IMG/VR virus record: IMGVR_UViG_3300034022_000267 | Location: 1 to 64,000 of that record | Strand: one strand, 5' to 3' | Source: a virus | Taxonomy: Duplodnaviria > Heunggongvirae > Uroviricota > Caudoviricetes | Length of the DNA stretch: 64,000 nucleotides | The notes under the pieces: model-generated | Databases searched by the model: none | Told to the model about the DNA's origin: nothing | What the model saw: only the letters and a program-made list of their open reading frames with translations | Shown: in pieces, positions 1 to 64,000 of the stretch | Position numbering within the stretch: position 1 is the stretch's first letter | Layout of the letters: each line of letters opens with the position of its first letter | Program-made: the position numbers and the translations under genes

Positions 1-124
1 AGGCTCAGTAGAGTGAAAACTCTCTAAGTGGTTAGAGTCTGTTAGTTTCCCTACTGCACGTTTGTCCATAGACGCTACACGAGCATAAGTAAAACCAGTT
101 AACCCAGGAATTGTTTGAATTGCC
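1..124 (-). CDS. 5' end (N-terminal ~41 aa) of a minus-strand gene running off the left edge; possible major capsid protein
   Basis: ATG at 124-122 (minus strand), open to the window edge (MAIQTIPGLTGFTYARVASMDKRAVGK...). It sits downstream of the portal and scaffold genes on the same strand, where the capsid gene lies in T7-like gene order. Confidence 0.3.
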
Positions 125-164
125 ATTGTTATTCGTTTTTATTAATTATTTATTTGTTGTTTTG

Positions 165-1430
165 TTATAAGAACCATGATTTTGAATTAGTACCACCATT
201 ACCTGATGGTCCACCTGTTTTAGCTTTTGTAACTTGTCTTGCAACTTCTCCAAACAGTTCGTTAGATTTCTTTGTAACGCCTGTTCTTTGTATGGTTGAT
301 AATGTAGGATCTTTTTCTAACATTTTTAAAAGAAGACCTATCTTAACTTTCTGTGCATGATTCTCTGGTCTTTTAAGATCCAATATAGCACGATCAAAAT
401 CAGTTAAGGTTTCTCCTGTTGGAGTTTTCCACTTATCAACTAATAAGAAGTCTTGTAGTTCTGTTGCTATTTTTGGATTGATAGGAATACCATCAAACTC
501 TTTTGCTTTCACCTTATCATTTAAGATGGATTGCACATTACTTATATACTGATTTCTAACTTGAGCTTTTTGTTGTAACTCTTGTTCAGACTTAGCTTCT
601 AAGTCTTGTAACTTAGCTGCTTCTTTTTTAACCAACACCTTGTGATGTTTAGTTGCAACGCTTTCTAAATCACCGTAGTTTTTAAGTCTTTCGATTTCTG
701 TTTCTACATCATCTGGATCAAATCCTTGATTAGTCAATGCTTGCTTCATTATTCTTTCTTGATTGTTCTCATCAGAAAGATCCATCTCAGCAAATCCAAC
801 AACATTGTTATATGTAGTGAAGTAATCTTTTGGATTAACTCCTTTTACAAATATGGCATCAAAAGCTTCTTGATAGTCTTCTCCAAATTGTCCAATGAAG
901 TTTTGTACTATTTCACTAGCACCTTTTTTCTTCTCTTCATTAAATCTTTCTAGAAATTCTTCTGCAGTGTTTACTGGTTCTTTATCATCATCATCAGATG
1001 TAAATACACCTAGTTTGTAAAGATCATTTGCAAGAGCAGTGAATTGTGTTCCTTCAGGAGCATCATCTACCTCTTCATCATTGGTATTTGATTTTGCAGC
1101 AGTTTTTGTTGGAGCAGGTGTGTCATTATCATCATTATCCTCATCTGGATCATCACTTAAGAAATCCGAGATCATTGATTGTCCTTCTAGTTTTTCATCA
1201 TCTGTTTTACCATCAACACTTAAAGGAGGAACAATTTCCTTACCTTTTGGTGAATCTGGTTTAGCAGGTGCAGCAGGAGGATTAGCTTCATTAATGATAG
1301 GAGTGACATCTTCTGGATTACCAGAAGCAGTTTCAGGTTCAAATAATCCCTGAAGTAATTCTTGGTTACCCATTCCCATTTCCATAGTACCTAAGATACC
1401 AAAGTTGCTTATATCTAAATTATCAGCCAT
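165..1430 (-). CDS. Putative scaffolding protein (acidic, coiled-coil)
   Basis: 421 aa, very acidic (D/E runs, DDPDEDNDDND) with a long predicted coiled-coil C-terminal half. It lies between the portal gene and the probable capsid gene. Confidence 0.4.
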   Translation of the reverse strand: MADNLDISNFGILGTMEMGMGNQELLQGLFEPETASGNPEDVTPIINEANPPAAPAKPDSPKGKEIVPPLSVDGKTDDEKLEGQSMISDFLSDDPDEDNDDNDTPAPTKTAAKSNTNDEEVDDAPEGTQFTALANDLYKLGVFTSDDDDKEPVNTAEEFLERFNEEKKKGASEIVQNFIGQFGEDYQEAFDAIFVKGVNPKDYFTTYNNVVGFAEMDLSDENNQERIMKQALTNQGFDPDDVETEIERLKNYGDLESVATKHHKVLVKKEAAKLQDLEAKSEQELQQKAQVRNQYISNVQSILNDKVKAKEFDGIPINPKIATELQDFLLVDKWKTPTGETLTDFDRAILDLKRPENHAQKVKIGLLLKMLEKDPTLSTIQRTGVTKKSNELFGEVARQVTKAKTGGPSGNGGTNSKSWFL

Positions 1431-1572
1431 ATGTAGTTGTATTTGTGTTTGGTTTATTAATGTAAAAGTATTATAAGTGTTTGTAATATCAAAGGGTTAT
1501 GAGTCAATGTGGTTCAATTTTCTTGATAATATAGCATTAAGATATTCTCCTCCTCCGAAGAGGAGAAGTTTT

Positions 1573-4158
1573 TTAACCTTTTTTGTTATTACGTCCCTTG
1601 GCATTCTCTTTTGCAACAGCAAGATCGTTTGTCATATTCTCTCTAGCCACTTTTATTTTTTCTTGTTCTATATTCATTTTATCATTTGCTTGTTTGCTTT
1701 TAGATTGAATATCAGCTATTTTTAATCCATATTCTTTAGTAGCTTTATCTTGATCATGAGCTAGTCTACTCATCTCCATTACATCAGGAATTTCATTAGA
1801 ATTAGTGTCTTCAGAAGCAACATTGCCAAATCCTGTAGCTTGTATAATAGCAATTTCTTTTTTAGATAATCTATCAAGTTCTTTTTGATAGTTTTCATTA
1901 GCTATATTAGAATCATATTGTTGTTGAGCTTGTGCTAATTGTGCTTGAGATTGTTCTTGTTGTTGTTGAACTTTTTGTTGTTCAAGTTCTTGTGCTTGTT
2001 GTTGTTGAGCAACTTGTTGATCTCTGAGATCTTTAAACACTTTCTTCATCTCTCTCATAGACTTGGTAGAATATAATTCTATTACATCATAAAGTGTGCC
2101 ACCATTTTGGATAATAGCTTGAGACAATTGTCTAAGTTCATTAAACATTTGTGTATCTTCTGGTCTATTAGTAAGGAACACTTTCAAATCACGAAAAGAA
2201 AGATCTGATCCATTTACTTGTACAAATGCAGATTCTCCTTCAGATGTAATATAAGAAAGAGTAGATTGTGGTTTAGATGATTCTACATAAAGTGCAGCAT
2301 CTATAATACTTTGATACAGCTGTCCAAGCACATACTCGTGAGCCACAAATAAGGGCTCTGTTTGAGAGTAACTCTGCTGCATTGCAGTGTTGGTCCCTGT
2401 AGCTGATTCAGAGGCAGAAATAGACCCCATACGTTGTTTAGACATACCTACAAGTTCCCAACATTCTTGTTTCATTTGTTGTGCAAGAGTGTAACGAGAT
2501 TGTATCTCTTGCGTACGTGTAAGATCAAGAGCTGTAAACTGATTAAATGAACTAGGACTCTTTAAATTCTCAGGACTATCATCAATAAATACCACTCCTC
2601 TATTACGTGCTTCCATTTCCCAAATGTCAAGAGCATCTTGTGCATCTCCATCTTTAGGAATAGGAATATGTCTCAATGACATAAGTTGCACCTTACCTAC
2701 CTCTTTCTCAAGAAGCTTGTATAATTGATTCATACACACATTGTATATCACCTGAAAAGGTTTCATAAGATCTACTAAGCTTTTTGCTTCTGTATTCTTC
2801 ACCTCATATGTTGTTCCTATAATAGGACAATAGTTTAATAACTTGAATGGTTTAATATGGTAGATGTCTGGTCCAATCTTAGTTCCTTGGTACCATTGGT
2901 TAATCCATCCCCATTCTAATGATTGTTGTTGAGGATGTGTTCCTGATTTATAATCTTCAGTAACAAGTGTTGATTGCTCATTACCCATATCATCTATGTA
3001 AATCAATTTGCCTATTTTCTTTTTAGATATCCAATATGATCTAACAACAACATACTTATATCCAAATGAACTTACGTTATTGGTAAGACCTAAGAAATCT
3101 TTTAAGCCATCATTGTTTTCTTTCATTTCTGATTCAATGATCATTCTTGTCTGTAAAACAAGAGGGTCAAATGTATCATACATTACAGAATCTTGTCCTG
3201 GAACAGCATCTGGATTACCTAGATTGGATTCTCTTACATTGATTAATCCATAATCCTGTAAAGAACTTCTAAGGTGATCTATTTCTTCTTTAGTTAAGTC
3301 TGGAATAGATTCAATAATTTCAGACAGTTCCATAACTTGCACAGTGCCAGCAGCATAAGCTCCTTGTGCTCTTCCTGTAGGATCTGATATATATTTTCTA
3401 TCAGGTGTACTTAAGAACCAAGTGTTCTTTGGGTTAGCCACTTCAATGTTAAATCCAAGCTTTGAGTTATCTTCGTATATGTGATAGAACTCTCTAGCAG
3501 ATATTAACATATCTCTAAATGCATCTTCGCTCTTTTCTTTAATGTTAAACTCAGCTTTCTGACATGTAAGAACATGATTGGCCCATTTCTCAGCAATAGA
3601 TGTATAGCTATCTAACTGATCTTTAACTTGTTCCATTGTCATTTGCTCCAATTGCTCAGGTTCAATTTCTTCTCCTTGCATTGCTGCTTTAGCTGTAAGC
3701 TGTTGCTTCACTTGACTAATAACATATTGTTGAAGAGTGTCTGTTTTGAATTGTAGTTCTTCTGATTGACTATCATCATCAAAAGCTTTCACTCTAAATG
3801 TATCTGGTCTTTTAGATATCTCTCCTACAAGTTCATTAATAGGAGTGGTGATAATTGAATACATCTTTACATAAGCAGGAAGTTCTAGATCTGATGTAAG
3901 AACATCTGTAAAGCTTCTTACCTCTGGTTCTTGATAGAAATCTTCCATACGTAAGATTCCTTTCATAAGATCATAATTTGGAACAAATGTATCTCTATTC
4001 TTTATGTATTCAGCATATGCTTTATTGGAAAAATAATCCATTGTATTCTTTATCCAACTTTCATCTTCTTTTTCCTTCTCTGTTTTAAACTGATCAGGGA
4101 ATATGTTTAAGTATGCATACCTAATGGTAGCGTCTTTTGTATATCTAATTATTGCCAT
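1573..4158 (-). CDS. Portal protein
   Basis: 861 aa, immediately downstream of the large terminase on the same strand. It has a glutamine-rich helical C-terminus (QQVAQQQQAQELEQQKVQQQQEQSQAQLAQAQQQ) reminiscent of P22-type portal barrels. Size fits large podovirus portals. Confidence 0.55.
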   Translation of the reverse strand: MAIIRYTKDATIRYAYLNIFPDQFKTEKEKEDESWIKNTMDYFSNKAYAEYIKNRDTFVPNYDLMKGILRMEDFYQEPEVRSFTDVLTSDLELPAYVKMYSIITTPINELVGEISKRPDTFRVKAFDDDSQSEELQFKTDTLQQYVISQVKQQLTAKAAMQGEEIEPEQLEQMTMEQVKDQLDSYTSIAEKWANHVLTCQKAEFNIKEKSEDAFRDMLISAREFYHIYEDNSKLGFNIEVANPKNTWFLSTPDRKYISDPTGRAQGAYAAGTVQVMELSEIIESIPDLTKEEIDHLRSSLQDYGLINVRESNLGNPDAVPGQDSVMYDTFDPLVLQTRMIIESEMKENNDGLKDFLGLTNNVSSFGYKYVVVRSYWISKKKIGKLIYIDDMGNEQSTLVTEDYKSGTHPQQQSLEWGWINQWYQGTKIGPDIYHIKPFKLLNYCPIIGTTYEVKNTEAKSLVDLMKPFQVIYNVCMNQLYKLLEKEVGKVQLMSLRHIPIPKDGDAQDALDIWEMEARNRGVVFIDDSPENLKSPSSFNQFTALDLTRTQEIQSRYTLAQQMKQECWELVGMSKQRMGSISASESATGTNTAMQQSYSQTEPLFVAHEYVLGQLYQSIIDAALYVESSKPQSTLSYITSEGESAFVQVNGSDLSFRDLKVFLTNRPEDTQMFNELRQLSQAIIQNGGTLYDVIELYSTKSMREMKKVFKDLRDQQVAQQQQAQELEQQKVQQQQEQSQAQLAQAQQQYDSNIANENYQKELDRLSKKEIAIIQATGFGNVASEDTNSNEIPDVMEMSRLAHDQDKATKEYGLKIADIQSKSKQANDKMNIEQEKIKVARENMTNDLAVAKENAKGRNNKKG

Positions 4159-4179
4159 TATATTGTTTATTTTTATTTA

Positions 4180-4419
4180 TTAAGAATGCATAAAATTACA
4201 TAAGTTTTCATTAGGACATTCAGGAATAAAATCATCTACTGATAAATCTTGATTTCTAAAATATAATAATGCACTTGGTTTTTTGTATTCTTCTAACATT
4301 ATTTTTCTATCTCTAATTGGTAAACTTAAATACCAATCAAGAGAAAAAGCTTTATTGTGTTCTCCAGCAGATTGTATATTATTGTAATATTTATCAATCC
4401 AATATTTTCTTGTTGCCAT
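4180..4419 (-). CDS. Hypothetical protein
   Basis: 79 aa ORF tightly packed between the portal and large terminase genes. Confidence 0.35.
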   Translation of the reverse strand: MATRKYWIDKYYNNIQSAGEHNKAFSLDWYLSLPIRDRKIMLEEYKKPSALLYFRNQDLSVDDFIPECPNENLCNFMHS

Positions 4420-4420
4420 G

Positions 4421-6451
4421 TTATCTAAACATTTTATGTTTGTTACTATTAAACATTCCCTTTGATTCAGAGAATAGTGAATTTTTTTTCTTTTTAGAAT
4501 AGAGAGAAGTTATCCTTACATCTTCAACTCCACCTGTTCTTCCCATTATAGGATTTAATTTCATCGCCAAAGATACAGCTAATTCTGCAGCAATGATTCT
4601 ATCAAAGTTGCCTGTCTCATTATATTGTATCATTTCTTCTAATAATACAGGATCAAATATCTTTGCCATCCCTTTTGTTTCAGAAATGACATTACCCTCA
4701 TCATCTTTTTCTACATGTATAACTTCTTCTGTGTATGTCTTTAAACATCCATGCAGAAAGTCTCGTATTTTTTCAGCAGATCTATGTATTCCATAATCCC
4801 TTCTAACTGTTGTATTAGGAACTATTTCTTTTAACCAATCTGGTTGTCTTTCTAAATAATGTGCATCTCCTTTTGAGATCATATAATCTATAAAAGAGAT
4901 TTCATCGTTTTCACACAATGTTCTAGCATTGTAGTACTTAATCAATAATCTTGCCTGCTCTTCCCATGTTTCTTTCTTGTCTGGTCTAGCACAATAACTA
5001 GCAACAAACATATCTTGATACTTTTCTCCTGCAATAGCATGCATTCTTTTGTATATATATACAGATCCTAATGAACTTGAATAAGCAGACTTACCTTGTC
5101 TATAAGGATCGACTCCTGCAACATATAATCCATAAGGAGGTGTGTCAATTGGAAACTCATATATAACTACAGGAGCATCTTTTTGATCACTGTTCTTTAA
5201 TGGGAAATTTGATATAGGAAGCTTATCTGTAAACTCATGTTTCACACCTTGTCCATCATCATATAAAACAACAGGAGTACCTGTTCTTTCTTGTGCTAAT
5301 AGCTTGGCTTTCTGACGTTTAGCTGCTTCTATATCAAATATGTTTGTATCTTCATTTAAGAATATGTCATCCACCTCTTGTGGATAATACATCTTTTCTT
5401 TTAAATATGCAAGTCTATCACCAGCTTTTTTTAATCTGTCAAGATTATCATTTGTAATCTTATCTGCTTTTTCTAAATTAGAAACAAGCATCTTTACATT
5501 ATGTAATTCAGAATCTTCTGGTTGTTCTAAATAAGCTCCTAATGTAGAATCTTCTTTAGCTTCCATTCTATATTTATGGGAGATGAATAGTCCATGGATT
5601 CTTTGATCATCCTTTGCACTATTATATTCCAGGAAGTTGAAATTGGCTACATCAAACATTAAGCTTTTTGCATCCATGAAATTCTGCATATCTCCACCTG
5701 TACCTGTAAGTATAGGGCTACAGCCCCAACCAAATGGTGTGGTGAAACCTGGTGTAGCAGCTTGTAATCCTCTGAGGAAATTACCCTTACCTATCTCATC
5801 AATGATAAGTCTTCTTGGTTTTGTACCTGCAATAGCCTCTTCATTATTACCACCATCTAAGTTACGAATAAGGATCTGAGAAAAGGGGATTCTCTCTCCT
5901 GCTTTTGTCTTGATCCCTAATGTAACTTGGTTTTTCCAGTTGTCTTCCACTCTCTGCCATCTCCAGGCTTCAGGTAGGAAGTTTAATCCTTTGTCAATCT
6001 TATCTGTGATAAGCTTTATATCGGGAGCATTCAATCCTGCTATAATGTTCTGGGAATTCTCATCGAATGTTGCCCCATGACCTATATAGGAACTCTCAAT
6101 TACTGACTTAGCCAAACGTCTAATACCTAGTATCACTAGGCCTTTCTTTTCTGTATGTGCTCTATCTATTTCATTTGTGATTATCCACTCATTATCACGT
6201 AGATATGGATTAGCATATTTTTGATTAATCCTTCCACGATCATCTATAATATCCACCTCTGTATTCCAGAAGTTTAAATGCCAATATAGAAAAGGGTTAA
6301 TATAAACTCCTCCCATTGTACAGCCATCAATACATAGTTGTTTATGGAAAGCATAAAATGCTTTATACTCTTCTGAGTCCTTTGATGGAACTCTCTTTTG
6401 ATTGATAAACCAATCTCCGTATTCAATACTCTGTAAGCCATCTATTATCAT
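4421..6451 (-). CDS. terL: Terminase large subunit
   Basis: 676 aa with an N-terminal ATPase (deviant P-loop GIRRLAKS, Walker B-like LIIDEIGK) and a C-terminal RNaseH-like nuclease with an acidic cluster (VAGVDPYRQGKS). Typical TerL architecture. Confidence 0.8.
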   Translation of the reverse strand: MIIDGLQSIEYGDWFINQKRVPSKDSEEYKAFYAFHKQLCIDGCTMGGVYINPFLYWHLNFWNTEVDIIDDRGRINQKYANPYLRDNEWIITNEIDRAHTEKKGLVILGIRRLAKSVIESSYIGHGATFDENSQNIIAGLNAPDIKLITDKIDKGLNFLPEAWRWQRVEDNWKNQVTLGIKTKAGERIPFSQILIRNLDGGNNEEAIAGTKPRRLIIDEIGKGNFLRGLQAATPGFTTPFGWGCSPILTGTGGDMQNFMDAKSLMFDVANFNFLEYNSAKDDQRIHGLFISHKYRMEAKEDSTLGAYLEQPEDSELHNVKMLVSNLEKADKITNDNLDRLKKAGDRLAYLKEKMYYPQEVDDIFLNEDTNIFDIEAAKRQKAKLLAQERTGTPVVLYDDGQGVKHEFTDKLPISNFPLKNSDQKDAPVVIYEFPIDTPPYGLYVAGVDPYRQGKSAYSSSLGSVYIYKRMHAIAGEKYQDMFVASYCARPDKKETWEEQARLLIKYYNARTLCENDEISFIDYMISKGDAHYLERQPDWLKEIVPNTTVRRDYGIHRSAEKIRDFLHGCLKTYTEEVIHVEKDDEGNVISETKGMAKIFDPVLLEEMIQYNETGNFDRIIAAELAVSLAMKLNPIMGRTGGVEDVRITSLYSKKKKNSLFSESKGMFNSNKHKMFR

Positions 6452-6783
6452 TATCTTCTACCTTTTAAGAAATCTTCTGCCATACTACCAAGCTCAACAC
6501 CACCTCTTACAGGCACCACCTTTGCTTCTTCTTTTTCACGTAGCTTCTCAACTTGTTCAAGAAGGGCAAGATAGTTTTTCATTGTCTCTTGTACAAACTT
6601 TCCTTGAGCTTCAATACTTGCAATTACCATAGGCATAGCACCACCAGCTTTGGTTTCTTTCCATTTGATTCTATCCTCTAATGTATGTAAAGGATTAGCA
6701 TCAATATAAGCTTTCCAGCTTATTAATTGTTCTTCGGCCCAATTTAATTCTGTTGATATATATGTAGTTTTCTTTAATGCCAT
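6451..6783 (-). CDS. Hypothetical protein; possible terminase small subunit
   Basis: 110 aa ORF directly upstream of terL with start and stop overlap. Assigned by position only. Confidence 0.3.
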   Translation of the reverse strand: MALKKTTYISTELNWAEEQLISWKAYIDANPLHTLEDRIKWKETKAGGAMPMVIASIEAQGKFVQETMKNYLALLEQVEKLREKEEAKVVPVRGGVELGSMAEDFLKGRR

Positions 6784-7304
6784 TATTCTATATATTGGTT
6801 AAATGCTTCATCCAATTTTTGTTTATACACTTGTATATCTTGTATCTCTGCTCTGATTTTCTTTTTACATTCTTCTATTCTATTTTGGCATTGATAAATC
6901 TCACTATAGTATTCATTTTGAATGTTACGAAATATAGCAAATTTATCTATACCATCTTCTTCTAAAAAGTCTTGTATAATATCACAACTGTTTTCTGGAT
7001 TACAAGCTGATATATCTTCATCTTCCAGAAAATCTTGAATCACTTTACATCCTTCGTCTCTTGGACATGGTTCAAATATTGATTCATTAGTATCCATTGA
7101 TTGTTTACTAAAAGGATTGCCTTTCCAAATAGCTTCATCCATCTTTTTCATCATTGCTGTTTTATCTGTTAACTCAGCAGCTAAGAATTCTTCTTCTGTA
7201 TGATTGTATTTATCTTTTTCTTTATATATAGAAAAGATGTATTTCCAATCTTCTATAGTGTAAAGATGGTAAGCTTTTCCATATAGTTTATAAATATGTT
7301 CCAT
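6783..7304 (-). CDS. Hypothetical protein (Cys/acidic)
   Basis: 173 aa ORF, translationally coupled to its neighbours. Confidence 0.4.
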   Translation of the reverse strand: MEHIYKLYGKAYHLYTIEDWKYIFSIYKEKDKYNHTEEEFLAAELTDKTAMMKKMDEAIWKGNPFSKQSMDTNESIFEPCPRDEGCKVIQDFLEDEDISACNPENSCDIIQDFLEEDGIDKFAIFRNIQNEYYSEIYQCQNRIEECKKKIRAEIQDIQVYKQKLDEAFNQYIE

Positions 7305-7329
7305 TATGTAGTTAGTATTATATTAGTTA

Positions 7330-7605
7330 TTAATCTTCCTCTTCTTCGAACAATGTGTTCTCTAAATTCATGCCATCTTTTATAATGGCTTCTATTTCTT
7401 CTTGATCAATGTGATCAACATCTGTATTTAATTCTAATTCATATTGTTGTAAAGAAAAGAATAACTCTTTATCTGTTACTCCCCAAATGTCAGCTCCATC
7501 TAATGCTGTAGAAATATGTCTTCCTATATTATACACAGGATGATCCTTATATAATCTATTTAACACTTTAATAATTTGAAGATGATAGTTTGGATATTTA
7601 CTCAT
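7330..7605 (-). CDS. Hypothetical protein
   Basis: 91 aa ORF. Confidence 0.35.
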   Translation of the reverse strand: MSKYPNYHLQIIKVLNRLYKDHPVYNIGRHISTALDGADIWGVTDKELFFSLQQYELELNTDVDHIDQEEIEAIIKDGMNLENTLFEEEED

Positions 7606-7610
7606 ACTAT

Positions 7611-7859
7611 TTAAATTAAATCATTAATGTCTTTTTCAGACAATGTGTTGTTCTCATCATCATCATCATCATCTTCTTCCATGTACTCAGGCTTCACTGT
7701 TATCTTTATCATATCTTTTAGTTGATCACTATCGGGGTTAGCATCTCCACCAGATATATCAATAAAATTTACACCCTCTTCATATAAATCTTGAAGAATT
7801 GTTATAAAATCCTGTAATGGTATTTTTTGTATTTTAGTCATTTGGAAAAGGTTTTGCAA
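7611..7859 (-). CDS. Hypothetical acidic protein
   Basis: 82 aa with a poly-acidic run (EEDDDDDDEN). Confidence 0.35.
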   Translation of the reverse strand: MQNLFQMTKIQKIPLQDFITILQDLYEEGVNFIDISGGDANPDSDQLKDMIKITVKPEYMEEDDDDDDENNTLSEKDINDLI

Positions 7860-8091
7860 TCCATTTACTTAATGGACATTCGCATGTTAAACATTTTGTT
7901 TTAGCTGAAAGTGTACATCCACAATTTATACAATGTGCATCAGGTCTTATTGATAAATGATTCTTAGAATGTTGATCACAACCATTACATATATCCATTC
8001 TTTCTTTACTAATGTATTCTATAAAAGCTTTTTGTCTTTCTTCAGGAAGAATGTGGTTCTTCCAGCCTTCGTATATTTTTTTTAAGCTCAT
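7834..8091 (-). CDS. Cys-rich zinc-binding protein
   Basis: 85 aa with CNGCDQH...HCINCGC...CLTCEC cysteine pairs. Confidence 0.4.
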   Translation of the reverse strand: MSLKKIYEGWKNHILPEERQKAFIEYISKERMDICNGCDQHSKNHLSIRPDAHCINCGCTLSAKTKCLTCECPLSKWIAKPFPND

Positions 8092-8432
8092 TGTATTTTT
8101 GGTTTTAATGTCTTAATACTTGTCTCTAATATTTGCAACTTAAGTGTAACAGCATTTCTTCTCACCTCTGTTATAGCTGGATCTTTTAACATGTTTTCAT
8201 AAGCTTTCTTAATAGCTAATAACTTATCATATTGTTTCTGAGCTTTCTTTTGATTAAAATAAAACTTACCAAATCCAGAAATCTCTACACTCTTATTAAC
8301 ATTAAGTGCATCATTAGCAGAATCAAACTGATATGTAACAACAGCATCAATAATCTTTTCTGATATCACCATGTTAATAGCCATCCTTTTAATCAGCCAT
8401 TCCTTCACTGACATTGATTGTGGTTTCTTCAT
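8088..8432 (-). CDS. Hypothetical protein
   Basis: 114 aa ORF. Confidence 0.35.
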   Translation of the reverse strand: MKKPQSMSVKEWLIKRMAINMVISEKIIDAVVTYQFDSANDALNVNKSVEISGFGKFYFNQKKAQKQYDKLLAIKKAYENMLKDPAITEVRRNAVTLKLQILETSIKTLKPKIQ

Positions 8433-8769
8433 GTACCAACTGTATATCTAAGTTTATATTCTTTTTGAAATCTATAACAATAACTGGATTGATTTTCACC
8501 TTACCATTCTCCTTAATAAATATACCTATTCTTTTAAGTTTGGAGATGATGTTATTGATTGTTGGAGATGTACTATTATATGTCTTGCAGAATTCTTCTC
8601 TCACATTAGCAAATGTAATGTTTCCTTTAATAGCTGTAAAAGCTATAAGTTGTATTTCTCTTTCTGTTAGATGAAGATTGTTAATAGCAGATAGAATACT
8701 ATAATACTTCTCAGCTAGTTCTATGTCTGTATCAATTGATCTCTTAAGTCTTTGTACTATCATCGTCAT
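8389..8769 (-). CDS. Putative HTH DNA-binding regulator
   Basis: 126 aa with a helix-turn-helix-like segment (LTEREIQLIAFTAIKGNITFANVREEF...INNIISKLKRIG). Confidence 0.35.
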   Translation of the reverse strand: MTMIVQRLKRSIDTDIELAEKYYSILSAINNLHLTEREIQLIAFTAIKGNITFANVREEFCKTYNSTSPTINNIISKLKRIGIFIKENGKVKINPVIVIDFKKNINLDIQLVHEETTINVSEGMAD

Positions 8770-8918
8770 GTAGTTTTATCTAATTATATTACAAATATAT
8801 ACAATAAACATATAACTTGTATACTTTTTTATTTTCCAATGCTATATTATGACTAAAATCTACATATGAATGTGTATAGATAACCACGCCCAACCTCCAC
8901 CCCAAATGTACAGAGTAT

Positions 8919-9524
8919 TTATAACATGTGCAAATATTTTTTTGAAATATATTTTATACATTTTTTAAAGTACTTATTATCAGAAGGTTTATGATAAAAT
9001 TTATTATTCTTTAAACTATTCTCTTCTTTAGTAAGTAGTTGTAAATTATGTAATGAGCAGCTTATGTTAATAGGTGTATCTTTTATAAACCATGACAATG
9101 GAATACAATGATCTATATCATATCCTTGTGGAATTATAGGAAACTTATCAATAAACTCTTGTTTTGTAAATCCTAATTTTTCATATACTTTATTAGAATC
9201 ATTATTATGTAATCTTTTTAAACAACTTCTAAAAAATGATCTTGCTCTTTTTTCTGGTGTAGCATTTCTAAGTCTACTTTTTTCTTTTAAACAAGATATA
9301 CACATTCCACTTAATCCATCAGAACCTCTTCCTGAATCTTTTTTAAAAGCATCTCCAGTCTTTATAGTTTTACATTTATAACACTTATATAATTTAGCAT
9401 CTTCACAAGAAATACATTTTTGCTTATACTTATTAAATTCTGATTTTGGTTTTACTATTTCACATACAACACAAGGTCTTTGTATTGCGTAATTTTTTTT
9501 CTGTTCAGCACTTATATAGCTCAT
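8919..9524 (-). CDS. HNH homing endonuclease with N-terminal zinc-ribbon
   Basis: 201 aa. HNH motif YDIDHCIPLSW...HNLQLLTKEEN, plus N-terminal CxxC pairs (CVVCEIVKPKSEF...CISCED...CYKC...CISC). Confidence 0.65.
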   Translation of the reverse strand: MSYISAEQKKNYAIQRPCVVCEIVKPKSEFNKYKQKCISCEDAKLYKCYKCKTIKTGDAFKKDSGRGSDGLSGMCISCLKEKSRLRNATPEKRARSFFRSCLKRLHNNDSNKVYEKLGFTKQEFIDKFPIIPQGYDIDHCIPLSWFIKDTPINISCSLHNLQLLTKEENSLKNNKFYHKPSDNKYFKKCIKYISKKYLHML

Positions 9525-9821
9525 AATATTTTATATTTTATACACCCCAAAGGTATAACATAAATTTTATATCTACCAAATATTTTTTAAAAAATTTTTT
9601 TCCAAATTTAGAAACCCTTTGTGTGTATGGGATGGTTGACCTATCCATATCAAAACCCCCCATCAAAATTTGCAAGTTGGGGCTATCCCCTGGTTGCTGT
9701 TTCACTTGGTAGGAAATGTGGCGTGATAACCACAATGATCCCAAGTAAACAAGGAGATAGAAAGCCTTGTTATTCTTACCAAAACCTTTTGAACAACCTA
9801 ATAACTTAATACATAATCATT

Positions 9822-10163
9822 ATGGAAAAATTCACAAGAATTATTAGCATAGAAGGAAACTATGCTTACAGCACAATTGGAGAAACATTCTTCGTAACAA
9901 ATGATTTGTTACCAATGCAACTACCTTGTATCATTAGTTACAATCCTGAATGGAAATCATCTATCAATAGAATTGCAATTGATACAGACGGAGAAGAACT
10001 ATACTACACAGTTAATGTAAGACATGCTGAGAGAGCATTTAGTTCAACAGAAGAATTGGCTCAATACAGAAAACAAAAATGGGACGAAGAACACACATTG
10101 CAAATAGCACCAATCGAAAGACTGATTGGTAATACAGACTTCAATAAACTAATAGCCATTTAA
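9822..10163 (+). CDS. Hypothetical protein
   Basis: 113 aa; first gene of the plus-strand block. Confidence 0.4.
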   Translation: MEKFTRIISIEGNYAYSTIGETFFVTNDLLPMQLPCIISYNPEWKSSINRIAIDTDGEELYYTVNVRHAERAFSSTEELAQYRKQKWDEEHTLQIAPIERLIGNTDFNKLIAI

Positions 10164-10285
10164 TTGGCTGTTAGTTTTCTTCCTATATATATAGGAGTGC
10201 ATATTTGCCTTATTTAAAAAACTTTTCATCCATCCCAAAACCTTTTTAACATCTTAATAAATAATAATTAAAAACAGAAAACAAA

Positions 10286-10687
10286 ATGAAAAATTACGTA
10301 ATTAACAACGGTGCTTTTACAGCAAATGGTAACTTTAGTGGATACACAGCTCTTGGTGTTCGTGTTCACCTTCACAAACGTCAAATGGAAGCTCTTGAAT
10401 GGAAAGCTAATGCAGACATCACTTTCCCTTTCTTCTGCATTGCAGAAGTAAAAGAAATTGGTAGCTTAAATGCAGACGGTAGTGCTGTGGTAGATGCTAA
10501 TGGTGTTGAAGTTAAATCAGAGCGTCTTACAGCTTTGAGCGCATTCAAAACTAAAGCTGAAATTACACAAGCTCACGCTGATAGCAAATTGCTTGATGTG
10601 GAAATTGCACAAGCTATTGAAACGCAAGCTAAAGCTTCAGGCTTAAGCGATAGTGCTATTGCTACACTTGCCAATGCTTCATTCTAA
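10286..10687 (+). CDS. Hypothetical protein
   Basis: 133 aa with clean codon usage, followed by a hairpin terminator. Confidence 0.45.
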   Translation: MKNYVINNGAFTANGNFSGYTALGVRVHLHKRQMEALEWKANADITFPFFCIAEVKEIGSLNADGSAVVDANGVEVKSERLTALSAFKTKAEITQAHADSKLLDVEIAQAIETQAKASGLSDSAIATLANASF

Positions 10688-10697
10688 TTAGTATTAT

Positions 10698-10733
10698 AAT
10701 AGCAGGTCCTTAATTGGACTTGCTATTATTATT
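10698..10733 (+). terminator. Rho-independent terminator
   Basis: Hairpin aatagcaggtcc / ggacttgctatt followed by a T-rich tract. Confidence 0.5.
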
Positions 10734-11743
10734 ATATATAAGGGTGGGTTTGGAAAATATGGGTGGGATGTTAAATAACTTCTACATTATATATATATAA
10801 AACTTTTTACGAGGGAGAAAAAAACTTTTATTTAGTTAACTTATTGATAATCAAGCATAATTTATTTTTATGTTGATTGATAAGAGAGCATAAATAGGTG
10901 GTAGTGGAGACACACACGTAATAAATACATAAAATCAAACAACGAACAAATCAAATAATAATCTAATACATATAGCATTATGAACTACTTATGCAAAGAC
11001 AAAGAAACAGGAGACTTATTTGTTATTACTAAATGGTCTAAAGACTTTAGTAAATACATAGAGAATAAAACTTGTGTATCATTAGGAATTAAATCTTTCT
11101 ATGTATTACAAGAAATAGAAGTTAGATAACAATGGGCTCTTCTTGGGCCCTTTACAATAACATGGAGTAAATATATGGTTCACTTATAAGATATGTACAT
11201 ACTTATTAGTTTCTGCGTACCATTAGTAGCACAATCTCTGAAGTAAGGTAAAATCATCCCTTACAAATAAAAAACTTAATAACTTCACAAGTCATTGAGT
11301 GCACCAGTTTCTTTAGTTTATAGACTATGATATATATAATAAGAACGATATGAGTGAAGAAACTCTTATTATATACCATAGCAATTAAAGTTTTAGGTGT
11401 AAAATGCAAATTTAAATAATAGTTAAGATGCAGTCTAGTCTGCCATAAATAAGTGTGATACATATACAGTGTATGAAACTAACATCAAAACTATTATTTT
11501 TTAAAACAAATTATTAACTGACTAAATAACAAAATTATGGAACAATTTAATTATGATGAACTATCTACATTACTATATGTATTAATTGTACACATGAATA
11601 AAAATATTAGTGATGAAGAGCTTCGTGATATTAAAAAGCTATCAGATAAAATTATTTTATTAAGAACAGAATAAAAACAAACATTAGTCAGTCAATTACA
11701 GGTAATGCTGGGTTGACTGATTATATTAAACACTGACTAAATT

Positions 11744-11950
11744 ATGAAACAATTTTTAGCAATCTTTAGCATCCTATTATTAGGAGCTATCATTGGAGTA
11801 TATATGAGTAATCTATATCAACCTAAATCAGAATATCACATTCAATTACTTGACTATGATCAAGTAGAGATAATGGATGATCAACACAATCTAATTAAGA
11901 CTACATCTCTTGATAGTCTTTCTTATCACTTAAATCAGGATAACATTTAA
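11744..11950 (+). CDS. Small membrane/secreted protein
   Basis: 68 aa with an N-terminal hydrophobic segment (FLAIFSILLLGAIIGVYM). Confidence 0.4.
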   Translation: MKQFLAIFSILLLGAIIGVYMSNLYQPKSEYHIQLLDYDQVEIMDDQHNLIKTTSLDSLSYHLNQDNI

Positions 11951-11970
11951 ATTCTTAATAACAAATAGAA

Positions 11971-12954
11971 ATGGAAGAAAACTTAACAGGTAGATATATT
12001 AAAGCTCTTGTAAATAGTCCTCAATCTACAGGTGTTAAAATTGGTGAAACAATAAAGATTATACGTGATAATGGTAGGTGTACACTAGATACAACATCTA
12101 GTGGAATTAGTGGAATGAGCATTAACAAACCCTTAAATCTTAAACACTGGGAATTATTACCATTAGAGACAACAAAAAAAGATGTCATTAAAGTAAATGA
12201 TTGGATTGTTAGAACAACAAATAGTAGTGGTGGGAATAAAGTAACTAAAGGTAAATCATATCAAGTCATAGAGGATACTCGTAGCAATGTTAACTTGATA
12301 GATGATGAAGGGAATGTAGATAACTTTGATACAAAGTATTTTAGACTTGCTGAACCACATGAAATTCCTAAACAAGAACCACCTAAACCTGATATGAAAG
12401 CTATTCAAGAAGAATGTAAAAGAAGATTTCCTATTGGATGTAAATTTATATCTAGCTGCAATTCTAAAGTTACTCGTGTTTTAAAAAACGATAGCTGTAC
12501 ATATTCTATATCAGAACATGTTAAAATATATGCAGGTTCTGGTCAAGGATTGTTGTACAAAGATGGAGTTTATGCACAATTAATGTCTTTACCAAAGACA
12601 TCTTTAGTAGGTAGATGGTTAAAAGCTTTAGTAGATCGTCCTCAACATACTTTTGTATTGAAAGGAGAGTATGTTAAAATACTTGACGAAAAATATGCTG
12701 GTTATGAAGTAAATATTGGTTTTAATCCTAATATTAAAAATGATACATGTAATTTTGGTGCTGATCCATCAATAACTGATTTATGGCAGTTGATGCCTGA
12801 AGAGTTTAGTACTGTATCAACAATTTATCATCCAACAACTGCATCTTTAGCAGATGTTTCAATATCAACAATTAAACAAAAACCATTAATAGAGAATGTG
12901 CAGTCCATTAGTGTTAACTTACGCATAAAAAAAACTAACAAATTTAAATTTTAA
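11971..12954 (+). CDS. Hypothetical protein with internal tandem duplication
   Basis: 327 aa. Two homologous ~60-aa segments: GRYIKALVNSPQSTGVKIGETIKII...WELLP and GRWLKALVDRPQHTFVLKGEYVKIL...WQLMP. Confidence 0.45.
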   Translation: MEENLTGRYIKALVNSPQSTGVKIGETIKIIRDNGRCTLDTTSSGISGMSINKPLNLKHWELLPLETTKKDVIKVNDWIVRTTNSSGGNKVTKGKSYQVIEDTRSNVNLIDDEGNVDNFDTKYFRLAEPHEIPKQEPPKPDMKAIQEECKRRFPIGCKFISSCNSKVTRVLKNDSCTYSISEHVKIYAGSGQGLLYKDGVYAQLMSLPKTSLVGRWLKALVDRPQHTFVLKGEYVKILDEKYAGYEVNIGFNPNIKNDTCNFGADPSITDLWQLMPEEFSTVSTIYHPTTASLADVSISTIKQKPLIENVQSISVNLRIKKTNKFKF

Positions 12955-12958
12955 AAAA

Positions 12959-13303
12959 ATGAACAAAATGAAATCATTTGTAAAAGAAGTAGTTGCAATA
13001 CTTAAAGGAGATGACGCAGAAGCAACGGGACAAAAAATCCTTAGACAAGCAGACAGTGCTTTCAAAACACAAATTGCTTCATTAACAGGAGATACAATTG
13101 CTCTTGAAGACAAATTGGAAGATGCTGTAGAAGCATTGAGACTTGCCAGATTAAACAATGGTAAAGTTATTAGTGATAGAAATTCTTATGTTAGAAATCT
13201 TCTTGATGCTAAGAACAATGTTACATCAGCAGAAGAAGCGTTGGAAGCACACAATGCTAAATTAGTTTTCTTAAAAGAACAAGCTGATTTGTTAGACGCA
13301 TAA
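12959..13303 (+). CDS. Hypothetical protein (coiled-coil)
   Basis: 114 aa ORF followed by a strong terminator. Confidence 0.4.
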   Translation: MNKMKSFVKEVVAILKGDDAEATGQKILRQADSAFKTQIASLTGDTIALEDKLEDAVEALRLARLNNGKVISDRNSYVRNLLDAKNNVTSAEEALEAHNAKLVFLKEQADLLDA

Positions 13304-13308
13304 ATATT

Positions 13309-13356
13309 ACACACACACACCCTTATTATAATTTTAGGGGTGTGTGTGTTTTTTTA
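13309..13356 (+). terminator. Rho-independent terminator
   Basis: Stem acacacacaccc / ggggtgtgtgtgt followed by TTTTTTT. Confidence 0.7.
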
Positions 13357-13378
13357 AATCTCCTTAATAATAAAAAAC

Positions 13379-13846
13379 ATGAAACATTTAAAAATTAGCA
13401 TACCAGATGGGTATGAGATTGATAAAGCTCAATCAACATTCGAGAACATTGTATTCAAACCAACAGTAACAGCTCTTCCTAAAACATGGATAGAGTTAAA
13501 TAAGATTAATGGTTATTCCATAGATGGAGCTTCAAGAATAGAAAAATTAGGTGATTCTGTGGGATGTATAGATATTAATAAGAATGTATTTGCTACAGAG
13601 GAACAAGCTAAAGCATCTATTGCATTAGCACAATTGTCTCAATTAATGCAAGTATATAATGATGGTTGGGTTCCAGATTGGAAAGATGATAACTATAAAC
13701 ATAATATTGAATATTATATAGATGAGACTATAATAGAAACAAGATGCTCATATAGTTCATTTCTTGCATTTAAAACTCAAGAAACAGCTAAACTATTCTT
13801 AGAGAATTTCAAAGATTTAATAACTAATGCTAAACCATTATTATAA
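13379..13846 (+). CDS. Hypothetical protein
   Basis: 155 aa, preceded by a TCCTTAATAA leader motif. Confidence 0.4.
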   Translation: MKHLKISIPDGYEIDKAQSTFENIVFKPTVTALPKTWIELNKINGYSIDGASRIEKLGDSVGCIDINKNVFATEEQAKASIALAQLSQLMQVYNDGWVPDWKDDNYKHNIEYYIDETIIETRCSYSSFLAFKTQETAKLFLENFKDLITNAKPLL

Positions 13847-14052
13847 TGAAAAGACTAGTAATGTTTTATATAAGCTATAAAGGTGGCGACATAGAAGGTC
13901 ATAGAATATCAACAAAGACATATCCTATCTTTACAAGAAAAAGTAGAATAGTTGATGATTTTTATGAATGGCAAGTAGAACAACTATTTATTGTAAATAA
14001 AGAAGATAGTCAAGTAGTATATATAACAAATACAAAAATCATTGGATTATGA
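13846..14052 (+). CDS. Hypothetical protein
   Basis: 68 aa with an ATGA start/stop overlap. Confidence 0.35.
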   Translation: MKRLVMFYISYKGGDIEGHRISTKTYPIFTRKSRIVDDFYEWQVEQLFIVNKEDSQVVYITNTKIIGL

Positions 14053-14240
14053 AACCAGAAAAAATTGAACAAAGGTTACAAGACATCAAGAATGAAATAC
14101 ATTCATTAGATAGTCTTAGAGATGCTCACGATGATACAAACATACATGAGATAGAGCACAAAGTGGATGTATTGTTAAATGAAAGACAACAACTAACATT
14201 CTTATTAGAGAGTTGTTTTGATGATCTTATTGGATTATAA
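14049..14240 (+). CDS. Hypothetical protein
   Basis: 63 aa with an overlapping start. Confidence 0.35.
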   Translation: MKPEKIEQRLQDIKNEIHSLDSLRDAHDDTNIHEIEHKVDVLLNERQQLTFLLESCFDDLIGL

Positions 14241-14413
14241 TGACTTATATATTTATATCATACCTAGTTATGCTGGGTATGATGATTGAAAGTTACAAAG
14301 ATGTAAAACGTACACCAATTGAAGCTTGGTTTATGTTTGTCTTTAGTCCATTTATTTTACCAATACTTATTGGTGTAATGTTAGCTGAAAATAAACCAAA
14401 ACAATAAATTTAT

Positions 14414-14656
14414 ATGAAATCATTTGAAGAATTACAAGAAACAATGGATTTACTAAATGAATTAGTAACTAACCAAAGTAAAGCACTAACTCTTTCTAAA
14501 GAAATTATTGAGGGTAAGAATAAAAGAATAGAGCTATGTGAGAGAGAAACAACTATCTATAAGAAAGAGAATAAAGCTCTTAAGATATGTTTATTTGGAA
14601 TTATAGTGTGTAGCGTGTTACAATTTATGATATCATGTTATGCGAATAAGGGTTAA
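14414..14656 (+). CDS. Small protein with C-terminal TM helix
   Basis: 80 aa; hydrophobic tail LFGIIVCSVLQFMISCY. Confidence 0.35.
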   Translation: MKSFEELQETMDLLNELVTNQSKALTLSKEIIEGKNKRIELCERETTIYKKENKALKICLFGIIVCSVLQFMISCYANKG

Positions 14657-14817
14657 TAAAGGAACATTAGTAGCATCTACTAATACATGTAGACATATAT
14701 TGTCTAAAAGGCTAATAATAGAAGTGATATATAATTTCAGAAATGGAGTTGTAAGAGAAAGAACAATAGACATAAGAAAATCAGTAGAACAATAAACAAT
14801 TTAATTCCTTAATAATT

Positions 14818-15315
14818 ATGAATGCATCAAAGTCAGGTGGTATATTCACCTTTGATCATGGTCAAAAAAAGCTTAACAAAGCAATTGGTGTAGAACAAGC
14901 CTATTTAGATGATCTTAGTGATCAAGTAAAAGAAACTATGAAGAATTTCTTATTTGATGAAAATAGAGAAATAAAAGAAGACATTTCTCCAAGTCAATTG
15001 GTAGAGATTGTAGCAAGTGAATATAGCTATTCACAATTAGTGGTAATGGCTTCTTTCTATTTACAAGACAAATTAGATGGATTTGCCACTTCATTAGAGA
15101 AGAAAATGGATGATATGAAATCAGCAATTAAAGCTATTAGATTAGATGCTGACGATATTCCACCTCACATTAAAGAGATTCTTGATGGTCTTACAGGAGG
15201 AGAAAGTAAATCTACTGCATTAGATGGTGATTCATTACCACAAGAGCTTAAAGACTTTCTTAAGAACTTAGCTGAAGAGCAAGAGAAACAAGATGGAGAT
15301 GGTGATGATGACTAA
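14818..15315 (+). CDS. Hypothetical acidic protein
   Basis: 165 aa with an acidic C-terminus (DGDGDDD). Both recurring upstream motifs are present. Followed by a terminator hairpin. Confidence 0.4.
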   Translation: MNASKSGGIFTFDHGQKKLNKAIGVEQAYLDDLSDQVKETMKNFLFDENREIKEDISPSQLVEIVASEYSYSQLVVMASFYLQDKLDGFATSLEKKMDDMKSAIKAIRLDADDIPPHIKEILDGLTGGESKSTALDGDSLPQELKDFLKNLAEEQEKQDGDGDDD

Positions 15316-15324
15316 CATTAACAA

Positions 15325-15351
15325 GGAGCATTGTAATGATGCTCCTTTTAT
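15325..15351 (+). terminator. Rho-independent terminator
   Basis: ggagcat-tgtaatg-atgctcc followed by TTTTAT. Confidence 0.5.
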
Positions 15352-15360
15352 ATTAAAGCT

Positions 15361-15783
15361 ATGACGAAATATAGATTTAAAACTGAAGAAGAGTTTAAAA
15401 GAGACAGTCAATGGGATTATATTCATAATGTACCAAGTGGTTGGAATTCAAGTCGTAAAATGAATGAATACATAGGACAAGACATTGATGATGATTATAA
15501 TGTCAGAATTGAATGTAAACTGTCATTTACCAATGGTAGATGGACATTTTCATCAAAAGCTTGTATTTTAAACTCAATAGAGCTATCAGAAGAAGAAACA
15601 ACAGAAATTTTAAAACAAATTAAAAACAATTCCTTAATAACAAAAAGAAAAATGAAATCAACAGCAACTAAATCAGTAAAGAAAAATCCAGTGGGAGACA
15701 AGTTCGTATTTATGGACAAAACAGTTAGCATTTTAAACGTAGGATTCTCTACACGTAAGAATGTTATTCTTTATGGTCCAGGT
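15361..15783 (+). CDS. MoxR/CobS-like AAA+ ATPase, exon 1; ends inside the Walker A motif (…NVILYGPG)
   Basis: The ORF stops two codons after …ILYGPG, the first half of a P-loop. The rest of the P-loop (GHGKSE) begins the ORF at 16749. Joining 15783 to 16749 gives GPGGHGKS, a perfect G-x4-GKS. Both exons are in phase 0. Confidence 0.55.
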
Positions 15784-16748
15784 GAATAAAAATTCTTTTT
15801 AACTTGCAGGGTAATATAATTTATATTATCTTAGCAGCATGAAAGTAATAATATATGCATTAGTAGATCCTATAACTTGCAAGGTGAGATATATAGGAAG
15901 AACTTCAGTGAGCATGAATGCTCGATTATCCAAACACATACATGATGCCAAGTATCATAAGAGAAAGACACACAAAGAAGATTGGATAAGAAGTTTACTC
16001 AAAATAAACTGTAAACCTTTAATCAGAAAGTTAACTGAGATTGAAGGTTGGGAAAAATCATATGAGTTAGAAGTTAGTCTTATTGAAAAATATAAAGACA
16101 GACTTACAAACTATTATGATAAGGGTCCTGGACATTTAAGACAATGTAGAGAAGAAGATAGAATTAAAATATCTAACACTCTTAAGTCTAAATATGCTCA
16201 AGGAACAATTGATAAACCAGTAGGTAAAACTATATATGTTTATAATAGAGATGGTTCATTTTATAATGAATATGTTTCTGTTAGTGAAGCTTGTACCAAA
16301 TTAAATGTTGGTAGAACTACAATAAAAAGACATATTAATGGTCATCATCATTTATTTAACTCTCCAACTGCAGATGGCAGAAAGAGATTTTTAGGTGGTA
16401 ATTATCAATTCAACACAGTTAAAGTTGAGAGAATGCATGATTATACTTCATGAAGAATACGCCGTCTATAGTAGTAATATTATAGATAATTAGTGGGCAA
16501 AAACGGTGAAAGCTAAACAGTGATGTATGCCAATACCGTGCTAAACATAGATAGTAACATATTTATGTCAGTGTAACGCATAGTGGGTGAAACTAGAAAT
16601 AGAATATAAACCACCACGAGTGTCCGCCATCCTAACAAGTAATGTTGAGGATGAAAATATATGCTAAACTGGGTTGGATTGACCAACCGATGCAAATGAG
16701 GGAAACCTCCAGAGGTGAAGATAAAAAGCTTCACGTTAATAACTATTG
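15784..16748 (+). mobile_element. Putative group I self-splicing intron (~965 nt) carrying a GIY-YIG homing endonuclease gene
   Basis: It interrupts an ATPase gene exactly at the P-loop. The upstream exon ends in U and the intron ends in G (omega-G). A GC-richer, ORF-free 3' segment (16454..16748) contains a CCGUGCUAAA element resembling T4 td/nrdB-type (IA2) intron cores. A free-standing homing endonuclease ORF sits inside. Confidence 0.5.
15839..16453 (+). CDS. GIY-YIG homing endonuclease (intron-encoded)
   Basis: 204 aa. N-terminus IYALVDPITCKVRYIGRT is a GIY-YIG motif. The basic C-terminal region is consistent with a DNA-binding domain (I-TevI-like). Confidence 0.7.
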   Translation: MKVIIYALVDPITCKVRYIGRTSVSMNARLSKHIHDAKYHKRKTHKEDWIRSLLKINCKPLIRKLTEIEGWEKSYELEVSLIEKYKDRLTNYYDKGPGHLRQCREEDRIKISNTLKSKYAQGTIDKPVGKTIYVYNRDGSFYNEYVSVSEACTKLNVGRTTIKRHINGHHHLFNSPTADGRKRFLGGNYQFNTVKVERMHDYTS

Positions 16749-17642
16749 GGCCATGGTAAATCAGAAATCACTCTTGATTTCTTAAAAGCTAAAGGTATTG
16801 ATCCATTCATTCAAACAATGGGTACAGGTATGACAACAGACAGATTGTTTGGTGGTCTTGATATACCAACATTCGAAACAACAGGTAAGATTGAATATCT
16901 TGTACATAATAGTTTCATGAACCATGAATATGTTATATTCGAAGAATTGTTTGATGCTCCTGATTTTATCCTAGAGCAATTGAAAGATATTCTATCATCT
17001 GGTATATTCAGAAATGGTACACAGATATTTCCTATTGAGACTAAATTCATCATCTGTTGTACTAACAGAACTCGTGATGAATTCTCTAAGAATATGTCAT
17101 TAAAAGCTCTTATGGAACGTTTCCCATTAGAATTGAATGTTATATGGGATAACTACACAGAGATCTCTTATAACAAGCTATTGGAGAGTAAATTTGGTGA
17201 AGGAGAAGTTGATCCTGTTATTCCTTATTTATTACAGGAATATGCTAAGAACAGCATTACCATCAGTCCTCGTGTTGCTGTAACAGCATATCAAGTGTAT
17301 GATGAGTGTGGTCCAGAATCATTAGCATTCATTGCTGAATTTGCTAAGAAACCATCATTGATTGCTGAAGCTATCAAGAAGTTTGAGAGCACAATGAAGT
17401 TTAGAGAGTTGTCTTCAACTATTACATATAGCATCGAAACTCTAAGTCACTTACCATTAGTGTCAAGAGAAGATGAGAAAATGTACAAAGAAGCTCTTAA
17501 CAGTCTTAGTATGCAATTGAAAGACATTCAAGGCCTAACTGTAGGTGATGATGTTGCTAATGTGCATGCACAACTTGTTAAAGCAGCTAAGTCTTCTGTA
17601 GACAAGTTTACTAAGAACTTAACTATCGCTGCATTTATCTAA
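16749..17642 (+). CDS. MoxR/CobS-like AAA+ ATPase, exon 2
   Basis: Starts GHGKSEITLDF... and continues with an AAA+ core (ICCTNRTRDE resembles sensor motifs). The listed ORF start 16746 is a TTG directly after an in-frame TAA and is not a real initiation site. The spliced product is predicted at ~439 aa. Confidence 0.55.
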   Translation, partial: GHGKSEITLDFLKAKGIDPFIQTMGTGMTTDRLFGGLDIPTFETTGKIEYLVHNSFMNHEYVIFEELFDAPDFILEQLKDILSSGIFRNGTQIFPIETKFIICCTNRTRDEFSKNMSLKALMERFPLELNVIWDNYTEISYNKLLESKFGEGEVDPVIPYLLQEYAKNSITISPRVAVTAYQVYDECGPESLAFIAEFAKKPSLIAEAIKKFESTMKFRELSSTITYSIETLSHLPLVSREDEKMYKEALNSLSMQLKDIQGLTVGDDVANVHAQLVKAAKSSVDKFTKNLTIAAFI

Positions 17643-18876
17643 TGAGTATATGGGATGATGGGTATGACGATTACTATGGTAGTCGTTATGCTCCAACCTA
17701 TACTACTAAAAAGAGTAAAGGTGGATGGAAAGATAAATATGGTGGTAGTGGGTGGAGTAAAAAAGGAGGATGGAGTTCCTTTACTTGGAGTTATGGTAGT
17801 GATACAGATAACAATGATGATCTTGTTGTTAAAGATCCTGTTACATATATAACACCAACCACTTCAGAGATCAGAAAGAAAGTGAGAGCTCCTAAACAAA
17901 CATCTATTGATACAATCAAAGAATTAGCACGAGTGTGTTATTTCAAAATGATTGATGAAAAAGACTATCTAGTTGAGCAATATGCAGATTATGATAATCT
18001 ACCTGATGAAGAAAAAGGTGCTATATCAACAAAGAAAGAATTGTACGATAGTATATTTGATCAATATATTCCTGGATTCTCTCCATTAGACCAAGCTATA
18101 TCTATTTATTTGAAGTTACAAAGTACTGATAAAGAGAAAGCTGATCCTAGGGATGATGAGGATGATGAAGACTTGGATATGAAGAAAGGCTTAGACTTTG
18201 ATAGAAATTTGTATTCTGATCCAAACATCAATGAACAACTAGAGCTTAATGAGCTTAGTAAAGATAGAAAGATGGAGATTATGAACCATCTATCTCTTGT
18301 TGGTCAGTTTGGTAGTGAATTCAAAGTGGAAAAGGAAATATCTGAAAAGATAGTTGCTAATTCTGATCAGTATGCTGCAATGATTATGAGAGACTACTCT
18401 CAAATTCATATGATGAATCTAATGCAAAAGGTATATCCTCATTTTAGAAGTAAGTTCTTAACTAAAGACTTGACAGTGAGTGTTCCTGTTGATAGAAAAG
18501 AACAGATTCAAAAGATTATCATCATTCTTGATTACTCAGGTTCTATGGGCTATGATGATAAACAGATATGGGTTAATGCTATATTAATCGACAGGTTTAA
18601 GTATGTCATGAGAGGAGAAGCTGAAGTGTTCTTTAGTTATTTTGTTGAAAATACAAGTGATCTTGATTTCCAACATATCAAGAACAGAGAAGATGTTATT
18701 GCATTTTGGCAAACATTCTCTAATGAACCAGGTGGTGGTATGACAGAAGTTGGTGATATGGTTGAACATATTTCTAATGAGATACAAGCTAAAAGATTAT
18801 GTAATCTTGATGTAGATCTTTCTGAAGAAAAGCCTGAAATCCTAATTATCAATGATGGTCAATTTGGCCTAGACAT
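17642..18876 (+). CDS. vWA-domain protein (CobT-like partner of the MoxR ATPase), exon 1
   Basis: MIDAS motif ILDYSGSM (DxSxS), a downstream Thr (GGGMTEVGD) and Asp (ILIINDGQ). Its start overlaps the ATPase stop (ATGA). The annotated stop at 18878-18880 follows ...GQFGLDI. Confidence 0.55.
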
Positions 18877-19839
18877 ATAGTAATATATGTCCGTAATTCC
18901 TTTAATTGCTGGGACCCCTAAGTTACACCTACGAGGGTAATATGGAAATCAGCAGCGAAATAATGTTATTTTATCTTGCATATCATTAATACTATTTGTA
19001 TCTTTGTTGTATAATCATAAATTATGAAAAAATACACATTTGATACAGATTATTTTAAACAAATTAACACAGAAGAAAAAGCCTATTGGTTAGGTTTTAT
19101 TGCAGCCGATGGTTATCTTAACAAAAGAGGTAACACATTAGGAATTTGTTTAGATATTAGTGATAAATCACATTTAGAAAAGTTTAAAACAAGTATAGCA
19201 TATACAGGTAATGTATTTACTAGAACATCTCAATACTCAAAAGAGCATAGAATTACAGAAAAAGCTGTAATTGAGATATATAGTACAGAGTTATCAAAAG
19301 ATATTAATACATATGGATTAGACTATGAAAAATCTAAAACACTTAGTACTATTAATAATGTACCAAAAGAACTAATGAATCACTTTATCAGAGGTCACTT
19401 TGATGGTGATGGATGTTTATTCTTCGAAAAAGGAAGAAAAGAAACACATAAAGGTTCTCCAGGTATAACAATAGTAGGAACTAAATCATTTTTAGAATAT
19501 ATATGTGAATTTATTCCAGATTCTCCAAAATCATTACAATATGATAAAAGAACTGCTGGAACTTACACTTTATATTTAAAATCTATTAAACGATATAAAA
19601 AGTTTACAGATTATATATACAAAGATGCAACAGTGTATCTTGATAGAAAGTTTTTAAAACATCAAGATATATTAAAAAAGATAGAATAACAAGAAACGTT
19701 CAACGACTATTGCTGAAATGCAAGTACACTCAAGTGAGTGGAAAAGGGGAACATCCTACGAGGATGGAGATATAGTCTGATCTTATAGGAAACTATAAGC
19801 AGTTCTTAAGAGAACGCTATTGTATTAACGAAACAATAG
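18877..19839 (+). mobile_element. Putative group I intron (~963 nt) carrying a LAGLIDADG homing endonuclease gene
   Basis: The 3' part contains GAGAUAUAGUCUGA, close to the P7/P9.0 region of the T4 td intron (GAAGAUAUAGUCUGAAC, recalled from memory). It ends in G 19839. The upstream exon can end on U 18876 with a possible P1 between gacat (18872-18876) and atgtc (18887-18891). Splicing keeps the reading frame into the 19847 ORF. Confidence 0.5.
19024..19689 (+). CDS. LAGLIDADG homing endonuclease (double-motif, intron-encoded)
   Basis: 221 aa with two LAGLIDADG motifs: WLGFIAADGYL and FIRGHFDGDGCLFF. Confidence 0.75.
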   Translation: MKKYTFDTDYFKQINTEEKAYWLGFIAADGYLNKRGNTLGICLDISDKSHLEKFKTSIAYTGNVFTRTSQYSKEHRITEKAVIEIYSTELSKDINTYGLDYEKSKTLSTINNVPKELMNHFIRGHFDGDGCLFFEKGRKETHKGSPGITIVGTKSFLEYICEFIPDSPKSLQYDKRTAGTYTLYLKSIKRYKKFTDYIYKDATVYLDRKFLKHQDILKKIE

Positions 19840-20029
19840 GAACATAATGCAAGATAGTATCCATACAGATAAATTCCCATACAAGGTGAATGCTGTATCA
19901 TTGATGGAATTCAGTGATGAACTAAAAGACTTGTGTAATGCTACAGGTGGTAAACAAATTGAGATTACAAATGATCTTCGTGTGTTTACATATTCCACTG
20001 AAGCAGGTAAACAAGAAATTAAGAGTTAA
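19840..20029 (+). CDS. vWA-domain protein, exon 2 (C-terminal ~62 aa)
   Basis: An in-frame stop at 19826-19828 bounds the exon on the 5' side. Joined to 18876 the frame continues ...GQFGLD-MNIMQDSIHTDKFPYK... The exact junction is uncertain. Confidence 0.4.
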
Positions 20030-20101
20030 TTTGTTTGGTTATTTCCCTCTGTAAGTCTATATTTGCAGAGGGTTAATGACTAAATAATAACAAAAACAGT
20101 T

Positions 20102-20272
20102 ATGATAAACAAAATCTTTTTAACATTCATAGTGGTAGCACTATGGATATTTGCATCAGTATGGTGCTTTAATCACATAAATGCCTGGATTGGGATAGGG
20201 GTATTTATATTAGGAATATACATCTCAGTAAAACAAATTTTTAAACCAAGTAAAAAAACAGAGGAAAAATGA
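20102..20272 (+). CDS. Small two-TM membrane protein (NfeD-like partner?)
   Basis: 56 aa (MINKIFLTFIVVALWIFASVWCFNHINAWIGIGVFILGIYISVKQIFKPSKKTEEK), not in the ORF track. Its stop overlaps the start of the next gene (ATGA). Confidence 0.4.
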   Translation: MINKIFLTFIVVALWIFASVWCFNHINAWIGIGVFILGIYISVKQIFKPSKKTEEK

Positions 20273-21084
20273 AAAAATTATTAGTAGTAGCGTTATTAGC
20301 AGTAGCAGGATTTGGATTATTAACATCATGTGATCGTGTAGCTCCAAATTATTATGGTGTTCTTATGGAAAACTATGGTAAAGATGGTAAATCAGATTAT
20401 ACAAAGGTGCAAGGTAGAGTGTCTACAATGTCACCTGGAACAGAATTGTTTGAAGTTCCTGCTTGGGAACAAAGAGGTGTATTCACTGATGACAATGGTG
20501 AAGACAGAGTGTTGCAAATAAAAGCTGCAGATAACACAGCATTTACATCTAAACCATTGTATTCATATAAAGTGATTGAAAATAGAGCAGTTGATGTTGT
20601 ATTCCAAAATGCTAGACTAGGTTCAGGTGGTGATTTTATGAATGCTTTACAAGATAATGTATTAGAGCCTCGTATATATGATATTATTAAAGAAGCTTCT
20701 AGAGGATATAGTACAGATCAATTAATGGCTAATGGTGGTTCATTAAAGTTTGAGCAGTATGTTCAAGATATAGTTGTTAAAGAATTTGATAAATCAGGAT
20801 TGGAATTGATTAGCTTTAGTCTTAATTTAGACTTCTCTAAGAAAGTGAAAGCAAAAATTGATAGTAGAAATGAGGTAAATACAAACATTTCTGTATTAGA
20901 TCAACAGATTGCTGAACAAAGAAAGCGTAATGAGCTAGAAACATTAAAGACTGAACAAAACAAAATCAGAAGTGCTGGTATTACACCACAATTGTTACAA
21001 GAACAAGCAATCAAGAAATGGAATGGACATTTACCAAGTACATATTCTGGTAGTGCATTACCATTTGTTAAAGCAGTAAATTAA
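20269..21084 (+). CDS. Lipoprotein with SPFH/band-7-like domain and coiled-coil
   Basis: 271 aa with a signal peptide plus lipobox (LLTSC). The central region resembles stomatin/prohibitin-type domains; the C-terminus is coiled-coil. Confidence 0.4.
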   Translation: MKKLLVVALLAVAGFGLLTSCDRVAPNYYGVLMENYGKDGKSDYTKVQGRVSTMSPGTELFEVPAWEQRGVFTDDNGEDRVLQIKAADNTAFTSKPLYSYKVIENRAVDVVFQNARLGSGGDFMNALQDNVLEPRIYDIIKEASRGYSTDQLMANGGSLKFEQYVQDIVVKEFDKSGLELISFSLNLDFSKKVKAKIDSRNEVNTNISVLDQQIAEQRKRNELETLKTEQNKIRSAGITPQLLQEQAIKKWNGHLPSTYSGSALPFVKAVN

Positions 21085-21507
21085 TAAAAAACAGGCTAAA
21101 CATTGACCCTTTGTAAGTTATCGAGTAGTAGAGATGTTGCAGAAATGCGTTATGACAAATCGAGAAGTAGATGATTACATAAAGATACTATCAGAGATGG
21201 TAGAACGTGAGTTGCCTTGAGAAAGCAATGAGCCATAGCTAAGAGAGTAAAAACTAAATCCGACTTCTCTACTCACGTAATGAGTTCTCAGCAAGTAGTT
21301 AATCCAACGGAGGAAAGGTAGAAATACTGAAGGACACTCAAAAGGGATGCAGGAAACCAAAGTCTTAGAAAGGTCTGTAACTACGTGACCTTACTCTTAT
21401 TATCCAAAGCTCTCTAGTGCTAAAATGTAATAAGAAAGAGGGTGCTAATACAAGTTGATCATTGGTCAACACAACTAAATGATAAGTGCCCTCACATGAG
21501 GGAAATT
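21085..21507 (+). other. Unassigned ~420-nt ORF-free region with elevated GC and multiple hairpins; candidate structured ncRNA
   Basis: No credible ORF on either strand. Local stems include aaggtc...gacctt, ttgc...gcaa and a long-range gtagaga/tctctac pair. It lies directly 5' of the tmRNA gene. Confidence 0.3.
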
Positions 21508-21843
21508 GGGGGTGACTGATTTTGACAGGTTACCAATAGTTAGTACAATCAGCCAGAGAGATAACTGTAAACTAAGGTGAATTATTTTAAATGGCAAAAA
21601 CACAAGTCGTGTAGTGGCTCTAGGAGCAAACGCACAAATCGAAGCTAACATGAACAAAGTGTTCTCACTTATCAGTGAGGATGTTGTAATAGTTGGTTTA
21701 GCAGCCTAAATTCAATAAGGATTTCCCTGTTAGATTAAACAGGGTGGTGGATCGTTAAGCCTAGCTTGACCCTAAATAAGCTGTATAAATTGTATTAATG
21801 AACGTAGATCTGGACCTGGGTTTGATTCCCAGCACCTCCACTA
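21508..21843 (+). ncRNA. ssrA: tmRNA (ssrA-like) gene
   Basis: 5' end GGGGGUGACUGAUUUUGACAGG resembles the E. coli 5' end GGGGCUGAUUCUGGAUUCGACGGG. 3' end GGACCUGGGUUUGAUUCCCAGCACCUCCA resembles GGACGGGGGUUCAAAUCCCCCCGGCUCCACCA. The acceptor stem is GGGGGUG/CACCUCC with a G3-U70 pair. A tag-like ORF ends ...VGLAA-TAA at 21707-21709. A terminator follows. Confidence 0.8.
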
Positions 21844-21862
21844 GCTGATTATCAGCATGTTA

Positions 21863-21888
21863 AGCCTCTGTAACAAGAGGCTTTTTTA
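21863..21888 (+). terminator. Rho-independent terminator after tmRNA
   Basis: gcctct-gtaaca-agaggc followed by TTTTTT. Confidence 0.7.
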
Positions 21889-21890
21889 TT

Positions 21891-21912
21891 TGTATTTTTT
21901 AATCCTTAATAA
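21891..21912 (+). promoter_or_regulatory. 22-nt leader repeat TGTATTTTTTAATCCTTAATAA (second exact copy at 22561..22582)
   Basis: Exact duplicate immediately upstream of two start codons (21923 and 22592). Related TCCTTAATAA elements precede 13379 and 14818. Confidence 0.45.
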
Positions 21913-21922
21913 CTAAATAACA

Positions 21923-22381
21923 ATGGAAATAAGTAAGATTTGTAGTAAATGTTTATTAATTAAACCACGTTCTCTTTTTTATAATGATAAGCGAAGTAAA
22001 TTAGGAATAACTTCAAGATGTAAAAATTGTATTAAAATTGCTAAACGTTCATACAATATGTCTGAAGAAACTAAATTAAAAAAATATGAATATGTAAAAA
22101 ACTTCAGAAAAAAACATCCTGAAAAAACAAAACTTTATTCTTGTAATAATGTAATTAAAATAAGAGAATGTTCTAAAAAAGCATATAATAATAATAAAGA
22201 TGCATATTTAAAAAGAACAGGTGCACGTTCTAAATTATTATGTTCTGAACTAAATGATGAATATATTTTGTTTTTATTACATAGAATTGTGCCTAAAAAT
22301 ATAATTATTTCTCAAGAACTTATAGAACTAAAACGAATCCAACTTAAAACTTATAGATTATGTCAACAATTACAAAATTAA
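21923..22381 (+). CDS. Basic zinc-ribbon protein (homing-endonuclease-like N-terminal DNA-binding module, no nuclease motif seen)
   Basis: 152 aa. ICSKCLLIKPRSLFYND...CKNCI parallels the N-terminus of the HNH endonuclease at 8919..9524 (CVVCEIVKPKSEF...CISC). Confidence 0.4.
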   Translation: MEISKICSKCLLIKPRSLFYNDKRSKLGITSRCKNCIKIAKRSYNMSEETKLKKYEYVKNFRKKHPEKTKLYSCNNVIKIRECSKKAYNNNKDAYLKRTGARSKLLCSELNDEYILFLLHRIVPKNIIISQELIELKRIQLKTYRLCQQLQN

Positions 22382-22560
22382 CAGAAAAAATGCTTGATAA
22401 CTATGAAAAACTAGAATCAGGTCAAAGATCAATTGCTAAGGCTAAAGCTCTTAATGAATCAGCTAATATTATTATTAGACTTGCTTTGTTACAACTCACA
22501 CATTCTATTCCTGCATCACAATCACCAAAGGTGAAAGTATTGAATGAAAAGAACCTATAA
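22360..22560 (+). CDS. Hypothetical protein
   Basis: 66 aa. Confidence 0.3.
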   Translation: MSTITKLTEKMLDNYEKLESGQRSIAKAKALNESANIIIRLALLQLTHSIPASQSPKVKVLNEKNL

Positions 22561-22591
22561 TGTATTTTTTAATCCTTAATAATTATAAATC

Positions 22592-22738
22592 ATGAAAAAA
22601 GTTGAAATGGAGCCAGTTGAATTCTGGCATTTTCGTAAATTAGCATTCGCAATGAGTATTGCGTTTGCATGTACAATAGCACATGGTGTGTATATTGTAG
22701 AAGCCAATATAGACCAACTACAACAGTTGGGTTATTAA
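22592..22738 (+). CDS. Small hypothetical protein
   Basis: 48 aa, not in the ORF track. Preceded by the 22-nt leader repeat and followed by a terminator. Confidence 0.3.
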   Translation: MKKVEMEPVEFWHFRKLAFAMSIAFACTIAHGVYIVEANIDQLQQLGY

Positions 22739-22752
22739 GGAGGGGAATTAAA

Positions 22753-22782
22753 GGGCTCTGTAGTGGAGCCCTTATTCTTTTA
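22753..22782 (+). terminator. Rho-independent terminator
   Basis: gggctc-tgtagtg-gagccc followed by a T-rich tract. Confidence 0.5.
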
Positions 22783-22860
22783 TAAATCACATTATAGTAT
22801 CATTTATATACTATATATCAGGTTTATCCTGACAATTTAACTATAAAATCACATTATAAT

Positions 22861-22979
22861 ATGAATAAATTTATATGTAGTGAGTGTGGTACAACGTACA
22901 GCTCACCAGAAACAACACCACCTCCAGGAATTAAATGGAGTGATGGTCATGTATGTACACCTAAACTTGTAAAAGAATG
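22861..22979 (+). CDS. Small zinc-ribbon protein
   Basis: 39 aa, CSECG...HVC. Not in the ORF track. Confidence 0.25.
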
Positions 22980-23157
22980 AGCCTATTAGCAGAAACAAAG
23001 AGAGTGGTGTTAAAGAAAGACACAGGTATTATATCTTTCATCAATGAAGAAGGAACATCAACACACGTATTGTACATCCAGAAACCACATATGGTAAAGG
23101 ATAAAGATTTCAAAGAAATAATGGAAGCATTAGAAATTAAATTTAAAAAGAAATAAT
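22976..23157 (+). CDS. Small hypothetical protein
   Basis: 59 aa with an ATGA overlap with the previous small ORF. Confidence 0.25.
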
Positions 23158-23160
23158 ATT

Positions 23161-23547
23161 ATGAAAAAATTACTATTAGGAGCTCTAATTTTATTGAGCA
23201 GCTTTGCATGTATTGCACAAGAAACTTCAACATTTGTTAAGAAATATACCTCTATGATATCTTTAGAAGATAATGTAGCAGGTGAATGGGTGTATAAAGA
23301 AACTACTGTTGTCTTTAACCCTGAAGGAAGATCAGAAGTTAAATTTTATTTTCCAAATGGTAACACATACACTTATTATCAAGTGGGAGATGTCACTGAA
23401 GGTGCAACAGAAGAGGGTTCTGATTATCAATTAATAGAATGTTTAACAGAAGAAGGTAAAACGGTGATGATTCAATTGTTTAAAGATGATAAGTGTGTAA
23501 GAGTGCTTATTTCTAAGGGATATAGAGTTGAATTCCATAAAGAATAA
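23161..23547 (+). CDS. Secreted/lipoprotein
   Basis: 128 aa with a signal peptide and lipobox-like LLSSFAC. Confidence 0.4.
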   Translation: MKKLLLGALILLSSFACIAQETSTFVKKYTSMISLEDNVAGEWVYKETTVVFNPEGRSEVKFYFPNGNTYTYYQVGDVTEGATEEGSDYQLIECLTEEGKTVMIQLFKDDKCVRVLISKGYRVEFHKE

Positions 23548-23626
23548 TAGTTATGAAAAACATACACATATTACCAAAGTTGGTATAATTGTTGTATCTT
23601 TGTATTGAACTAAAAATTTAATACAA

Positions 23627-24355
23627 ATGGCATATGTGTACACTTATACAAGACTTGATAAGAATGAAATATTCTATGTAGGGATAGGTTCTGATTCTAA
23701 ATACAAAAGAGCAAAGAATATATCATCAAGAACAGATTATTTTAAAAAGATTATAAATAAATCTAAATACAAATTAGATATAGTTTTTGATAATCTATCT
23801 TGGGAAGAAGCTTGTTTAAAAGAAATAGAACTTATTGCTTTATATGGAAGAAAAGATTTAAAAACTGGAACCCTTACAAACTTTACTAATGGTGGAGAAG
23901 GAAGACTTGGTTCACAAAATAGAATAACTCCAACTTATCAAATAGATTTAGAAGGTAATATTATAAAAGAATGGATTAACATAGAAACTATTTGTAAAGA
24001 ACTTAATATTCATAGACAAGGTTTATATGCTGTTCTTAATGGTAAAGTATTAACTTGTAATAAGTTTATATGGATATATAAGAAAGATTATTCTATGACT
24101 CTTGTTGAAAGTATACTAAATAAACTACAAAATGAGAAGATTAGAAGAACAAACAATCCTACACCTGGTAAGAAACCCATTGCAGTATTGCAATATGATT
24201 TAAATAATAATCTTATAGCAGAGTATAATTCTGTTTTAGAAGCATCAAAGAAAACATTAACAAGATGTTCTTGTATTGCACAATGTGTTAATCCAAAATA
24301 CAATAGAACAATAGCAAACAATTTTATATGGAAAAGAAAAGAAATTTATGGGTAA
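23627..24355 (+). CDS. GIY-YIG homing endonuclease (free-standing)
   Basis: 242 aa. VYTYTRLDKNEIFYVGIGS...R...E is a GIY-YIG core. The basic C-terminal region is consistent with a DNA-binding domain. Confidence 0.6.
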   Translation: MAYVYTYTRLDKNEIFYVGIGSDSKYKRAKNISSRTDYFKKIINKSKYKLDIVFDNLSWEEACLKEIELIALYGRKDLKTGTLTNFTNGGEGRLGSQNRITPTYQIDLEGNIIKEWINIETICKELNIHRQGLYAVLNGKVLTCNKFIWIYKKDYSMTLVESILNKLQNEKIRRTNNPTPGKKPIAVLQYDLNNNLIAEYNSVLEASKKTLTRCSCIAQCVNPKYNRTIANNFIWKRKEIYG

Positions 24356-25395
24356 TACCAACAGATAAACCAAGTAGGTTATGTTTAGATAGTAAAGACA
24401 AACTTTGGTTTGCTCCAAACTCTGGTTACACTATTGCAGATGGAAAACAAAACATCTACATCACTAATGATGAAGAAATTAAAGAAGGAGATTGGGTTTA
24501 TTGTACCGAAAGAAGATTATTTGGTAAAGTTGTAGAAATACAGTTAGCTAAATTTATATCAGATACTTCTATGCTTTATTTTGAAATAAATGATGAAGAA
24601 ATATGGTGTAAATTATTTAATTGCAAAAAAATCATCCTAACAACAGACCAAGATTTAATCAAAGATGGTATACAAGAATTATCAGAAAGATGGATTGAGT
24701 ATATTGTAGATAATCCAAACTGTAACTACTTAGAAATAACAGAAAGAAAAGTTAAAAAGTATGATGGAACTACTTTGTATAAAATCATCATTCCAAAAGA
24801 AAAACCTAAAAAAGATGATTTAGTTTACTTTACAAAAGGTAAAGAATATATTCAACAAGATGGTGTAGTTATTTTAGCTGGAGAAAAAGAGACTGATGGA
24901 ATGGTAATAGCAGACCCCAAAAAAACAAGAGGTATTGGTCATTATTCAAAAGATTGGAATCCAAAAGCATTTAAAATACTTGAAGAACCTAAACACCCAA
25001 AAGTTTTATCAGAAAGTGGTAATGAATTATTTTTTGATGGAAAAGCTTATCTAATTAAAGAAGAACCTAAAGAAGCATTAAGAAAATCATTAAAAAAATC
25101 ATTAGCTGAAAAAAATCTTAAACAAGAAATTAAACCACAACAAATTTGGAATGAAGAAAAAATGGAAGGTGTGAAGAATGTAATTAAAGAAGAAGAAACA
25201 GTTGAAGAAGCATTAAAAAATGAATTAGAATTTATACATAATTCAGTTAGAAATTTTTATTTTGATTTAGGTTTTAAAACAGGAGGTTTAATTGGTGCTA
25301 AATGGCAACAAGAACCTGAACAATTCTTTAATGATGATAGAGTGAAAACTTTAGAAAAAGCTATAGAATATCTTCTTAAAAAACAAGATGATTAA
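24328..25395 (+). CDS. Hypothetical protein (K/E-rich)
   Basis: 355 aa. Confidence 0.4.
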   Translation: MEKKRNLWVIPTDKPSRLCLDSKDKLWFAPNSGYTIADGKQNIYITNDEEIKEGDWVYCTERRLFGKVVEIQLAKFISDTSMLYFEINDEEIWCKLFNCKKIILTTDQDLIKDGIQELSERWIEYIVDNPNCNYLEITERKVKKYDGTTLYKIIIPKEKPKKDDLVYFTKGKEYIQQDGVVILAGEKETDGMVIADPKKTRGIGHYSKDWNPKAFKILEEPKHPKVLSESGNELFFDGKAYLIKEEPKEALRKSLKKSLAEKNLKQEIKPQQIWNEEKMEGVKNVIKEEETVEEALKNELEFIHNSVRNFYFDLGFKTGGLIGAKWQQEPEQFFNDDRVKTLEKAIEYLLKKQDD

Positions 25396-25579
25396 AGGTA
25401 TTTTTTATGTCTTAAAAGGCATTTTTATATGGTCTTGTTTTTGTTATTTACCTCTTGGATTAGTTATACTTTTAAGTATATGCAGTAAAACTATAGTTGA
25501 TTGGAAAATATTTACATTATTTGCAATTATTTGGTTAATTGCAGTGGTTGTTATGGATAAACAATTTAAAAACAAATAA
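25388..25579 (+). CDS. Small membrane protein ending ...QFKNK
   Basis: 63 aa, two TM helices. C-terminus and 3' flank are duplicated at 26018..26122. Confidence 0.35.
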   Translation: MIKGIFYVLKGIFIWSCFCYLPLGLVILLSICSKTIVDWKIFTLFAIIWLIAVVVMDKQFKNK

Positions 25580-25583
25580 GATT

Positions 25584-26021
25584 ATGAAATTAATTAGTAT
25601 GACAGATTTTGTGTTATGTGACGATGTAATATTTAAAGAAAAAAGAAAGTTTAAAGATTTAGTGTTAAACTACGCTAACTTCCTTAAACAACCTTTAGAA
25701 CTATGGATGTTTGTTCCTTGTGATGAAGATGGAAAAGTATTGGAAATGCCTATAAATTATGAAATTTGGTTAAAATTACACAACAATGATGTTAGTAGCG
25801 AAAAAGGAACTATTGGTTTCTTAATTCACGAGGAATACCAACAAGCAAAAGAAAGATGTTTGTTTGAGGGGTTTGAATATGTGAATGATTTACAAGCTGT
25901 AAGAAATCAGGATTGTCAAGCTATAATATTTACATCATTTATGAGTAGCCAATGTGTAGAAGATTTTACTCAATATGATTTACAACTAACCCAAACAGCA
26001 ATTAAACAATTAGGACTATGA
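25584..26021 (+). CDS. Hypothetical protein
   Basis: ORF 25539..26021 in the track. The more likely start is ATG 25584 (MKLISMTDF) after the TTTAAAAACAAATAAGAT leader. Confidence 0.4.
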   Translation: MKLISMTDFVLCDDVIFKEKRKFKDLVLNYANFLKQPLELWMFVPCDEDGKVLEMPINYEIWLKLHNNDVSSEKGTIGFLIHEEYQQAKERCLFEGFEYVNDLQAVRNQDCQAIIFTSFMSSQCVEDFTQYDLQLTQTAIKQLGL

Positions 26022-26122
26022 AAACATTAGAATTTATGGCGTGTTTAGCATTTGCATTAGCTTATGTAATTGCAATTGTTACTATACTTATGATAATACA
26101 AAAAAACTTTAAAAACAAATAA
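26018..26122 (+). CDS. Small membrane peptide ending ...NFKNK
   Basis: 34 aa (MKTLEFMACLAFALAYVIAIVTILMIIQKNFKNK). Paralog of the 25388..25579 C-terminus. Not in the ORF track. Confidence 0.25.
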   Translation: MKTLEFMACLAFALAYVIAIVTILMIIQKNFKNK

Positions 26123-26123
26123 G

Positions 26124-26354
26124 ATGGAAAATAAAAAACAAGTTACAGCGGTTGAGTGGTTAGCAGAGGTTTATGAAAAACGTGGTGGTTTATATAAATC
26201 AGATATTGTCCAAGCCAAAGAAATGGAAAAGAAAAACCTTGAAAGTTGCGCAATTTATTTTATGAATTATGCACTTGATTGTGTTGAAGGTGTAAAAGAA
26301 ATGAGTGGGAAAAAAGAATTTGAACAATACTTCGACGTAAAATTTAAAAAATAA
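26124..26354 (+). CDS. Hypothetical protein
   Basis: 76 aa. Confidence 0.35.
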   Translation: MENKKQVTAVEWLAEVYEKRGGLYKSDIVQAKEMEKKNLESCAIYFMNYALDCVEGVKEMSGKKEFEQYFDVKFKK

Positions 26355-26464
26355 CCTTTAACCACAAGATAAACCCTAAAAAATGGGGTTTATATAACAA
26401 CAAAAAGTAAGATGAAATACATTTTAATATTTGTAGCATACGAATTTATAAGACCAAAGATGAT

Positions 26465-26692
26465 TTGGTTAAAAGATTATTTAATAAGAAAAGCAAGTTA
26501 ATTATGACGCCAAAAGAAAAAGCAAAAGAGTTATTTGATAAATATTATGAAATAATGATATCAGCAAATAATATACTAAATATTTCAAGAGCTAAACAAT
26601 ATGCATTAATAGCAGTTGATTTTACTTTAGAATTTAATGATTTTCATATTGAATATTTATACGAAGTCAAACAAGAAATAGAGAAACTATGA
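26465..26692 (+). CDS. Small protein, paralog of 31871..32107
   Basis: 75 aa. Shares KEKAKEL...KYY and ...Y.EVKQEIEKL with the other ORF. Confidence 0.4.
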   Translation: MVKRLFNKKSKLIMTPKEKAKELFDKYYEIMISANNILNISRAKQYALIAVDFTLEFNDFHIEYLYEVKQEIEKL

Positions 26693-26880
26693 AACAACAC
26701 TATTCCTATACAGCAAATGAAATGGGTGAGAAACCTTTTGAAGCTAAAGTGAAACTTGAGAGTAGAATAAGAGCTATTTTCAATAGAGAGAAAGTTAGAA
26801 TAATGGATGTAATCATTGGTAATAGACTTATCGATGAATGGAAAAAATTAACAGGATATCAATCTAATGATAATCCATAA
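26689..26880 (+). CDS. Hypothetical protein
   Basis: 63 aa. Confidence 0.3.
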   Translation: MKQHYSYTANEMGEKPFEAKVKLESRIRAIFNREKVRIMDVIIGNRLIDEWKKLTGYQSNDNP

Positions 26881-26892
26881 AATAAAGAAAAC

Positions 26893-27126
26893 ATGCGTAT
26901 AATTGATGGAAAATGGCAGGATGACTTAGGTGATCCTGTAACAGTGTTTAATTACAATAAGATAAAAGAGATTGGAGACAATCTTGTAAACTTATATGGT
27001 GAAGATATTACATATAGTAGAATAGAATTAGTTTCTGTTATTAAATCTCTTACGCCTGAACAAGAAAGCAGTCTTGCTTATTTATTAAGTCAAGAAGGTG
27101 CTATTGCTAAACTAGCAGGATATTAA
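26893..27126 (+). CDS. Hypothetical protein
   Basis: 77 aa. Confidence 0.3.
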   Translation: MRIIDGKWQDDLGDPVTVFNYNKIKEIGDNLVNLYGEDITYSRIELVSVIKSLTPEQESSLAYLLSQEGAIAKLAGY

Positions 27127-27128
27127 TC

Positions 27129-27413
27129 ATGGCAACTATAAGTATAATAGGAAAAAAAGTGATAGGCTTTAAATTTAAAGGTGGACCAGGTTGGAATTCA
27201 GAAATGGATCAACATATTGGTAAGATTGGAACAATACACAAACAAAGTCATTCATGGTGTGTAGGGTATCCAGGTGGTAACTTTGCTCAAGCAGTGGTTA
27301 ATAATGATCTTAGTGAGGCATTTGGTAGAGCTGATGAGATTAATGTACATTGTATGAGATTTTATGTAATGTTAATGTATAACGTAGGAGCACCTACAAT
27401 TTTATTTCAATAG
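27129..27413 (+). CDS. Hypothetical protein
   Basis: 94 aa. Confidence 0.35.
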   Translation: MATISIIGKKVIGFKFKGGPGWNSEMDQHIGKIGTIHKQSHSWCVGYPGGNFAQAVVNNDLSEAFGRADEINVHCMRFYVMLMYNVGAPTILFQ

Positions 27414-27415
27414 TT

Positions 27416-27712
27416 ATGGCTTGGTATATATTAAACGAGAACAACAAACCTATAAGATCAACTATTGTTGATTGTGAAGAATGGTTAGAAAAAAATCCAG
27501 AAAGAAAAGCTGTGAGACAAGAAACTATAGGTGATATATTTGTATCAACAGTGTTTCTTGGTCTTGATCACGCTTGGAATAGTGGTATTCCTGTATTATG
27601 GGAAACTATGATATTTGGAGGAGAACATGACCAATATCAAGAGAGATATTCTTCTTATGAAGATGCTCTTGAAGGACATCAAATAGCGTTAAACCTTGTA
27701 AACAAACAATAA
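27416..27712 (+). CDS. Hypothetical protein
   Basis: 98 aa. Confidence 0.35.
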   Translation: MAWYILNENNKPIRSTIVDCEEWLEKNPERKAVRQETIGDIFVSTVFLGLDHAWNSGIPVLWETMIFGGEHDQYQERYSSYEDALEGHQIALNLVNKQ

Positions 27713-27713
27713 C

Positions 27714-28070
27714 ATGGCAAAATTAAACAAAGCAATACAAGATGTATTAGATAACACAAGTGATGTATTATACAGAGAAGAAATCTACATCAATGGTGTA
27801 CATGAATATGATTATCATAAGCTCAAGGTGGATGTAAACATTACAGTTCACACATTATATTATAGTGATCATGCTGAATGGGGTGATCATGTTAGAAAAA
27901 CAGTGGCTATGCAATTAGTAGATAATGGTAATGGTATAGAGATTATTGGTGTTAATGCTAAGAAAGAAATAAACTATGCAGAAGCTGAACAATTACACAT
28001 ATTGTTAAGATTATCTTGTACGCAATGTGTATATCAAATTTCTGAACCAACACTTAAAAAAGAGTTTTAA
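27714..28070 (+). CDS. Hypothetical protein
   Basis: 118 aa. Confidence 0.35.
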   Translation: MAKLNKAIQDVLDNTSDVLYREEIYINGVHEYDYHKLKVDVNITVHTLYYSDHAEWGDHVRKTVAMQLVDNGNGIEIIGVNAKKEINYAEAEQLHILLRLSCTQCVYQISEPTLKKEF

Positions 28071-28492
28071 TGTGGTATCCAGTTGAAATATCATTCTCAA
28101 GCTACCTTCCTGATGAATTAGAGGAAGGTATGCTTTTTATAAACAGAATATCTGTTGGTGTAATAGAACCTTATATAGAGCTCTTTGAACTTGAAGAGAT
28201 TCCTGAAGACATGGATGAGTTCATGAGCAAACATGGAGCTCCTGTAGACATTTTAATCATTGATGATGGAGATATAATTGCTTCACATGATCAAATTGGT
28301 TGGTGGGATGAAGGAGATGATACAGATGAACTCAGAGACATAACATTAGATGATATCAATTACATATTAAGAGAACTTGAGGGATGTGTTGATATTCAAA
28401 TAGAAGATGATGATGAAGACGCTTTCATACCAGTTATGTATGAAGATAAAATAGTACTATCTCTGGTTCCAGATGATGATGAAGAAGAATAA
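28070..28492 (+). CDS. Hypothetical acidic protein
   Basis: 140 aa, D/E-rich (DDDEDAF...DDDEEE). Confidence 0.35.
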   Translation: MWYPVEISFSSYLPDELEEGMLFINRISVGVIEPYIELFELEEIPEDMDEFMSKHGAPVDILIIDDGDIIASHDQIGWWDEGDDTDELRDITLDDINYILRELEGCVDIQIEDDDEDAFIPVMYEDKIVLSLVPDDDEEE

Positions 28493-28555
28493 CTAAAACA
28501 ATTATAATATTATAATATTTTTAGTTATATTTGTAACCCTTTTTAAAAATTTGAT

Positions 28556-30517
28556 ATGAAAGAAGAAGTAATAATATATGACATAGAAACTATGCAAGAA
28601 CTATTCTTAGTTGTATGTATGGTGCCTGGTAAGATAGGTAAAAGCTTTCAAGTGTCTAAATGGAAGAATCAACTTGATGCTTTTGTTAGATATACAGAAG
28701 CTCATAGTGATGCTTATTGGGTGGGTTATAATAACCTACGCTTTGACAGTCAAGTTGTTGAATGGATCTTACGAAACTATGAGAAGTGGCATGAGTTAAC
28801 TAATCTAGAGGTATGTGCACTAATTGCACAGAAGGCTGCAGATGTTATCCATGATGCTAATTATGATGTATTCCCAGAATATAGAGAGCATGAACTAAGC
28901 CTTAAGCAAATAGATTTATTCAAAATCAATCATTACGATAATAAAAATCGTATGGTGAGCTTGAAGAGACTAGAGTTTGAAATGGATCTAGAGAACATAG
29001 AAGAAATGCCTATACATCACACTAAGGTGAATATAACAAAAGAAGAAGTAGAGATGACTATTGACTATTGTTATAATGATGTTGATGCTACTTATGAATT
29101 CTACAAGGTTACAACAGGTAATTGTGATCATCCTCTATACAAAGGAAACAATCAAATAGAGTTGAGACAAGATATTGAAGAAGAGTTTGGTATACCATGT
29201 CTGAACTATTCAGATAGTAAGATTGGTGATGAGATGATTAAGAAGTATTATTGTTCTGAGAAAGGAATTCAATACAAAGAACTTCCTAGAAAAGGATATT
29301 TCAGAAAGAGCATTGATGTAAAGAATTGCATTGCTAAGTATGTTGTATTTGAAACTCCTCAACTGAAAGAGTTTCTGAAAAAGATTAATAAACTGCAGCT
29401 TGGTCTGCAAGATGATTTCAAAGAGCATATAGATTTCCATGGAAATATGTATTCTTTTATGAAAGGTGGTCTTCACACAGAGAATAGTCCTAAGATATTT
29501 GAAGCTGATGAAGACTATGAGATAATCGATTGGGATGTGTCTAGTTACTATCCTGCCATCATTATTAACAATGGTAAGTTTCCTGCTCATTTAGGCAAAG
29601 AATTCCTTAGGGGATACAAACAGATGTTTGAGAAGAGATTGGAGCTTAAACCACTTGCTAAGAGTGATAAAAAGATTAAAGGAATTGTTGGAGCACTTAA
29701 ACTTGCAGTTAACTCTGTATATGGTAAGTCATCTGATATGTTATCATGGATATATGATAGGCAACTCACTATGTTCACCACAATTACTGGTGAATTATCA
29801 TTGATGATGCTTATTGAGAAATATGAAACCAATGACATACATGTGATCTCTGCAAATACAGATGGTGTAACTATTAAGATTAAGAAAGATCAAATTCCTT
29901 TAATGCATGAAATCAATGCATGGTGGTGTGAACTCACTCAATATGAGCTTGAGAGAACAGACTACTCAAAGATTATCTTTAGTACTGTGAATGATTATTT
30001 AGCAATTATGACCAATGGAGAAATTAAAAAGAAAGGTGATTTCCTTACTGACTTTGAGTTACATAAGAATAAATCAGCCAGAGTGGTTCCTATTGCTCTT
30101 GAGCAGTGGTTTGTACATGGTGTTCCTGTGGATACTACGATACGTAACCATACTAATCTTTATGACTTCTGTTTAAGACAGAAAGCTACTAGAAGTTTCC
30201 ATTATGAAGGAACTAATAGGTCAACTGGTAAGAAAACAGTGTATGATAAACTCATACGTTATTATGTATCCAATGAGGGAGACAAAATCTTTAAAATTAA
30301 AAATGAAGAGTGTCAAACTAGAGCTGCCGCAATAAGTCAAGTGGAAGCTGGTGAGTGGGTATGTAAAGTTTGTAATTTTCTACCAAAGAACAGTGCTGTT
30401 GATAATGTCAATTATGATTATTATATTGAGAAAGCTAACAGAATAGTCACAAAGATTAACACTGAAGGAAGAAGAATTAAAACAGTGTACATTCCTAACC
30501 AATTAAATCTATTTTAA
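28556..30517 (+). CDS. Family B DNA polymerase with 3'-5' exonuclease
   Basis: 653 aa. Exo I IYDIET, Exo II YNNLRFD, Exo III YCYNDVD; pol motif A DWDVSSYYPAII, motif B KLAVNSVYGK, motif C-like SANTDGV. Compact size, comparable to small phage polB enzymes. Confidence 0.75.
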   Translation: MKEEVIIYDIETMQELFLVVCMVPGKIGKSFQVSKWKNQLDAFVRYTEAHSDAYWVGYNNLRFDSQVVEWILRNYEKWHELTNLEVCALIAQKAADVIHDANYDVFPEYREHELSLKQIDLFKINHYDNKNRMVSLKRLEFEMDLENIEEMPIHHTKVNITKEEVEMTIDYCYNDVDATYEFYKVTTGNCDHPLYKGNNQIELRQDIEEEFGIPCLNYSDSKIGDEMIKKYYCSEKGIQYKELPRKGYFRKSIDVKNCIAKYVVFETPQLKEFLKKINKLQLGLQDDFKEHIDFHGNMYSFMKGGLHTENSPKIFEADEDYEIIDWDVSSYYPAIIINNGKFPAHLGKEFLRGYKQMFEKRLELKPLAKSDKKIKGIVGALKLAVNSVYGKSSDMLSWIYDRQLTMFTTITGELSLMMLIEKYETNDIHVISANTDGVTIKIKKDQIPLMHEINAWWCELTQYELERTDYSKIIFSTVNDYLAIMTNGEIKKKGDFLTDFELHKNKSARVVPIALEQWFVHGVPVDTTIRNHTNLYDFCLRQKATRSFHYEGTNRSTGKKTVYDKLIRYYVSNEGDKIFKIKNEECQTRAAAISQVEAGEWVCKVCNFLPKNSAVDNVNYDYYIEKANRIVTKINTEGRRIKTVYIPNQLNLF

Positions 30518-30774
30518 TGAAAGCTAAAATTAACAGATCAAACATTACCAGACATCTTATCGAGTATCAACTTGATATGGTTGGTAAAAGACTAGTGGAT
30601 ACACTAGATGACGACATGTGGTACTTCAATTGGACCATGACACAAGAACAACATGATAAGTTTAAAGCTTATGCTATTCCTTTATTAAAGAAGATTTTTA
30701 AATTTAACAAAGGAAAAGCTGAATCAACCTTCCAATGGTTTGATTTACAGTTTGGATTGAGAATTAAATCATAA
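30517..30774 (+). CDS. Hypothetical protein
   Basis: 85 aa. Confidence 0.35.
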   Translation: MKAKINRSNITRHLIEYQLDMVGKRLVDTLDDDMWYFNWTMTQEQHDKFKAYAIPLLKKIFKFNKGKAESTFQWFDLQFGLRIKS

Positions 30775-30799
30775 CATTAACAATTAAATTTTAAAAATT

Positions 30800-31084
30800 A
30801 TGAATTATTATTTTATTATTTTATCAGTAATAGCAGTAGCTGTTAGTATTATTCTTCTTTATCTTGGATTAAAAGGAGCTTTTCACATGGAAGAAGAAGA
30901 AGATCCATTTATTATGCAAGAAGAGCCTAAGTTTCAACCCAGAAAGATGACTATTGTTTTTAAAGAAGAAGTTGAAGCACCTAAAAAGAAATATTACAAG
31001 AAGAAAAAGAAGAAACCAACTATTGCATTAAATGCATCAGTTGAAAAGAAACCTGTTGGAAGACCAAGAAAAACTACAGAATAA
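30800..31084 (+). CDS. Membrane-anchored basic protein with AT-hook-like motif
   Basis: 94 aa with an N-terminal TM helix and C-terminal KKKYYKKKKKKPT...KKPVGRPRKTTE (GRPRK is an AT-hook core). Confidence 0.4.
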   Translation: MNYYFIILSVIAVAVSIILLYLGLKGAFHMEEEEDPFIMQEEPKFQPRKMTIVFKEEVEAPKKKYYKKKKKKPTIALNASVEKKPVGRPRKTTE

Positions 31085-31293
31085 TGGATTGGTTAGAAGA
31101 TTGGGAATACCCAAACGATCATATTTATGCTATGGAAAGACAAAAAGATATTGAATCTTCATGGCAACAATGGGAGGAAGAGCAGATGTCTACGAGACTA
31201 CCTGCAACTATACAAGTTTTAACACCTATAACAACAGATGAAGCTGAATGTAACACCAGAACAATTCGAAGAGCTCATCAAAAGAAGTTATAA
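31084..31293 (+). CDS. Hypothetical protein
   Basis: 69 aa. Confidence 0.3.
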   Translation: MDWLEDWEYPNDHIYAMERQKDIESSWQQWEEEQMSTRLPATIQVLTPITTDEAECNTRTIRRAHQKKL

Positions 31294-31867
31294 CCTAGAC
31301 ATTTTATATTTATTGAAGCTGATAGACGAGCAATATGATGTTTCCCCACTATGTGAAGGAAGCATGAGGATTGCTGCTGTCTATCAAGCTTTGATAAGAA
31401 AAGGGTTAATAACAGACACTGATGACAAGCTCACAACATTAGGTAGAGATCTACTAGAATTCTTAAACTTAAAAGGAGGAGCAAAAATTATAAAAAGAAG
31501 GCCTGCTACAACAGATTTTGAAGAATGGTGGAAGAACTATCCAGGTACTGATTCTTTTGAGTATAAGGGTAAGAAGTTTACAGGTACAAGAGCTATTAGA
31601 AAAGGTAAGGATGACTGCAGACTAAAGTTTGATAAGATCATACTAGAAGGAGAATATACAGCTGTACAGCTTATAGCTGCTTTGAATTTTGAAATCTTAC
31701 AGAAGAAAGAATCATCTATACAAACTAATAGTAATAGAATGACCTTTATGCAAAATAGTGTCACATATCTAAGTCAAAGAGCTTTTGAACCTTATATAGA
31801 ATTAATTAACTCAGGAGAGGAAATCAAAGAATCTCTACAAAAACCAACAGGAGGTACAGATATTTAG
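31238..31867 (+). CDS. Hypothetical protein
   Basis: 209 aa. The start may be further downstream because it overlaps the previous ORF. Confidence 0.35.
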   Translation: MKLNVTPEQFEELIKRSYNLDILYLLKLIDEQYDVSPLCEGSMRIAAVYQALIRKGLITDTDDKLTTLGRDLLEFLNLKGGAKIIKRRPATTDFEEWWKNYPGTDSFEYKGKKFTGTRAIRKGKDDCRLKFDKIILEGEYTAVQLIAALNFEILQKKESSIQTNSNRMTFMQNSVTYLSQRAFEPYIELINSGEEIKESLQKPTGGTDI

Positions 31868-31870
31868 ATT

Positions 31871-32107
31871 ATGGAAACAGCAAAAGAAAAGGCTAAAGAG
31901 TTAGTATATAAATTCTATCCTAATGTTCAATGGAAACTTGGACAAGAAGATTGTTTAGAAAGAGCTAAAAGTTGTGCATTGATACTTTGTGAAGAAATGA
32001 TTAAAAAATTTGAAGACATGCTTGAAGGAGATGAAAGACCATCTGTTGCAGTTTATTATCAATGGGAATATTATAAAGAAGTAAAACAAGAAATAGAGCT
32101 ATTATGA
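31871..32107 (+). CDS. Small protein, paralog of 26465..26692
   Basis: 78 aa. KEKAKELVYKFY...YKEVKQEIELL. Its stop overlaps the helicase start. Confidence 0.4.
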   Translation: METAKEKAKELVYKFYPNVQWKLGQEDCLERAKSCALILCEEMIKKFEDMLEGDERPSVAVYYQWEYYKEVKQEIELL

Positions 32108-33168
32108 GTTTTGACATATTAGATGCAGAAGTGAACAAAGGATTGGCAGGTAAGAATAAAGGAATCCCTATGGGTTTTGATAGACTTACCAACTATGTAG
32201 GAATACGTAAGAGTATGTATTATTTGATAGGTGGTAACACTGGTTCAGGTAAGACAAGCTTTATTGATGATGCCTTTGTTCTTAATCCTGTTGATTGGGC
32301 TATGTCTAAAGAAGGAATAGCTTCAGGAATCAAGGTGAAGGTTTGGTATAGATCTATGGAAAGAAGTAGAGCCTATAAAATGGCTAAATGGATGTCACGT
32401 AAGATCTTTATAGACCAAGGAATTCTTATTCCTGTAGGTAAACTGTTAGGTTGGAAAGAGATTATGACTAAAGATGAACATGACCTGTATTTACACTACA
32501 AAGACTATATGAATGAGTTGTGTGAAGTGGTTACGCTTATTGATGGACCAGAAAATCCTGTAGGTATAGCTAAAGATCTTAAAGCTTATGCTCTTAGTAA
32601 AGGAAGAATTGAACAGATGGATGAATGGAATAAAATATACATTCCAGATGATCCAAATGAAATCACTCTTGATGTAATTGACCATATTGGATTATTGAAA
32701 ACAACCACAGCACAACCAACCAAGAAAGAAGCTATAGACAAGATGTCTGATGAACTCAGATATGCTAGAGACTTCTATGGTCATAGTCCTGTTGTTGTAA
32801 GTCAGTTCAATAGAAGTATTTCTAATCCTGCAAGAATAAAGAATGGAGATGTTGAACCTCAACTAGAGGATTTTGCAGATAGTTCATCAACACAGAATGA
32901 TGCTGATGTAGTTATGGCATTATTTGATCCTATTAGATACAAGGTGGCAGATCCTTCTGGATATAACTTAGACAAACTAGTAGACTCCTATGGAGCTAAA
33001 TATTTCAGAAGTCTTAGAGTGATTAAGAATTCTTATGGAGAAGATGACATTAGAATTGGTATGGGTTTCCTAGGCCAAATTGGTATGTTTAAAGAGCTCC
33101 CTAGAAAGAAAGACATCACAGATAGTGATTATGAAGCTATTATTAACAAATCATACTTTCTAAGATGA
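32104..33168 (+). CDS. DnaB/gp4-like replicative helicase (RecA-fold ATPase)
   Basis: 354 aa. Walker A GGNTGSGKTSF, Walker B-like ITLDVIDH, and overall DnaB C-terminal-domain-like organisation. Confidence 0.55.
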   Translation: MSFDILDAEVNKGLAGKNKGIPMGFDRLTNYVGIRKSMYYLIGGNTGSGKTSFIDDAFVLNPVDWAMSKEGIASGIKVKVWYRSMERSRAYKMAKWMSRKIFIDQGILIPVGKLLGWKEIMTKDEHDLYLHYKDYMNELCEVVTLIDGPENPVGIAKDLKAYALSKGRIEQMDEWNKIYIPDDPNEITLDVIDHIGLLKTTTAQPTKKEAIDKMSDELRYARDFYGHSPVVVSQFNRSISNPARIKNGDVEPQLEDFADSSSTQNDADVVMALFDPIRYKVADPSGYNLDKLVDSYGAKYFRSLRVIKNSYGEDDIRIGMGFLGQIGMFKELPRKKDITDSDYEAIINKSYFLR

Positions 33169-33506
33169 AAAAAAGACATTTACAAAGTAGTTACAACTAT
33201 CGATTTCAAGAGCAATCAAAGCGTAAAAGAGATTATGAAAAGCTAAAGAAAATGAAAGAAAAAGCTATAAAACCTGAAGATGCTACAGAAGAACTTGAAT
33301 ACATAAAGAAGCTGTTAGGTGGAGAAGATGTTGGTGATTTTGGTCCTGAAGAACCATTAAAAGAAGATGATTCTCTTCATTGGGCTTCTGGTAACCCTTG
33401 GTTATATTCTAGTGCTCCTATGACTGGACAACAATTGCAATCACATTACAACTCACTTTCAGAACTTCTAGAAGGAAAATCAATTACAAAAGGAAAAAGA
33501 TTATAA
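33165..33506 (+). CDS. Hypothetical protein
   Basis: 113 aa. Confidence 0.35.
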   Translation: MKKRHLQSSYNYRFQEQSKRKRDYEKLKKMKEKAIKPEDATEELEYIKKLLGGEDVGDFGPEEPLKEDDSLHWASGNPWLYSSAPMTGQQLQSHYNSLSELLEGKSITKGKRL

Positions 33507-33532
33507 CAATTAACAATTAAAAACAATTAACA
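33503..33532 (+). promoter_or_regulatory. Triple copy of recurrent upstream motif ACAATTAA (AACAATTAACAATTAAAAACAATTAACAATG)
   Basis: The same TTAACAATTAA-type element sits 5-20 nt upstream of start codons at 14818, 28556, 30800, 36519, 40055, 40442, 43067, 49846 and 54490, and (reverse-complemented) before minus-strand genes at 60600 and 62850. Confidence 0.4.
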
Positions 33533-34216
33533 ATGAAAACAAAAAATTATTCAAAATTCGTGTTCTCTAAACAAAACAGAGAAGTTAAAACAAAAACAGT
33601 ATTGTCTCTTAAAGAATCAATGGCTAAGTTTGGATTTATTCCAGGTAGACCAGTGTTGATTACAAAAGAATGGGTGATTGTTGATGGACAACATAGATTT
33701 TTAGCTGCTAGAGATCTTGGTATTGAAATAGAGTTTGAAATATTAGAAGGAGACTATCTTGATAAGATGATCCATTTAAATTCTACACAGTCTAATTGGA
33801 CTTTAGAAGATTATGTTAATTCATATGCAAGTCAAAACATTGATTGTTATAGAAAACTTTTGAAATTCAAAGAGAAGTATGATTTAAATCTTTCTTCTGC
33901 TATTACTATTTTCTTTAGTCCAAGTGTAAAATCTGTTAATATTAAAAAAGGAGAGATTCTTAAGATTAACAGTAATGCAGATCAAGTAGCAGATTTCATC
34001 TCAAACTGTCATACAGTGGCTTATAATAAAGATAATAAGTTTGTTAGAGCAATTGTATCAGTTTATGATAAACTTACAAAATCTCAATTGAGCAAGTTAA
34101 AATCAAGATTAATCATTGTTCCAAAATTATCTAACTCAAGTGATTTTATCACAGCCTTTGAAAACATTATCAATAAAGGAAAAAGAGGAGATTATAAAGT
34201 GGATTTAAGTAAATAA
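33533..34216 (+). CDS. ParB-like nuclease domain protein (DGQHR motif; DndB-like)
   Basis: 227 aa. PGRPVLITKEWVIVDGQHRFLAARDLG matches the ParB/Srx-fold DGQHR signature. Confidence 0.5.
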   Translation: MKTKNYSKFVFSKQNREVKTKTVLSLKESMAKFGFIPGRPVLITKEWVIVDGQHRFLAARDLGIEIEFEILEGDYLDKMIHLNSTQSNWTLEDYVNSYASQNIDCYRKLLKFKEKYDLNLSSAITIFFSPSVKSVNIKKGEILKINSNADQVADFISNCHTVAYNKDNKFVRAIVSVYDKLTKSQLSKLKSRLIIVPKLSNSSDFITAFENIINKGKRGDYKVDLSK

Positions 34217-34219
34217 TTT

Positions 34220-34414
34220 ATGAAACCAGGAATAAAAGATAAATTAAAAATTGAGGCATCATTACATGCTTTATCAGGGCTCTTATCTAATCCAAATATA
34301 ATTAAAGAACTTGATGTAGAAAGTAAATTTATGTGTGATTTAGCTATGACAGCTACATCTTATGCTGATACATTGATTGATCAATTAGAAGAAGAGGAAG
34401 AACTATGGGAATAA
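34220..34414 (+). CDS. Hypothetical protein
   Basis: 64 aa, acidic tail. Confidence 0.3.
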   Translation: MKPGIKDKLKIEASLHALSGLLSNPNIIKELDVESKFMCDLAMTATSYADTLIDQLEEEEELWE

Positions 34415-35481
34415 GAGATATTAGGCAGAAAGAGTTTGCTGATGTATGGTTAAAAGAAAAGCATGGTATACTCAATCTATGTCCAAGATTTGGTAAGATA
34501 AGAACTAGTATAAATATACTAGAACATTTCAAACCAAAACTTAAAAGTGTACTTATTGCTTACCCAGATAACAAGATTAAAGAATCTTGGCAATCTGATT
34601 TTGCTGATAGAGGTTATCTTGATGCTAATGTAACATATACTACTCACTTATCACTAAAGAAATATGTTGATGAGGAGTATGATATTATTATCATAGATGA
34701 GATACATCTACTGAGCGAAGCTCAAATAGAAGTGTGTAAGGACCTGTTCAGTAACAATGGACAGGTTCTTGGTCTCACTGGTACATTATCCAGTGATACA
34801 GAAAGAACCTTAGAAGAAGAACTTGATATACATGTAATAGCTCATTATCCAATTGAAAAAGCAATTGAAGAAGGAGTGATTGTAGATTATGAAATACATG
34901 TAATTAAAGTGCCTTTAGATAATATCACTATGCAATATAACAATAAACAAAAAACAGAGAAGAAACATTATGATGGATTATCATGGGTAATCAATAAACT
35001 TCAGAATAGTGGATCAGATACAATGTTTATGCGTCTTGCTAGAATGAGAGTTATTCAATCATCCCTGGCCAAAACTAATGCTACAAAGCGACTTTTGGCT
35101 GCACATAAAGATGAGAGGGTTCTTGTGTTCTGTGGAACCACCAAAGTGGCAGATAGTCTTGGTATTCCTTCCTATCACAATAAGTCTAAAGAGAAAGAAA
35201 TCTTTGAAGACTTTGCTGAAGGTAAAGGTAATCATCTAGCTGTTGTAAAGATTGGTAATACAGGAGTGACGTATAAACCTCTTGATCGAGTAATAATAAA
35301 CTATTTCGATAGTAATGCAGAGAATCTCGCACAAAAAATAAATCGATGCATGGCTATGGAATATAACACTCCAGATAAGAAAGCACATGTATATATAGTG
35401 AGCTCTAATGAACCTGTAGAATTGAAATGGTTATCAAAAGCACTTGAGTTCTTTGATAAAAGCAAGATAAAATATGTATAA
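34405..35481 (+). CDS. Superfamily-2 (DEAD/DEAH-like) helicase
   Basis: 358 aa. Motif II IIIDEIH, motif III-like LGLTGTLS, and a C-terminal helicase domain. Confidence 0.55.
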   Translation: MGIRDIRQKEFADVWLKEKHGILNLCPRFGKIRTSINILEHFKPKLKSVLIAYPDNKIKESWQSDFADRGYLDANVTYTTHLSLKKYVDEEYDIIIIDEIHLLSEAQIEVCKDLFSNNGQVLGLTGTLSSDTERTLEEELDIHVIAHYPIEKAIEEGVIVDYEIHVIKVPLDNITMQYNNKQKTEKKHYDGLSWVINKLQNSGSDTMFMRLARMRVIQSSLAKTNATKRLLAAHKDERVLVFCGTTKVADSLGIPSYHNKSKEKEIFEDFAEGKGNHLAVVKIGNTGVTYKPLDRVIINYFDSNAENLAQKINRCMAMEYNTPDKKAHVYIVSSNEPVELKWLSKALEFFDKSKIKYV

Positions 35482-35541
35482 TTAAAATAATTATTCGTAT
35501 CTTTATATAATGAAAATAACTAATTAAATAAATTAAAAACT

Positions 35542-36216
35542 ATGAGTTCAAAGCTAGTAGGGATTGTAGGTGCTACAGGTACAGGAAAGAGTACAGCCAT
35601 TAAGCATCTAAATCCAGAAGAAACGTACATTATTAATGTTGCAAAGAAAGAGCTTCCATTCAAAGGAAGTGAAAAGCTTTACAACACAGAGAACAAGAAT
35701 TACAAAGAAGTAGAAGATGCTAATGAAATTAGTCGTTTGCTAAAAACTATTTCTGAAAAAGCTCCTCACATTAAGAACATCATTATTGAAGACTCTAATT
35801 ACATTATGGGATTCAATATGGTGGCTAAAGCTACAGAGACAGGATTTACCAAATTTAGTCTTATGGCTAAAGACATGGTGGATTTGTTTAGAACAGCTAG
35901 ACAATTGAGAGATGACGTCACTGTATTCTATCTTACACATCCAGAAGAAGTGATGGATGGTCAAGATGTAATAGGATATAAAATCAAGACAGCAGGTAAG
36001 TTGATTGATAACCAAGTGTTACTTGAGGGATTATTAACTGTATGTCTATACACTCTTGTAGAAGAGAACAAAGATGGAACAGCTAATTATCAATTTGTAA
36101 CTAATCGTTATAGAAAGTATCCAGCTAAGAGTCCTGATGGGATGTTCCAAGAATTAAAAATACCTAACAATCTGCAAATGGTTGCAGAAAGTCTAACTAA
36201 TTATTATAATGCTTAA
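35542..36216 (+). CDS. P-loop ATPase (AAA_24/Sak4-like)
   Basis: 224 aa. Walker A GIVGATGTGKST, Walker B IIIEDSNY. The size is typical of phage Sak4-like recombination ATPases. Confidence 0.45.
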   Translation: MSSKLVGIVGATGTGKSTAIKHLNPEETYIINVAKKELPFKGSEKLYNTENKNYKEVEDANEISRLLKTISEKAPHIKNIIIEDSNYIMGFNMVAKATETGFTKFSLMAKDMVDLFRTARQLRDDVTVFYLTHPEEVMDGQDVIGYKIKTAGKLIDNQVLLEGLLTVCLYTLVEENKDGTANYQFVTNRYRKYPAKSPDGMFQELKIPNNLQMVAESLTNYYNA

Positions 36217-36226
36217 CTAAATTAAA

Positions 36227-36499
36227 ATGATACACGAAGATGAATTAATGCCACAATTAAATGCAGGAACAGGAGTTCAAGAAGATTGTGAAAAACAATG
36301 GAGACCTACAAGAATGGAATGTCTTAAAAATTATCAAATCAATATTGAATTCCTATCAATGGGATGCATTGTTCGAGTGGGATGTATGTCTATTCCTTTC
36401 CAATTTATAAATGATGCAATGGATGCAATAAAAGCATATACAGAACATCCATATGAGGAAAGACAGAGATGGGAAAAATTAATTGAATCAAGACAATAA
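36227..36499 (+). CDS. Hypothetical protein
   Basis: 90 aa. Confidence 0.35.
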   Translation: MIHEDELMPQLNAGTGVQEDCEKQWRPTRMECLKNYQINIEFLSMGCIVRVGCMSIPFQFINDAMDAIKAYTEHPYEERQRWEKLIESRQ

Positions 36500-37391
36500 C
36501 AAATTAAAATTAAAAATTATGAGTAGTATCGGAGGAAAGAAAAGAGAGAACACAGGAAGTGGTGATTCAGTAAAGAAAGTAGGATTGTTTGAGGCTAATA
36601 TAATAGCCATCAATCCAACAATTGAAGAGTATAAAGACAAGCTTGGTATTGAGCTTAAAGAAGACAGCAAAGCTGCTGAGTATTTAGGTGAGACTAAAGA
36701 TGGGAACAGTTATGTTCGTTTAGATTTTTGGTTACAGAAAGTTAATACTACAGATAATTATAAAGTTAGCTTTTTCTTAGAAGATAAAGAACGTGAGAAT
36801 AAAGATGGAACTAAGAAACAATATATCAATTCTATTGGTATGTGTTCTTGGGCAGGAGATGAAAATGATCTTGCTGAATGGTTTACTAAAGGAAGAGATT
36901 TCAGAGTGGCTAATACAGGAGAAGAAGATCTATACAACTTCATGAGAACATGGTTAGCTGATCTTGATTATCGTGATGTTGAAACTGTTCTACAATTAGA
37001 ATGGAAGAAACTAATGAGAGGCAATGTAAAAGACCTTAAAGATCAAATTGGAGGTGAATGGGCCAAATCTGTTGTAGCTCTTGCTACAGTGATTGTTAAA
37101 GAACGTGATGGAGAATCTAAAGAATATCAAGGAATCTACAATAAAGCTTTTATTGGTGGATATGCATTGAAACAATTTAGACTTGTTGATTATGGAAACA
37201 AAAAGACACAAGAAGCTCTTAAGAACAAAAAACCTAAAGAGTTGAAAGCACACGAGAAATTTGTTGTGAATGTTATAGGTGAATATGGTTGTAAAGACTA
37301 TTACACTCTTAAAGATCTACAAGACTATAATGCTGATGACAACTTAGTTGCTTCTGATGCATTTATTTCTGAAGATGGGGATGATTATTAA
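36483..37391 (+). CDS. Hypothetical protein (possible ssDNA-binding/replication protein)
   Basis: 302 aa ORF. A more likely start is the in-frame ATG at 36519 (MSSIGG), preceded by an AACAAATTAAAATTAAAAATT leader. A terminator hairpin follows. Confidence 0.4.
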   Translation: MNQDNNKLKLKIMSSIGGKKRENTGSGDSVKKVGLFEANIIAINPTIEEYKDKLGIELKEDSKAAEYLGETKDGNSYVRLDFWLQKVNTTDNYKVSFFLEDKERENKDGTKKQYINSIGMCSWAGDENDLAEWFTKGRDFRVANTGEEDLYNFMRTWLADLDYRDVETVLQLEWKKLMRGNVKDLKDQIGGEWAKSVVALATVIVKERDGESKEYQGIYNKAFIGGYALKQFRLVDYGNKKTQEALKNKKPKELKAHEKFVVNVIGEYGCKDYYTLKDLQDYNADDNLVASDAFISEDGDDY

Positions 37392-37411
37392 TAATTGTTA
37401 ATTGTGTAGAG

Positions 37412-37443
37412 AGCCTCATCATTAATTTGGTGAGGCTTTTTAT
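37412..37443 (+). terminator. Rho-independent terminator
   Basis: agcctca-loop-tgaggct followed by TTTTTA. Confidence 0.6.
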
Positions 37444-37455
37444 ATTTAAAGCTAT

Positions 37456-38457
37456 ATGATACAAGGTAGAAAAAGAATAAACTTGACACCTGATAGCATA
37501 TTAGAAAAGATATCTGAATATGATATTTATAAGTTCTATATGCCACATCAGAATTGGAAAATTAATGTTGTTACTTATTCACCCTTTAGAAATGAAAAAC
37601 ATCCTTCATTCATTATAGGATATAAAGGAGGAGCATTGAGATATTGTGATTTTGGAGATTCCAGCAAAAAAGGTGGATGCTTTGATTTTGTAATGATGCT
37701 ATTCAATATATCATTGCGAGAAGCATTGTTAATGATTGATAGAGATTTTGATCTAGGGATTGTCACAGAATCCTCTACAAAGAATTATGAGAGGATTATT
37801 TCTAATTATGCTCAACCAACTGCTACATCTAAACGTGAGTTCTTTATTCAAGTGAAGACAAGAAAGTTCACAAATGAAGAATTAGCATATTGGAATGGAT
37901 ATTATCAGGACATAGATGATCTTAGAGCTAATAATGTATATTCAATAGACACACTTTATCTAAACAAAAAGAAGTTCCCTATAAAGGACTCTGAGCTTAG
38001 ATTTGGTTATCTATATGAAGGACATTGGAAGCTATATAGACCATTTGCAGACAAAAAGAATAAGTGGATGCCAAATAATGTACCTATCACTATGATGGAT
38101 GGACTAGATGACATAAGAGATTGTGATGTTGCGTTCATCAATAAGAGTAAGAAGGATTACATGGTGATGAAAAAGATTTACCCATGTTGTTGTGCAGTTC
38201 AAAATGAGGGTATGGGATGTTTCTCTGAAGAGAACGTTGAATATCTAAAAGAGAACTCAGACAGACAGATCTTGAGCTTCGACAGTGATGAGGCTGGTGT
38301 AAAGAATTCTCAACTCGTGACAGATAAGTTTGGGTTTGAGTATTGCAATGTACCAAAGCTCTATCTAGGAGAAGGAATTAAGGACTGGGCTGATCTAGCT
38401 AAGACACATGGATTAAAAGTTATAGAAGAATATTTAACACAAAGAGAAATAATATGA
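37456..38457 (+). CDS. DnaG-like primase (TOPRIM) with degenerate zinc-ribbon
   Basis: 333 aa. YSPFRNEKHPSFII...YCDFGDSSKKGGCFDFVMM aligns to the DnaG zinc-binding-domain consensus CPFHxEKTPSF...HCFGCGxGG, but the zinc ligands are replaced (C to Y, H to R, C to D). TOPRIM-like ILSFDSDEAG. Confidence 0.5.
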   Translation: MIQGRKRINLTPDSILEKISEYDIYKFYMPHQNWKINVVTYSPFRNEKHPSFIIGYKGGALRYCDFGDSSKKGGCFDFVMMLFNISLREALLMIDRDFDLGIVTESSTKNYERIISNYAQPTATSKREFFIQVKTRKFTNEELAYWNGYYQDIDDLRANNVYSIDTLYLNKKKFPIKDSELRFGYLYEGHWKLYRPFADKKNKWMPNNVPITMMDGLDDIRDCDVAFINKSKKDYMVMKKIYPCCCAVQNEGMGCFSEENVEYLKENSDRQILSFDSDEAGVKNSQLVTDKFGFEYCNVPKLYLGEGIKDWADLAKTHGLKVIEEYLTQREII

Positions 38458-38723
38458 ACGACTTTAGTGATTTTTTGAAAGACTATATAGAATTGTGGCC
38501 ATCTTTCTGTTGGCATTTAGATCAAAATTCTAAACAAATTACAGATAGAGTTTTATTTAAAAAAGAGTTCACTTATGAAAGATGGAAAAAAGGTTATGAT
38601 ACTTATTATAACAATACAACTTTTACCCACACATTATGTGATGTCACCACTAAAAGAACAGTTAGAATTTCTTATAAGATTTATAGATTTGTTCCATTTA
38701 ATATTAAATATGAAATAATATGA
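38454..38723 (+). CDS. Hypothetical protein
   Basis: 89 aa. Confidence 0.3.
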   Translation: MNDFSDFLKDYIELWPSFCWHLDQNSKQITDRVLFKKEFTYERWKKGYDTYYNNTTFTHTLCDVTTKRTVRISYKIYRFVPFNIKYEII

Positions 38724-39115
38724 AGTTAACATCAGAAGAATTAAGTGATGTAGTGATAGAAAGTCTTGTACTAGCTAGTGCATTATTAGAAAGGTTTGAA
38801 ACAATGGATGAGAATGGTCTTTTTGTACAAAGAGCAAAGAATTCTATTAGAACAGCTCTTCCACATTTAGAACAATATGTAGAGAAGTTAATTAAACCTG
38901 CAGATGAAGATGAGGTGGTTCATTTCAAGAAAGGAGCTACAGCAATAACAGAAATATCAAGTAGAGTGGAAAAAGCTCTTGGAATGGAGAACATCTTAGA
39001 TATATCTAATAGAAAGAAATATCTAAAAGAGTTCATAGAAGAAACAACTTTGTTTCCTGTACAGAAGACAGAGTTATACGAGAAAATTAGAGATTCAGGA
39101 ATTTTAGATTATTAA
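38720..39115 (+). CDS. Hypothetical protein
   Basis: 131 aa. Confidence 0.35.
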   Translation: MKLTSEELSDVVIESLVLASALLERFETMDENGLFVQRAKNSIRTALPHLEQYVEKLIKPADEDEVVHFKKGATAITEISSRVEKALGMENILDISNRKKYLKEFIEETTLFPVQKTELYEKIRDSGILDY

Positions 39116-39117
39116 TT

Positions 39118-39282
39118 ATGAGAGCAACAGATGACGAGTTAGAAATACTCGAAGAAGAAATTAAAGAGAACATTGAATGGCTAAATGCATCAAGAGATTA
39201 TGATGTAGAATGTATAAGTGTAGAGAACTTAGAAGGAATATTAACAAGGTTCTTTCATAGAAAAATATCATTATCATCATGA
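39118..39282 (+). CDS. Small acidic protein
   Basis: 54 aa, not in the ORF track. ATGA overlap with the next gene. Confidence 0.25.
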   Translation: MRATDDELEILEEEIKENIEWLNASRDYDVECISVENLEGILTRFFHRKISLSS

Positions 39283-39998
39283 AATGGGAAGCGTTTAAAG
39301 ACAAGTTTCATCCAAGCTGGCATGCAAGGTTGCAGCCATTCATAGAGAGTGAAGAGTGTGATAAGATATATGCATATCTAAAAGCAGAGAGTAAGAGAGG
39401 CAAGAAGGTAGCTCCTATATCTATGCATGTTTGGAGATGTTTCTTAGAGACACCATTAGATGAACTTAAAGTGGTGTTAGTGGGCATGTGTCCTTATCAC
39501 ACATTTAAGAATGATGCACCAGTAGCAGATGGATTACTTATGGGATGTTCTGTAACAGGACAAGTTCAACCTTCCTTAGATCAGTTTTATAGAGCTATGG
39601 AAAAGGAATTCTACGATGGGCTAAACTTAGATATTATAGAGAACCCAGATGTAAGCTTCTTAGCTCACCAGGGAGTGTTGATGCTTAATGCTGCTTTAAC
39701 AACAGAGATGAACAAAGCTGGATCTCATATGGAAATATGGGAACCCTTTATCAAATATCTCTTTGAGGAAATTATAAACCACTTAGGTGTACCAATTGTC
39801 TTTTTAGGAAAAGACGCTGCTAGATACAAAAAATACACAGGTATATTTACACATGTATTTGAAATTAGTCATCCAGCAAGTGCTTCCTATAAAGGATTAG
39901 ATTGGGACACAGAAGGTGTGTTTAGCAAGGTATCACGACTTATTGAAGAAACTAACAATGAAACTATAAGTTGGGTACAAATTGACTGTCCTTTTTAA
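39279..39998 (+). CDS. Family-1 uracil-DNA glycosylase homolog with catalytic Asp replaced by Cys
   Basis: 239 aa. LKVVLVGMCPYH versus UNG VKVVILGQDPYH; GVLMLNAAL versus GVLLLNTVL; HPASASY versus HPSPLSAH. The catalytic Asp in GQDPYH is Cys here. Confidence 0.6.
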   Translation: MKWEAFKDKFHPSWHARLQPFIESEECDKIYAYLKAESKRGKKVAPISMHVWRCFLETPLDELKVVLVGMCPYHTFKNDAPVADGLLMGCSVTGQVQPSLDQFYRAMEKEFYDGLNLDIIENPDVSFLAHQGVLMLNAALTTEMNKAGSHMEIWEPFIKYLFEEIINHLGVPIVFLGKDAARYKKYTGIFTHVFEISHPASASYKGLDWDTEGVFSKVSRLIEETNNETISWVQIDCPF

Positions 39999-40054
39999 CA
40001 ATTATTTAACATTTTACCCATTGTTATTTAAATTATTTATAAAAATTAAAAATT

Positions 40055-40360
40055 ATGAAACCAAAAAAAGAACAAATTTTATGTGCTGCAATATGGTTAC
40101 AAGAAGCTGAAAGAGCAGTTCATAGACCTATTAATACACCAGGAGGTGTTGTTATTTGTGGATTTAGACATGGTAACTGTATATCATCTATAGTATCACT
40201 TACAGGTAAGAGATTACACGAACATGGAGAACATGTGCAAGGATTTTTAACTAACTTCAATAGATTTGTTGATAGAGAAGAAGGTGCTGAAATTTGGATT
40301 AGTAATGAAGGTAAATTAAGTTATTCTGAAAAAGAATTATATTCAGAAGATTTATATTAA
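40055..40360 (+). CDS. Hypothetical protein
   Basis: 101 aa. Confidence 0.35.
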   Translation: MKPKKEQILCAAIWLQEAERAVHRPINTPGGVVICGFRHGNCISSIVSLTGKRLHEHGEHVQGFLTNFNRFVDREEGAEIWISNEGKLSYSEKELYSEDLY

Positions 40361-40441
40361 AATTAAAGATTATTAGATGAAACCAATGGTGACACTGTCT
40401 TATGGGTAGACATTGATGCACCTTTTTAAACAATTAAAATT

Positions 40442-40699
40442 ATGGAAGAAAATAAATCAATTAGATTAGAAGATTTACAAGTAGGTGATGAAGTTATTGT
40501 TACAGGAATAAGATATTTTAAAATATTAAGAAATCCTACACTTAGAACAAAACCAACTACGTGGGGAGCTAATGGGTATAAAAGTGTGAAATGCTTAGAT
40601 ATGCAGTTAAGTAAATTTAGAAAAGGAAAAGATAGAGAAGTGTATTATGATTTTAACTATTGTGATATATGGTTAGTAAAAAGAGGAACAGAATTTTAA
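40442..40699 (+). CDS. Hypothetical protein
   Basis: 85 aa. Confidence 0.35.
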   Translation: MEENKSIRLEDLQVGDEVIVTGIRYFKILRNPTLRTKPTTWGANGYKSVKCLDMQLSKFRKGKDREVYYDFNYCDIWLVKRGTEF

Positions 40700-40709
40700 A
40701 TTTAGAAAA

Positions 40710-43001
40710 ATGATATTAGAAAAACAGAAAGAAGCAAATGTCCTAGAAGAAGGACAAGCACAAGAATCAATTGGAATGTCCCTAGACTTAGATTCTGCAC
40801 AAATATTGATGCAGATGTTAAGTAAGAATTTATATTCTGATGATATAGGCTCTGCTATCAGAGAATGTGCAAGTAATGCATTAGATAGCCATAGAAGAGC
40901 TGGTGTGGACACACCAATTGTAGTTTCATTTAAAGCATCTACAACTAACAATTATGAGTTTTGTGTAGAAGATTTTGGTATAGGCTTAGATGCTGATGAT
41001 GTGAGAAACATTATTAGTAAATATGGTAAATCTACCAAGAGAAATTCTACAACAGAATTAGGTATGATGGGTCTTGGTTTTAAAGCTCCTCTTGCATATT
41101 CTAGTAGTTTCTACTTTGTATGTAGAAAAGATGGAATGGAACGTAAGTATATGATGTATGAAGGAGAAGATACTAATACTATTGATCTTTTATATGAAAC
41201 AAAAACAGAAGAACCTAATGGTGTAAAGATCATTATTCCTGTTAAGTTTAATGATAGATGGAGTTTTATGAGGAAAATCAAAGAACAACTTTGTTATTTT
41301 GAGAGTGTGTATTTTGATGTACCAGAAGATTCAAGCATTACTAATGATTTCTTAATATCTAGACATACACATTTTCAATTCTCTGAAATGTCTACAGACA
41401 CAAGATTACATATATGTTTAGACAATGTGTATTATCCTTTAGACTTTGAGAAGATAGGAATTGATAGAATTGATTTTCCTATAGCTCTTAGATTTTCATT
41501 GAGTGATGGATTATTTCCTACACCAAATAGAGAATCTTTGCGTTATACACAAGAAGCTAAGAAGATAATTATGGACAAGCTTGCTCAAGTGGCAGATTAT
41601 TATGTTGAGACATATAATAAATCTTTAAACGAAGGAAGTGATATTAAATCTATGATTAATTATCTTGAGAAGAATGGACATTATATTGAAATGTCTAGTA
41701 GAAAGTATAAAATTGATAATTTTCTTAGATATGCCAGTGTTAAACCACTTATACCAGAATTAGAAGGAGTGAAGTTACTCAACTTTCCTTCTTTGTATAA
41801 AATGTACAAACAAAACATTCTAGTTGATGCTTTTCCTTCTAAATTTTCTTTAAGATATAAAAGACTGTCAAGTGCAGATAATTATGTATATGGATATAAC
41901 TTAGAGAGTGTGTGTAATGGACAAGCTAAAGTTTGGGTATATGATGATAGAATTCCTCAGATCAAGAAAGATTACCTAAGAGCTACATGTGTAGAAAATG
42001 AACACAATTTCATTGTTAAAAGAGCTGCTCCTATGAAACTAGGAGTTCCTGCTAAGTTTGATCTTAAAACTTACTATCACTTATTAGCACTTAAGAGTTA
42101 TCCAAAAGATCAATGGAGAGATGTCATTAAAGAGTATCAGCACATTATGTCTATGATTGAAGAAACTTTCATTGATCTTGATGCTCTTAATGTTCCTCAA
42201 GACTTTATTGATAGCAAGAAGAAAGCAAAGATTAGTAAAGCTGGTATAGCTAGTACTAAAAGATTAAAGCTACAAGGAGAAATTGTATGTAAAAAAGGTG
42301 TAGATCTACTTAGATATAATGGTGGTAAAAACTGTAAGTTTGATTCTCAAATCTACAAGTTAGAAAATCTTGAAAGTGATAAGAACTTAAAGATTTACAC
42401 TCATCATGATGACTGTCTAAAACTTGATCCTTTATATGGTATGATGTCAAAACAAAAAATGGAAGTGATTACATTCTCTAGTAGAGAACTAAAGATTGTA
42501 GAACAATTAAACATACACAATTTAATATCTTACGAAAAGTTTATGGAAGGTAAAACAGCACCATTTAAAAGAATCATTACATCTGTATTAATAAATGAGA
42601 TGATGGGTCTTTATAGAAGCACATTTGATAGGATTGATGCTGTAAGATATGTATCTACTGATTTAGCTAATAAACTAGATAGATTATCTCAATATAGAAG
42701 AGATAACTATGTATCAACAGATCATGATTTAAGAAAAGCTATGTTAGAAGTGGCATTAGAACATAACTTGTTTGATCCACAAATCTATACAGAGTATATA
42801 GAGATGTTAGACATCTTTGATAAGCTTACATTCTTAAATCCTGTATGTGCAAGATTGGGATACACTCGTGAAGATGATCCAATGATACCAGTGATAATTG
42901 ATCTTTTCAAGTATTACAAACATAGAGTGGATCTAAAGCATTATAATATCAAAATCAATGATGAAGTGCTTACAGAAGAAACAATAGATCAATTAGCATA
43001 A
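40710..43001 (+). CDS. Hsp90/HtpG-family GHKL ATPase homolog
   Basis: 763 aa. The N-terminus ILMQMLSKNLYSDDIGSAIRECASNALDS matches the Hsp90 helix-1/N-box [32 protein letters not shown]. G1 box VEDFGIGLD, G2 box GMMGLGFKAPLAYS. YMMYEGED...GVKIIIPVK parallels Hsp90 YVWES...GTKVILHLK. Confidence 0.55.
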   Translation: MILEKQKEANVLEEGQAQESIGMSLDLDSAQILMQMLSKNLYSDDIGSAIRECASNALDSHRRAGVDTPIVVSFKASTTNNYEFCVEDFGIGLDADDVRNIISKYGKSTKRNSTTELGMMGLGFKAPLAYSSSFYFVCRKDGMERKYMMYEGEDTNTIDLLYETKTEEPNGVKIIIPVKFNDRWSFMRKIKEQLCYFESVYFDVPEDSSITNDFLISRHTHFQFSEMSTDTRLHICLDNVYYPLDFEKIGIDRIDFPIALRFSLSDGLFPTPNRESLRYTQEAKKIIMDKLAQVADYYVETYNKSLNEGSDIKSMINYLEKNGHYIEMSSRKYKIDNFLRYASVKPLIPELEGVKLLNFPSLYKMYKQNILVDAFPSKFSLRYKRLSSADNYVYGYNLESVCNGQAKVWVYDDRIPQIKKDYLRATCVENEHNFIVKRAAPMKLGVPAKFDLKTYYHLLALKSYPKDQWRDVIKEYQHIMSMIEETFIDLDALNVPQDFIDSKKKAKISKAGIASTKRLKLQGEIVCKKGVDLLRYNGGKNCKFDSQIYKLENLESDKNLKIYTHHDDCLKLDPLYGMMSKQKMEVITFSSRELKIVEQLNIHNLISYEKFMEGKTAPFKRIITSVLINEMMGLYRSTFDRIDAVRYVSTDLANKLDRLSQYRRDNYVSTDHDLRKAMLEVALEHNLFDPQIYTEYIEMLDIFDKLTFLNPVCARLGYTREDDPMIPVIIDLFKYYKHRVDLKHYNIKINDEVLTEETIDQLA

Positions 43002-43066
43002 TTAACAGAGGGACATCAATGTCCCTCTTATTTAACAAGTAACAATTAATTAATAAATAAATCAAA

Positions 43067-44623
43067 ATGGAACACAAATTTTTATCATTAGATTGGTTCA
43101 AAGAAACCGCAGAAAATGCAATTGCTAATGTTGTAGCTAACAAGTTAGAAAGCTTAATGGGAGAAGAACAACAAGGTTCTGATCCTGCTATTGCTAAAAA
43201 AGTTGAAGGAAAACCATATTTTAGTATGAAGATGGTAAATGACACACTTACAGTGGTATTGAACGATGGTGCTATTATTAGTAAACCTAATGCATGTGAA
43301 GATGATTTCTATGCTATATCAAAAGCTACATCTGTAGAAGAAATATTAGTTATTATATCTTCTGCTGAAGTGATGGCTAATGTAGAGAAAGCAAAAGCTG
43401 AAGCAGCTAGAATCAAAGCATTACAACAAGGTATTGAAAGATTATCTATAGTTGATGATTTTACTATAAAAGGTAACTCAGTTTATCTAAAAGGCACATC
43501 TAGAAGTATGCCTCAATTATTAGTTGAGAAGTTTATAGAAATAGTATATAGAGTACACAATACTGACTTAGAATGTGGATTAGAACAATTGCAAGACATG
43601 TTGAACGAAGATGATGATTACATGGCCCATAAGAACTTCTTTATGTGGTGTTGTCTTAATCCAAGAGCTGAGGTTGCTAATGAACTATATAGATTCTTAA
43701 CAGACAATAGTTTCAAAATTACTAAACAAGGATTCTTTGTAGCTCTTAGAAATGTTGTTACTGTTCATGGATCTCCAGAACTAGTTCACTTCGTAAGTAA
43801 TGCTTACAACAAAGTGAAAGCTGTGTGGAAGAAAAATCCAGCTGAGTATACAGTTTTCTTAGAAGATGGTGAATACAAACTTATACATGATGATAAGTTA
43901 TTTGAAACTATAATTGTAGATGATACAACATGTACATGTTGTGATGGAAATGGTGGATGGTATACTGAGTGGAATGATGAAATGGAAGATGAAGAATGGG
44001 AAGACTGTGAACTATGTGATGGAACAGGAGAAGTGGAAGAATATGAATATGAACAAACAGTTCCTGTAGACCATGGTGAAAGAATAGGTGGTTTGACAGA
44101 ATTGTATTTAGATCTTCCTAATAGAGAAGAGAATAGATTCACTGATAACTGGACTAAAACATTTGACATTCGTGTTGGACAAGTGGTCTCTATGCCTAAA
44201 GAAGAATGTAACTGGAGTACACAAGATTGTGCTACAGCAGGTCTTCACTTTGCTGGTTATACAGCTCCTTATGTTCTTTGTGGTGATACCACTGTTATGA
44301 CTCTTCATAATCCTATGAAGGTTGTGGGTATTGGTGCAGTGAAAGGTAGATGTTGGGAATATCTCCCATTCATGCTAACCACTGTTGCTGAAGCAGATCA
44401 GATTATGAATGATAGAAGCTTTGATTTCTTACAATTAGATGAGCAATATGCTATTCGTGAATTAGAAAGCTTAGCTGAAAAAGCTAAAGAAGGATTTGCA
44501 GTTGAATCTAAGAAATATGAATTCAATATGCCAGCTATTTCTGCATCAGAAATCAACATGATTGTTGCCAATCTTAGTGAGATGAAAACTAAGATAAAAG
44601 ACAGAGTGGTTACAATTAAGTAA
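43067..44623 (+). CDS. Protein with two DnaJ-type CxxCxGxG zinc-finger repeats
   Basis: 518 aa. CTCCDGNGG and CELCDGTGE flank an acidic segment. No J-domain HPD motif seen. Confidence 0.4.
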   Translation: MEHKFLSLDWFKETAENAIANVVANKLESLMGEEQQGSDPAIAKKVEGKPYFSMKMVNDTLTVVLNDGAIISKPNACEDDFYAISKATSVEEILVIISSAEVMANVEKAKAEAARIKALQQGIERLSIVDDFTIKGNSVYLKGTSRSMPQLLVEKFIEIVYRVHNTDLECGLEQLQDMLNEDDDYMAHKNFFMWCCLNPRAEVANELYRFLTDNSFKITKQGFFVALRNVVTVHGSPELVHFVSNAYNKVKAVWKKNPAEYTVFLEDGEYKLIHDDKLFETIIVDDTTCTCCDGNGGWYTEWNDEMEDEEWEDCELCDGTGEVEEYEYEQTVPVDHGERIGGLTELYLDLPNREENRFTDNWTKTFDIRVGQVVSMPKEECNWSTQDCATAGLHFAGYTAPYVLCGDTTVMTLHNPMKVVGIGAVKGRCWEYLPFMLTTVAEADQIMNDRSFDFLQLDEQYAIRELESLAEKAKEGFAVESKKYEFNMPAISASEINMIVANLSEMKTKIKDRVVTIK

Positions 44624-44636
44624 TTTAATTATAGTT

Positions 44637-44667
44637 TAGTCCCTTATTTTGATTAAATTTGGGACTA
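44637..44667 (+). terminator. Hairpin (terminator/attenuator)
   Basis: tagtccc-17 nt loop-gggacta directly after the 43067..44623 stop. Confidence 0.4.
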
Positions 44668-44684
44668 AATTTAATTATAATAAT

Positions 44685-45095
44685 ATGGCAAAGAGAGTAT
44701 TGGTCCCAAAGACAAGATGTGCAGGTAGCATGAGCGAAGCTGCATTCTGGTCATTTATCAGAAGTGCTTTGAGACAAAAAAGTAGATGGTGGAAGCCCAT
44801 AGCAGTGTGTAAGTTAAATGCACGTAGAGATTACAAAGGACCTAGTAAAAGACAAAAATACGAATACCAATGTAAGAAGTGTAAAACTTGGACCACTGAA
44901 AAGAATATTAATGTGGATCATATCATCCCTGCAGGAAGCTTGAACACAGCACAAGATTTACCACTATTTGTGGAGAGATTGTTTTGTGAACAAGATAATT
45001 TGCAAGTGTTATGTACTGCATGCCATGATGTAAAAACACTTAAAGAGAAGCAATCTAAAAAGAAAACAGATGGAAAAACAAATAATACTCAATAG
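44685..45095 (+). CDS. HNH endonuclease
   Basis: Track ORF 44649..45095. The listed start lies inside the hairpin, so the likely start is ATG 44685 (MAKRVL). HNH motif VDHIIPAGS...NLQVLCTACHDVKT with CxxC pairs. Confidence 0.6.
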   Translation: MAKRVLVPKTRCAGSMSEAAFWSFIRSALRQKSRWWKPIAVCKLNARRDYKGPSKRQKYEYQCKKCKTWTTEKNINVDHIIPAGSLNTAQDLPLFVERLFCEQDNLQVLCTACHDVKTLKEKQSKKKTDGKTNNTQ

Positions 45096-45477
45096 AGTAC
45101 AGTGTAAAAGCTGTGGAGAAGTTTTAATCTCATACAATAAACATGATTATAAAACATGTGGATGTGAGAATGAAACAACGGTAGATGGTGGTACAGAATA
45201 TCAACACTATGGAGGTAAAGATCTAGATTTAGTTGATACTAGTTCTACTATATATCTATCAGAAGATCATGGAATGAACAGAAGTGCTGCTCATTGGGGA
45301 AATAGAGGTAAAGATGGTAAATCACCACTATCATATAAATCTATAGCAGATATGTCAAATGATCATCTTAATAATATCATTAAGGATATGGGAGGTAAAA
45401 TAGCTCCATGGATAGAAGATATTATGTTAACTGAATTATTATATCGTTTCACAATTAATATAAAAATAGATGACTAA
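45070..45477 (+). CDS. Cys-containing hypothetical protein
   Basis: 135 aa, CKSCG...CGC. Confidence 0.35.
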   Translation: MEKQIILNRVQCKSCGEVLISYNKHDYKTCGCENETTVDGGTEYQHYGGKDLDLVDTSSTIYLSEDHGMNRSAAHWGNRGKDGKSPLSYKSIADMSNDHLNNIIKDMGGKIAPWIEDIMLTELLYRFTINIKIDD

Positions 45478-45700
45478 CGCAATAACAATAAACAAGACAC
45501 CTGCATTTAATGAGGTGTACTACGAAGGCCATGTAGAGCATGAAGGGAAGTTCCATCATTTCTGGTTAATACATCCACAAGGATTAGATTCAAATGGACA
45601 CAACTATGAAATTGAAATTAGATGGTTTTTCAGCAAAGTACCAAGGGAGATACGAGCTCTGTATCCACAAATTATAGAAGCATTTAAACAAACATTATGA
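45470..45700 (+). CDS. Hypothetical protein
   Basis: 76 aa. Confidence 0.3.
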   Translation: MTNAITINKTPAFNEVYYEGHVEHEGKFHHFWLIHPQGLDSNGHNYEIEIRWFFSKVPREIRALYPQIIEAFKQTL

Positions 45701-46089
45701 ACGTATTCAAGATAATACCACTAGATGTATATGGACATGATATAGTTGTATCTATAGGACAATCAGATGATGATCTTTATGAACACATTCAAGAGAATAT
45801 ACCTAGGAAACAATTTAATAAACATATGACTAATCAAAAATCTATAGCAACTACTCACAAACTTAAAACTGGAAGTATTCTTATAAGATTTAAAGATGAT
45901 ATAAATGATCCAGGGATTGTAGCTCATGAAGCTTTTCATGCTGTTGTGTTCTTGTTTAAAAAAATAGGGATAGATTTTGTATATGAATCAGAAGAAGCTT
46001 ATGCTTATACATTAGAATATTTAACTAATCAAATTTTAAAAATAAAAGAAGATGAATACACACATTTGGGAGAATCAGCAACTCTTTAG
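45697..46089 (+). CDS. Putative zinc metallopeptidase-like protein (HExxH)
   Basis: 130 aa with VAHEAFHAV. Confidence 0.35.
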   Translation: MNVFKIIPLDVYGHDIVVSIGQSDDDLYEHIQENIPRKQFNKHMTNQKSIATTHKLKTGSILIRFKDDINDPGIVAHEAFHAVVFLFKKIGIDFVYESEEAYAYTLEYLTNQILKIKEDEYTHLGESATL

Positions 46090-46220
46090 TATAAATAGAG
46101 AGTTAAATCAATTTTTAAATGATATGAAAGTAAAGACTATTGTATCATTTAACTTAGTAGCTACAGAAGATCCAAAAGGATCACTGTCATTATATAGTGC
46201 AATATTAATCTATAAGTAGT

Positions 46221-46373
46221 ATGGTACACACTGTAATATCAGGAAACGAATGTTATATCTACATGAATGGTAAACTTCTACACAAGAAGTATATTAATCA
46301 TAATCAATCAGGAGTAACATTTGATGTAAGAGCCTATAGAAAGAACGATAGTTTAAAATCAATTAAATTATGA
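46221..46373 (+). CDS. Small hypothetical protein
   Basis: 50 aa, not in the ORF track. Tandem ATGA-coupled small ORFs 46221..46373 and 46370..46522. Confidence 0.2.
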   Translation: MVHTVISGNECYIYMNGKLLHKKYINHNQSGVTFDVRAYRKNDSLKSIKL

Positions 46374-46518
46374 AAGATGTAAAGAAACCTGTAAAATTTG
46401 TACCTTGTGATGATGATTCACAAGTGTATAGTTGGCAGAGAACCAATAAAAAATCTAAAATACGTCCTAAAGAGGAATTTCAAAGACAATTAAAAGCATT
46501 TAACATAAGAAAAAGAAC

Positions 46519-47571
46519 ATGATAAAAGGAGTAGCAAAAACAGAAGCTCAATACAGAGCAGTGGTAATGGATTCATCCAGTAGCCTAAAAGAGTTCTCAC
46601 AAGACAGAAAGAAGTATTACAAGAAATATTTCCTTGGAGAGAAGGTGGAAGATAAAGAAACATCAGCAACTAATATGGGTAGAATAGTTGAAACCCTACT
46701 TATGGAACCTCATCTATTTGATGATAAATTCTATATGTCATCTTGTGCTTCTACACCAACAGGACTAATGCTTGATTTTGTTGAAGCATTATATAGAGTT
46801 ACAAGAGATGCTACAGATGAATTTGGTAGAGTTAACAGAAATTTTGAAGATATATCCTCAGAGGCTTACAATATATCAGGATTTAAGATTAAATACGAGG
46901 CTGTAATAGGTAAGTTCTTTGGATCTGATGCTGAGATATACTATAATGAAATTAGAACTGTTAGAAGTAAGAATTTAACAGTGGTGAATACAATGGAAAT
47001 ATCCATTGCAGAGAAGATTGTAGAACAACTTAAGACCAATAGTACAACAGGTCCAATTGTTAATCTTGTAAACAGCTCTAGATATGAAATTATAGATCAA
47101 ATGCAAGTGGAAGGATATACAATTGATGGACATAAGTTCAAGAGTATGCTTGATAAAGTGATAATTGATCATGATAAAAAGACTATTCAACCATACGATT
47201 TGAAATGTACATGGTCTGTAGAAAACTTCTATGAAGAATATTACTTGTACAGAAGAGCGTACCTCCAAGCATTCTTATATTATAATGCAATGAAATATCT
47301 AGCAGAAGATGAAGCTAGTCCACATTATGGATATAAAGTGGAATACTTGAAGTTTATTGTATGTGACAGCACAAACTATTATCAACCATTAATCTATACA
47401 CTAGATGATGGAGATATGGATGATGCATACAAAGGATTTATACACAAAGGAAGAACTTATCCTGGTGTAGGAGATTTGATAGCAGCTCTTACTTGGTGCA
47501 AAGAAACAAACACATGGAGTATAAGCCACAAAAATTATTTATCTAACGGAATAGTAAACATCAAGGGATAA
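46519..47571 (+). CDS. Putative PD-(D/E)xK exonuclease (YqaJ/lambda-Exo-like)
   Basis: 350 aa. It lies in a recombination neighbourhood upstream of RecA, with D...E.K-like acidic/lysine motifs (IIDQMQVEGY...LDKVIID). Weak call. Confidence 0.3.
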   Translation: MIKGVAKTEAQYRAVVMDSSSSLKEFSQDRKKYYKKYFLGEKVEDKETSATNMGRIVETLLMEPHLFDDKFYMSSCASTPTGLMLDFVEALYRVTRDATDEFGRVNRNFEDISSEAYNISGFKIKYEAVIGKFFGSDAEIYYNEIRTVRSKNLTVVNTMEISIAEKIVEQLKTNSTTGPIVNLVNSSRYEIIDQMQVEGYTIDGHKFKSMLDKVIIDHDKKTIQPYDLKCTWSVENFYEEYYLYRRAYLQAFLYYNAMKYLAEDEASPHYGYKVEYLKFIVCDSTNYYQPLIYTLDDGDMDDAYKGFIHKGRTYPGVGDLIAALTWCKETNTWSISHKNYLSNGIVNIKG

Positions 47572-47574
47572 AAT

Positions 47575-48138
47575 ATGGAGATTAAAAAGAACATAACTAG
47601 CATTTTTATGGTACCTACACTCAAGGTACCTAAAGATGCTTTAAGAGGAAATGGATTTATCAATGCATATATAAAAGATAATAGAAAAGATGATGATTAT
47701 AAAGATTCAATCTATCTATTATTTAAACCTACAGACATTGATAAGTTCAGAGAGTTTTTAGAAAATGAATATGAGAGAACAAAAAACGTCATAGAAGACT
47801 ATGATTATGAAGATGGGTATGTTGTAGTAGTTTATCAACTTGATAAAAAATATAATAAAGATTTTATGTTAATCAAAGAAGGTAAATATTCAAAGACATC
47901 TGTTGAGTTTCAAAAATTATTTCCAAAAATAATTAAGATTGTTAAAAATGGATTGAATAGAGATGAATTATCTTTACAATATAGAATATTTAACAAATCT
48001 GAAGAGCTTATAGAATTCTGGGAAGAAAAACTTGGAATAGATCTAAAAAGCACAATAGGAAATGATTTTGAAGTGTGGGAAGGTTGGGATGAACAAAAAG
48101 AAATTTTAGAACTTAATACTATAAAAGAAAATGTATAA
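47575..48138 (+). CDS. Hypothetical protein
   Basis: 187 aa. Confidence 0.35.
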   Translation: MEIKKNITSIFMVPTLKVPKDALRGNGFINAYIKDNRKDDDYKDSIYLLFKPTDIDKFREFLENEYERTKNVIEDYDYEDGYVVVVYQLDKKYNKDFMLIKEGKYSKTSVEFQKLFPKIIKIVKNGLNRDELSLQYRIFNKSEELIEFWEEKLGIDLKSTIGNDFEVWEGWDEQKEILELNTIKENV

Positions 48139-48343
48139 CGAAGAAATATACCAAAAACTTCTAGAAGAATTTGGTGAAAATAAAATGGGAACCGTAACAG
48201 ATATCATATCTACATTGTATGATATAAAATATAATGCCACTAAACATGTAGATGTTCTTAATGAATATGATTATGAGAGAGATTGGTGGATGAGTAAACA
48301 TAAAGAAGTAATTAATAAAATAGAAAACACATGTCAGGACTAG
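48131..48343 (+). CDS. Hypothetical protein
   Basis: 70 aa. Confidence 0.3.
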   Translation: MYNEEIYQKLLEEFGENKMGTVTDIISTLYDIKYNATKHVDVLNEYDYERDWWMSKHKEVINKIENTCQD

Positions 48344-48717
48344 AATTATTACAGAAACATCCATTAACATCTAATGTGATAAAAGAATGGTTTCTTAAAT
48401 CAATGTTAGAATCATTTAAAGATGAAACTGTACCAGAAGAGTTCAAACAGTTTATGATTGAACAAGGAGTAGAAGAAGATAAAGTGGGAACGTTGATTGA
48501 TGTTAATCCTAGAATGTTATTAGATGTATTTGATGCTAGTGGATTATGTATTAACATTGAAAGAACAGAAAATAAAGAAGTAGAATGGGCATGGGGAATA
48601 GCATCTATAACATATGAAACAGCTATTTTTAAAACAAGAAAAGAAGCAGAATATGCTGCTATAGAAGAAGCTTTTGAATTATTAGAAATAAAACTATCTC
48701 CAAAAGTAGAAGAATAA
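48331..48717 (+). CDS. Hypothetical protein
   Basis: 128 aa. Confidence 0.35.
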   Translation: MSGLELLQKHPLTSNVIKEWFLKSMLESFKDETVPEEFKQFMIEQGVEEDKVGTLIDVNPRMLLDVFDASGLCINIERTENKEVEWAWGIASITYETAIFKTRKEAEYAAIEEAFELLEIKLSPKVEE

Positions 48718-48746
48718 TTAGGAATAACCAGGGAGATGATGTATAT

Positions 48747-49109
48747 TTGTCTCCCTATAATTTAAAAAACATGAGAACAAATAAAGAATTTAATGATAAG
48801 TATAAAGATTACTTAGAAGAAGGATATTATGGAATGGACATAGATGTCCCAGCTGTAATAACTTATGTAGATCAAATATTTGCTGATCTTATAAATATAC
48901 CAGGATTTAAATATGAGCAAATCAAAACTAAATATGGATTGGCTAAAGTGTATACAAATCTTGAAGAACTTCTTCCATTTGTAGGAAGAATTATTCAACA
49001 GGAACTTGAAGAGAAAATTAACTTCATTCTTAAAGTGGAATTTGAAGTGGAAAACAGACTAAAAAGTTTAAATCTAGATAAAAATGGAAGAGCTATTCAA
49101 TCAATTTAA
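48747..49109 (+). CDS. Hypothetical protein
   Basis: 120 aa. Confidence 0.35.
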   Translation: MSPYNLKNMRTNKEFNDKYKDYLEEGYYGMDIDVPAVITYVDQIFADLINIPGFKYEQIKTKYGLAKVYTNLEELLPFVGRIIQQELEEKINFILKVEFEVENRLKSLNLDKNGRAIQSI

Positions 49110-49338
49110 ACACATGTTAGTGATACATCCAACTTATCAAGGATATGTTTGTGGATACAACGAAGCTCATTTTATTTTAGCTGTAGAAACTAAAGATGAT
49201 AAAAACTTTTTTAGAAAACTACAAAATCCATACATCATGGAAGAATACAAGGATATTAAATATAGATATGTATACGAAGATGAAAGAGAACTTATAAAAC
49301 AGTATAGTAATGTCAAAGAAAATAAATTTGACAATTAA
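49084..49338 (+). CDS. Hypothetical protein
   Basis: 84 aa. Confidence 0.3.
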   Translation: MEELFNQFKHMLVIHPTYQGYVCGYNEAHFILAVETKDDKNFFRKLQNPYIMEEYKDIKYRYVYEDERELIKQYSNVKENKFDN

Positions 49339-49485
49339 GACAAAACTTCTTATATTTGAATATAAAGAAAAGTATCCAGAGTTATCAGCTGAATTTATGG
49401 CTGAATTATTTAACATAAGAACACACTCAATGATAGACTTATTTAAACAAGGTGAGATCATAGTGGCTTCTAAAATGAATAAGTT

Positions 49486-49668
49486 ATGAATAATGATGAT
49501 AAAAAAGAATTCATAGAAGGAATAGATTACTATTTAGAAGATGGAAGGATCCATTTTACTAAGGAGTATTTATTAAAGACTAAGAAACAATGTTGTGGAA
49601 ATGATTGCAGACATTGTCCTTATGATAAGCGTGAGAAAGGAAATACATCACTTAGAACAAGTGAATAA
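49486..49668 (+). CDS. Small Cys-rich protein
   Basis: 60 aa, CCGNDCRHCPY. A terminator follows. Confidence 0.3.
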   Translation: MNNDDKKEFIEGIDYYLEDGRIHFTKEYLLKTKKQCCGNDCRHCPYDKREKGNTSLRTSE

Positions 49669-49698
49669 AAAGTTCTGTTCTGTTTTTTAATTGTTGAG

Positions 49699-49728
49699 AG
49701 AGCCCTGAAGAAATTTGGGGCTTTTTTA
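49699..49728 (+). terminator. Rho-independent terminator
   Basis: agccc-loop-gggct followed by TTTTTT. Confidence 0.5.
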
Positions 49729-49845
49729 CCCTCAATTAACTAACATATTATCTATAATGTTCTATATATTACATAATTAGATAACATATTAATTAGGAAA
49801 TAAGCAGAAAAATGACTAACTTTAAACAATTAAAATAATTAAATA

Positions 49846-50943
49846 ATGGCAAAACAGAAAGCAGTGGCTAAAGAAACTAATAACAAGTTTCAAGAAGCAA
49901 TGGACAAATTGAACAAGACTTATGGTGTTGGTTCAATATTAGCGTTAGATTCTAAACCAGGAGGAGATTATGATGTTATCAGTACAGGAAGTATTGGTTT
50001 TGATCACATTACACTTGGTGTAGGAGGATTTGTAAAGGGGAAACTCTATGAACTTATGGGCTGGGAGGGCACAGGTAAATCTACAATATGTGGACATGCT
50101 GCAGCTGAATGTCAAAAAGCAGGTGGAACTGTTCTATATATAGATGGTGAACATGCTGTTGACAAGACTTATTTCAAGAAATTAGGAGTGGACACAACTA
50201 AAATGTTAATTGCTCAACCATCATGTGGTGAAGAAGGATTTAACATTGCTATGGAGATGATTAATACAGGAGAGATAGATCTTGTCATCATAGATAGCGA
50301 TAGTTCGCTTATACCTAAAAAGATGCTTGATGGTAATGTAGGAGACTCTACAATAGGCAGAAAAGCTTTATTGAATAGTAATGCTTATCCAAAGTTAAAA
50401 GGTGCTCTATCACAACATAATGTATGTGTTATCGTAATATCCCAATATAGAGAGAAGATTGGTGTTATGTTTGGTAATCCAACCACTACACAAGGAGGAC
50501 ATGCTCTTAAATTTTACAGTGATGTTCGTATTGAAGTGAGTAGAAGCTTAGCTAAAGATGGTGATGTAACTTATGGTAATATCACTAAACTAAAAGCTAT
50601 CAAGAACAAAATGTCTCCTCCATATAGAAAATCTGAATTTGAAATAGTATATGGATTAGGTATAGACAAACTTGATGAGATGATGAGTCTTCTTAATGAG
50701 TTTGAGCTAGGACGTAAGTATGGTAAAACAATGACAGTGGATGGAACTAAGTATGACTTAGAAGAATTCAAACAACTTGTTCTTGATAATCCAGAATTCT
50801 ATGATGAATTGAAAGCTAAAATTGTAGCTACAATTAACCAAACTGATCTTCCTATAGAAGAAGTAGAAGTGGAAGAAGATGTTGTAGTTTTACCTACAGC
50901 TCCATGTTCTAATCATGGTTTATTTAATGATGAAGAATTATGA
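49846..50943 (+). CDS. RecA/UvsX-family recombinase
   Basis: 365 aa. Walker A GWEGTGKST; Walker B DLVIIDSDS; RecA-like loop regions (GNPTTTQGGHALKFYSDVRIEV). Confidence 0.8.
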   Translation: MAKQKAVAKETNNKFQEAMDKLNKTYGVGSILALDSKPGGDYDVISTGSIGFDHITLGVGGFVKGKLYELMGWEGTGKSTICGHAAAECQKAGGTVLYIDGEHAVDKTYFKKLGVDTTKMLIAQPSCGEEGFNIAMEMINTGEIDLVIIDSDSSLIPKKMLDGNVGDSTIGRKALLNSNAYPKLKGALSQHNVCVIVISQYREKIGVMFGNPTTTQGGHALKFYSDVRIEVSRSLAKDGDVTYGNITKLKAIKNKMSPPYRKSEFEIVYGLGIDKLDEMMSLLNEFELGRKYGKTMTVDGTKYDLEEFKQLVLDNPEFYDELKAKIVATINQTDLPIEEVEVEEDVVVLPTAPCSNHGLFNDEEL

Positions 50944-51758
50944 GTATCATAGGTATAAATGGGAAAATTGGTGTTGGAAAAGATACTGTAGGTAGTATTA
51001 TTCAATATTTAACATCTGAATATAGAGATAAATATAATTTTATAGAATGGCAAGATAGAGTAGAAAATTATGGATCAAGTACATACTCACCATTTGAAAT
51101 TAAGAAGTTCGCAGGAAAATTGAAAACAATTGCTTCCCTTCTTACTGGTATACCTATAGAAAAGTTTGAAGACCAAGATTTTAAAAAACAAGTAATGTCT
51201 AAAGAATGGATACAACCTAAACATTATAATTGTGAAAATTATGATATAGAAGATGGAGGAGGTAATTGTTCTTTTTGTTCTTGTAAAGAAAAAGAAATGA
51301 CATATAGAGAATTTCTTCAAAAACTTGGTACAGAAGCAATGCGTGACGGTTTACATAAAGAAGTTTGGGTCAATGCTTTGTTTGCTGATTATAAAACAAC
51401 AATACCTGTAAATGATGAACATTTTGAACATGTGTCTACAGGACATTATACATTAAAACACGATGTAACTTTACCTAATTGGATTATTACAGACATGAGA
51501 TTTCCTAATGAAATGGAAGCGGTTGTAGAAAGAAAAGGTATTACTATTAGAGTCGTGAGACCAAAAATTGAATCTGTTGTAGATAAAATGAGACCTTATT
51601 CAGATTTAGTTCATTATGGAATACCTATGCCTGTAGAACATCCTTCAGAAACAGCTCTCGATGATGCTGAGTTTGATTATGAAATTATCAATGATGGATC
51701 TATAAAAGATCTAATAGAAAAAGTTAAACAAATATTAATAACAGAAAAAATTATATGA
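50940..51758 (+). CDS. Deoxynucleoside monophosphate kinase-like P-loop kinase
   Basis: 272 aa. The N-terminus GINGKIGVGKDTVGSII is similar to the T4 gp1 GxxRSGKDT P-loop. Confidence 0.5.
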   Translation: MSIIGINGKIGVGKDTVGSIIQYLTSEYRDKYNFIEWQDRVENYGSSTYSPFEIKKFAGKLKTIASLLTGIPIEKFEDQDFKKQVMSKEWIQPKHYNCENYDIEDGGGNCSFCSCKEKEMTYREFLQKLGTEAMRDGLHKEVWVNALFADYKTTIPVNDEHFEHVSTGHYTLKHDVTLPNWIITDMRFPNEMEAVVERKGITIRVVRPKIESVVDKMRPYSDLVHYGIPMPVEHPSETALDDAEFDYEIINDGSIKDLIEKVKQILITEKII

Positions 51759-52108
51759 CATTATCAATAGACTTTGATGGTACAATCTGTGAACATAGCT
51801 TTCCAGAAGTGGGAGCTCTTAGAAAAGATGCAGATGTATACATTAGAAAACTTTATGAAGAAGGACATAAGATTATCATTAGTACATGTAGATCTGGTAA
51901 GTATGAAGGAATGGCTCAAGATTTTCTTGATGATAATGATATTCCTTATCACTATATAAATAGTAACTTACCAGAGCTTATTGAACATTATGGACAAGAC
52001 TGTAGAAAGATTTCTGCAGATATATACATAGATGACAAATGCCTCATGGGATTACCAGAAACATGGGAAGAAATTTACACATTAATACAAATAAAACAAA
52101 TCGTATGA
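51755..52108 (+). CDS. HAD-family phosphatase (deoxyribonucleotidase-like)
   Basis: 117 aa with HAD motif I DFDGT at the N-terminus. Confidence 0.45.
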   Translation: MTLSIDFDGTICEHSFPEVGALRKDADVYIRKLYEEGHKIIISTCRSGKYEGMAQDFLDDNDIPYHYINSNLPELIEHYGQDCRKISADIYIDDKCLMGLPETWEEIYTLIQIKQIV

Positions 52109-52410
52109 AAACTTACAATGAATTAGAAGCCCTTGTTATAGTTTGGGCACATCAAAAAGGTATCCTAGACAATGGAACACCATATGCACAATGTGAAAAA
52201 ACAATGGAAGAAGTAGTAGAACTTCAAGAGGCCATTATTATGAAGGACAGAGAAGAGACAATTGATGCTCTAGGAGATATTCTAGTAACAATTATCATCC
52301 AAGCGGAGATGCAAGGATTGAGCTTGACAGAATGTTTAGAAAGTGCATACAATGTAATAGCTAAACGTACAGGAGTTATGAAGGATGGACAATTTCACAA
52401 AGATAAATAA
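52105..52410 (+). CDS. MazG-like nucleotide pyrophosphohydrolase
   Basis: Track ORF 52039..52410. The likely start is ATG 52105 (ATGA overlap with the HAD stop). EExxE-type motif MEEVVELQEAI and an all-alpha sequence. Confidence 0.45.
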   Translation: MKTYNELEALVIVWAHQKGILDNGTPYAQCEKTMEEVVELQEAIIMKDREETIDALGDILVTIIIQAEMQGLSLTECLESAYNVIAKRTGVMKDGQFHKDK

Positions 52411-52687
52411 TATGAAATATAGAAAAAAACCAGTCATAATTGAAGCAGTTCAATTGACTATAGAAAATGTAAAAAATAATACTATAACAAATTTTTTGGG
52501 TGATAAATTTACAGGATATATAAGTGAAAGTAAAAACTTAGAAGAGGTAATAACGTATATTGATACTTTAGAAGGTAGAATGAAAGCATCAACAAATGAT
52601 TATATTATAAAAGGAGTACAAGGAGAATTTTATCCATGTAAACCAGATATATTTGAATTAACGTATGAAATTGTAAAAGATGCTTAG
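52385..52687 (+). CDS. Hypothetical protein
   Basis: 100 aa. Confidence 0.35.
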   Translation: MDNFTKINNMKYRKKPVIIEAVQLTIENVKNNTITNFLGDKFTGYISESKNLEEVITYIDTLEGRMKASTNDYIIKGVQGEFYPCKPDIFELTYEIVKDA

Positions 52688-52985
52688 TTCTGACTACCCT
52701 CAATTGTGCACTAAGTGTCAAGGATATAAAACTATGCCTTATGCTTGGAATAGTACAGCACAACCAAGAATGTGTAGCTGTCCAAAAGTTTCCCTATCAT
52801 GGGAATGTCATAGATGTGGAAAGATAAATGCTCCATGGAAAGGAAGTTGTGATTGCACACCACCAACTAACAACTTTCCATACGGTAATCCAATCCCTGT
52901 TGCAGGTGTTAATGCTCCTACATATGGTACAGTTACTCAAGGTTATCCTATAGGTAGTAATATAACAAATACAAATGAAGTGTAA
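52680..52985 (+). CDS. Cys-rich hypothetical protein
   Basis: 101 aa with multiple C pairs (CTKCQG...CSCP...CHRCG...CDC). Confidence 0.35.
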   Translation: MLSSDYPQLCTKCQGYKTMPYAWNSTAQPRMCSCPKVSLSWECHRCGKINAPWKGSCDCTPPTNNFPYGNPIPVAGVNAPTYGTVTQGYPIGSNITNTNEV

Positions 52986-53370
52986 AACATGTGGAAAGAA
53001 CTCTGATGGAGAATATTGTTTTATACATAAAGCTAGAAAACCATTAGCTCAAAGTAGGTTAAAGCCAACATTAACCCCTAAAAAGGGGGTTAGTGATGGT
53101 TATATCATACAAAGAGAGATGTTTCTTAAGATATGGAAGAAGAGAACGCACCATTCAGAAGTGAGTGGTGCCTATCTTGGTAGTGAACCTATGTCTACAT
53201 ACTTCCATCACATACTACCTAAAGAAAAATACCCAGAAGCTTGTCTAGATGAAGAAAATATCGTATTATTGTCCCTTGAAGAACATAGCAATGTTGAAAA
53301 TGATATGTATAAGTATGAAGAGGTGAATAAAAGACGTGAACAACTAAAACTTAAATATAATATATTATGA
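52975..53370 (+). CDS. HNH-family endonuclease-like protein
   Basis: 131 aa. CKTCGK...C, then HHILPKEKYP...N...H. Confidence 0.4.
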   Translation: MKCKTCGKNSDGEYCFIHKARKPLAQSRLKPTLTPKKGVSDGYIIQREMFLKIWKKRTHHSEVSGAYLGSEPMSTYFHHILPKEKYPEACLDEENIVLLSLEEHSNVENDMYKYEEVNKRREQLKLKYNIL

Positions 53371-53642
53371 GTAAAAGATACATGTATGCTAGAACAACAA
53401 AAACTGCTGCTAAAATAACAAAACCCTTACACCTTAATAAACATATTGTTCCTGATTTATTAAAAGATGATGAAATAAAAATAATATTTGATCATGAATG
53501 GTCTAATGATGATTCTAGTTCAAAATGGTTAACAAATCAAAAAGGAGAAAGATTAGATTGTATTGTTTTTGTAGAAGCTGACAATAGAGAAAATCAATAT
53601 TTTGAACATTTATGTAATTTAAATAAATATGAAAGAACCTAA
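53367..53642 (+). CDS. Hypothetical protein
   Basis: 91 aa. Confidence 0.3.
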   Translation: MSKRYMYARTTKTAAKITKPLHLNKHIVPDLLKDDEIKIIFDHEWSNDDSSSKWLTNQKGERLDCIVFVEADNRENQYFEHLCNLNKYERT

Positions 53643-54276
53643 CAGAGAAAGAAAGAGTGACATTAAATATAATGTTACACTTAATGAAGAACAAAAGCTT
53701 GCTAAACAGCTTATAATAGACAATCAAATTGTTATTGTTACTGGTAGAGCTGGAAGTGGTAAATCTTTAGTGTGTGCTCAAGCTGCTTTAGATTTTTTAA
53801 TGAAGAAGCAATGTAACCATATATTAGTTACTAGAGCTTCTGTAGAGGTGGGAGCTTCTTTAGGTTTTCTTCCTGGAGATCTTAAAGAAAAATTTGATCC
53901 TTATTTAGAAGCTTTTCAAGAAAATCTTATTAAATGTTACGATAGGATGAAGATTGAAGAGTTCATTAAGAATCAAAAGATCAAAGCACTTCCTGTACAG
54001 TTTGTTAGGGGTAAAACAGTTGATGATGTCCTTGTTATAGAAGAAGCACAAAATTTAACCAAAGCTGAAATGCTTGCTCTTTTAACAAGACTTGGTAAAA
54101 CAGGAAAGATTATTATCAATGGTGACAATGAACAAAAAGACACCAAAGAATCATACACTGGATTATCTTATGCAATTGATATTTCTAAGAAGATAGAAGG
54201 TATAGAATGGATTAAACTTAAAGCCAATCATAGAAGTGATCTTGTTGGTAAAATATTAGATAACGAATATAATTAA
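53629..54276 (+). CDS. phoH: PhoH-like ATPase
   Basis: 215 aa. Walker A VIVTGRAGSGKSLV, Walker B VLVIEEAQN. Phage PhoH size and order. Confidence 0.6.
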   Translation: MKEPNRERKSDIKYNVTLNEEQKLAKQLIIDNQIVIVTGRAGSGKSLVCAQAALDFLMKKQCNHILVTRASVEVGASLGFLPGDLKEKFDPYLEAFQENLIKCYDRMKIEEFIKNQKIKALPVQFVRGKTVDDVLVIEEAQNLTKAEMLALLTRLGKTGKIIINGDNEQKDTKESYTGLSYAIDISKKIEGIEWIKLKANHRSDLVGKILDNEYN

Positions 54277-54287
54277 AAATATAAAAC

Positions 54288-54476
54288 ATGATTAGAAAAT
54301 TTTTGTTGTATCTATTAGAAATGAATAGTCAACACATCACAGGAGTTACAGGAAAAAAAGCTCGTATTAGTGGAATTTATAGAAGTGATGATCAATTTAT
54401 TCCTCTATCAAAGTATGAGACATTTCCTCCCTCATCAAATAAACCAGTAATATGGACATTAGTAGTAAACGTTTAA
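54288..54476 (+). CDS. Hypothetical protein
   Basis: 62 aa. Confidence 0.3.
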   Translation: MIRKFLLYLLEMNSQHITGVTGKKARISGIYRSDDQFIPLSKYETFPPSSNKPVIWTLVVNV

Positions 54477-54489
54477 ACAATTAACAAAT

Positions 54490-54768
54490 ATGAACAATCA
54501 ATTTATTTACACAGCTACAATAGCTGACAAGGAGTTCAAAGCTTCTTTAAATCTTAACAAGGTGATTAGATCCTTAACCAATGAAGATGGAAGTCTTATT
54601 GTCATCCTAGATGATTTCAATGAGAGAGTAACACAACAACCAGACATCGATATTAAGACTAATAAGATGAAAGGATACAAGAGTGTACGTGAAACTGTAC
54701 AATCAGAAATTCTATTGAATGTAGAAGACGCAGCAAGATTTTTTAACTTAACAGAATACAAATCATAA
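54490..54768 (+). CDS. Hypothetical protein
   Basis: 92 aa, preceded by a TTTAAACAATTAACAAAT leader. Confidence 0.35.
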   Translation: MNNQFIYTATIADKEFKASLNLNKVIRSLTNEDGSLIVILDDFNERVTQQPDIDIKTNKMKGYKSVRETVQSEILLNVEDAARFFNLTEYKS

Positions 54769-54945
54769 TGACAACAGAAGAAAAAGATTTTAATGCTAAA
54801 GTTTTAGAAGCTGTAACATTGGGAGTAGTTTCAGGAGCTTTTTGTGCTCATGAGTGCTATAAAAAAGGAGAACCTGTTGATGAGTATTTTAAACAAATCG
54901 AAGATCTTTTAAAACAATATAATGAATTAACAAAAAAATAAAACC

Positions 54946-55233
54946 ATGGCAAAATTATTAGGAAACCGTATCTACTTAGAGATACCAAAGAAAGAAGAAA
55001 GCAAACTTATTGTAGATGAAAATACAAAAGAAGCTTTAGAGAAAGAAATGATTAAGAAGATGTCTAAACTAACTATTCATAGCGTTGGTACAGCTAACAT
55101 GGATGAATCATTAGTTGTAGGAGCTGTTGTTCTTGTAGATCCAGAAGCTTTATCAAAAGCTAGATTGATTCCTTTATCAGAAGATGAAACTGTATTATTA
55201 GTTTCTCCATTTGACATCATACAAACCTGGTAA
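54946..55233 (+). CDS. GroES-like co-chaperonin (Cpn10 / T4 gp31 analog)
   Basis: 95 aa. AKLLGNRIYLEI resembles the IRPLHDRVIVKR pattern. VGAVVLVDPEA...DETVLLVSPFDIIQT resembles GroES VGDIVIF...EEVLIMSESDILAIV. Confidence 0.45.
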   Translation: MAKLLGNRIYLEIPKKEESKLIVDENTKEALEKEMIKKMSKLTIHSVGTANMDESLVVGAVVLVDPEALSKARLIPLSEDETVLLVSPFDIIQTW

Positions 55234-55247
55234 TTTAAATAGAAACT

Positions 55248-55883
55248 ATGATCGATATAATAACACAAGAAGTTAAAGACCACATATCTAATATAGGTGA
55301 TATATTAGATAGAATTGGTGAAAGAGTAGAAGGTAATCTGATATGCGATATAACATCTGATAATCTTACAGATGTTGCAAATGAAAGTAAAATATACAAC
55401 CTACTAAAACTATCTGAAAATAAATCGAAAATATGTGAAATAGGAGTTAATGCTGGCCATAGTTTATTACTTATGGTCAGTGCTAATCCTGAAGCAGAAT
55501 ATTTGATTTTTGATTTAGGTGGACATGTTTATACTAGACCATGTGTACAGTATATTAAAAATGCATATCCATCTACAAAGATAACAGAAGTATATGGAGA
55601 TAGTAATATAACATTAAAAAAGTATATAGAGTCTAATGAATTACATACATTTGATTTGATTCATATTGATGGAGGTCATGAAACTGCCACTGTTGAAAAT
55701 GATTTTACTTGTACACAAGAACTACTTACAAAAGATGGAGTTGTTGTTTTTGATGACTATAACTTTGGTAATATACGTACAGTGATTGATAGTTATGTAG
55801 ATAAAGGAGTTATATCTGAGTATACAGAAGATGTAGTTAAAACTGATCTACATTTTATATATAAACTAAATGATAGAAAATAA
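55248..55883 (+). CDS. Class I SAM-dependent methyltransferase (O-MTase-like)
   Basis: 211 aa. EIGVNAGHS (motif I-like) and FDLIHIDGGHE (the FDxIxIDG signature typical of this O-MTase family). Confidence 0.5.
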   Translation: MIDIITQEVKDHISNIGDILDRIGERVEGNLICDITSDNLTDVANESKIYNLLKLSENKSKICEIGVNAGHSLLLMVSANPEAEYLIFDLGGHVYTRPCVQYIKNAYPSTKITEVYGDSNITLKKYIESNELHTFDLIHIDGGHETATVENDFTCTQELLTKDGVVVFDDYNFGNIRTVIDSYVDKGVISEYTEDVVKTDLHFIYKLNDRK

Positions 55884-56517
55884 CATACATCAGATTTGGG
55901 TAGGTGATGCTAGAACACCAAGTCATATAAAACATTATATAGATGAAGTGAAAGAACGTCATCCAGACTTTAATTACTATCTCTGGACTGATGATAATCT
56001 ACCTGAACTACCAGAACATCTTAAGAAGATATATGATGCATATAATGAACCAGCAATCAAAGCAGATCTATTACGAATGTATGTAGTGTATAAGTTTGGT
56101 GGAATTTATTTAGATGCTGATTTTAAAACAATAGAGGGGTTTTATTCAAGTGTTATACCACATAAAGAACATGATGGTTTTATTGTCTATAACGATTCTT
56201 ATAAAATGTCTGCATTAGCTAACACTATATTTGGTTTTAAAAAAGAGAATCCACTTTTAGGATATATGATCGATAATATAACCCAAGAAGGTCAATGGAT
56301 TGGTCCAAACTGGTGGGCTCAGATAATTTGTAAATATTTTGGACTTCATCCTGATAAATCTACAGTTGAAGAACTTAAAGAAAAATTAAATAAAATTAAT
56401 TTACAAGTAGTTCATTGGAAAGATGTAGAAGATAAATGTTTTAGACATGAAGCATTAGCCTCTTGGGTACATGGATCTATTTGGAATGAAAAACTAAAAA
56501 GTGGAAATTATGATTAG
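55870..56517 (+). CDS. Glycosyltransferase (GT32-like, DxD motif)
   Basis: 215 aa. IHQIWVG N-terminal motif and YLDADF DxD. Confidence 0.45.
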   Translation: MIENNIHQIWVGDARTPSHIKHYIDEVKERHPDFNYYLWTDDNLPELPEHLKKIYDAYNEPAIKADLLRMYVVYKFGGIYLDADFKTIEGFYSSVIPHKEHDGFIVYNDSYKMSALANTIFGFKKENPLLGYMIDNITQEGQWIGPNWWAQIICKYFGLHPDKSTVEELKEKLNKINLQVVHWKDVEDKCFRHEALASWVHGSIWNEKLKSGNYD

Positions 56518-57196
56518 TGTTTTAACTCTTACATATAAAAGACCTCATCTATTAGAAGAGGCAATTCAATCATTTCTTGTACAAGAAAACTCACCAGAAT
56601 GTGAAATGGTTATTATAAATGACAATGCTGAGGTAGATTATATATATGATCATCCAAAGATAAGAATCATTAATCACAAAGAGAGATTTTCTTCTATAGC
56701 TGCTAAGCTTGAATGGGGATTCAAACAATGTAAATATGATTATATCTATAGATTAGATGATGATGATTTACTAGCCCCTTGGGCTTTAGAGAATACAAAG
56801 ATTGATATAGATGCAAATCCTGGATTTGAAATCTATAGAAGTAAAGGAATGCATTTCTTTTTAAATAATATCTATGAAAGAGAAGGTGGTAGTGTAAACA
56901 ATGGTAATGTATATACAAAAGCTTATATAGATAGAATTGTATTTCCAGATAGTAGTTGTGATGAAGATTCACAAATAACGTTTGGTAACAATTCTAAAAT
57001 ATATACATCAAAGTTAGGACACACAATGATTTATAGATGGGGCATGGGAACATTACATGTATCAGGAATGGGTAAACAGTCTAATGAAACTATATTAGCT
57101 CAAGCAGATAAAGTGTTAGATGATACAAAAGGAGAAATAATTCTCAATCCACATTTTGATAATGATTATTATACACAAATAAAAAGCCTCAATTAA
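56501..57196 (+). CDS. Family 2-like glycosyltransferase
   Basis: 231 aa. The N-terminus ISVLTLTYKRPHLLEEAIQS resembles GT2 openings. The acidic DxD-like cluster is LDDDDLL. Confidence 0.4.
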   Translation: MEIMISVLTLTYKRPHLLEEAIQSFLVQENSPECEMVIINDNAEVDYIYDHPKIRIINHKERFSSIAAKLEWGFKQCKYDYIYRLDDDDLLAPWALENTKIDIDANPGFEIYRSKGMHFFLNNIYEREGGSVNNGNVYTKAYIDRIVFPDSSCDEDSQITFGNNSKIYTSKLGHTMIYRWGMGTLHVSGMGKQSNETILAQADKVLDDTKGEIILNPHFDNDYYTQIKSLN

Positions 57197-57209
57197 GAGG
57201 CTTTTTTTA
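57185..57209. terminator. Bidirectional rho-independent terminator between convergent gene blocks
   Basis: agcctc-aattaa-gaggct, flanked by AAAAA on one side and TTTTTTT on the other. Confidence 0.7.
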
Positions 57210-57386
57210 TTTTGATAATGATTTTTTCTTCATTGGTTGTTGAGCTGAGGTTCTTCTCACTTTATCATCCATAGCTTTGTTCTGAGAGAAGGGTTTGTCC
57301 TTTTTAGGTATAGGCACTTTAGGAGCCATTCTTGGTGCTCCACTCTTCTTAGCTTTCCCAAATGTTGTTTTTTTACTTGCAGCCAT
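57208..57386 (-). CDS. Small lysine-rich basic protein
   Basis: 59 aa (MAASKKTTFGKAKKSGAPRMAPKVPIPKKDKPF...), not in the ORF track. Last member of the basic-protein run. Confidence 0.3.
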
Positions 57387-57651
57387 ACTTACACTTAGCT
57401 ATTTTAGCACCTTTCTTAGCTATAACACCACGTCCTTTAAGGATGTCTGCTTTAGTTACCTTTCCATCTTTATTAAGATCAGGGAATGATTTACCATTTT
57501 TAGCAGTTCCCATTGTAGGTTTAACTCTTCCTGTTTTAGGACCAGTTGGTCTACCAATTTCGCCACCTAGATTTTTAAATCTATCTTTTTTAAGCATAGG
57601 TTTAATGACTGTACTTTCTGCTTTCTTTGCAGGTTTTTTAGGTTGTAACAT
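57373..57651 (-). CDS. Lysine-rich basic protein
   Basis: 92 aa, pI clearly >10 (K/R/G-rich). Confidence 0.45.
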   Translation of the reverse strand: MLQPKKPAKKAESTVIKPMLKKDRFKNLGGEIGRPTGPKTGRVKPTMGTAKNGKSFPDLNKDGKVTKADILKGRGVIAKKGAKIAKCKYGCK

Positions 57652-57671
57652 AATATATTATTGTTTAGTTG

Positions 57672-57944
57672 TTAACAATTCCATTTCTTCAAAGCAAGAG
57701 CTTTTCTTGTAGGCTTACCACTTGGTTTCTTCATAGGTCCTTTTACACCACCCATTCTAGCACAAAATGATTTTCTTCTATTAGCTGATTTACTTCCAGG
57801 TTTTAACTTAGAAGGTTTAGTAGTTACAGCCATTTTTAATTTACTACCAGGATTAGCTTTTCTATAAGAAGCAACACCTTTTCTATTGAGGCCTCCTTTG
57901 GGATCTTTCCCTTCAGATCTAGTCCATGCAGGAGTTTTTGCCAT
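57672..57944 (-). CDS. Lysine-rich basic protein
   Basis: 90 aa, K/R/P/G-rich. Confidence 0.45.
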   Translation of the reverse strand: MAKTPAWTRSEGKDPKGGLNRKGVASYRKANPGSKLKMAVTTKPSKLKPGSKSANRRKSFCARMGGVKGPMKKPSGKPTRKALALKKWNC

Positions 57945-58537
57945 TATTTCTTAGTTTTAGCTTTTATTTTCTTCTCTTGTACCAACATTTGCTTTGTAGG
58001 CTTCTTTCCAGATCCTTTATTAGCTCTTATGTTATCCCATAATCCTCTCTTAGACATAGATCCATCAGCACGTTTAATGAGACCACCATTCTTTTTCTTT
58101 TTGAAATCAGATTTAGATTGTTTAGCAGCAGCTTTACTTATACCACATTTTGTAGAACTAAAATTAGGATCATTTAAATCACAAGAAGTAGCATCAGGTT
58201 TCTTTTTATCAGCTACTTGTTGCTTTTTTACTTGCTCTCTTGTCATTCCTTTAGCAGAAGCATTTCTATTAAGGATAGAATCTCTCACTCTAATGTTCTT
58301 TTGCTTTACAATTTCTTGTGCTGCACGTTTTTCAGCATAAGTCATAGGTTTTTTAACAGTTAATGTGTCACCATTCTGTGCTTTCTTGATTGTACCACCA
58401 GATTTCAATGTGCTTCCTTTAAATGGGCCTTTCTTCTTAATAAGAGGACCATCTGGAACTTTTGTTATCTTACCACCTTTACGTAATACACCAGGGCCTA
58501 CATAAGCTGTAGCGTTCTGAGGATTTAACTTAGACAT
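57944..58537 (-). CDS. Lysine-rich basic protein (KKAQNG motif)
   Basis: 197 aa, ...GGTIKKAQNGDT... Confidence 0.45.
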   Translation of the reverse strand: MSKLNPQNATAYVGPGVLRKGGKITKVPDGPLIKKKGPFKGSTLKSGGTIKKAQNGDTLTVKKPMTYAEKRAAQEIVKQKNIRVRDSILNRNASAKGMTREQVKKQQVADKKKPDATSCDLNDPNFSSTKCGISKAAAKQSKSDFKKKKNGGLIKRADGSMSKRGLWDNIRANKGSGKKPTKQMLVQEKKIKAKTKK

Positions 58538-58538
58538 A

Positions 58539-58679
58539 ATTATTTCTTTTTAGCTATTTTACGTAATGTTTGAGCAAGTGCTTTACGTTTGGGAGTACAA
58601 GTTTTTTTAGTTTGCGGAGTACAAAATCCCTTATGTTTAGGGTTTATTGCTTTCTGTATCCACTTTTTATCAGTGGACA
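58539..58679 (-). CDS. Small lysine-rich basic protein
   Basis: 46 aa (MSTDKKWIQKAINPKHKGFCTPQTKKTCTPKRKALAQTLRKIAKKK), not in the ORF track. Tightly packed between neighbours. Confidence 0.3.
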
Positions 58680-59066
58680 TTATTTCTTGGACATTTTGGT
58701 AGCACCAAGTTGTTTATCTTTGGTAAGAGAAGCTTTTCCTTTAGCACCAGCTAATGTTTTCTTTTGCACCTTTGTGAATGCTCCTTTAGGATCTACAGGT
58801 CCAACTCTTTTGTTTGATGCTTTAAGTCCAGTTAGACTTCCACCATTTTTCATTTTCATTTTACCTGCTGCTTTTGGTGCACCTTTTAAAAATCCTTTTA
58901 ATGTTCTTCTTTGAACAGCACTAGTTGGTGCAGAAGTATCACTACCACCTTTAAATTTCATTTTATAGTTTCCATCTTCAGAAACATATTTATTTTCTCC
59001 AACTTTACGAGCATCTTTACCCATAGGTTGAAAAGTACCATTTTGTGCTTTTTTAATTTTTGCCAT
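58680..59066 (-). CDS. Lysine-rich basic protein (KKAQNG motif)
   Basis: 128 aa, MAKIKKAQNGTFQPMGKD... Confidence 0.45.
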   Translation of the reverse strand: MAKIKKAQNGTFQPMGKDARKVGENKYVSEDGNYKMKFKGGSDTSAPTSAVQRRTLKGFLKGAPKAAGKMKMKNGGSLTGLKASNKRVGPVDPKGAFTKVQKKTLAGAKGKASLTKDKQLGATKMSKK

Positions 59067-59256
59067 TGCGTTTAAATGTTATATTGGGTTTAACAATAAG
59101 ATCACGATGGGTATATTGCCAAAGTTCTCCAGTTTGATTAATTATTATTGTATAGATAGTATCAGTTTCATAACCATAATCGGTAATAAACATGATTGAG
59201 CCATCTCCCTTTGGCGTTATAACATCTATTCTATTCTTTGGTTCGTATATTCTCAT
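59053..59256 (-). CDS. Hypothetical protein
   Basis: 67 aa. Confidence 0.3.
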   Translation of the reverse strand: MRIYEPKNRIDVITPKGDGSIMFITDYGYETDTIYTIIINQTGELWQYTHRDLIVKPNITFKRNGKN

Positions 59257-59311
59257 AGAGAAGAGCTTTTGTTTGAAAAGAGCTGTTATTCGTCTCCCAA
59301 CAGCTACGTTA

Positions 59312-59542
59312 TTATTCTGCTATAGCATCAACAGCTTCTATCACTGTTCCAGCTTCTACAGCTTTAGCCATTGCTGCTTCAATTGCTGCATTAGCTTGTT
59401 GTGCTAATAAGATTTTAGCTGCTTCCTCTGTATTAAGAATAGCTCTTAATGTGTTTAGGATTAATCCAAAATCACGTCCTGATAATTCAAATGTGTCTTC
59501 AGGTCCCCATGTATATCTTTTTGAAGGATCATACTGTGTCAT
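59312..59542 (-). CDS. Hypothetical protein (Ala-rich helical)
   Basis: 76 aa. Confidence 0.35.
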   Translation of the reverse strand: MTQYDPSKRYTWGPEDTFELSGRDFGLILNTLRAILNTEEAAKILLAQQANAAIEAAMAKAVEAGTVIEAVDAIAE

Positions 59543-59604
59543 AATATGTTTGGTTTTTAAAAATTAACAGTAAAAGTAAATAATGTTTTTTATATATACA
59601 AGTA

Positions 59605-60600
59605 TTAATATATTTTTGTTAGTGTAAAGTTTCTAGATAATATTGAATTACCTGCGTTAGTTGTATTCCATTGAACAGTGACTACAAGTGTATTATTAAT
59701 AGTTGTATCAAATGTTGTATTATTTACTGCACTTAAAACATATCCTTCAAACTGTGTACCACCATTTCTTATATAAGAAAACAATCCTCCTGATGAAATA
59801 GATGCAACACCTGGTGCTCCTAATGTTCTAATTGTAAAATATAAACTTAATATCCAAGACTTGTTAGTAGCTGCTGCTAAGTCAATTATTCCTGTATCAG
59901 CAAGTAATGCACCACTTAATGTTTTAATTCTAACTTGTATTTCTCCTGAGCTTATACAAGATATTATACCATCTAATGCACAAGTGAAACTATCTCCTAT
60001 TTGAAATCCATTAGCAGGAACTGTTAATGTTCCAACACCTGGTCCTATTATTGTTGTTTCTACTATTGTACCAGTTACAGGTCCTCCATCTGCAGTTTGA
60101 GCAAATAAACCTGTAAGTCCTGCAGGACCCTGTGGACCTTGTTCCCCTTGTATTCCTTGTGGGCCAGTAGGTCCTTGATCTCCTTGAGGTCCTTTTATAT
60201 CTCCTGCATCAAACCATACTGCACCATTCCACGTCATTAAAGATCCATCTGATAAAAGAATCCATGAATCTCCAACATTAGCTCCAGGACTTCCACCTGC
60301 ACCAGCTAAGAAAGCTGCATAATCTGCATATGAACCAAGAATAGTTACAGAGTTACCAGCAGTTCCTTGAGGACCTTGATCTCCAGTCATACCTTGTTCT
60401 CCCTGAATTCCCTGGATTCCTTGATCACCTTCAATTCCTTGTTCTCCTTGCACCCCTTGAGGGCCTTCAGGACCTTGAGGACCAGGAACTCCTGGACCAG
60501 CTATACTTTCTATCAATTGATCTAAATTAAGCCATCCTTTATATCCAATACAAGGTTTACATAATTTTTGCCAGAATCCAGCTTTTATCCAAGTTGCCAT
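59605..60600 (-). CDS. Collagen-like tail fiber protein
   Basis: 331 aa with two G-X-Y repeat tracts (GPGVPGPQGPEGPQGVQGEQGIEGDQGIQG...; GPQGDQGPTGPQGIQGEQGPQGPAG). Its N-terminus shares an IKAG[FL]W motif with the adjacent fiber. Confidence 0.6.
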   Translation of the reverse strand: MATWIKAGFWQKLCKPCIGYKGWLNLDQLIESIAGPGVPGPQGPEGPQGVQGEQGIEGDQGIQGIQGEQGMTGDQGPQGTAGNSVTILGSYADYAAFLAGAGGSPGANVGDSWILLSDGSLMTWNGAVWFDAGDIKGPQGDQGPTGPQGIQGEQGPQGPAGLTGLFAQTADGGPVTGTIVETTIIGPGVGTLTVPANGFQIGDSFTCALDGIISCISSGEIQVRIKTLSGALLADTGIIDLAAATNKSWILSLYFTIRTLGAPGVASISSGGLFSYIRNGGTQFEGYVLSAVNNTTFDTTINNTLVVTVQWNTTNAGNSILSRNFTLTKIY

Positions 60601-60614
60601 AATATTTTATTTAT

Positions 60615-61925
60615 TTATAATTTTACTATTGTTAATATTCTGTTAGCAAGAATTACTTTTCCGATGTCAGTTCTCCATCTCACAGATATTGATTCAGTCC
60701 CATTAACTGTTACAATTGAACTTAATGCAACATCTTCAACATAAGTGTTGTAATATCTGTAACGTTCTGTAAACGGTATCAGCGTGTTACCCTTGTACAA
60801 TGAAAAAACATTCGTATCACCAAATGGTTGTGTAACATCAAATGAAACACCGTTAAATACGCTACCTACAAATATAACTACCGTAGCACTTCCTGTCCCT
60901 AGATTTCCTGTAATTACTGCTAATGCTGTATTTTGAATACCTCCTCCATTTGTAAAACCTAAAAAACTTTCTAAAATTCCTATGGGGATAAGACTCACAT
61001 CAATTGGCTTACTTATTGTTCCAGCTCCAAATGCAATTGATCCAGCAGTTGATAATAGTCTACCATTAAATGTAGCGTCTGCACCTAATGCAGCTGCCGC
61101 ACCAACCGCAATGAAATTACCATTTAGAACATTATTAGCCCCTAAACCTAAAGCACCATTTGCTAAGAAAAATACATTAGCAGATTTCACTCCCCCTGTT
61201 AATTGAACTGTCGTAAATGATGCTGTGTTTATCGCACCAGCAGAACGAAACACAAATATATCATTTGCTCCACCACTTAATGTTAAGACACCAGCAATTG
61301 ACATTGCCCCAGCAACATCATATACACCAGCTGTTAATGTTTCTCCACTTCCAAATGACAATCCATGAGTGCCTGTTGCTGTAAGGTTGTTAATATATAA
61401 CTTTAGCACTTGCAGATCTAATGTAGCAATTGCAACAACATTACCAGGGATTGAAAGATAATGCCCGTTAAAATCTACCTTATACGTTCCTGCAGGTGGT
61501 GTAACTGTCAATCCTGTGGCTACAACATCAATGTTAGATGTTGTTTCAATTTGTGTTGATTCAGTTATAGATTGATGAAATTTATCAAACAAACTACCAT
61601 CTCCTTGTACTAATTGAGAAGATGTACCATTTACATAAGATATAACACCTGCTGTTGATTTTACAATTCCTGTACCTGATAAAGTATTTAGTTTGTTATT
61701 AAAAGTGTTCCAATCATCAGCAGTTAAATATCCAGGAACTAAAGATGATGCAGCTGGAATAGCGATTACAGGAGCTGTACCACCACTAGATGTTACAGGT
61801 GATGTAGCAGTAACACTTGTTACACCACTACCACCATTTTGTTGAATATAGTGTGTTAAATTAAATTCACCTTTATTTCCAAATCTTTTTTCAACCCAAA
61901 GTCCTGCTTTTATAAATATTGACAT
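60615..61925 (-). CDS. Tail fiber / receptor-binding protein
   Basis: 436 aa, Gly/Thr/Ala/Ser-rich, beta-rich composition. N-terminal MSIFIKAGLW parallels MATWIKAGFW of the collagen-like fiber. Confidence 0.5.
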   Translation of the reverse strand: MSIFIKAGLWVEKRFGNKGEFNLTHYIQQNGGSGVTSVTATSPVTSSGGTAPVIAIPAASSLVPGYLTADDWNTFNNKLNTLSGTGIVKSTAGVISYVNGTSSQLVQGDGSLFDKFHQSITESTQIETTSNIDVVATGLTVTPPAGTYKVDFNGHYLSIPGNVVAIATLDLQVLKLYINNLTATGTHGLSFGSGETLTAGVYDVAGAMSIAGVLTLSGGANDIFVFRSAGAINTASFTTVQLTGGVKSANVFFLANGALGLGANNVLNGNFIAVGAAAALGADATFNGRLLSTAGSIAFGAGTISKPIDVSLIPIGILESFLGFTNGGGIQNTALAVITGNLGTGSATVVIFVGSVFNGVSFDVTQPFGDTNVFSLYKGNTLIPFTERYRYYNTYVEDVALSSIVTVNGTESISVRWRTDIGKVILANRILTIVKL

Positions 61926-61929
61926 AATG

Positions 61930-62217
61930 TTATTCGTTTAATGTTATTTCAAATGTAATCACTGAACTTGTTTTAATACTCTTGCTCATGTCAATTCTAA
62001 TTTGAAACATGTTACAGAATTTTAATATTTCTTCTATAAGCATATTGTTGTACATTGGATGACTAGCTGCTATTCTGAATCTATAGTTATCAGCGTTCTT
62101 TGTTATTTCAAGACTACATAGTTCATCAATAGAAGAGACAACACCTTCTAAATGTGCTAAGAAGATTTCATCATTATCTTGCATCACTTTAGGAAAATGT
62201 TTTCTATTAATTTCCAT
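61930..62217 (-). CDS. Hypothetical protein
   Basis: 95 aa. Confidence 0.35.
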   Translation of the reverse strand: MEINRKHFPKVMQDNDEIFLAHLEGVVSSIDELCSLEITKNADNYRFRIAASHPMYNNMLIEEILKFCNMFQIRIDMSKSIKTSSVITFEITLNE

Positions 62218-62633
62218 TATGACAATGTTAGTAGATATTTTGTCTTAGCTGCTTCTCCAGATAAGCTATCTGCTAGATTACATACATCATGAAAAGAATT
62301 CTTTTCACCATATACTTTTAATTGAGAAGCAAATGACATAAGATCAGAAACAACAGATGTAGCATTTGCTCCACCAAGAGGTTCTATTTTATAAGCTCCA
62401 GGTCTTTTTCCTGTATATCCCATAATCTTTTCTACCAATCCATCTTTGAAATCATGTACATAATCATATAAGCCACCTAGGGCTTGATGTTCTGCGTAAG
62501 AGGTTGTCTGCCAGTGCAACAAATGTAGTTGCTCATGAAAGTAAGTAAGCTTAGCAGCAATGCTCTCTAATGAGAGCTCGCTACTAGGTCCTTTACTCAT
62601 CATATCTTCTGGGAATAATGATTTTAGTGACAT
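62217..62633 (-). CDS. Hypothetical protein (possible ferritin/Dps-like four-helix bundle)
   Basis: 138 aa. EQLHLLHWQTTSYAEHQALG weakly resembles Dps/ferritin helix motifs. Confidence 0.3.
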   Translation of the reverse strand: MSLKSLFPEDMMSKGPSSELSLESIAAKLTYFHEQLHLLHWQTTSYAEHQALGGLYDYVHDFKDGLVEKIMGYTGKRPGAYKIEPLGGANATSVVSDLMSFASQLKVYGEKNSFHDVCNLADSLSGEAAKTKYLLTLS

Positions 62634-62643
62634 GGTTTAAATA

Positions 62644-62850
62644 TTAAACTGGTGCAGTGGTTGTTGTGGTGGTAGTAGGTGCTACAGTGGTGGTAGTAGT
62701 CGTCGTGGTAGGATTACAGCACTCATATGCTGTTATTTCTTGCCATTTACCCACTTTAGGTTTGTTTCTTCTTAGGATTAAACTTCCTGCTACAACTCTG
62801 CCAGATCCATCGAATCTTACATAGGCCTTAAGGTCTCTCTTGTTACTCAT
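62644..62850 (-). CDS. Small protein with poly-Thr tail
   Basis: 68 aa, ...CCNPTTTTTTTTVAPTTTTTTTAPV. Confidence 0.35.
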   Translation of the reverse strand: MSNKRDLKAYVRFDGSGRVVAGSLILRRNKPKVGKWQEITAYECCNPTTTTTTTTVAPTTTTTTTAPV

Positions 62851-62861
62851 GATAATTGTAT

Positions 62862-63875
62862 TTAATAGTTAATGTTATATTTTATTGATAATTGTTTTAA
62901 TTTGTTTGCGTAATACCATGTACAATACTTTTGTGATTGTTCATTGTTAAGAATAGCATCTAAGCTAGCATCTTTTGTTGGATCAGATCCCATATGATAT
63001 TTTCCTTTATAGAAACATGGGTAACCATTCATTTCTGTTCCTGTTATTCCTGCATTGTGAAGAATAGGATAGGTGTCTATTTTTATAATTGGATCTGTGG
63101 CCCATGCAAATTCTAATTCTTTAGCCACCCTACTTTCTTTTTTAAAGAACCAAAGATTAAATTGTACAGCCCAAAGATCTGCACACCATGATTGAATTCC
63201 ACTATTCTCATCTTTAAAGAATTCTCTATTCATTTGTTGAAGATACATTCTTATTTTAAGAACATCTGTTTCTACTTTTTGCCAAAAAGCTGAATCAATA
63301 TCTTTTAATATATATTGTACTCCTCCTGTATTAGAATTGTTATCTATTACAACTTGTTTGTCTATTCCTATTATATCACACACTCCTTTTAAGAAATCTA
63401 TGGATCTTGCTTCTTCTAATTTTTCTGGAAGCACATCTTTATATTTACTTTCAAAATATGTATGATTCAAATAAGAATTAGCATCACTTACATAGTTTAC
63501 ATCATCATCTAATAAATGATTTATGTTTAATGATTTCAACCAAAGAATGTCACAATCTGTATATATGATTGTTCTATCTTGTAATTCTGGAAAAGCTTCA
63601 AAATGTTGTTTAAGAATATGTGGTCTTAATATAGGAATGTATGTTCCTAAATATTGTTGAATCCCTTTATCTTGATATACAAATATATTTAGTTTTGGAT
63701 AGTATTCTTTTAATTTATCCCAATTAGCATTATCAGGTCTCCCTATAGGATTGTATAAAAGAATATGTATTTGTTCTTCTTCAAATCCTTGCTCTAAACA
63801 AGATTCTATAAACATTTGATTTTGCCATACAAAATATGTATCAGTTGGCTGACATGTAATTAAAATTGGTTTCAT
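62862..63875 (-). CDS. Hypothetical protein (possible DxD nucleotide-sugar transferase)
   Basis: 337 aa, IIYTDCDILW DxD-like segment. Weak call. Confidence 0.35.
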   Translation of the reverse strand: MKPILITCQPTDTYFVWQNQMFIESCLEQGFEEEQIHILLYNPIGRPDNANWDKLKEYYPKLNIFVYQDKGIQQYLGTYIPILRPHILKQHFEAFPELQDRTIIYTDCDILWLKSLNINHLLDDDVNYVSDANSYLNHTYFESKYKDVLPEKLEEARSIDFLKGVCDIIGIDKQVVIDNNSNTGGVQYILKDIDSAFWQKVETDVLKIRMYLQQMNREFFKDENSGIQSWCADLWAVQFNLWFFKKESRVAKELEFAWATDPIIKIDTYPILHNAGITGTEMNGYPCFYKGKYHMGSDPTKDASLDAILNNEQSQKYCTWYYANKLKQLSIKYNINY

Positions 63876-64000
63876 AATGTAGTTTGGTTTTAATTTTTAT
63901 TTTATTTTATAAACAAATACCTATATCTTCTATGGAATATTGTTCAGAAGGAACAACAGAAAAAGCACATAAATTATAAGTTTCTCCTATAATACTTTCT

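Follow-up and report, generated by a model that had tools for sequence, protein, structure and literature searches.

What separates the two halves of an ATPase P-loop in an uncultured tailed phage is the question raised by this locus. The stretch of DNA analysed here, referred to as the window, comprises 64,000 nt (positions 1 to 64,000 of IMG/VR virus record IMGVR_UViG_3300034022_000267). A first reading of its letters, the sequence-only reading, had proposed that a group I intron with a homing endonuclease splits an AAA+ ATPase gene inside its Walker A motif. Our findings make this very probable: the segment 15784..16748 has the sequence hallmarks of a group I intron, lodged where a phage gene for a MoxR/AAA_5-type ATPase encodes its P-loop. 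Table 1 collects the coordinates of the features.

Table 1. Exons, putative intron elements and endonuclease gene at the interrupted ATPase locus of the window
Feature	Position	Strand	Description and basis
Exon 1, MoxR/AAA_5-type ATPase	15361..15783	+	Residues 1-141, end ..L-Y-G-P-G (GGU); ORF list
P1 5' strand GGU	15781..15783	+	U15783 is the predicted splice-site U, partner G16461
Probable group I intron, 965 nt	15784..16748	+	Begins GAAUAA, ends ..CUAUUG (terminal G16748)
P1a (P1 extension) 5' strand AUUCUUU	15792..15798	+	Partner GAAGAAU 16452..16458; closes the ORF-bearing loop
Predicted homing endonuclease gene, 204 aa	15839..16453	+	N-terminal GIY-YIG and C-terminal NUMOD1 helix-turn-helix; Pfam, homologues, fold
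P1a 3' strand GAAGAAU	16452..16458	+	Shares bases with the endonuclease UGA stop codon
Internal guide region GCCGUCU	16461..16467	+	GCC pairs with exon GGU (P1)
P2 hairpin AUAGUA-GUAA-UAUUAU	16468..16483	+	GNRA loop; minimum-energy fold, 6/6 pairs with two-sided changes
P3 5' strand GUGGGCA	16493..16499	+	Partner 16621..16627; 98% paired, 2 pairs with two-sided changes
P4 around P5	16503..16539	+	P4 16503-08/16534-39; P5 16511-13/16529-31, with distal stem and GUGA loop; fold, family covariation
P6 hairpin	16545..16568	+	16545-53/16560-68; fold, 8/9 pairs with two-sided changes
P7 5' strand A-[C bulge]-GCAUA	16576..16582	+	Partner UAUGCU 16660..16665; RF00028 R/S alignment
P7.1/P7.2-type insertion between P7 and P3'	16583..16617	+	Stem GUGG/CCAC, hairpin CUA-GAAA-UAG; fold, covariation
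P3 3' strand UGUCCGC	16621..16627	+	Fold, family covariation
P8 hairpin	16628..16653	+	Fold; 4/6 pairs with two-sided changes
P7 3' strand UAUGCU	16660..16665	+	Rfam alignment
P9, P9.1 and P9.2	16672..16737	+	P9 16672-88; P9.1 16698-709, GAAA loop; P9.2 16712-37, conserved AUAAAAAG loop; fold
Exon 2, same ATPase gene	16749..17642	+	Start GGC CAU GGU AAA UCA (G-H-G-K-S)

The interrupted ATPase gene and its intron-less allele

The upstream ORF, 15361..15789, terminates in ..NVILYGPGE-stop as first described, its in-frame stop lying two codons into the insert within the initial GAAUAA. The downstream ORF, 16746..17642, does open with (TTG)M-GHGKSE; its placement directly after a TAA was slightly loose, as the TAA occupies 16740-42 and a CTA codon stands between. 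Joining U15783 to G16749 gives ..ILYGPGGHGKSEI.. with both exons in phase 0, and the insert has the ends ascribed to it, with U as the last base of the upstream exon and G16748 as its own last base. Removal of the insert yields an ATPase of 438 aa with an intact GPGGHGKS loop, a contiguous Walker A that is present only in the spliced product. The assignment to the MoxR/AAA_5-type ATPases also stands, with Pfam domains of the spliced product crossing the junction (bpMoxR, PF20030, 48.6 bits against a cut-off of 27; AAA_5, PF07728, 36.8 bits against a cut-off of 22). The best 120 of 870 ATPase homologues are all single proteins of 405-453 aa with ..G[PA]GGHGKSE.., in one piece and with the predicted junction peptide (..LYGPGGHGKSE..).

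The boundaries can be read from an intron-less relative, L001, in which the sequence around the insertion site is ..TATGGTCCAGGTGGACATGGTAAATCA.. BLASTN aligns window positions 14046-15784 with L001 1692-3424 and 16749-18861 with L001 3424-5536, exon 1 being colinear with L001 up to 15783/84. Against 15361..15783 joined to 16749..17642, L001 has adjoining alignment end points and zero bases gained or lost; the spliced coding sequence of the window and the uninterrupted one of L001 are 1317 nt each and differ by 29 mismatches (97.8% identity). This comparison places the limits of the insert at exactly 15784..16748, where the sequence-only reading had put them, and the agreement of insert and junction with L001 and the homologues is, by sequence, far beyond chance. 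The same intron occupies the same site in L019 and L021. Both exons have intact reading frames and, judged by their substitution pattern, are under purifying selection (dN/dS 0.12 in exon 2). Deposited phage genomes returned no match to the region by megablast or to the spliced ATPase by tblastn, and the phage therefore has no close cultured relative among them.

The 3' 295 nt of the insert (16454..16748) are, as reported earlier, without any plus-strand ORF of at least 40 aa lying wholly inside, while two ORFs of at least 40 aa overlap them, one on the minus strand and one running into exon 2. The GC content of this part is 0.373, compared with 0.298 in the endonuclease ORF and 0.314 in the window. 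An intein was rejected because the insert contains in-frame stops. There is also little to suggest a group II intron, since no such RNA family was matched and the ORF encodes an endonuclease and no reverse transcriptase.

Predicted ribozyme core and P1

The predicted core, P2 to P9.2, takes up the last 288 nt from the guide to the terminal G, is conserved and covarying among aligned relatives, and includes four GNRA loops. Its helices could be modelled, as the group I proposal demands: an unconstrained minimum-energy fold returns P2-P6, P8 and P9-P9.2 (z = -3.71). P7, with a bulged C16577 (A16576-[C16577]-GCAUA with UAUGC-U16665), lines up with the R and S elements in the RF00028 model and would be the expected guanosine-binding helix, pseudoknotted with P3. 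This helix is invariant across the family and so lacks covariation; its invariance is due in part to the use of an exact P7 18-mer for finding the relatives. The 35-nt P7.1/P7.2 segment is an insertion relative to RF00028, and its inner hairpin varies among relatives (CUUA/UAAG, CUG/CAG, CUUUGG/CCAAAG).

The Rfam search suggested by the sequence-only reading was successful only in part. A local search of 341 nt matched RF00028 (Intron_gpI) over the full model, 1-253, at 27.2 bits (E 3.6e-5), a score below the gathering score of 50, which is a database criterion and no structural definition. The intron was absent from a scan of the whole window (gathering threshold; E <= 1), whose sole match was a tmRNA, and a scan of 15700..16850 (1151 nt) likewise gave no intron match. 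Covariation was scored over 18 distinct relatives with a family model, R1, that was built from relatives and then used to align them, so that the alignment is fitted to the model and pairing is favoured in the figures that follow: 92.5% of cells are paired, against 32-42% in slid controls, 25 of 43 pairs change on both sides, and the score is 0.347 against about 0.06, a value reached by 0 of 500 shuffles. Two MAFFT alignments (A2 and A3), in which P2 of the window fell one column out of register, were dropped in favour of the model-based alignment.

A guide upstream of the ORF was sought in the 55-nt leader, which holds no G followed by the complement of exon ..AGG. The guide lies after the ORF, which would therefore sit in an extended P1 loop. 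The sequence GCCGUCU also occurs in L021, L024 and Yersinia phage phiR1-37, and G16461 corresponds to the guide G which, in relatives with verified junctions, is the partner of the splice-site U. In relatives, the aligned GCCG is paired with exon CGGU, UGGU, ACGGU or GCGGU; P1 at the ATPase site has only 3 bp (GGU/GCC), compared with 4-5 bp in relatives at other sites. The predicted closing helix P1a covaries, with counterparts of different sequence at the same relative position in L019, L021, L022 and L003. The GUCU of the guide region has an alternative partner, AGAU 16484..16487, which extends P2. A second possible P1 register, GUCU/AGGU with P10 GCC/GGC, would form 7 contiguous pairs with the ligated exons and was favoured first; it was then downgraded because verified relatives pair the aligned GCCG with CGGU and because GUCU..AGAU is conserved as a P2 extension in L021, L024 and phiR1-37. 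A search for P10 gave nothing convincing in the preferred register, and a 3-bp GGC/GCC in the alternative register only.

The endonuclease, related introns and their possible spread

The ORF inside the insert is intact, and its reading as a homing endonuclease of GIY-YIG/NUMOD1 type agrees with Pfam matches, invariant motif residues and the predicted fold. The 204-aa protein matches NUMOD1 at 29.7 bits, above the cut-off; its match to GIY-YIG (PF01541) when searched alone is 19.0 bits (E 0.0017), below the cut-off of 22.6. Within the family of 22 members, PF01541 matches 14 (best E 2.1e-7) and NUMOD1 matches 21, and Y6, Y18, G20, R29, H33, E78 and N91 are invariant in the 22 homologues, so that all catalytic residues (Arg, His, Glu, Asn) are present in the predicted enzyme. 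An AlphaFold model (pLDDT 84) points to a GIY-YIG fold plus a separate DNA-binding domain. With Foldseek it resembles chains of PD-T4-3 and the UvrC GIY-YIG domain (probability 0.9-1.0, E 0.017-0.2) as well as the C-terminal region of I-HmuI, E-values that are weak (best 7e-3). PD-T4-3, listed only as a 5hmC-specific restriction endonuclease, is taken here to be a GIY-YIG enzyme. Phmmer found no match to the endonuclease among PDB sequences, and a profile search of solved structures gave weak matches only (a repeat protein, I-HmuI and a TyrR-homologue regulator).

By sequence and predicted fold, the element is probably a mobile intron like phage T4 td and of subgroup IA type, compatible with IA1 or IA3 as well as IA2. 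The T4 td intron with I-TevI belongs to group I, subgroup IA2. The td-like character noted earlier holds: P7.1/P7.2 are found, and the local similarity includes ACCGUGCUAAAC at 16535..16546, with AAUCCCGUGCUAAAU at the equivalent structural place in the T4-type td intron. Both introns lie in a phage protein gene and encode an endonuclease in which a GIY-YIG domain is joined to a C-terminal helix-turn-helix. In both, the guide is followed immediately by P2, capped by a GNRA loop, and extra helices stand between P7 and P3'; they also have J3/4-P4 and P4'-J (..CCGUGCUAAA..) sequences in common. R1 scores 20.1 bits (E 7.8e-5) and 13.5 bits (E 0.0044) on the two halves of the T4-type td intron. The differences are that the td ORF comes after P6, between the core halves, whereas that of the window would lie in the extended P1 loop upstream of the whole core, that the host gene is thymidylate synthase and not a MoxR-type ATPase, and that overall core similarity is low.

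A parallel in architecture is the topoisomerase II (GyrA-like) gene of Yersinia phage phiR1-37 (g327, endonuclease g328, g329), for which the public record annotates separate genes and no intron. It has the same order of exon, short leader, endonuclease ORF, core and exon, an identical guide GCCGUCU followed by P2-GUAA, an exon end ..UGGU, and a core 76.5% identical to that of the window over 171 nt (R1 99.8 bits); the gene and site (..TTIG|RYHPHGD) are different, and the endonuclease is longer (312 aa). In the topoisomerase II genes of the Bacillus jumbo phages AR9 and PBS1, P7'-P9.2 matches the window over 99 nt with 84% identity, and R1 scores 64.9 and 56.2 bits on two copies, although host gene and phage lineage are others and the 5' core is more diverged. 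The core match in AR9 falls in a stretch omitted by the three-piece joined topoisomerase II CDS, and window positions 16672..16737 find intron segments with 84-87% identity in the Bacillus phages AR9, PBS1 and BpSp.

At the ATPase site itself, the window and L019 have exons that are 71.6% and 80.8% identical and cores that are 99.0% identical, and the intron was therefore transferred recently. Synonymous divergence between the two amounts to 0.25 for the endonuclease gene, as against 0.91 for exon 2. The core differs at 3 of 295 positions, two of which form one compensatory pair (P4, U-A to G-C); with exons diverged by 19-28%, this implies ongoing selection for the fold. Three diverged phages have the intron at this site: the window, L019 and, with 74% core identity, L021. 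The assemblies of L019 (IMG/VR) and L021 (Logan) are independent and differ in both sample and source.

Related cores occur in genes for DNA polymerase, a classical AAA ATPase, rIIB and GyrA-like proteins. Most of them follow ..GGU, frequently where a Gly codon meets a Lys codon (Gly|Lys). In the introns of uncultured relatives (DNA polymerase, rIIB and classical AAA ATPase genes), core identity is 62-99% and R1 scores 102-214 bits. The endonucleases of the L019-L024 introns, in MoxR-type and classical AAA genes, are of the same family as that of the window. The DNA polymerase intron (L003) has a GIY-YIG ORF as well; the DNA polymerase site in the window lies at 29700..29750. The rIIB intron is unlike the one studied here in its guide (GGCCU), in a P10 that is clear and 4 bp long, and in its ORF, which is of the LAGLIDADG type and lies in the P5 loop. 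The next gene in the window is interrupted by another group I intron, whose ORF is a LAGLIDADG one.

That related cores are found so widely behind ..GGU, in genes of unrelated kinds, points to occasional jumps to look-alike sites. A further, tentative proposal, which we hold to be possible though short of an even chance, is that one lineage of closely related introns has repeatedly entered unrelated phage genes via short look-alike sites, ..(C/U)GGU|AAA(A).. (Gly|Lys). The lineage has the guide GCCG in common and, in the ATPase-gene copies (window, L019-L024), the endonuclease family also; its sites are P-loops in two distinct ATPase families, the DNA polymerase motif NSxYG|K, GyrA-like ..IG|R, and the P-loop position of the window, which lies 9 nt from the Gly|Lys site of L020 and L024 with the guide sequence unchanged. 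A 9-nt shift would be hard to obtain via ordinary homing because donor exon flanks fix the position; with the same guide, it is consistent with reverse splicing directed by the guide, or with irregular repair after the endonuclease has cut off target. If true, the intron family would provide unusually clear natural evidence for ectopic group I intron transposition in protein-coding genes.

Predicted splicing, rival explanations and implications

Splicing of 15784..16748, which we infer from the sequence, would begin with the exon end GGU (15783) pairing with GCC (16461-63) as a short P1, stabilised by the covarying helix 15792-98/16452-58, which would loop out the endonuclease ORF. Free guanosine bound in P7 would then attack after U15783, and the freed exon would attack after G16748, joining GGU to GGC. 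Unspliced RNA would give a 142-aa stub only, because the second codon of the intron is a stop. The endonuclease, made from the intron's own ORF, may cut intron-less ATPase alleles of co-infecting phages, and repair of the cut allele would copy the intron in (homing).

Because P1 has three base pairs only, the insert might instead be a former intron that no longer self-splices, the gene being a pseudogene or dependent on a maturase or host factor. The 4-5 bp of P1 in relatives elsewhere, a possible move of the intron by 9 nt from the L020/L024 site with its guide unchanged, and the only moderate constraint on the endonuclease gene (dN/dS 0.44) all speak for such a loss. We nevertheless consider it improbable: the few, largely compensatory core differences from L019 contrast with exon divergence, the site is occupied in all three phages, the exon frames are intact with exon 2 under the constraint given above, and the covarying P1 extension could compensate for the short P1.

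Retained splicing is also preferred over two explanations in which no intron exists. Endonuclease-split genes are established in T4-like phages, and gene callers do find three separate ORFs here, as would be expected if a free-standing endonuclease gene lay between separately translated halves of a naturally split ATPase, with no RNA splicing. However, the break cuts the P-loop itself in two (GPG|GHGKS), and the only start available to the second half is a TTG one codon past a stop. The insert also has the ends expected of a group I intron (U precedes it and G closes it), and the 295 nt from the endonuclease ORF to exon 2 are taken up by an entire ribozyme core that covaries. Together these points make a split gene highly improbable. 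The probable metagenomic origin of the window and its lack of a megablast match in deposited phage genomes might hint at a chimeric contig or other assembly artefact; the same architecture at the same site in the independent assemblies L019 and L021, along with endonuclease homologues on dozens of contigs, leaves that explanation barely any probability.

The element is real but a classical mobile intron of a known type. For annotation, the ORFs 15361..15789, 15839..16453 and 16746..17642 become an ATPase gene, join(15361..15783, 16749..17642), and an intron-encoded endonuclease, and the next gene in the window likewise requires a join. Both introns escape automatic gene callers and also Rfam run with its default thresholds, so metagenomic phage genomes probably contain more split genes of this sort than have been recorded. 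Homing endonucleases are known to target codons of functionally critical residues (PMC3984707). The window fits this rule and extends it to the P-loop of a MoxR-type ATPase in an uncultured phage lineage, while the several sites sharing a short guide-complementary motif constitute a natural data set on how group I introns reach new sites.

The interrupted ATPase gene

The sequence-only reading had explained three neighboring ORFs as one ATPase gene divided within its Walker A motif by a group I intron carrying a GIY-YIG ORF, and both the observation and the interpretation are correct. As described there, the upstream ORF (15361..15789) ends in ..KNVILYGPGE-stop, the GIY-YIG ORF is intact, and the ORF called at 16746 starts TTG GGC CAT GGT AAA TCA; the in-frame TAA said to stand directly before this TTG is present but lies two codons upstream (16740-42). 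Joining U15783 to G16749 yields ..ILYGPGGHGKSEI.., and the spliced 438-aa product matches the Pfam domains PF20030 (bpMoxR; 48.6 bits, residues 110-285) and PF07728 (AAA_5; 36.8 bits, residues 134-266), both of which span junction residue 141, in agreement with the proposed MoxR-type ATPase. When this product was used as a query, 870 homologues were obtained; each of the best 120 is a single protein, 405-453 aa long and with full-length identities reaching 98%, and the junction peptide, KNV[IV]L[YFH]G[PA]GGHGKSE, is unbroken in all 120.

One of these 120 homologues is encoded by L001, an intron-less related contig. BLASTN aligns window positions 14046-15784 with L001 1692-3424, and 16749-18861 with L001 3424-5536. 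The ATPase coding sequence measures 1317 nt both in L001 and in the spliced window (29 mismatches), and because the two are equal in length and colinear, the extra DNA amounts to 965 nt. At the insertion site (marked ^) L001 reads CCAGGT^GGACAT, and the boundary has a one-base ambiguity (G15784 or G16749). In group I introns, the upstream exon terminates in U and the intron in G, a rule that resolves this ambiguity and sets the limits tabulated below.

The ribozyme core and its conservation

The intron is overlooked by default tools. Over the whole window, Rfam returned no intron match here, whether the gathering threshold or E <= 1 was applied, nor any on a 1151-nt stretch; only a 341-nt search matched the full Intron_gpI model (16457..16690, 27.2 bits, E 3.6e-5), below the cut-off of 50. 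The endonuclease by itself exceeds the Pfam cut-off for NUMOD1 and falls just below that for GIY-YIG. The unconstrained minimum-energy fold of the core adopts the canonical group I layout (P2-P6, the P7.1/P7.2-type hairpin, P8 and P9-P9.2), with z = -3.71 against 200 shuffles.

Features of the window and of two related contigs
Feature	Position	Strand	Detail
Portal	1573..4158	-
Large terminase	4421..6451	-
ATPase exon 1	15361..15783
ATPase intron	15784..16748
Endonuclease ORF	15839..16453		204 aa, uninterrupted
Core	16454..16748
P2			GUAA loop
Guide counterpart	16461-67		GCCGUCU
P3	16493-99 with 16621-27
P4	16503-08 with 16534-39
P5			GUGA loop
P6	16545-53 with 16560-68
P7	16576-82 with 16660-65		A-[C]-GCAUA with UAUGCU; aligns to Rfam R and S elements
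P7.1/P7.2-type hairpin insertion	between P7 and P3'		GAAA loop
P8	16628-53
P9, P9.1, P9.2	in that order		GAAA loop in P9.1
ATPase exon 2	16749..17642
vWA-like gene	17642..18861 + 19850..20029
Second intron	18862..19849		988 nt
LAGLIDADG ORF	19024..19689		between P6 and P7 of second intron
tmRNA	21508..21843	+	74.7 bits (Rfam)
DNA polymerase	28556..30517
rIIA	40710..43001
rIIB-like	43067..44623
Polymerase intron, L016	4179..4429
Core copies, L007 (R1)	785..973; 3364..3563; 1..115	+; -; -

An exact 18-mer from P7 gathered 17 viral contigs, and a search with the endonuclease added L019, a 113-kb phage contig in which this intron occupies the identical site. R1, a covariance model of the core built from relatives (185 positions, 43 pairs), scores 102-214 bits on full-length cores at 20 loci; within the window it detects one copy only. 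In an alignment fitted to R1 itself, 92.5% of cells are paired, compared with 32-42% in controls with the pairing partners offset by 1-3 columns; 25 of the 43 pairs changed on both sides (7-13 with the offset), and the covariation score is 0.347 (~0.06 with the offset), values reached by none of 500 shuffles. Together with the fold, this covariation upholds the suspected group I core.

Independently of any model, identity between the window and L019 is 71.6% in exon 1, 80.8% in exon 2, 87.6% in the endonuclease gene, 96.4% in the leader (the 55 nt before the ORF) and 99.0% in the core, where two of the three differences convert one P4 pair from U-A to G-C. At synonymous sites, the endonuclease gene has diverged by 0.25, compared with 0.91 for exon 2. 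It follows that the intron is younger than the split of its two host genes and was transferred laterally; the ribozyme is also constrained much more strongly than the silent sites of the adjoining ORF.

Among deposited phages, the window core matches a stretch left out of the joined topoisomerase II gene of AR9 and an endonuclease-split topoisomerase II gene of phiR1-37, whose guide sequence is identical to the window's (junction ..TTIG^RYHPHGD). R1 also matches both halves of a T4-type td intron weakly. The peripheral P7.1/P7.2 element tolerates large insertions, with an extra ~60 nt in the polymerase intron of L016 and ~100 nt at the same place in L020.

P1 and the endonuclease

No guide sequence was found in the leader. 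In L003, a contig with the family intron at a verified junction in its DNA polymerase gene, the ligated exons (..NSAYG^KTSD..) are colinear with the window's uninterrupted polymerase, and the exon end CGGU pairs with GCCG immediately 5' of P2. Alignment places the guide counterpart in the window, where the predicted P1 comprises only GGU/GCC (3 bp). Another register, AGGU/GUCU with P10 GGC/GCC, would form seven contiguous pairs with the ligated exons; we rank it second to GGU/GCC because GUCU..AGAU is conserved as a P2 extension in L021, L024 and phiR1-37. Every lineage has a long-range helix between the leader (~+7 to +18) and 7-9 nt ending 2-4 nt before the guide, and its sequence differs in each: AUUCUUU/GAAGAAU in the window, UUUAUUGA/UCAAUAAA in L021, CUCUUUU/AAAAGAG in L022 and AUUGUUAAA/UUUAGCAAU in L003. 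Since this helix joins the leader to the pre-guide stretch, P1 is extended and its terminal loop holds the endonuclease ORF.

The assignment of this ORF to the GIY-YIG enzymes holds. Across 22 homologues, Y6, Y18, G20, R29, H33, E78 and N91, the counterparts of the catalytic set of these enzymes, are invariant; 14 of these proteins have a PF01541 match and 21 a NUMOD1 match. The AlphaFold model (pLDDT 84) resembles the I-HmuI DNA-binding region, the restriction enzyme PD-T4-3 (itself presumably of the GIY-YIG type) and the UvrC GIY-YIG domain; the matches reach probabilities of 0.9-1.0 but have weak E-values. The gene has a dN/dS of 0.44.

Insertion sites and the host phage

The intron family occupies DNA polymerase genes at UACGGU^AAAACC (L002, L003, L006, L010-L012, L015, L016), a classical AAA ATPase at GPPGCG^KT, UGCGGU^AAAACU (L022, L023), and the window's ATPase both at the window's own site (window, L019, L021) and at a site 9 nt 3' of it, GG[HY]G^KS (L020, L024). 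In rIIB (L008, L013, L017, L018) it lies at GGGCU^ACAU; there the guide is changed to GGCCU, P10 has 4 bp and the P5 loop contains a LAGLIDADG ORF. The window core is 82% identical to that of L024, at the shifted site, versus 74% to that of L021, at the same site.

The window polymerase is uninterrupted at 29725^29726 (..NSVYG^KSSD..), precisely where no fewer than eight related contigs carry this family; the position is a vacant potential homing site within the same genome. In L010 and L012 a further ~980-nt insertion interrupts the polymerase gene at the equivalent of 29542^29543, and the family intron follows 183 nt downstream, so that one gene holds two insertions. L007 contains three core copies on both strands of one 4.4-kb contig.

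The window derives from an uncultured tailed phage, whose terminase shares at most 40% identity with Leptolyngbya phage Lbo-JY46 and 31% with Cellulophaga phages; related contigs measure 111-116 kb. The gene after the ATPase, whose product has a DYSGSMG motif, carries a second group I intron, absent from L001, with a core of another lineage than that of the ATPase intron. Its 5' exon ends in ..GAUGGU and the intron in ..AAUG, and Rfam Intron_gpI matches its two halves, at 18850..19030 (20.1 bits) and 19680..19799 (43.4 bits). ARAGORN gives the tmRNA tag peptide as ANAQIEANMNKVFSLISEDVVIVGLAA.

The ATPase intron belongs to a well-known kind, the phage group I introns with GIY-YIG homing endonucleases, and its sequence suggests that it splices and homes. 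What goes beyond the routine is its invisibility to default tools, the ORF placement in an extended P1 loop, and the recurrence of the family behind ..GGU across unrelated genes. This recurrence, which extends to two sites 9 nt apart in a single P-loop, is relevant to how such introns reach new sites.

Follow-up and report, generated by a model that had tools for sequence, protein, structure and literature searches.

A probable mobile group I intron of the td-like IA2 type, carrying a LAGLIDADG endonuclease gene and interrupting a vWA-domain gene in an uncultured tailed phage

The window analyzed here, a 64,000-nucleotide stretch of viral DNA, very probably contains at positions 18860..19849 a mobile group I intron that belongs to the td-like IA2 type of phage introns and interrupts a vWA-domain gene of an uncultured tailed phage. 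The element is 990 nt long with 28.6% G+C and, like all the features described below, lies on the plus strand. The first-pass annotation had already proposed that a LAGLIDADG-bearing group I intron interrupts this gene near its 3' end, and both the matches of two covariance models (R1 and R2) and the uninterrupted homologs of the host protein bear this out, with revised boundaries. The gene model is corrected accordingly, the 412-aa and 60-aa open reading frames (ORFs) called on either side of the element being parts of one 465-aa vWA protein. The insertion site is new, while the kind of element is well known.

The boundaries follow from a comparison with intron-less genes. Among the best 120 homologs, 119 are uninterrupted (450-469 aa) with INDGQDS reading across the site, and the more than 100 uninterrupted homologs read ...EILIINDGQDSIH... 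at the insertion point, running on without a break into the second exon (...QDSIHTDKFPYKVNAVSLMEF...). An intron-less allele reads AATGATGGT followed directly by CAGGATAGT; the intron-less allele L003 has the sequence AATGATGGTCAGGATAGT, and the target sequence in L003 is ATCAATGATGGTCAGGATAGTATCC. Because these homologs and the allele read through the site, the 5' exon ends at U18859 and the intron at G19849. Four registers are compatible with the DNA, and only 18860..19849 has both a U before the 5' splice site and a G as the final intron base. The intron therefore separates codon 406 (GGU, Gly) from codon 407 (CAA, Gln), its insertion point being directly 3' of the MIDAS Asp strand (ILIINDG/QDS). 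Exon 1 (17642..18859) comprises 406 codons and ends AAT GAT GGT, the N-D-G of the strand ILIINDG; exon 2 (19850..20029) starts CAA GAT AGT (QDS...) and comprises 59 codons plus the stop. As the first-pass annotation had stated, the called vWA ORF (17642..18880, ending ...ILIINDGQFGLDI*) stops just past the MIDAS Asp segment, and its last seven codons (CAA..TAG, 18860..18880) are intron sequence. Likewise, the ATG (19847-49) of the called 60-aa ORF (19847..20029) is formed by the final three intron bases. The predicted spliced product has 465 aa, equal in length to its closest homolog, the intron-less P0001.

The assignment of the host protein to the vWA family rests on motifs and fold. The MIDAS residues (DxSxS, T, D) are present in DYSGS, GGGMTEVG, and INDG, and the model of P0001 has a C-terminal domain (pLDDT 70-87) that matches vWF A domains, integrin I domains, TFIIH p44, CLCA1, and Rpn10. 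Pfam returned nothing for the vWA protein at default settings, the match of its C-terminal part to VWA_2 (13.6 bits, E 0.11) falling short of the curated cut-off of 27. In the P0001 model the equivalent of exon 2 supplies the final strands and helix of the vWA domain; the comparison of C-termini that the first-pass annotation had suggested shows homologs continuing through exon 2 rather than ending at the equivalent of 18880. Among GenBank phages, neither megablast of 15300..20300 nor tblastn of the vWA protein gave a match; this phage lineage is absent from that collection. The MIDAS loop of a vWA gene adds a site outside nucleotide metabolism to those at which phage group I introns are found.

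The ribozyme was located with two covariance models, one for each side of the endonuclease gene. R1, derived from a set of seven phage introns (T4 td, Bacillus LBC2, Enterococcus EF1, crAss-like cr116_1, bajarodcaudo virus 1, Xanthomonas DES1, and Staphylococcus Romulus; the window intron is not among them), matches 19701..19849 over its full length (model positions 1-151) with 140.8 bits and an E value of 4e-32, ending on G19849. No other R1 match in the 64 kb has an E value below 2.6, and the match is not a chance one. R2, built from six foreign introns, has its sole significant match in the window at 18890..18960 (32 bits, E 1e-5), so that the R1 and R2 sites flank the LAGLIDADG ORF. A blastn search with the 3' half found 857 phage records, the best with 78.6% identity (E 4e-21). 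Of the checks that the first-pass annotation had proposed, the search with the Rfam Intron_gpI model (RF00028) yielded no match in the window, either at the gathering threshold of 50 bits or at E<=10. The T4 td and nrdB introns, which are proven and likewise contain ORFs, escape the same Rfam search, so that the null result reflects the limits of the model and does not speak against an intron; four of the R1 relatives do pass the gathering threshold, with 87-92 bits. In short, the Rfam group I model misses ORF-bearing introns, T4 td included, which half-models combined with intron-less homologs can recover.

The two halves of the ribozyme (18860..18960 and 19697..19849) pair together through P3 and P6. 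As read from the sequence, P1 (18857..18869) joins the exon end to the internal guide UUUGGCC (18863..18869) by the pairs G18857-C18869, G18858-C18868, U18859·G18867, and C18860-G18866, the splice-site wobble pair U18859·G18867 thus being flanked by G-C pairs. The helix is short, with three exon pairs plus one, and is invariant among the four copies at this site, hence without covariation. A P10 between CAAG of the 3' exon (19850..19853) and UUUG of the guide (18863-66) can also be read. P2 (18872..18891) is the hairpin GACAUAU/AUAUGUC with the loop AGUAAU; all 7 of its pairs are present in the minimum-free-energy fold, and the pair U18878-A18885 becomes U·G in the copy L001. The 5' half of the core, matched by R2 (18890..18960), holds the 5' strand of P3 (18897-18902), P4 (18907-12/18949-54), P5 (18917-18/18944-45) with an extension hairpin, and the 5' strand of P6 (18955-57). 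P5 agrees with the family consensus in only two of four pairs. The 3' half (19697..19849), identified by R1, blastn, pair counts, and the fold, starts with the 3' strand of P6 (19697-99) and P7 (19705-09/19773-77), followed by P7.1 (19711-13/19720-22), P7.2 (19727-31/19736-40), the 3' strand of P3 (19746-51), P8 (19752-56/19762-66), and J8/7 (GAGAUA). P9 (19782-88/19793-99, with a GAAA loop), P9.1 (19802-05/19812-15), and P9.2 (19817-23/19833-39) then lead to the 3' tail GAACAUAAUG, which ends in the omega-G 19849 and conforms to the family-wide GAA(C/G)AUAA(U/A)G.

Comparative data support this structure in considerable detail. From P3 to P9.2 all 53 of 53 pairs are standard in the window copy, and in a comparison of nine introns paired cells make up 97.9%, with compensatory changes at 33 of the 53 pairs. 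None of 500 shuffles reached the observed pairing, and slid controls were 35-44% paired; the structure whose pairs were counted had been derived from the window copy, which gives it an advantage over these controls. The IA2 extra helices P7.1, P7.2, P9.1, and P9.2 all covary with those of T4 td and the relatives. With all pairs in place and the R1 score given above, the core whose detection the first-pass annotation had made a check is present. The minimum-free-energy fold of the ORF-deleted RNA exactly reproduces P1, P2, P4, P6, P7.1, P7.2, P8, P9, P9.1, and P9.2. This fold cannot form P7 and places P3 one base off (18897-19750); that register of P3 was rejected in favor of the comparative one, in which pairing is 100% and five of six pairs covary. 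A further pairing around the ORF, P6a (UCUUG/CAAGA), was dropped, as it is not conserved in the same-site copy L004.

The endonuclease gene (19024..19689, 221 aa) lies in the P6 loop, and the ORF-free flanks described for it hold, with no plus-strand ORF of at least 40 aa in 18881..19023 or 19690..19846. Its identification as a double-motif LAGLIDADG protein was likewise correct: the motifs AYWLGFIAADG and HFIRGHFDGDG are both invariant in 31 homologs, Pfam LAGLIDADG_3 (PF14528) matches at 5e-7 (30.2 bits against a cut-off of 22.5), and PHROG 4645 'endonuclease' matches at 6e-48. Nearly all of its 7021 homologs carry PF14528. A PDB sequence search gave chance-level matches only, whereas the AlphaFold2 model (pLDDT 95.4), with its twice repeated alpha-beta-beta-alpha-beta-beta-alpha order, predicts a monomeric double LAGLIDADG fold; its best Foldseek matches are I-AniI, the bI3 maturase, and I-Tsp061I, and every one of the top PDB matches is a LAGLIDADG enzyme. 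According to a review (PMC3984707), phage introns mostly carry GIY-YIG, HNH, PD-(D/E)xK, or EDxHD enzymes; here a phage IA2 intron is seen with a LAGLIDADG gene.

The distribution of the intron is sporadic, with 2 of 29 related viral contigs (IMG/VR loci) containing it. The core is retained in the copies at the same site, namely L001/L002, L004 (L004 and L022 are one contig), and L036, where P7.1 and P9 show compensatory changes. The endonuclease gene of L036 was considered as a decayed one and this was ruled out, its frame being intact and 91% identical, with ATA replacing ATG.

We infer splicing and homing activity, the former from family membership. In the mechanism that we propose, the transcript would fold so that the guide UUUGGCC pairs with the exon end GGU, producing the U18859·G18867 wobble. 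Free guanosine would attack 3' of U18859, and the freed exon end would then attack 3' of G19849, ligating the exons (...AAUGAUGGU-CAAGAUAGU...) into an mRNA for the intact vWA protein. The predicted RNA junction is AATGATGGT/CAAGATAGT, that is, GGU/CAA. During mixed infection, the endonuclease would cut intron-less alleles near ATCAATGATGGT^CAGGATAGTATCC, and repair after cleavage would copy the intron into them.

Two other accounts of the same arrangement deserve consideration, both of which we regard as very unlikely. An endonuclease gene might have been inserted without any splicing, the split vWA gene then yielding polypeptides of 412 and 60 aa that either assemble or leave the gene inactive. 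Both pieces are called as ORFs, the second beginning with the ATG at 19847, and genes split by free-standing endonuclease genes are known from T4-like phages. Yet a complete ribozyme core, covarying with its relatives, occupies both flanks of the endonuclease ORF, and its retention in four diverged copies would be unexpected if it were functionless. Moreover, the ATG at 19847 corresponds to a conserved AUG of the intron tail that is seen in unrelated introns, and upstream of this ATG no sequence resembling a Shine-Dalgarno is apparent. Equally improbable is that the intron has decayed and lost its splicing, leaving the vWA gene a pseudogene in this phage, an idea in keeping with the lack of an Rfam match in the window. 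Against decay, every core pair is intact in the window copy, the invariant P7, J8/7, J6/7, omega-G, and U·G pair are all present, the endonuclease frame is unbroken and retains both catalytic motifs, and the two exons, likewise intact, share about 89-94% identity with P0001.

The boundaries of the first-pass annotation itself (18877..19839, exon end U18876, P1 formed by gacat/atgtc, protein ...GQFGLDMNIMQDSIH...), whose U18876 and G19839 meet the bare U...G rule and keep the frame, are scarcely credible: they lie 17 nt from the exon end and 10 nt from the terminal G given by the homologs; U18876 would pair with A18887 and not with a G, in a hairpin (18872..18891) that occupies the place of P2; G19839 is paired with C19817 in P9.2, the family model extending to G19849; the conserved tail GAACAUAAUG would fall in an exon; and in place of the junction ...INDG-QDSIH... 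the protein would read ...GQFGLD-MNIMQDSIH..., with nine extra residues (FGLDMNIMQ) found in 0 of about 120 homologs.

Together with the td-like intron of the vWA gene, the window holds a second insertion, the "first intron," in the adjacent gene for a MoxR-type AAA+ ATPase. A tblastn search of the window with the uninterrupted 446-aa ATPase of L001 places it at 15784..16748, between GGT (U15783) and GGC, inside the Walker A motif (GPG/GHGKS), with a predicted junction of CCAGGT/GGCCAT, so that the 142-aa and 298-aa ORFs upstream of the vWA gene become one MoxR ATPase. That the neighboring gene carries an intron with an endonuclease of a different family was rightly noted at first pass, as Pfam and PHROG matches identify a GIY-YIG/NUMOD1 ORF (15839..16453) within it; the two introns, taken then to be of nearly the same length (~963-965 nt), measure 990 and 965 nt. 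The first intron (15784..16748) has no R1 or Rfam match, nor did Rfam match its relatives. Sequences similar to its 3' part occur in split genes of other phages; relatives include phiR1-37 gyrA and cr6_1. It is conceivable, though improbable, that the partner genes for the MoxR ATPase and the vWA protein, each invaded at codons of a catalytic motif, yield their output only after two splicing events, with the LAGLIDADG protein doubling as a splicing factor, a role that may be considered because the structures it matches best are those of the maturases I-AniI and bI3. If so, the presence of two unrelated introns with different endonuclease families would be regulated and not merely tolerated, in a phage lineage with no cultured relative. 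Insertion at conserved catalytic motifs in itself fits the known pattern of homing elements and opens no new question.

Among known systems, the T4 td intron (subgroup IA2, encoding I-TevI) offers a close architectural parallel. The helices follow one order in the two introns, with P7.1 and P7.2 lying between P7 and the P3 3' strand, and P9, P9.1, and P9.2 occur in both. P7 is identical (GACUA/UAGUC), J8/7-P7' reads GGAGAUAUAGUCUG in both, and the 3' tail is the same. The near-identity to the td P7/P9.0 region pointed out in the first-pass annotation amounts to 13 of 14 bases, GAGATATAGTCTGA (19767..19780, its single occurrence in the window) against GAGATATAGTCTGC in td. In both, the ORF lies in the P6 loop and an in-frame stop follows soon 3' of the 5' splice site. 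The differences concern the host gene (thymidylate synthase in td, a vWA gene here), the endonuclease (GIY-YIG in td, LAGLIDADG here), an added P5 hairpin and a shorter P1 in the window intron, and a low sequence identity outside the conserved core.

The nearest relatives of the 3' half are in Bacillus phage vB_BceH_LBC2 (Bastillevirinae), Enterococcus phage EF1, crAss-like phage cr116_1, and bajarodcaudo virus 1. These Rfam-certified, IA-type introns are 73-79% identical over 140-160 nt and share the P3-P9.2 structure, with many compensatory pairs. They differ in their host genes, which by our own reading of the records are a virion structural gene and a PD-(D/E)XK exonuclease gene, and most either lack an ORF or, in loops other than this one, contain HNH or 'mobile intron protein' ORFs. 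Bastillevirinae introns have been shown to splice, and in most of them an endonuclease loop interrupts the core (PMC11878797). For the endonuclease model, I-AniI (1p8k), the bI3 maturase (2ab5), and I-Tsp061I (2dch) are matched with a Foldseek probability of 1.0 and a TM score of about 0.6. I-AniI and bI3 also help splicing. The window protein is more compact, at 221 aa, and only 15-19% identical in sequence to these enzymes, but like them it has two LAGLIDADG helices with conserved acidic residues.

Comparison of the window with uninterrupted relatives places a group I intron that carries a LAGLIDADG gene within the vWA gene, at 18860..19849. The feature is real and the core idea of the first-pass annotation is right, although its splice sites, its P1 and its predicted protein are wrong. 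The open reading frames lie where they had been placed: the vWA ORF as called (17642..18880, + strand, ending ILIINDGQFGLDI*), a 221-aa endonuclease ORF within the insert (19024..19689, + strand), whose flanks contain no + strand ORF of at least 40 aa, and a 60-aa ORF (19847..20029, + strand). A search with the hypothetical spliced vWA protein gave 586 relatives, the best 120 being 71-94% identical, and 119 of these 120 have no interruption, are 450-469 aa long and all read ...PEIL(I/V)(I/T/M)NDG(Q/N/E/M)D(S/R/E/D)(I/V)... and then FPYKVNA(V/I)SL. The exon 2 region is continuous with vWA in homologs, as anticipated, whereas the junction residues are not those predicted: FGLDMNIM occurs in none of these best 120 of 586.

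An intron-less allele at a related locus (L003) reads ATCAATGATGGTCAGGATAGTATCC across the site, and the window reads ATCAATGATGGT[CAATTTGGCC...ACATAATG]CAAGATAGTATCC, with the insert in square brackets. Because CAA starts both the inserted block and the downstream exon, four registers are compatible with the DNA, and 18860..19849 is the only one with U preceding the 5′ splice site and G closing the intron. Joining 17642..18859 to 19850..20029 yields a 465-aa protein, the same length as the closest homolog (P0001), in place of the product proposed earlier. It follows that the FGLDI* tail of the called vWA ORF is intron sequence and that the 60-aa ORF takes its ATG from the final three intron bases. 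The upstream exon, previously ended at U18876, is moved to U18859 by the uninterrupted homologs and L003, while G19839, the former 3′ end, forms the closing pair of P9.2, and the 3′-half covariance model match runs on to G19849.

Rfam Intron_gpI gave no match on the window, either at gathering or at E ≤ 10. This negative is uninformative, as the proven td and nrdB introns of T4, both ORF-bearing, were missed too (T4 138000-150000, at gathering), and annotation pipelines relying on this model will miss introns carrying endonuclease genes. By blastn the 3′ flank (19690..19849) matched 857 phage records, including Staphylococcus, Bacillus, Listeria, Enterococcus, T4-like and crAss-like phages, and the closest of them fall within group I introns that Rfam certifies, in Bacillus phage LBC2 (86.6 bits), crAss-like cr116_1 (92 bits), Enterococcus EF1 (87.9 bits) and bajarodcaudo virus 1 (86.7 bits). 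The near-identity to T4 td noted at first pass, GAGATATAGTCTGA, holds at 13 of 14 bases and occurs once in the window (19767..19780).

A covariance model was trained on the 3′ halves of seven such introns, T4 td included and none from this phage lineage, for which RNAalifold recovered P7, P7.1, P7.2, P8, P9, P9.1 and P9.2 with compensatory change in 21 of 37 pairs. Its single match in the window (140.8 bits, E 4e-32) extends over the full 151 positions of the model, from 19701 to G19849. GAA(C/G)AUAA(U/A)G precedes the 3′ exon in all relatives, and the window's intron tail, GAACAUAAUG, is that of T4 td. A second model, covering P3 to P6 and built from six foreign introns, has its only significant match at 18890..18960 (32 bits, E 1e-5), so that the two ribozyme halves bracket the endonuclease ORF.

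Separately, LBC2 and EF1 each have a pair of Rfam-certified group I introns lying nearly end to end (2234..2539 and 2644..2871 of the LBC2 locus, following a 'virion structural protein' ORF; 1034..1316 and 1382..1606 of the EF1 locus), none of the four being annotated in its record.

We drew a td-type structure of 53 pairs (P3-P9.2, P7 crossing P3) on the window copy, in which 53/53 are standard, and counted it on nine ORF-deleted introns: 97.9% of cells are paired, both-sided changes occur in 33 pairs (five of the six in P3 alone covary), and 0 of 500 shuffles matched the observed values. With the 3′ partners displaced by 1-3 columns, 35-44% were paired, a comparison in which the structure's derivation from the window copy favours it over the slid versions, though the test rests on six unrelated introns. 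When the ORF-deleted RNA is folded for minimum free energy (-69.5 kcal/mol), P1, P2, P4, P6, P7.1, P7.2, P8, P9, P9.1 and P9.2 are recovered exactly. P1 comprises G18857-C18869, G18858-C18868, U18859·G18867 and C18860-G18866, and lacks covariation support because it is invariant in same-site copies; the hairpin first taken for it (18872..18891) is P2. The guide UUUGGCC is also able to pair with 3′ exon CAAG as P10.

L001/L002, L004 (the contig of L022) and L036 carry this intron, ORF included, at the same site (128-138 bits with the 3′-half model). These copies carry compensatory changes in P7.1 (U-A to C-G) and P9 (U-A to C-G and G-C to U·G), and the tip of the P5 extension is swapped for another self-complementary hairpin tip. 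The intron is present in 2 of 29 IMG/VR loci having this vWA gene, a scattered distribution as expected of a homing element. The L036 copy (3837..4503) keeps an intact endonuclease frame, with 91% identity to that of the window, but has ATA at the ATG start position.

The 221-aa ORF scores above the Pfam cut-off for LAGLIDADG_3 and matches PHROG 4645 at 6e-48; PF14528 is found in nearly all of its 7021 homologs, and the motifs AYWLGFIAADG and HFIRGHFDGDG are invariant among 31 homologs. Its AlphaFold2 model (pLDDT 95.4) shows two alpha-beta-beta-alpha-beta-beta-alpha units, with I-AniI, bI3 maturase, I-Tsp061I, I-SceI and I-OnuI as best PDB matches.

Pfam called no vWA domain in the host protein (best VWA_2, E 0.11). 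The MIDAS residues (DYSGS, T, INDG) are in place, and in the P0001 model the C-terminal domain (pLDDT 70-87) has structural matches to vWF A domains, integrin I domains, TFIIH p44, CLCA1 and Rpn10. In this model the intron falls directly after strand 399-404 (EILIIN), exon 2 supplying the remaining strands and a helix.

The adjacent gene encodes a MoxR-type AAA+ ATPase (Pfam bpMoxR and AAA_5), which in L001, L002, L004 and L036 is free of any insert (443-452 aa) and in the window is split within Walker A (...GPG|GHGKSE...; GGT|GAATAAAA...ACTATTG|GGCCAT). The 965-nt insert (15784..16748, + strand, boundaries U15783 and G16748) contains a GIY-YIG/NUMOD1 ORF (Pfam, PHROG). Sequences similar to its 3′ part separate endonuclease ORFs from downstream exons in two other phages: they occur in the split gyrA of Yersinia phage phiR1-37 and, upstream of a helicase gene, in crAss-like cr6_1. 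Neither the 3′-half model nor Rfam recognised the insert, nor did Rfam recognise these relatives; the insert very probably represents a different subtype of group I intron.

The window belongs to a tailed phage and has genes for a portal protein, large terminase, DNA polymerase, RIIA/RIIB and a UvsX-like recombinase (31% G+C; contigs of relatives are ~112-120 kb, one sample source being a crustacean metagenome). The RIIA/RIIB-like and UvsX-like genes are recorded at 40710..44623 (+) and for the whole window. GenBank phage records gave no match to the 15300..20300 neighbourhood or to the vWA protein. The terminase shares just 40% identity with its counterpart in Leptolyngbya phage Lbo-JY46 and 27-31% with the Cellulophaga and crAss-like phage enzymes; as nothing in the GenBank phage collection exceeds 40%, the lineage appears to lack a close relative in culture.

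The window also holds a full-length phage tmRNA gene (21508..21843, +; called by ARAGORN as well as by Rfam, at 74.7 bits) with an unusually long predicted tag, ANAQIEANMNKVFSLISEDVVIVGLAA, and tmRNA occurs in the related loci L001 (8436-8803) and L015 (4208-4595). In four related IMG/VR contigs (L025 3881..~4955; L018 from 4105; L026 from 4214; L029 from 4532) a group I intron certified by Rfam (92-95 bits) interrupts the T-arm region of the tmRNA gene, close to the 3′ end of the gene, and ARAGORN and the Rfam tmRNA model then miss the gene. At 4416..4835 of L025 a LAGLIDADG-like ORF (YISGFFDADGSI) runs on the opposite strand; we take it to be inside the tmRNA intron. Bacterial tmRNA T-loop introns are known (PMC11915505).

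Going by family membership, the vWA intron would splice by the standard two-step guanosine-initiated pathway, and its endonuclease would cut intron-less alleles, with repair completing homing. Phages are long-known hosts of group I introns, and IA2 is the subgroup traditionally tied to them (PMC3984707, PMC11878797, PMC12350094). Our literature search turned up no report of introns in MoxR or vWA genes of phages; what is new is the host gene, the insertion site and the uncultured lineage, the kind of element being already known. In Bastillevirinae an endonuclease loop interrupts most intron cores, and a LAGLIDADG case exists (PMC11878797). In T4 td the P6 loop holds I-TevI, whereas in the window the same loop holds a LAGLIDADG ORF.

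Follow-up and report, generated by a model that had tools for sequence, protein, structure and literature searches.

To our knowledge, few structured RNAs with no assigned role are encoded by phages, examples being GOLLD, ROOL, and the stable RNAs of T4, and each one has up to now served as a starting point in the search for possible new RNA biology. GOLLD and ROOL often adjoin tRNA genes. The T4 stable RNAs C and D, also known as species 1 and 2, lie in a tRNA gene cluster, measure about 120-140 nt, and are found only in T4-like phages, where they are co-transcribed with tRNAs and freed by the tRNA-processing machinery. The RNA described here, given the working name tRNA-cluster-associated kissing-loop RNA, is encoded in the 64,000-nt stretch of IMG/VR record IMGVR_UViG_3300034022_000267 that was analysed (hereafter the window), in a phage with genes for a portal, a large terminase, a DNA polymerase, and rIIA/rIIB. 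Its likeness to the T4 RNAs would lie in its being a stable phage-encoded RNA and in the same mode of release.

Like the present RNA, GOLLD and ROOL are large, intricately folded, and encoded by phages or prophages, with multiple pseudoknots and tetraloop-type contacts (PMC12286853). However, they match it in neither sequence nor structure: the present RNA is smaller (75-730 nt across the family), is built on another core, and comes from marine phages of the Flavobacteriia type, whereas GOLLD and ROOL were named for Lactobacillales, rumen, and lake. No covariance-model match was obtained for GOLLD, ROOL, OLE, raiA, HEARO, or other large Rfam RNAs, with the whole window searched at gathering score, four family members at E <= 10, and the phi14:2 locus at E <= 1. 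Theta ribozymes are also small structured RNAs found inside gut phage tRNA arrays, directly beside tRNA genes, with a pseudoknotted core about the size of the type C form of the present family (PMC10879173). Their HDV-type nested double pseudoknot (P1, P1.1, P2, P3, P4, with a catalytic C in J4/2) was not seen on inspection of types A and C, whose core has neither P2 nor the strand with the catalytic C. The GNRA tetraloop clamp and the long-range pseudoknot proposed for the present RNA are also features of group I introns, as are associated homing endonuclease genes, but such introns differ from it in helix order and in having P7 R/S elements, exons, and an Rfam match.

The closest described relative is a transcript of Cellulophaga phage phi14:2, the sole match in a BLAST search of 50,697 deposited phage records. 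RNA sequencing of this phage revealed a "long non-coding RNA" from the g004-g005 intergenic region that appears early, persists, and is among the most abundant early phi14:2 transcripts (Drobysheva et al., bioRxiv 10.1101/2020.03.07.982082). That paper reports the transcript only, and its structure, family, and distribution are not described there (bioRxiv 10.1101/2020.03.07.982082). The homologue occupies positions 2913-3359 of phi14:2 (447 nt) and aligns block by block with the window RNA. Mapped via the RefSeq gene numbers (g004 at 2194-2904, g006 at 4602-4901), the published 'g004-g005 junction' transcript would be this same element. Both RNAs belong to one family and lie upstream of a same-strand tmRNA, which in phi14:2 is at 4031-4500, about 670 nt away, and in the window about 60 nt away. 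The two phages share almost no DNA similarity, phi14:2 being a crAss-like phage and the window phage carrying rIIA/rIIB.

Apart from this transcript of one cultured phage, the family had not been known before, and it has no counterpart in Rfam 15. No Rfam match overlapped the element when the whole window was searched at gathering score, when five stretches, among them four family members, were searched at E <= 10, or when the phi14:2 locus was searched at E <= 1 and 15 loci at gathering score. Likewise, literature searches by topic and by conserved sequence strings returned no description of it. The sequence-only reading had proposed a novel non-coding RNA, to be checked against all of Rfam, and this proposal stands.

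That reading had taken the 423 nt between the lipoprotein gene and the tmRNA (21085-21507) as one unit. The family comparison divides it into the RNA gene proper and a spacer (Table 1). The window RNA matches the family profile with 174.5 bits (nhmmer, E = 6.9e-52, profile positions 1-312), and in every alignment the conserved stretch opens at GGCUAAACAUUGA and closes at GAGGGUGCUAA. The lack of a credible ORF and the raised GC content had both been read correctly: the ORFs of 21085-21507 are short on both strands (the longest 61 aa) and none is conserved, and GC is 0.38-0.41 in the region, while the upstream gene has 0.28-0.33 and the sequence 3' of the tmRNA about 0.21. When 84 distinct homologues were compared, the median of their longest stop-free stretches was 53.5 aa, the lengths spanned all three classes modulo 3, and none carried a protein-coding gene in this place. 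Annotation would benefit as well, the region now being left unannotated or placed under spurious small ORFs.

Table 1. Coordinates of the RNA gene, its structural elements, and its surroundings in the window.
Feature	Position	Strand	Details
Lipoprotein gene (SPFH-type), upstream neighbour	20269-21084		
Whole RNA gene, full-size (type A) form	21094..21448	+	355 nt; nhmmer profile match
H1	21094..21109	+	Short stem GG/CC closing conserved loop UAAACAUUGA; by-eye alignment reading
H2	21109..21184	+	Long hairpin; conserved base CUUUGUAA.../...UUACAUAAAG, variable tip
H3	21188..21203	+	Hairpin CUAUCA-GAGA-UGGUAG; GNRA tetraloop GAGA at 21194-21197
Core three-way junction H4/H5/H6	21205..21278	+	
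H4	21205-21211 with 21272-21278	+	7-bp helix enclosing H5 and H6
H5	21212-21215 with 21225-21228	+	4-bp hairpin; loop CUUGAGAAA at 21216-21224
H6	~21230-21270	+	Variable region
Invariant block	21279-21298	+	AAUGAGUUCUCAGCAAGUAG
Putative pseudoknot 3' strand	21285..21291	+	UUCUCAG, complementary to UUGAGAA of the H5 loop (21217-21223)
3' domain (H7, H8, tail)	21292-21448	+	Ends ...GAAAGAGGGUGCUAA
H7	21292..21387	+	Hairpin; base CA.GUAGUUA / UAACUAC.UG, variable tip
H8	21388..21443	+	Basal helix, internal loop, then upper helix UCUUAUUAU / GUAAUAAGA
H8 basal helix	21388-21392 with 21439-21443	+	ACCUU with AGGGU
Conserved 3' tail	21444..21448	+	GCUAA; sequence invariant up to 21448, unrelated past it
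Spacer with two hairpins	21449..21507	+	59 nt up to tmRNA; outside conserved RNA
Spacer hairpin 1	21454-21470	+	GUUGA.../...UCAAC
Spacer hairpin 2	21490-21502	+	CCCUC-ACAU-GAGGG; UGAUAAGUG before hairpin
tmRNA gene, downstream neighbour	21508-21843	+	ARAGORN; Rfam RF00023, 74.7 bits, model positions 1-374
Intrinsic terminator	21862..21883	+	First on + strand past the lipoprotein gene
Group I intron elsewhere in window	19617-19799		RF00028, 28.7 bits; P7 R/S elements ..GACUA.. / ..UAGUC..

The second spacer hairpin is not peculiar to the window. Downstream of the RNA, about 14 loci repeat the combination of UGAUAAGUG and a hairpin with covarying stems; what comes next is either a tmRNA or a stretch of U residues, and in the latter case the combination resembles a terminator. 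A terminator scan of 20200-22400 found a single site on the + strand, past the tmRNA, and the lack of any + strand terminator before 21862 suggests that the lipoprotein gene, the RNA, and the tmRNA are co-transcribed. The candidate that the RNA is itself a piece of the tmRNA, belonging to its tRNA-like or mRNA-like domains, was rejected: the annotated tmRNA gene alone fills the tmRNA model, and for most members of the family no tmRNA lies close by.

The fold is organised around the junction of H4, H5, and H6 which, together with UUCUCA, is the sole part common to types A, B, and C. H4 reads ACGUGAG/CUCACGU in the window and UGUGUUG/CAACACA in most members, with compensatory changes in 6 of its 7 pairs, and 3 of the 4 pairs of H5 covary. 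The putative pseudoknot between the H5 loop and UUCUCAG is paired in 99.6% of cells and shows only single changes, all of which keep a wobble pair. In type C, UUCUCA is presented in a hairpin loop, so that the contact would become a loop-loop one, and in L124 a 170-nt insert separates GAG from UUCUCAG.

Around this core, the full-size members carry a 5' extension (H1 and H2), the H3 hairpin, and a 3' domain (H7 and H8). The H1 loop is nearly invariant and its stem covaries by eye across loci (GGU/ACC, GC/GC, CGU/ACG, CUCG/CGAG, GUGG/CCAC, GGG/CCC), while the whole element is missing in types B and C; a pairing of CAUU in this loop with AAUG, of 4 bp only and with no covariation, was dropped. 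The H2 tip is unalignable, its length ranging between 0 and about 200 nt, and H2 is wholly missing in L009, L014, and L005. H3 is paired in 99% of cells, with compensatory changes in 6/6 pairs and loop variants GUAA, GAAA, GUGA, and GAGA. H7 shows compensatory changes in 5 of 10 base pairs and is swapped for UU in 17 copies, its tip being common to the window and L108 only. In H8, 7 of the 9 upper-helix pairs have compensatory changes and the basal helix also covaries (U-G in the window, U:A in L067 and L097, G:C in L053). The segment AGAAAGAGGGUG, which resembles the complement of the 16S rRNA 3' end, was dropped as an anti-16S candidate, being paired within H8.

In the window, as in other full-size forms, a GNRA hairpin 5' of H4 is combined with the 3' domain. 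Of the forms with the 3' domain, 80/108 and 10/15 have this hairpin, as opposed to 0/45 of the minimal forms; the two modules thus co-occur in 90 of 123 copies versus none of 45. Because of this co-occurrence, the C:G-rich basal helix of H8 is probably the candidate receptor for the H3 tetraloop. Both this tetraloop-receptor contact and the pseudoknot are proposed from invariance, wobble-compatible changes, and module co-occurrence, strict compensatory changes being absent. RNAalifold adds a helix GAGU/ACUC, whose counterpart is the type C hairpin stem GAGG/CCUC. It has one compensatory change, in L127, and variants AAUC, AAUA, and AAGU without compensation, and is a possible alternative or tertiary pairing.

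Across the family, and for a structure that itself came from the same family, 92.6% of cells are paired versus 83.4% in shuffles, with compensatory changes in 28 of 48 pairs and none of 500 shuffles as high as the observed values (33 sequences, variable hairpin tips replaced by NNNN). Sliding the partners by 1-3 columns leaves only 35-45% paired. This comparative evidence argues decisively for a structured RNA. Single-sequence folding does no better than chance (z = -1.34 on the + strand, +0.28 on the - strand), and the "structured look" first noted in this region is thus borne out by comparison among relatives but not by folding energy. One of the complementary segments quoted in its support, ttgccttgagaaagcaa, is the covarying helix H5 (21212-21228). 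The other two are peculiar to the window sequence: aaggtc...gacctt overlaps conserved strands of H7 and H8, and gtagaga...tctctac links the variable H2 tip to H6 and H4. The RNA is assigned to the + strand because of the GNRA loops, the U-G pairs of H3, and the co-oriented tRNA and tmRNA neighbours, and the opposite strand was rejected on the same grounds. The reverse complement of GUGACCCUACUC resembles a segment of the T4 td and Twort introns.

Homologues were found on more than 250 IMG/VR phage contigs, from a few kb up to 373 kb long. Exact-word scans of IMG/VR gave 116, 94, and at least 120 loci, and the profile search recovered essentially every locus of the first two. The family is phage-restricted: among 185,579 bacterial and archaeal genomes there were 15 matches, and only 3 loci on 2 contigs had the other conserved blocks. 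Blocks of 20 nt are near-identical in phages that otherwise have no DNA similarity, although collecting members by exact words inflates the apparent conservation of the blocks used as queries. The minimal forms (75-153 nt) sit between tRNA genes.

Homing endonuclease genes have been inserted repeatedly at the most conserved sites of the RNA. Cassettes in L004 and L094 are inserted exactly at the UUCUCAG site, those inserted at GAGUUCUCA bring a substitute for the 5' domain, and the insertion of one in H8 still left the RNA with a complete, compensated copy. The keeping of working copies despite these insertions points to selection on the function of the RNA.

The share of copies that a tRNA or tmRNA directly adjoins is 22% for type A and 54% for type C, where the background is 0.05-0.8% per feature, and the close neighbours are all on the same strand as the RNA; the suggested likeness to phage RNAs found beside tRNA-type genes is in keeping with this strong enrichment. 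The flanks are otherwise unrelated among loci, consisting of protein genes, tRNAs, or tmRNA. Clustering of the neighbouring ORFs revealed no tightly linked protein gene, and only loosely associated families were found: an SPFH-type lipoprotein precedes the RNA in 15 loci, 16 loci have a vWA-like protein, and 49 have a recurring hypothetical protein at variable distance.

The reading favoured here, which we regard as somewhat probable, is that 21094-21448 on the + strand encodes a stable, trans-acting folded RNA that is freed from a co-transcript by tRNA-processing enzymes and is tied to the tRNA and tmRNA functions of the phage itself. The junction would be locked by the 7-bp pseudoknot UUGAGAA-UUCUCAG and, in full-size members, the H3 tetraloop would dock in the H8 basal helix, clamping the two halves. 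In the window, a single transcript would span the lipoprotein gene, the RNA, and the tmRNA, and an RNase P cut at the tmRNA 5' end followed by trimming would free the RNA; in other phages, neighbouring tRNAs may play this releasing role. As seen for the phi14:2 homologue, the RNA would accumulate from the earliest stage of infection and persist. The weakest step is the function: the folded particle would then work in trans rather than as a cis leader, and would most plausibly bind or sequester a conserved host or phage factor of tRNA processing or translation during takeover. Its functional centre would be the invariant pseudoknot-junction region.

A bolder version, which we put forward tentatively, is that the core is the active centre of a new functional RNA class of phage tRNA arrays, either a ribozyme acting on neighbouring tRNA, tmRNA, or mRNA ends, or a tRNA-sized mimic or decoy.

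Under a rather unlikely alternative, the RNA would serve the gene downstream of it in cis, as a leader or processing module: it could offer the 5' end of the tRNA or tmRNA to RNase P, shield the precursor, or insulate this precursor from upstream mRNA, and would have no role of its own after cleavage. This alternative fits the position of the window RNA, with the tmRNA close downstream and no terminator between the two (the distance is 13-92 nt in at least 8 other loci), as well as the constant co-orientation of tRNA and tmRNA neighbours. Moreover, 41% of minimal forms stop 5-7 nt ahead of a tRNA-like gene, so that a cis role fits at least those forms. However, neither a tRNA nor a tmRNA lies within ~130 nt of about 78% of full-size copies, and many copies run straight into protein genes or a terminator-like hairpin. 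In phi14:2, the RNA is parted from its tmRNA by an ORF, and its transcript stays high throughout infection, unlike a discarded leader. Conservation is also far above what a spacer function would need. A processed leader of the tmRNA, one of the initial suggestions for this region, therefore does not serve as its main reading.

Less probable still, and in our view quite doubtful, is a new self-cleaving or catalytic RNA that cuts its own end and sets the ends of neighbouring RNAs in the manner of theta ribozymes. Such activity would suit the compact pseudoknotted core with its invariant junction nucleotides and variable peripheral helices, the targeting of invariant blocks by homing endonucleases, and the spacing of some copies, which in about a dozen loci start 3-8 nt past a tRNA 3' end and in some loci end 4-8 nt before a tRNA starts; ribozymes in phage tRNA arrays also provide a precedent (PMC10879173). 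Against it, Rfam ribozyme families gave no match, including no HDV-type match in Rfam 15, whose coverage of theta ribozymes is uncertain, and the topology on inspection has no HDV-like P2 helix, catalytic-C strand, or hammerhead core. Many copies, besides, adjoin no RNA gene at all.

A group I intron, or a remnant of one, in the intergenic region is very improbable and largely refuted. The block GUUCUCAGCAAGUAG is loosely similar to the group I R element consensus, and the GNRA loop, the pseudoknot, the endonuclease genes within some copies, and the presence of a real group I intron elsewhere in the window all recall such introns. That intron, however, is recognised by Rfam, as is another in L023 with 90.9 bits, and shows the classic UCAACGACUA / GAUAUAGUC elements, whereas the Intron_gpI model (RF00028) found neither a match nor P7 R/S elements in the RNAs of the window, L001, L111, and L004 at E <= 10. 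The helix order is unlike P3-P9 because both hairpins nest inside H4, and the endonuclease insertions arrive with duplicated or replacement domains and not with intron cores. The unrelated flanks leave no exons to join. No continuous exon product was found either, the lipoprotein gene being complete with its own stop codon and its full-length homologue terminating at the corresponding residues.

More improbable yet is that the RNA is a diverged RNase P RNA of phages or has some other housekeeping identity, for instance as 6S or SRP RNA. The size is alike, the neighbours are RNase P substrates, and the sequence-only reading had seen a faint RNase P resemblance in GGAGGAAAGG...AGGGAUGCAGGAAACC. 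That resemblance falls in the variable H7 tip; the sole GGAGGAAAGG lies there, in a non-conserved part missing from other members except L108. RNase P (RF00010/RF00011), 6S, 6S-Flavo, and SRP models gave no match at E <= 10, the conserved blocks on inspection contain no P4-type CR-I (GAGGAAAGUCC) or CR-V (ACAGAAnCCGGCUUA) sequences, and the minimal forms measure only 75-153 nt. The possibility of a protein-coding gene in decay, or of ordinary intergenic DNA whose complementarity arose by chance, can be regarded as already refuted, its two supports (the non-significant folding energy and three small opposite-strand ORFs over the element in the GenBank phi14:2 record, since removed in RefSeq) standing against the absence of a conserved reading frame, the lengths that are not multiples of three, the near-identical blocks in dissimilar phages, and the compensatory changes in the stems.

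As a candidate for new RNA biology, this family has several strengths: hundreds of distinct copies in environmental phages with near absence from cellular genomes, near-identical blocks, and endonuclease invasions that preserved a working copy. The transcript reported for the phi14:2 homologue stands beside the covariation, and phi14:2, a carrier in culture along with its host and the laboratory model for crAss-like phages, for which RNA-seq already exists, makes the system testable. The structural model spans both minimal (~86 nt) and full-size forms. If the core were indeed a ribozyme or a decoy, the full-size form would be an elaborated version, deployed with the phage tmRNA from the first minutes of infection, and a decoy would capture a host factor of tRNA processing, of tRNA-targeting defence, or of ribosome rescue. 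The family may also help to explain why a tmRNA and unusual tRNA-like genes are part of phage genomes at all.

The stretch between the lipoprotein gene and the tmRNA gene of the window (21085-21507) holds a 355-nt non-coding RNA gene on the + strand. As the sequence-only reading had described it, the stretch lacks any substantial ORF (all are short, at most 61 aa) and is richer in G+C (0.38-0.41) than the DNA upstream (0.28-0.33) or past the tmRNA (about 0.21). The structured look also attributed to it is not borne out by single-sequence folding, which is uninformative (z is -1.34 for the + strand, +0.28 for the - strand), but does emerge, as covariation, from comparison with homologues. The Rfam search proposed in the same reading returned no family match to this stretch, either at the gathering score or at E <= 10. 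The significance of the stretch is visible only by comparison with other sequences.

Among 50,697 phage records, BLAST finds a single relative, the crAss-like Cellulophaga phage phi14:2, which matches in three short pieces at 97% identity, the rest of its genome having almost no DNA similarity to the window. The matching stretch of phi14:2 (2722-3168 of the fetched locus L001) is also non-coding and lies upstream of a tmRNA gene on the same strand. The window phage, judging by its portal, large terminase, DNA polymerase and rIIA/rIIB genes, is not a close relative of phi14:2. Three of the conserved blocks read from the side-by-side comparison of both sequences, used as exact words on IMG/VR, gave 116, 94 and at least 120 loci, a way of gathering members that inflates the conservation of the searched blocks themselves. 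A profile of 45 copies recovered essentially all loci from the first two scans, and puts the copy of the window at 21094-21448 (174.5 bits, E = 6.9e-52). The conserved part begins sharply at GG(Y)UAAACAUUGA and ends at GAGGGUGCUAA, with flanks unrelated between loci. One such word, a 17-mer, has 15 matches in 185,579 bacterial and archaeal genomes, and the other blocks accompany it in only three loci on two contigs; this makes the family all but exclusive to phages, with carrier contigs of a few kb to 373 kb. One of the two cellular contigs, of 100 kb, belongs to a 'Clostridium sp.' MAG and carries two copies (L176 and L182; NZ_JBNMNU010000001.1, 100,089 bp), and by its size and content it is more probably a phage genome that was binned with the MAG than a chromosomal locus; L183 is the only other 'bacterial genome' carrier. 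Some phage contigs also hold two copies (L036 3862-4670, L056, L106, L193, L219, L221, L245, L253), either in tandem (L036, 5 nt apart) or hundreds to thousands of nt apart, and one 161-kb contig combines a full-size and a minimal form (L127 and L240).

The RNA has a conserved, covarying fold, modelled from alignments and RNAalifold, whose core is a three-way junction formed by helices H4, H5 and H6.

Features of the RNA and its bounding genes (window coordinates)
Feature	Position	Description
Lipoprotein gene	20269-21084	PHROG 'lipoprotein'; upstream bound of the ORF-free stretch
H1	21094-21109	short stem closing loop UAAACAUUGA
H2	21109-21184	base conserved, tip variable
H3	21188-21203	CUAUCA-GAGA-UGGUAG, GNRA hairpin
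H4	21205-21211 / 21272-21278	closes three-way junction
H5	21212-21215 / 21225-21228	loop CUUGAGAAA
H6	about 21230-21270	variable region
Pseudoknot	21285-21291 / 21217-21223	UUCUCAG complementary to H5 loop UUGAGAA
Invariant block	21279-21298	AAUGAGUUCUCAGCAAGUAG
H7	21292-21387	base conserved, tip variable
H8	21388-21443	ACCUU/AGGGU, internal loop, UCUUAUUAU/GUAAUAAGA
3' tail	21444-21448	GCUAA
tmRNA gene	21508-21843	ARAGORN; Rfam RF00023, 74.7 bits, whole model covered; downstream bound

Covariation was counted in 33 distinct full-size copies, with unalignable hairpin tips replaced by NNNN and against a structure derived from the same family. In this alignment 92.6% of cells are paired versus 83.4% in shuffles, and both sides change in 28 of 48 pairs (117 cells versus 36 expected), values that none of 500 shuffles reached; sliding the partners by one to three columns leaves only 35-45% of cells paired. 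The compensatory changes fall mostly in H3 (6/6 pairs), H4 (6/7) and H5 (3/4). The basal helix of H8 covaries as well, being U-G in the window, U:A in L067 and L097, and G:C in L053, and the pseudoknot is 99.6% paired, with only single changes that keep a wobble pair. The GNRA loops (GUAA, GAAA, GUGA, GAGA) and the U-G pairs fix the RNA strand as +. The homologues show no coding signal: the longest stop-free stretch in any frame has a median of 53.5 aa, and element lengths spread over all three classes modulo 3.

The family is modular. The full-size form, type A, to which the window copy belongs, has all of H1-H8 and a median length of 334 nt, with UU in place of H7 in 17 copies. Type B joins the same 3' domain to another 5' domain, with a GNRA hairpin, a short H4 and the H5 loop UGUAUGAGAUAU. 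The minimal form, type C (75-153 nt, median 86.5), consists of H4/H5/H6 and the hairpin GAGGA-CUUCUCA-UCCUC only, whose loop partners the H5 loop, so that a loop-loop contact replaces the type A pseudoknot. The junction and the H5-loop contact, common to all forms, are therefore the family-defining part. A GNRA hairpin lies directly 5' of H4 in 80 of 108 and 10 of 15 copies with the 3' domain, and in none of 45 type C copies, which suggests docking of the tetraloop on the 3' domain; the consecutive C:G pairs at the H8 base would be its obvious receptor.

Among the neighbours of the RNA copies, no protein gene shows tight linkage. The copies are enriched next to tRNA and tmRNA genes of the same orientation. 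Of the 92 distinct type A copies, 9% begin at most 45 nt from a tRNA 3' end, 4% end at most 30 nt from a tRNA start, and 10% have a tmRNA no more than 130 nt downstream, as against 0.8%, 0.8% and 0.05% for random positions in the same loci; for the 46 type C copies, the two tRNA figures rise to 28% and 41%. All these close neighbours, as called by ARAGORN, share the strand of the RNA. Type C copies are also flanked by unusually long (about 100-125 nt) tRNA-Leu-like genes (L193, L207, L241, L244, L254, L260 and others), uncalled by ARAGORN and scoring weakly in Rfam, which alternate with the minimal RNA in arrays; their acceptor stem, D arm (GGUGGCGGAAUGGUAGACGC) and T arm are normal, and the place of the anticodon arm is long, variable and non-canonical. 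Directly 5' of the RNA, at least 10 loci carry a motif of about 50 nt, AAUAGCUAAGCUGUGUAAAGC(R)(Y)CAGA(W)CU(K)AUAA(W)CUGU..GAAGCUA, often preceded by a second conserved block, ..CACUUGUGAGUUGCAAUGA..AACUCUCAA; both may be further small structured RNAs of the same clusters.

Past the lipoprotein gene of the window, a terminator scan of 20200-22400 shows a single + strand site (21862-21883), just 3' of the tmRNA, so lipoprotein gene, RNA and tmRNA are likely co-transcribed. The 59-nt spacer between RNA and tmRNA holds UGAUAAGUG followed by a hairpin (21480-21502). This motif recurs 3' of RNA copies at about 14 further loci, and its stem covaries (CCCUC/GAGGG, CUCG/CGAG, CCAC/GUGG, GACGC/GCGUC) around an ACAU-type loop; in some loci a U run makes it terminator-like, and this run is absent ahead of tmRNA genes. 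The tag that ARAGORN predicts for the window tmRNA, ANAQIEANMNKVFSLISEDVVIVGLAA, is unusually long. Flavobacterium psychrophilum and Cellulophaga phages have relatives of this tmRNA that are about 75% identical, and blastn finds no copy of the RNA in those phages. Beyond the strong terminator lies a 152-aa endonuclease VII / HNH-like ORF (21923-22381).

Expression is documented for phi14:2, whose infections were sequenced at the RNA level by Drobysheva et al. (bioRxiv 10.1101/2020.03.07.982082); they report an abundant, early and persistent long non-coding RNA from the g004-g005 junction, a region that would correspond to the homologue. By the RefSeq coordinates of g004 (2194-2904) and g006 (4602-4901), updated in June 2020, and the positions of the element (2913-3359) and the tmRNA (4031-4500), the first transcribed region reported would contain the element and the second the tmRNA. 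GenBank KC821624 (L001) has three 'hypothetical proteins' of 34-39 aa, gp007-gp009, across the RNA gene on the - strand (3106-3431); RefSeq dropped them in 2020 and left the RNA unannotated.

Homing endonuclease elements tend to insert where important genes are under the strongest constraint. In L004 (6395-7560) and L094 (12320-13300, - strand), the type A 5' domain stops at GAGUUCUCA; a terminator-like hairpin comes next, and then a 161-aa ORF, a putative HNH homing endonuclease by its sequence features, with an apparent Bacteroidetes-type promoter of its own; after the ORF, a type B 5' domain, which appears to travel with the endonuclease gene, is joined at GAGUUCUCAGCAAG to the intact 3' domain. 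No Rfam intron was found at this insertion. In L053 (7814-8506), an endonuclease-like gene lies inside H8, with a complete short 3' end upstream, its helix compensated (ACCGU/ACGGU), and a duplicated partial 3' end downstream. Endonuclease-like ORFs also interrupt copies in L104, L158, L042 and L043. The insertion site is either GAGUUCUCA or within H8, and in every case a duplicated or replacement domain keeps one RNA complete. Both the constrained target sites and the preserved copies speak for selection on the RNA, and point to the UUCUCA region and the H8 base as critical.

The window itself has a vWA-like gene split by about 987 nt (18863-19849): by tblastn, the intact homologue in L060 aligns in two pieces, its residues 1-305 with 17947-18862 and its residues 305-363 with 19850-20026, and a stop codon lies just past the break. 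The insert holds a 221-aa LAGLIDADG-type ORF (19024-19689) and a sub-threshold group I intron match (19617-19799; 28.7 bits, E = 4e-5) that shows the classic elements UCAACGACUA / GAUAUAGUC, and looks like a group I intron with a homing endonuclease, missed at the Rfam gathering score.

The RNA would be co-transcribed with its neighbours and then freed by tRNA-processing enzymes; in the window, an RNase P cut at 21508 would free its 3' side. A tetraloop-receptor clamp would hold the two halves together, and the RNA would act in trans, our best guess being that it binds or sequesters a conserved component that serves tRNA processing, tRNA-directed defence or translation. The main alternative is that the core is a new processing ribozyme. 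Action in trans is favoured over a cis leader, since most full-size copies are not beside an RNA gene, the phi14:2 RNA persists, and the sequence constraint is far above what a spacer would need. Several known identities are rejected: a group I intron by the wrong helix order, the lack of exons and the lack of a model match, whereas the intron of the same window was detected with classic R/S elements; an HDV-like ribozyme, by inspection, by the missing P2 and catalytic strand; a piece of tmRNA, by a tmRNA model complete without it; and GOLLD, ROOL and other large Rfam RNAs by the lack of matches. The faint likeness to RNase P RNA noted at first dissolves, as 'GGAGGAAAGG' sits in a variable tip shared only with L108 and the RNase P model does not match.

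The transcript had been noticed once, in phi14:2, without further analysis; the family, its structure and its distribution are undescribed in Rfam 15 and in the literature that could be searched, which is not exhaustive. In kind, the RNA belongs with the few structured RNAs of phages that lie beside tRNA genes and have no known function.
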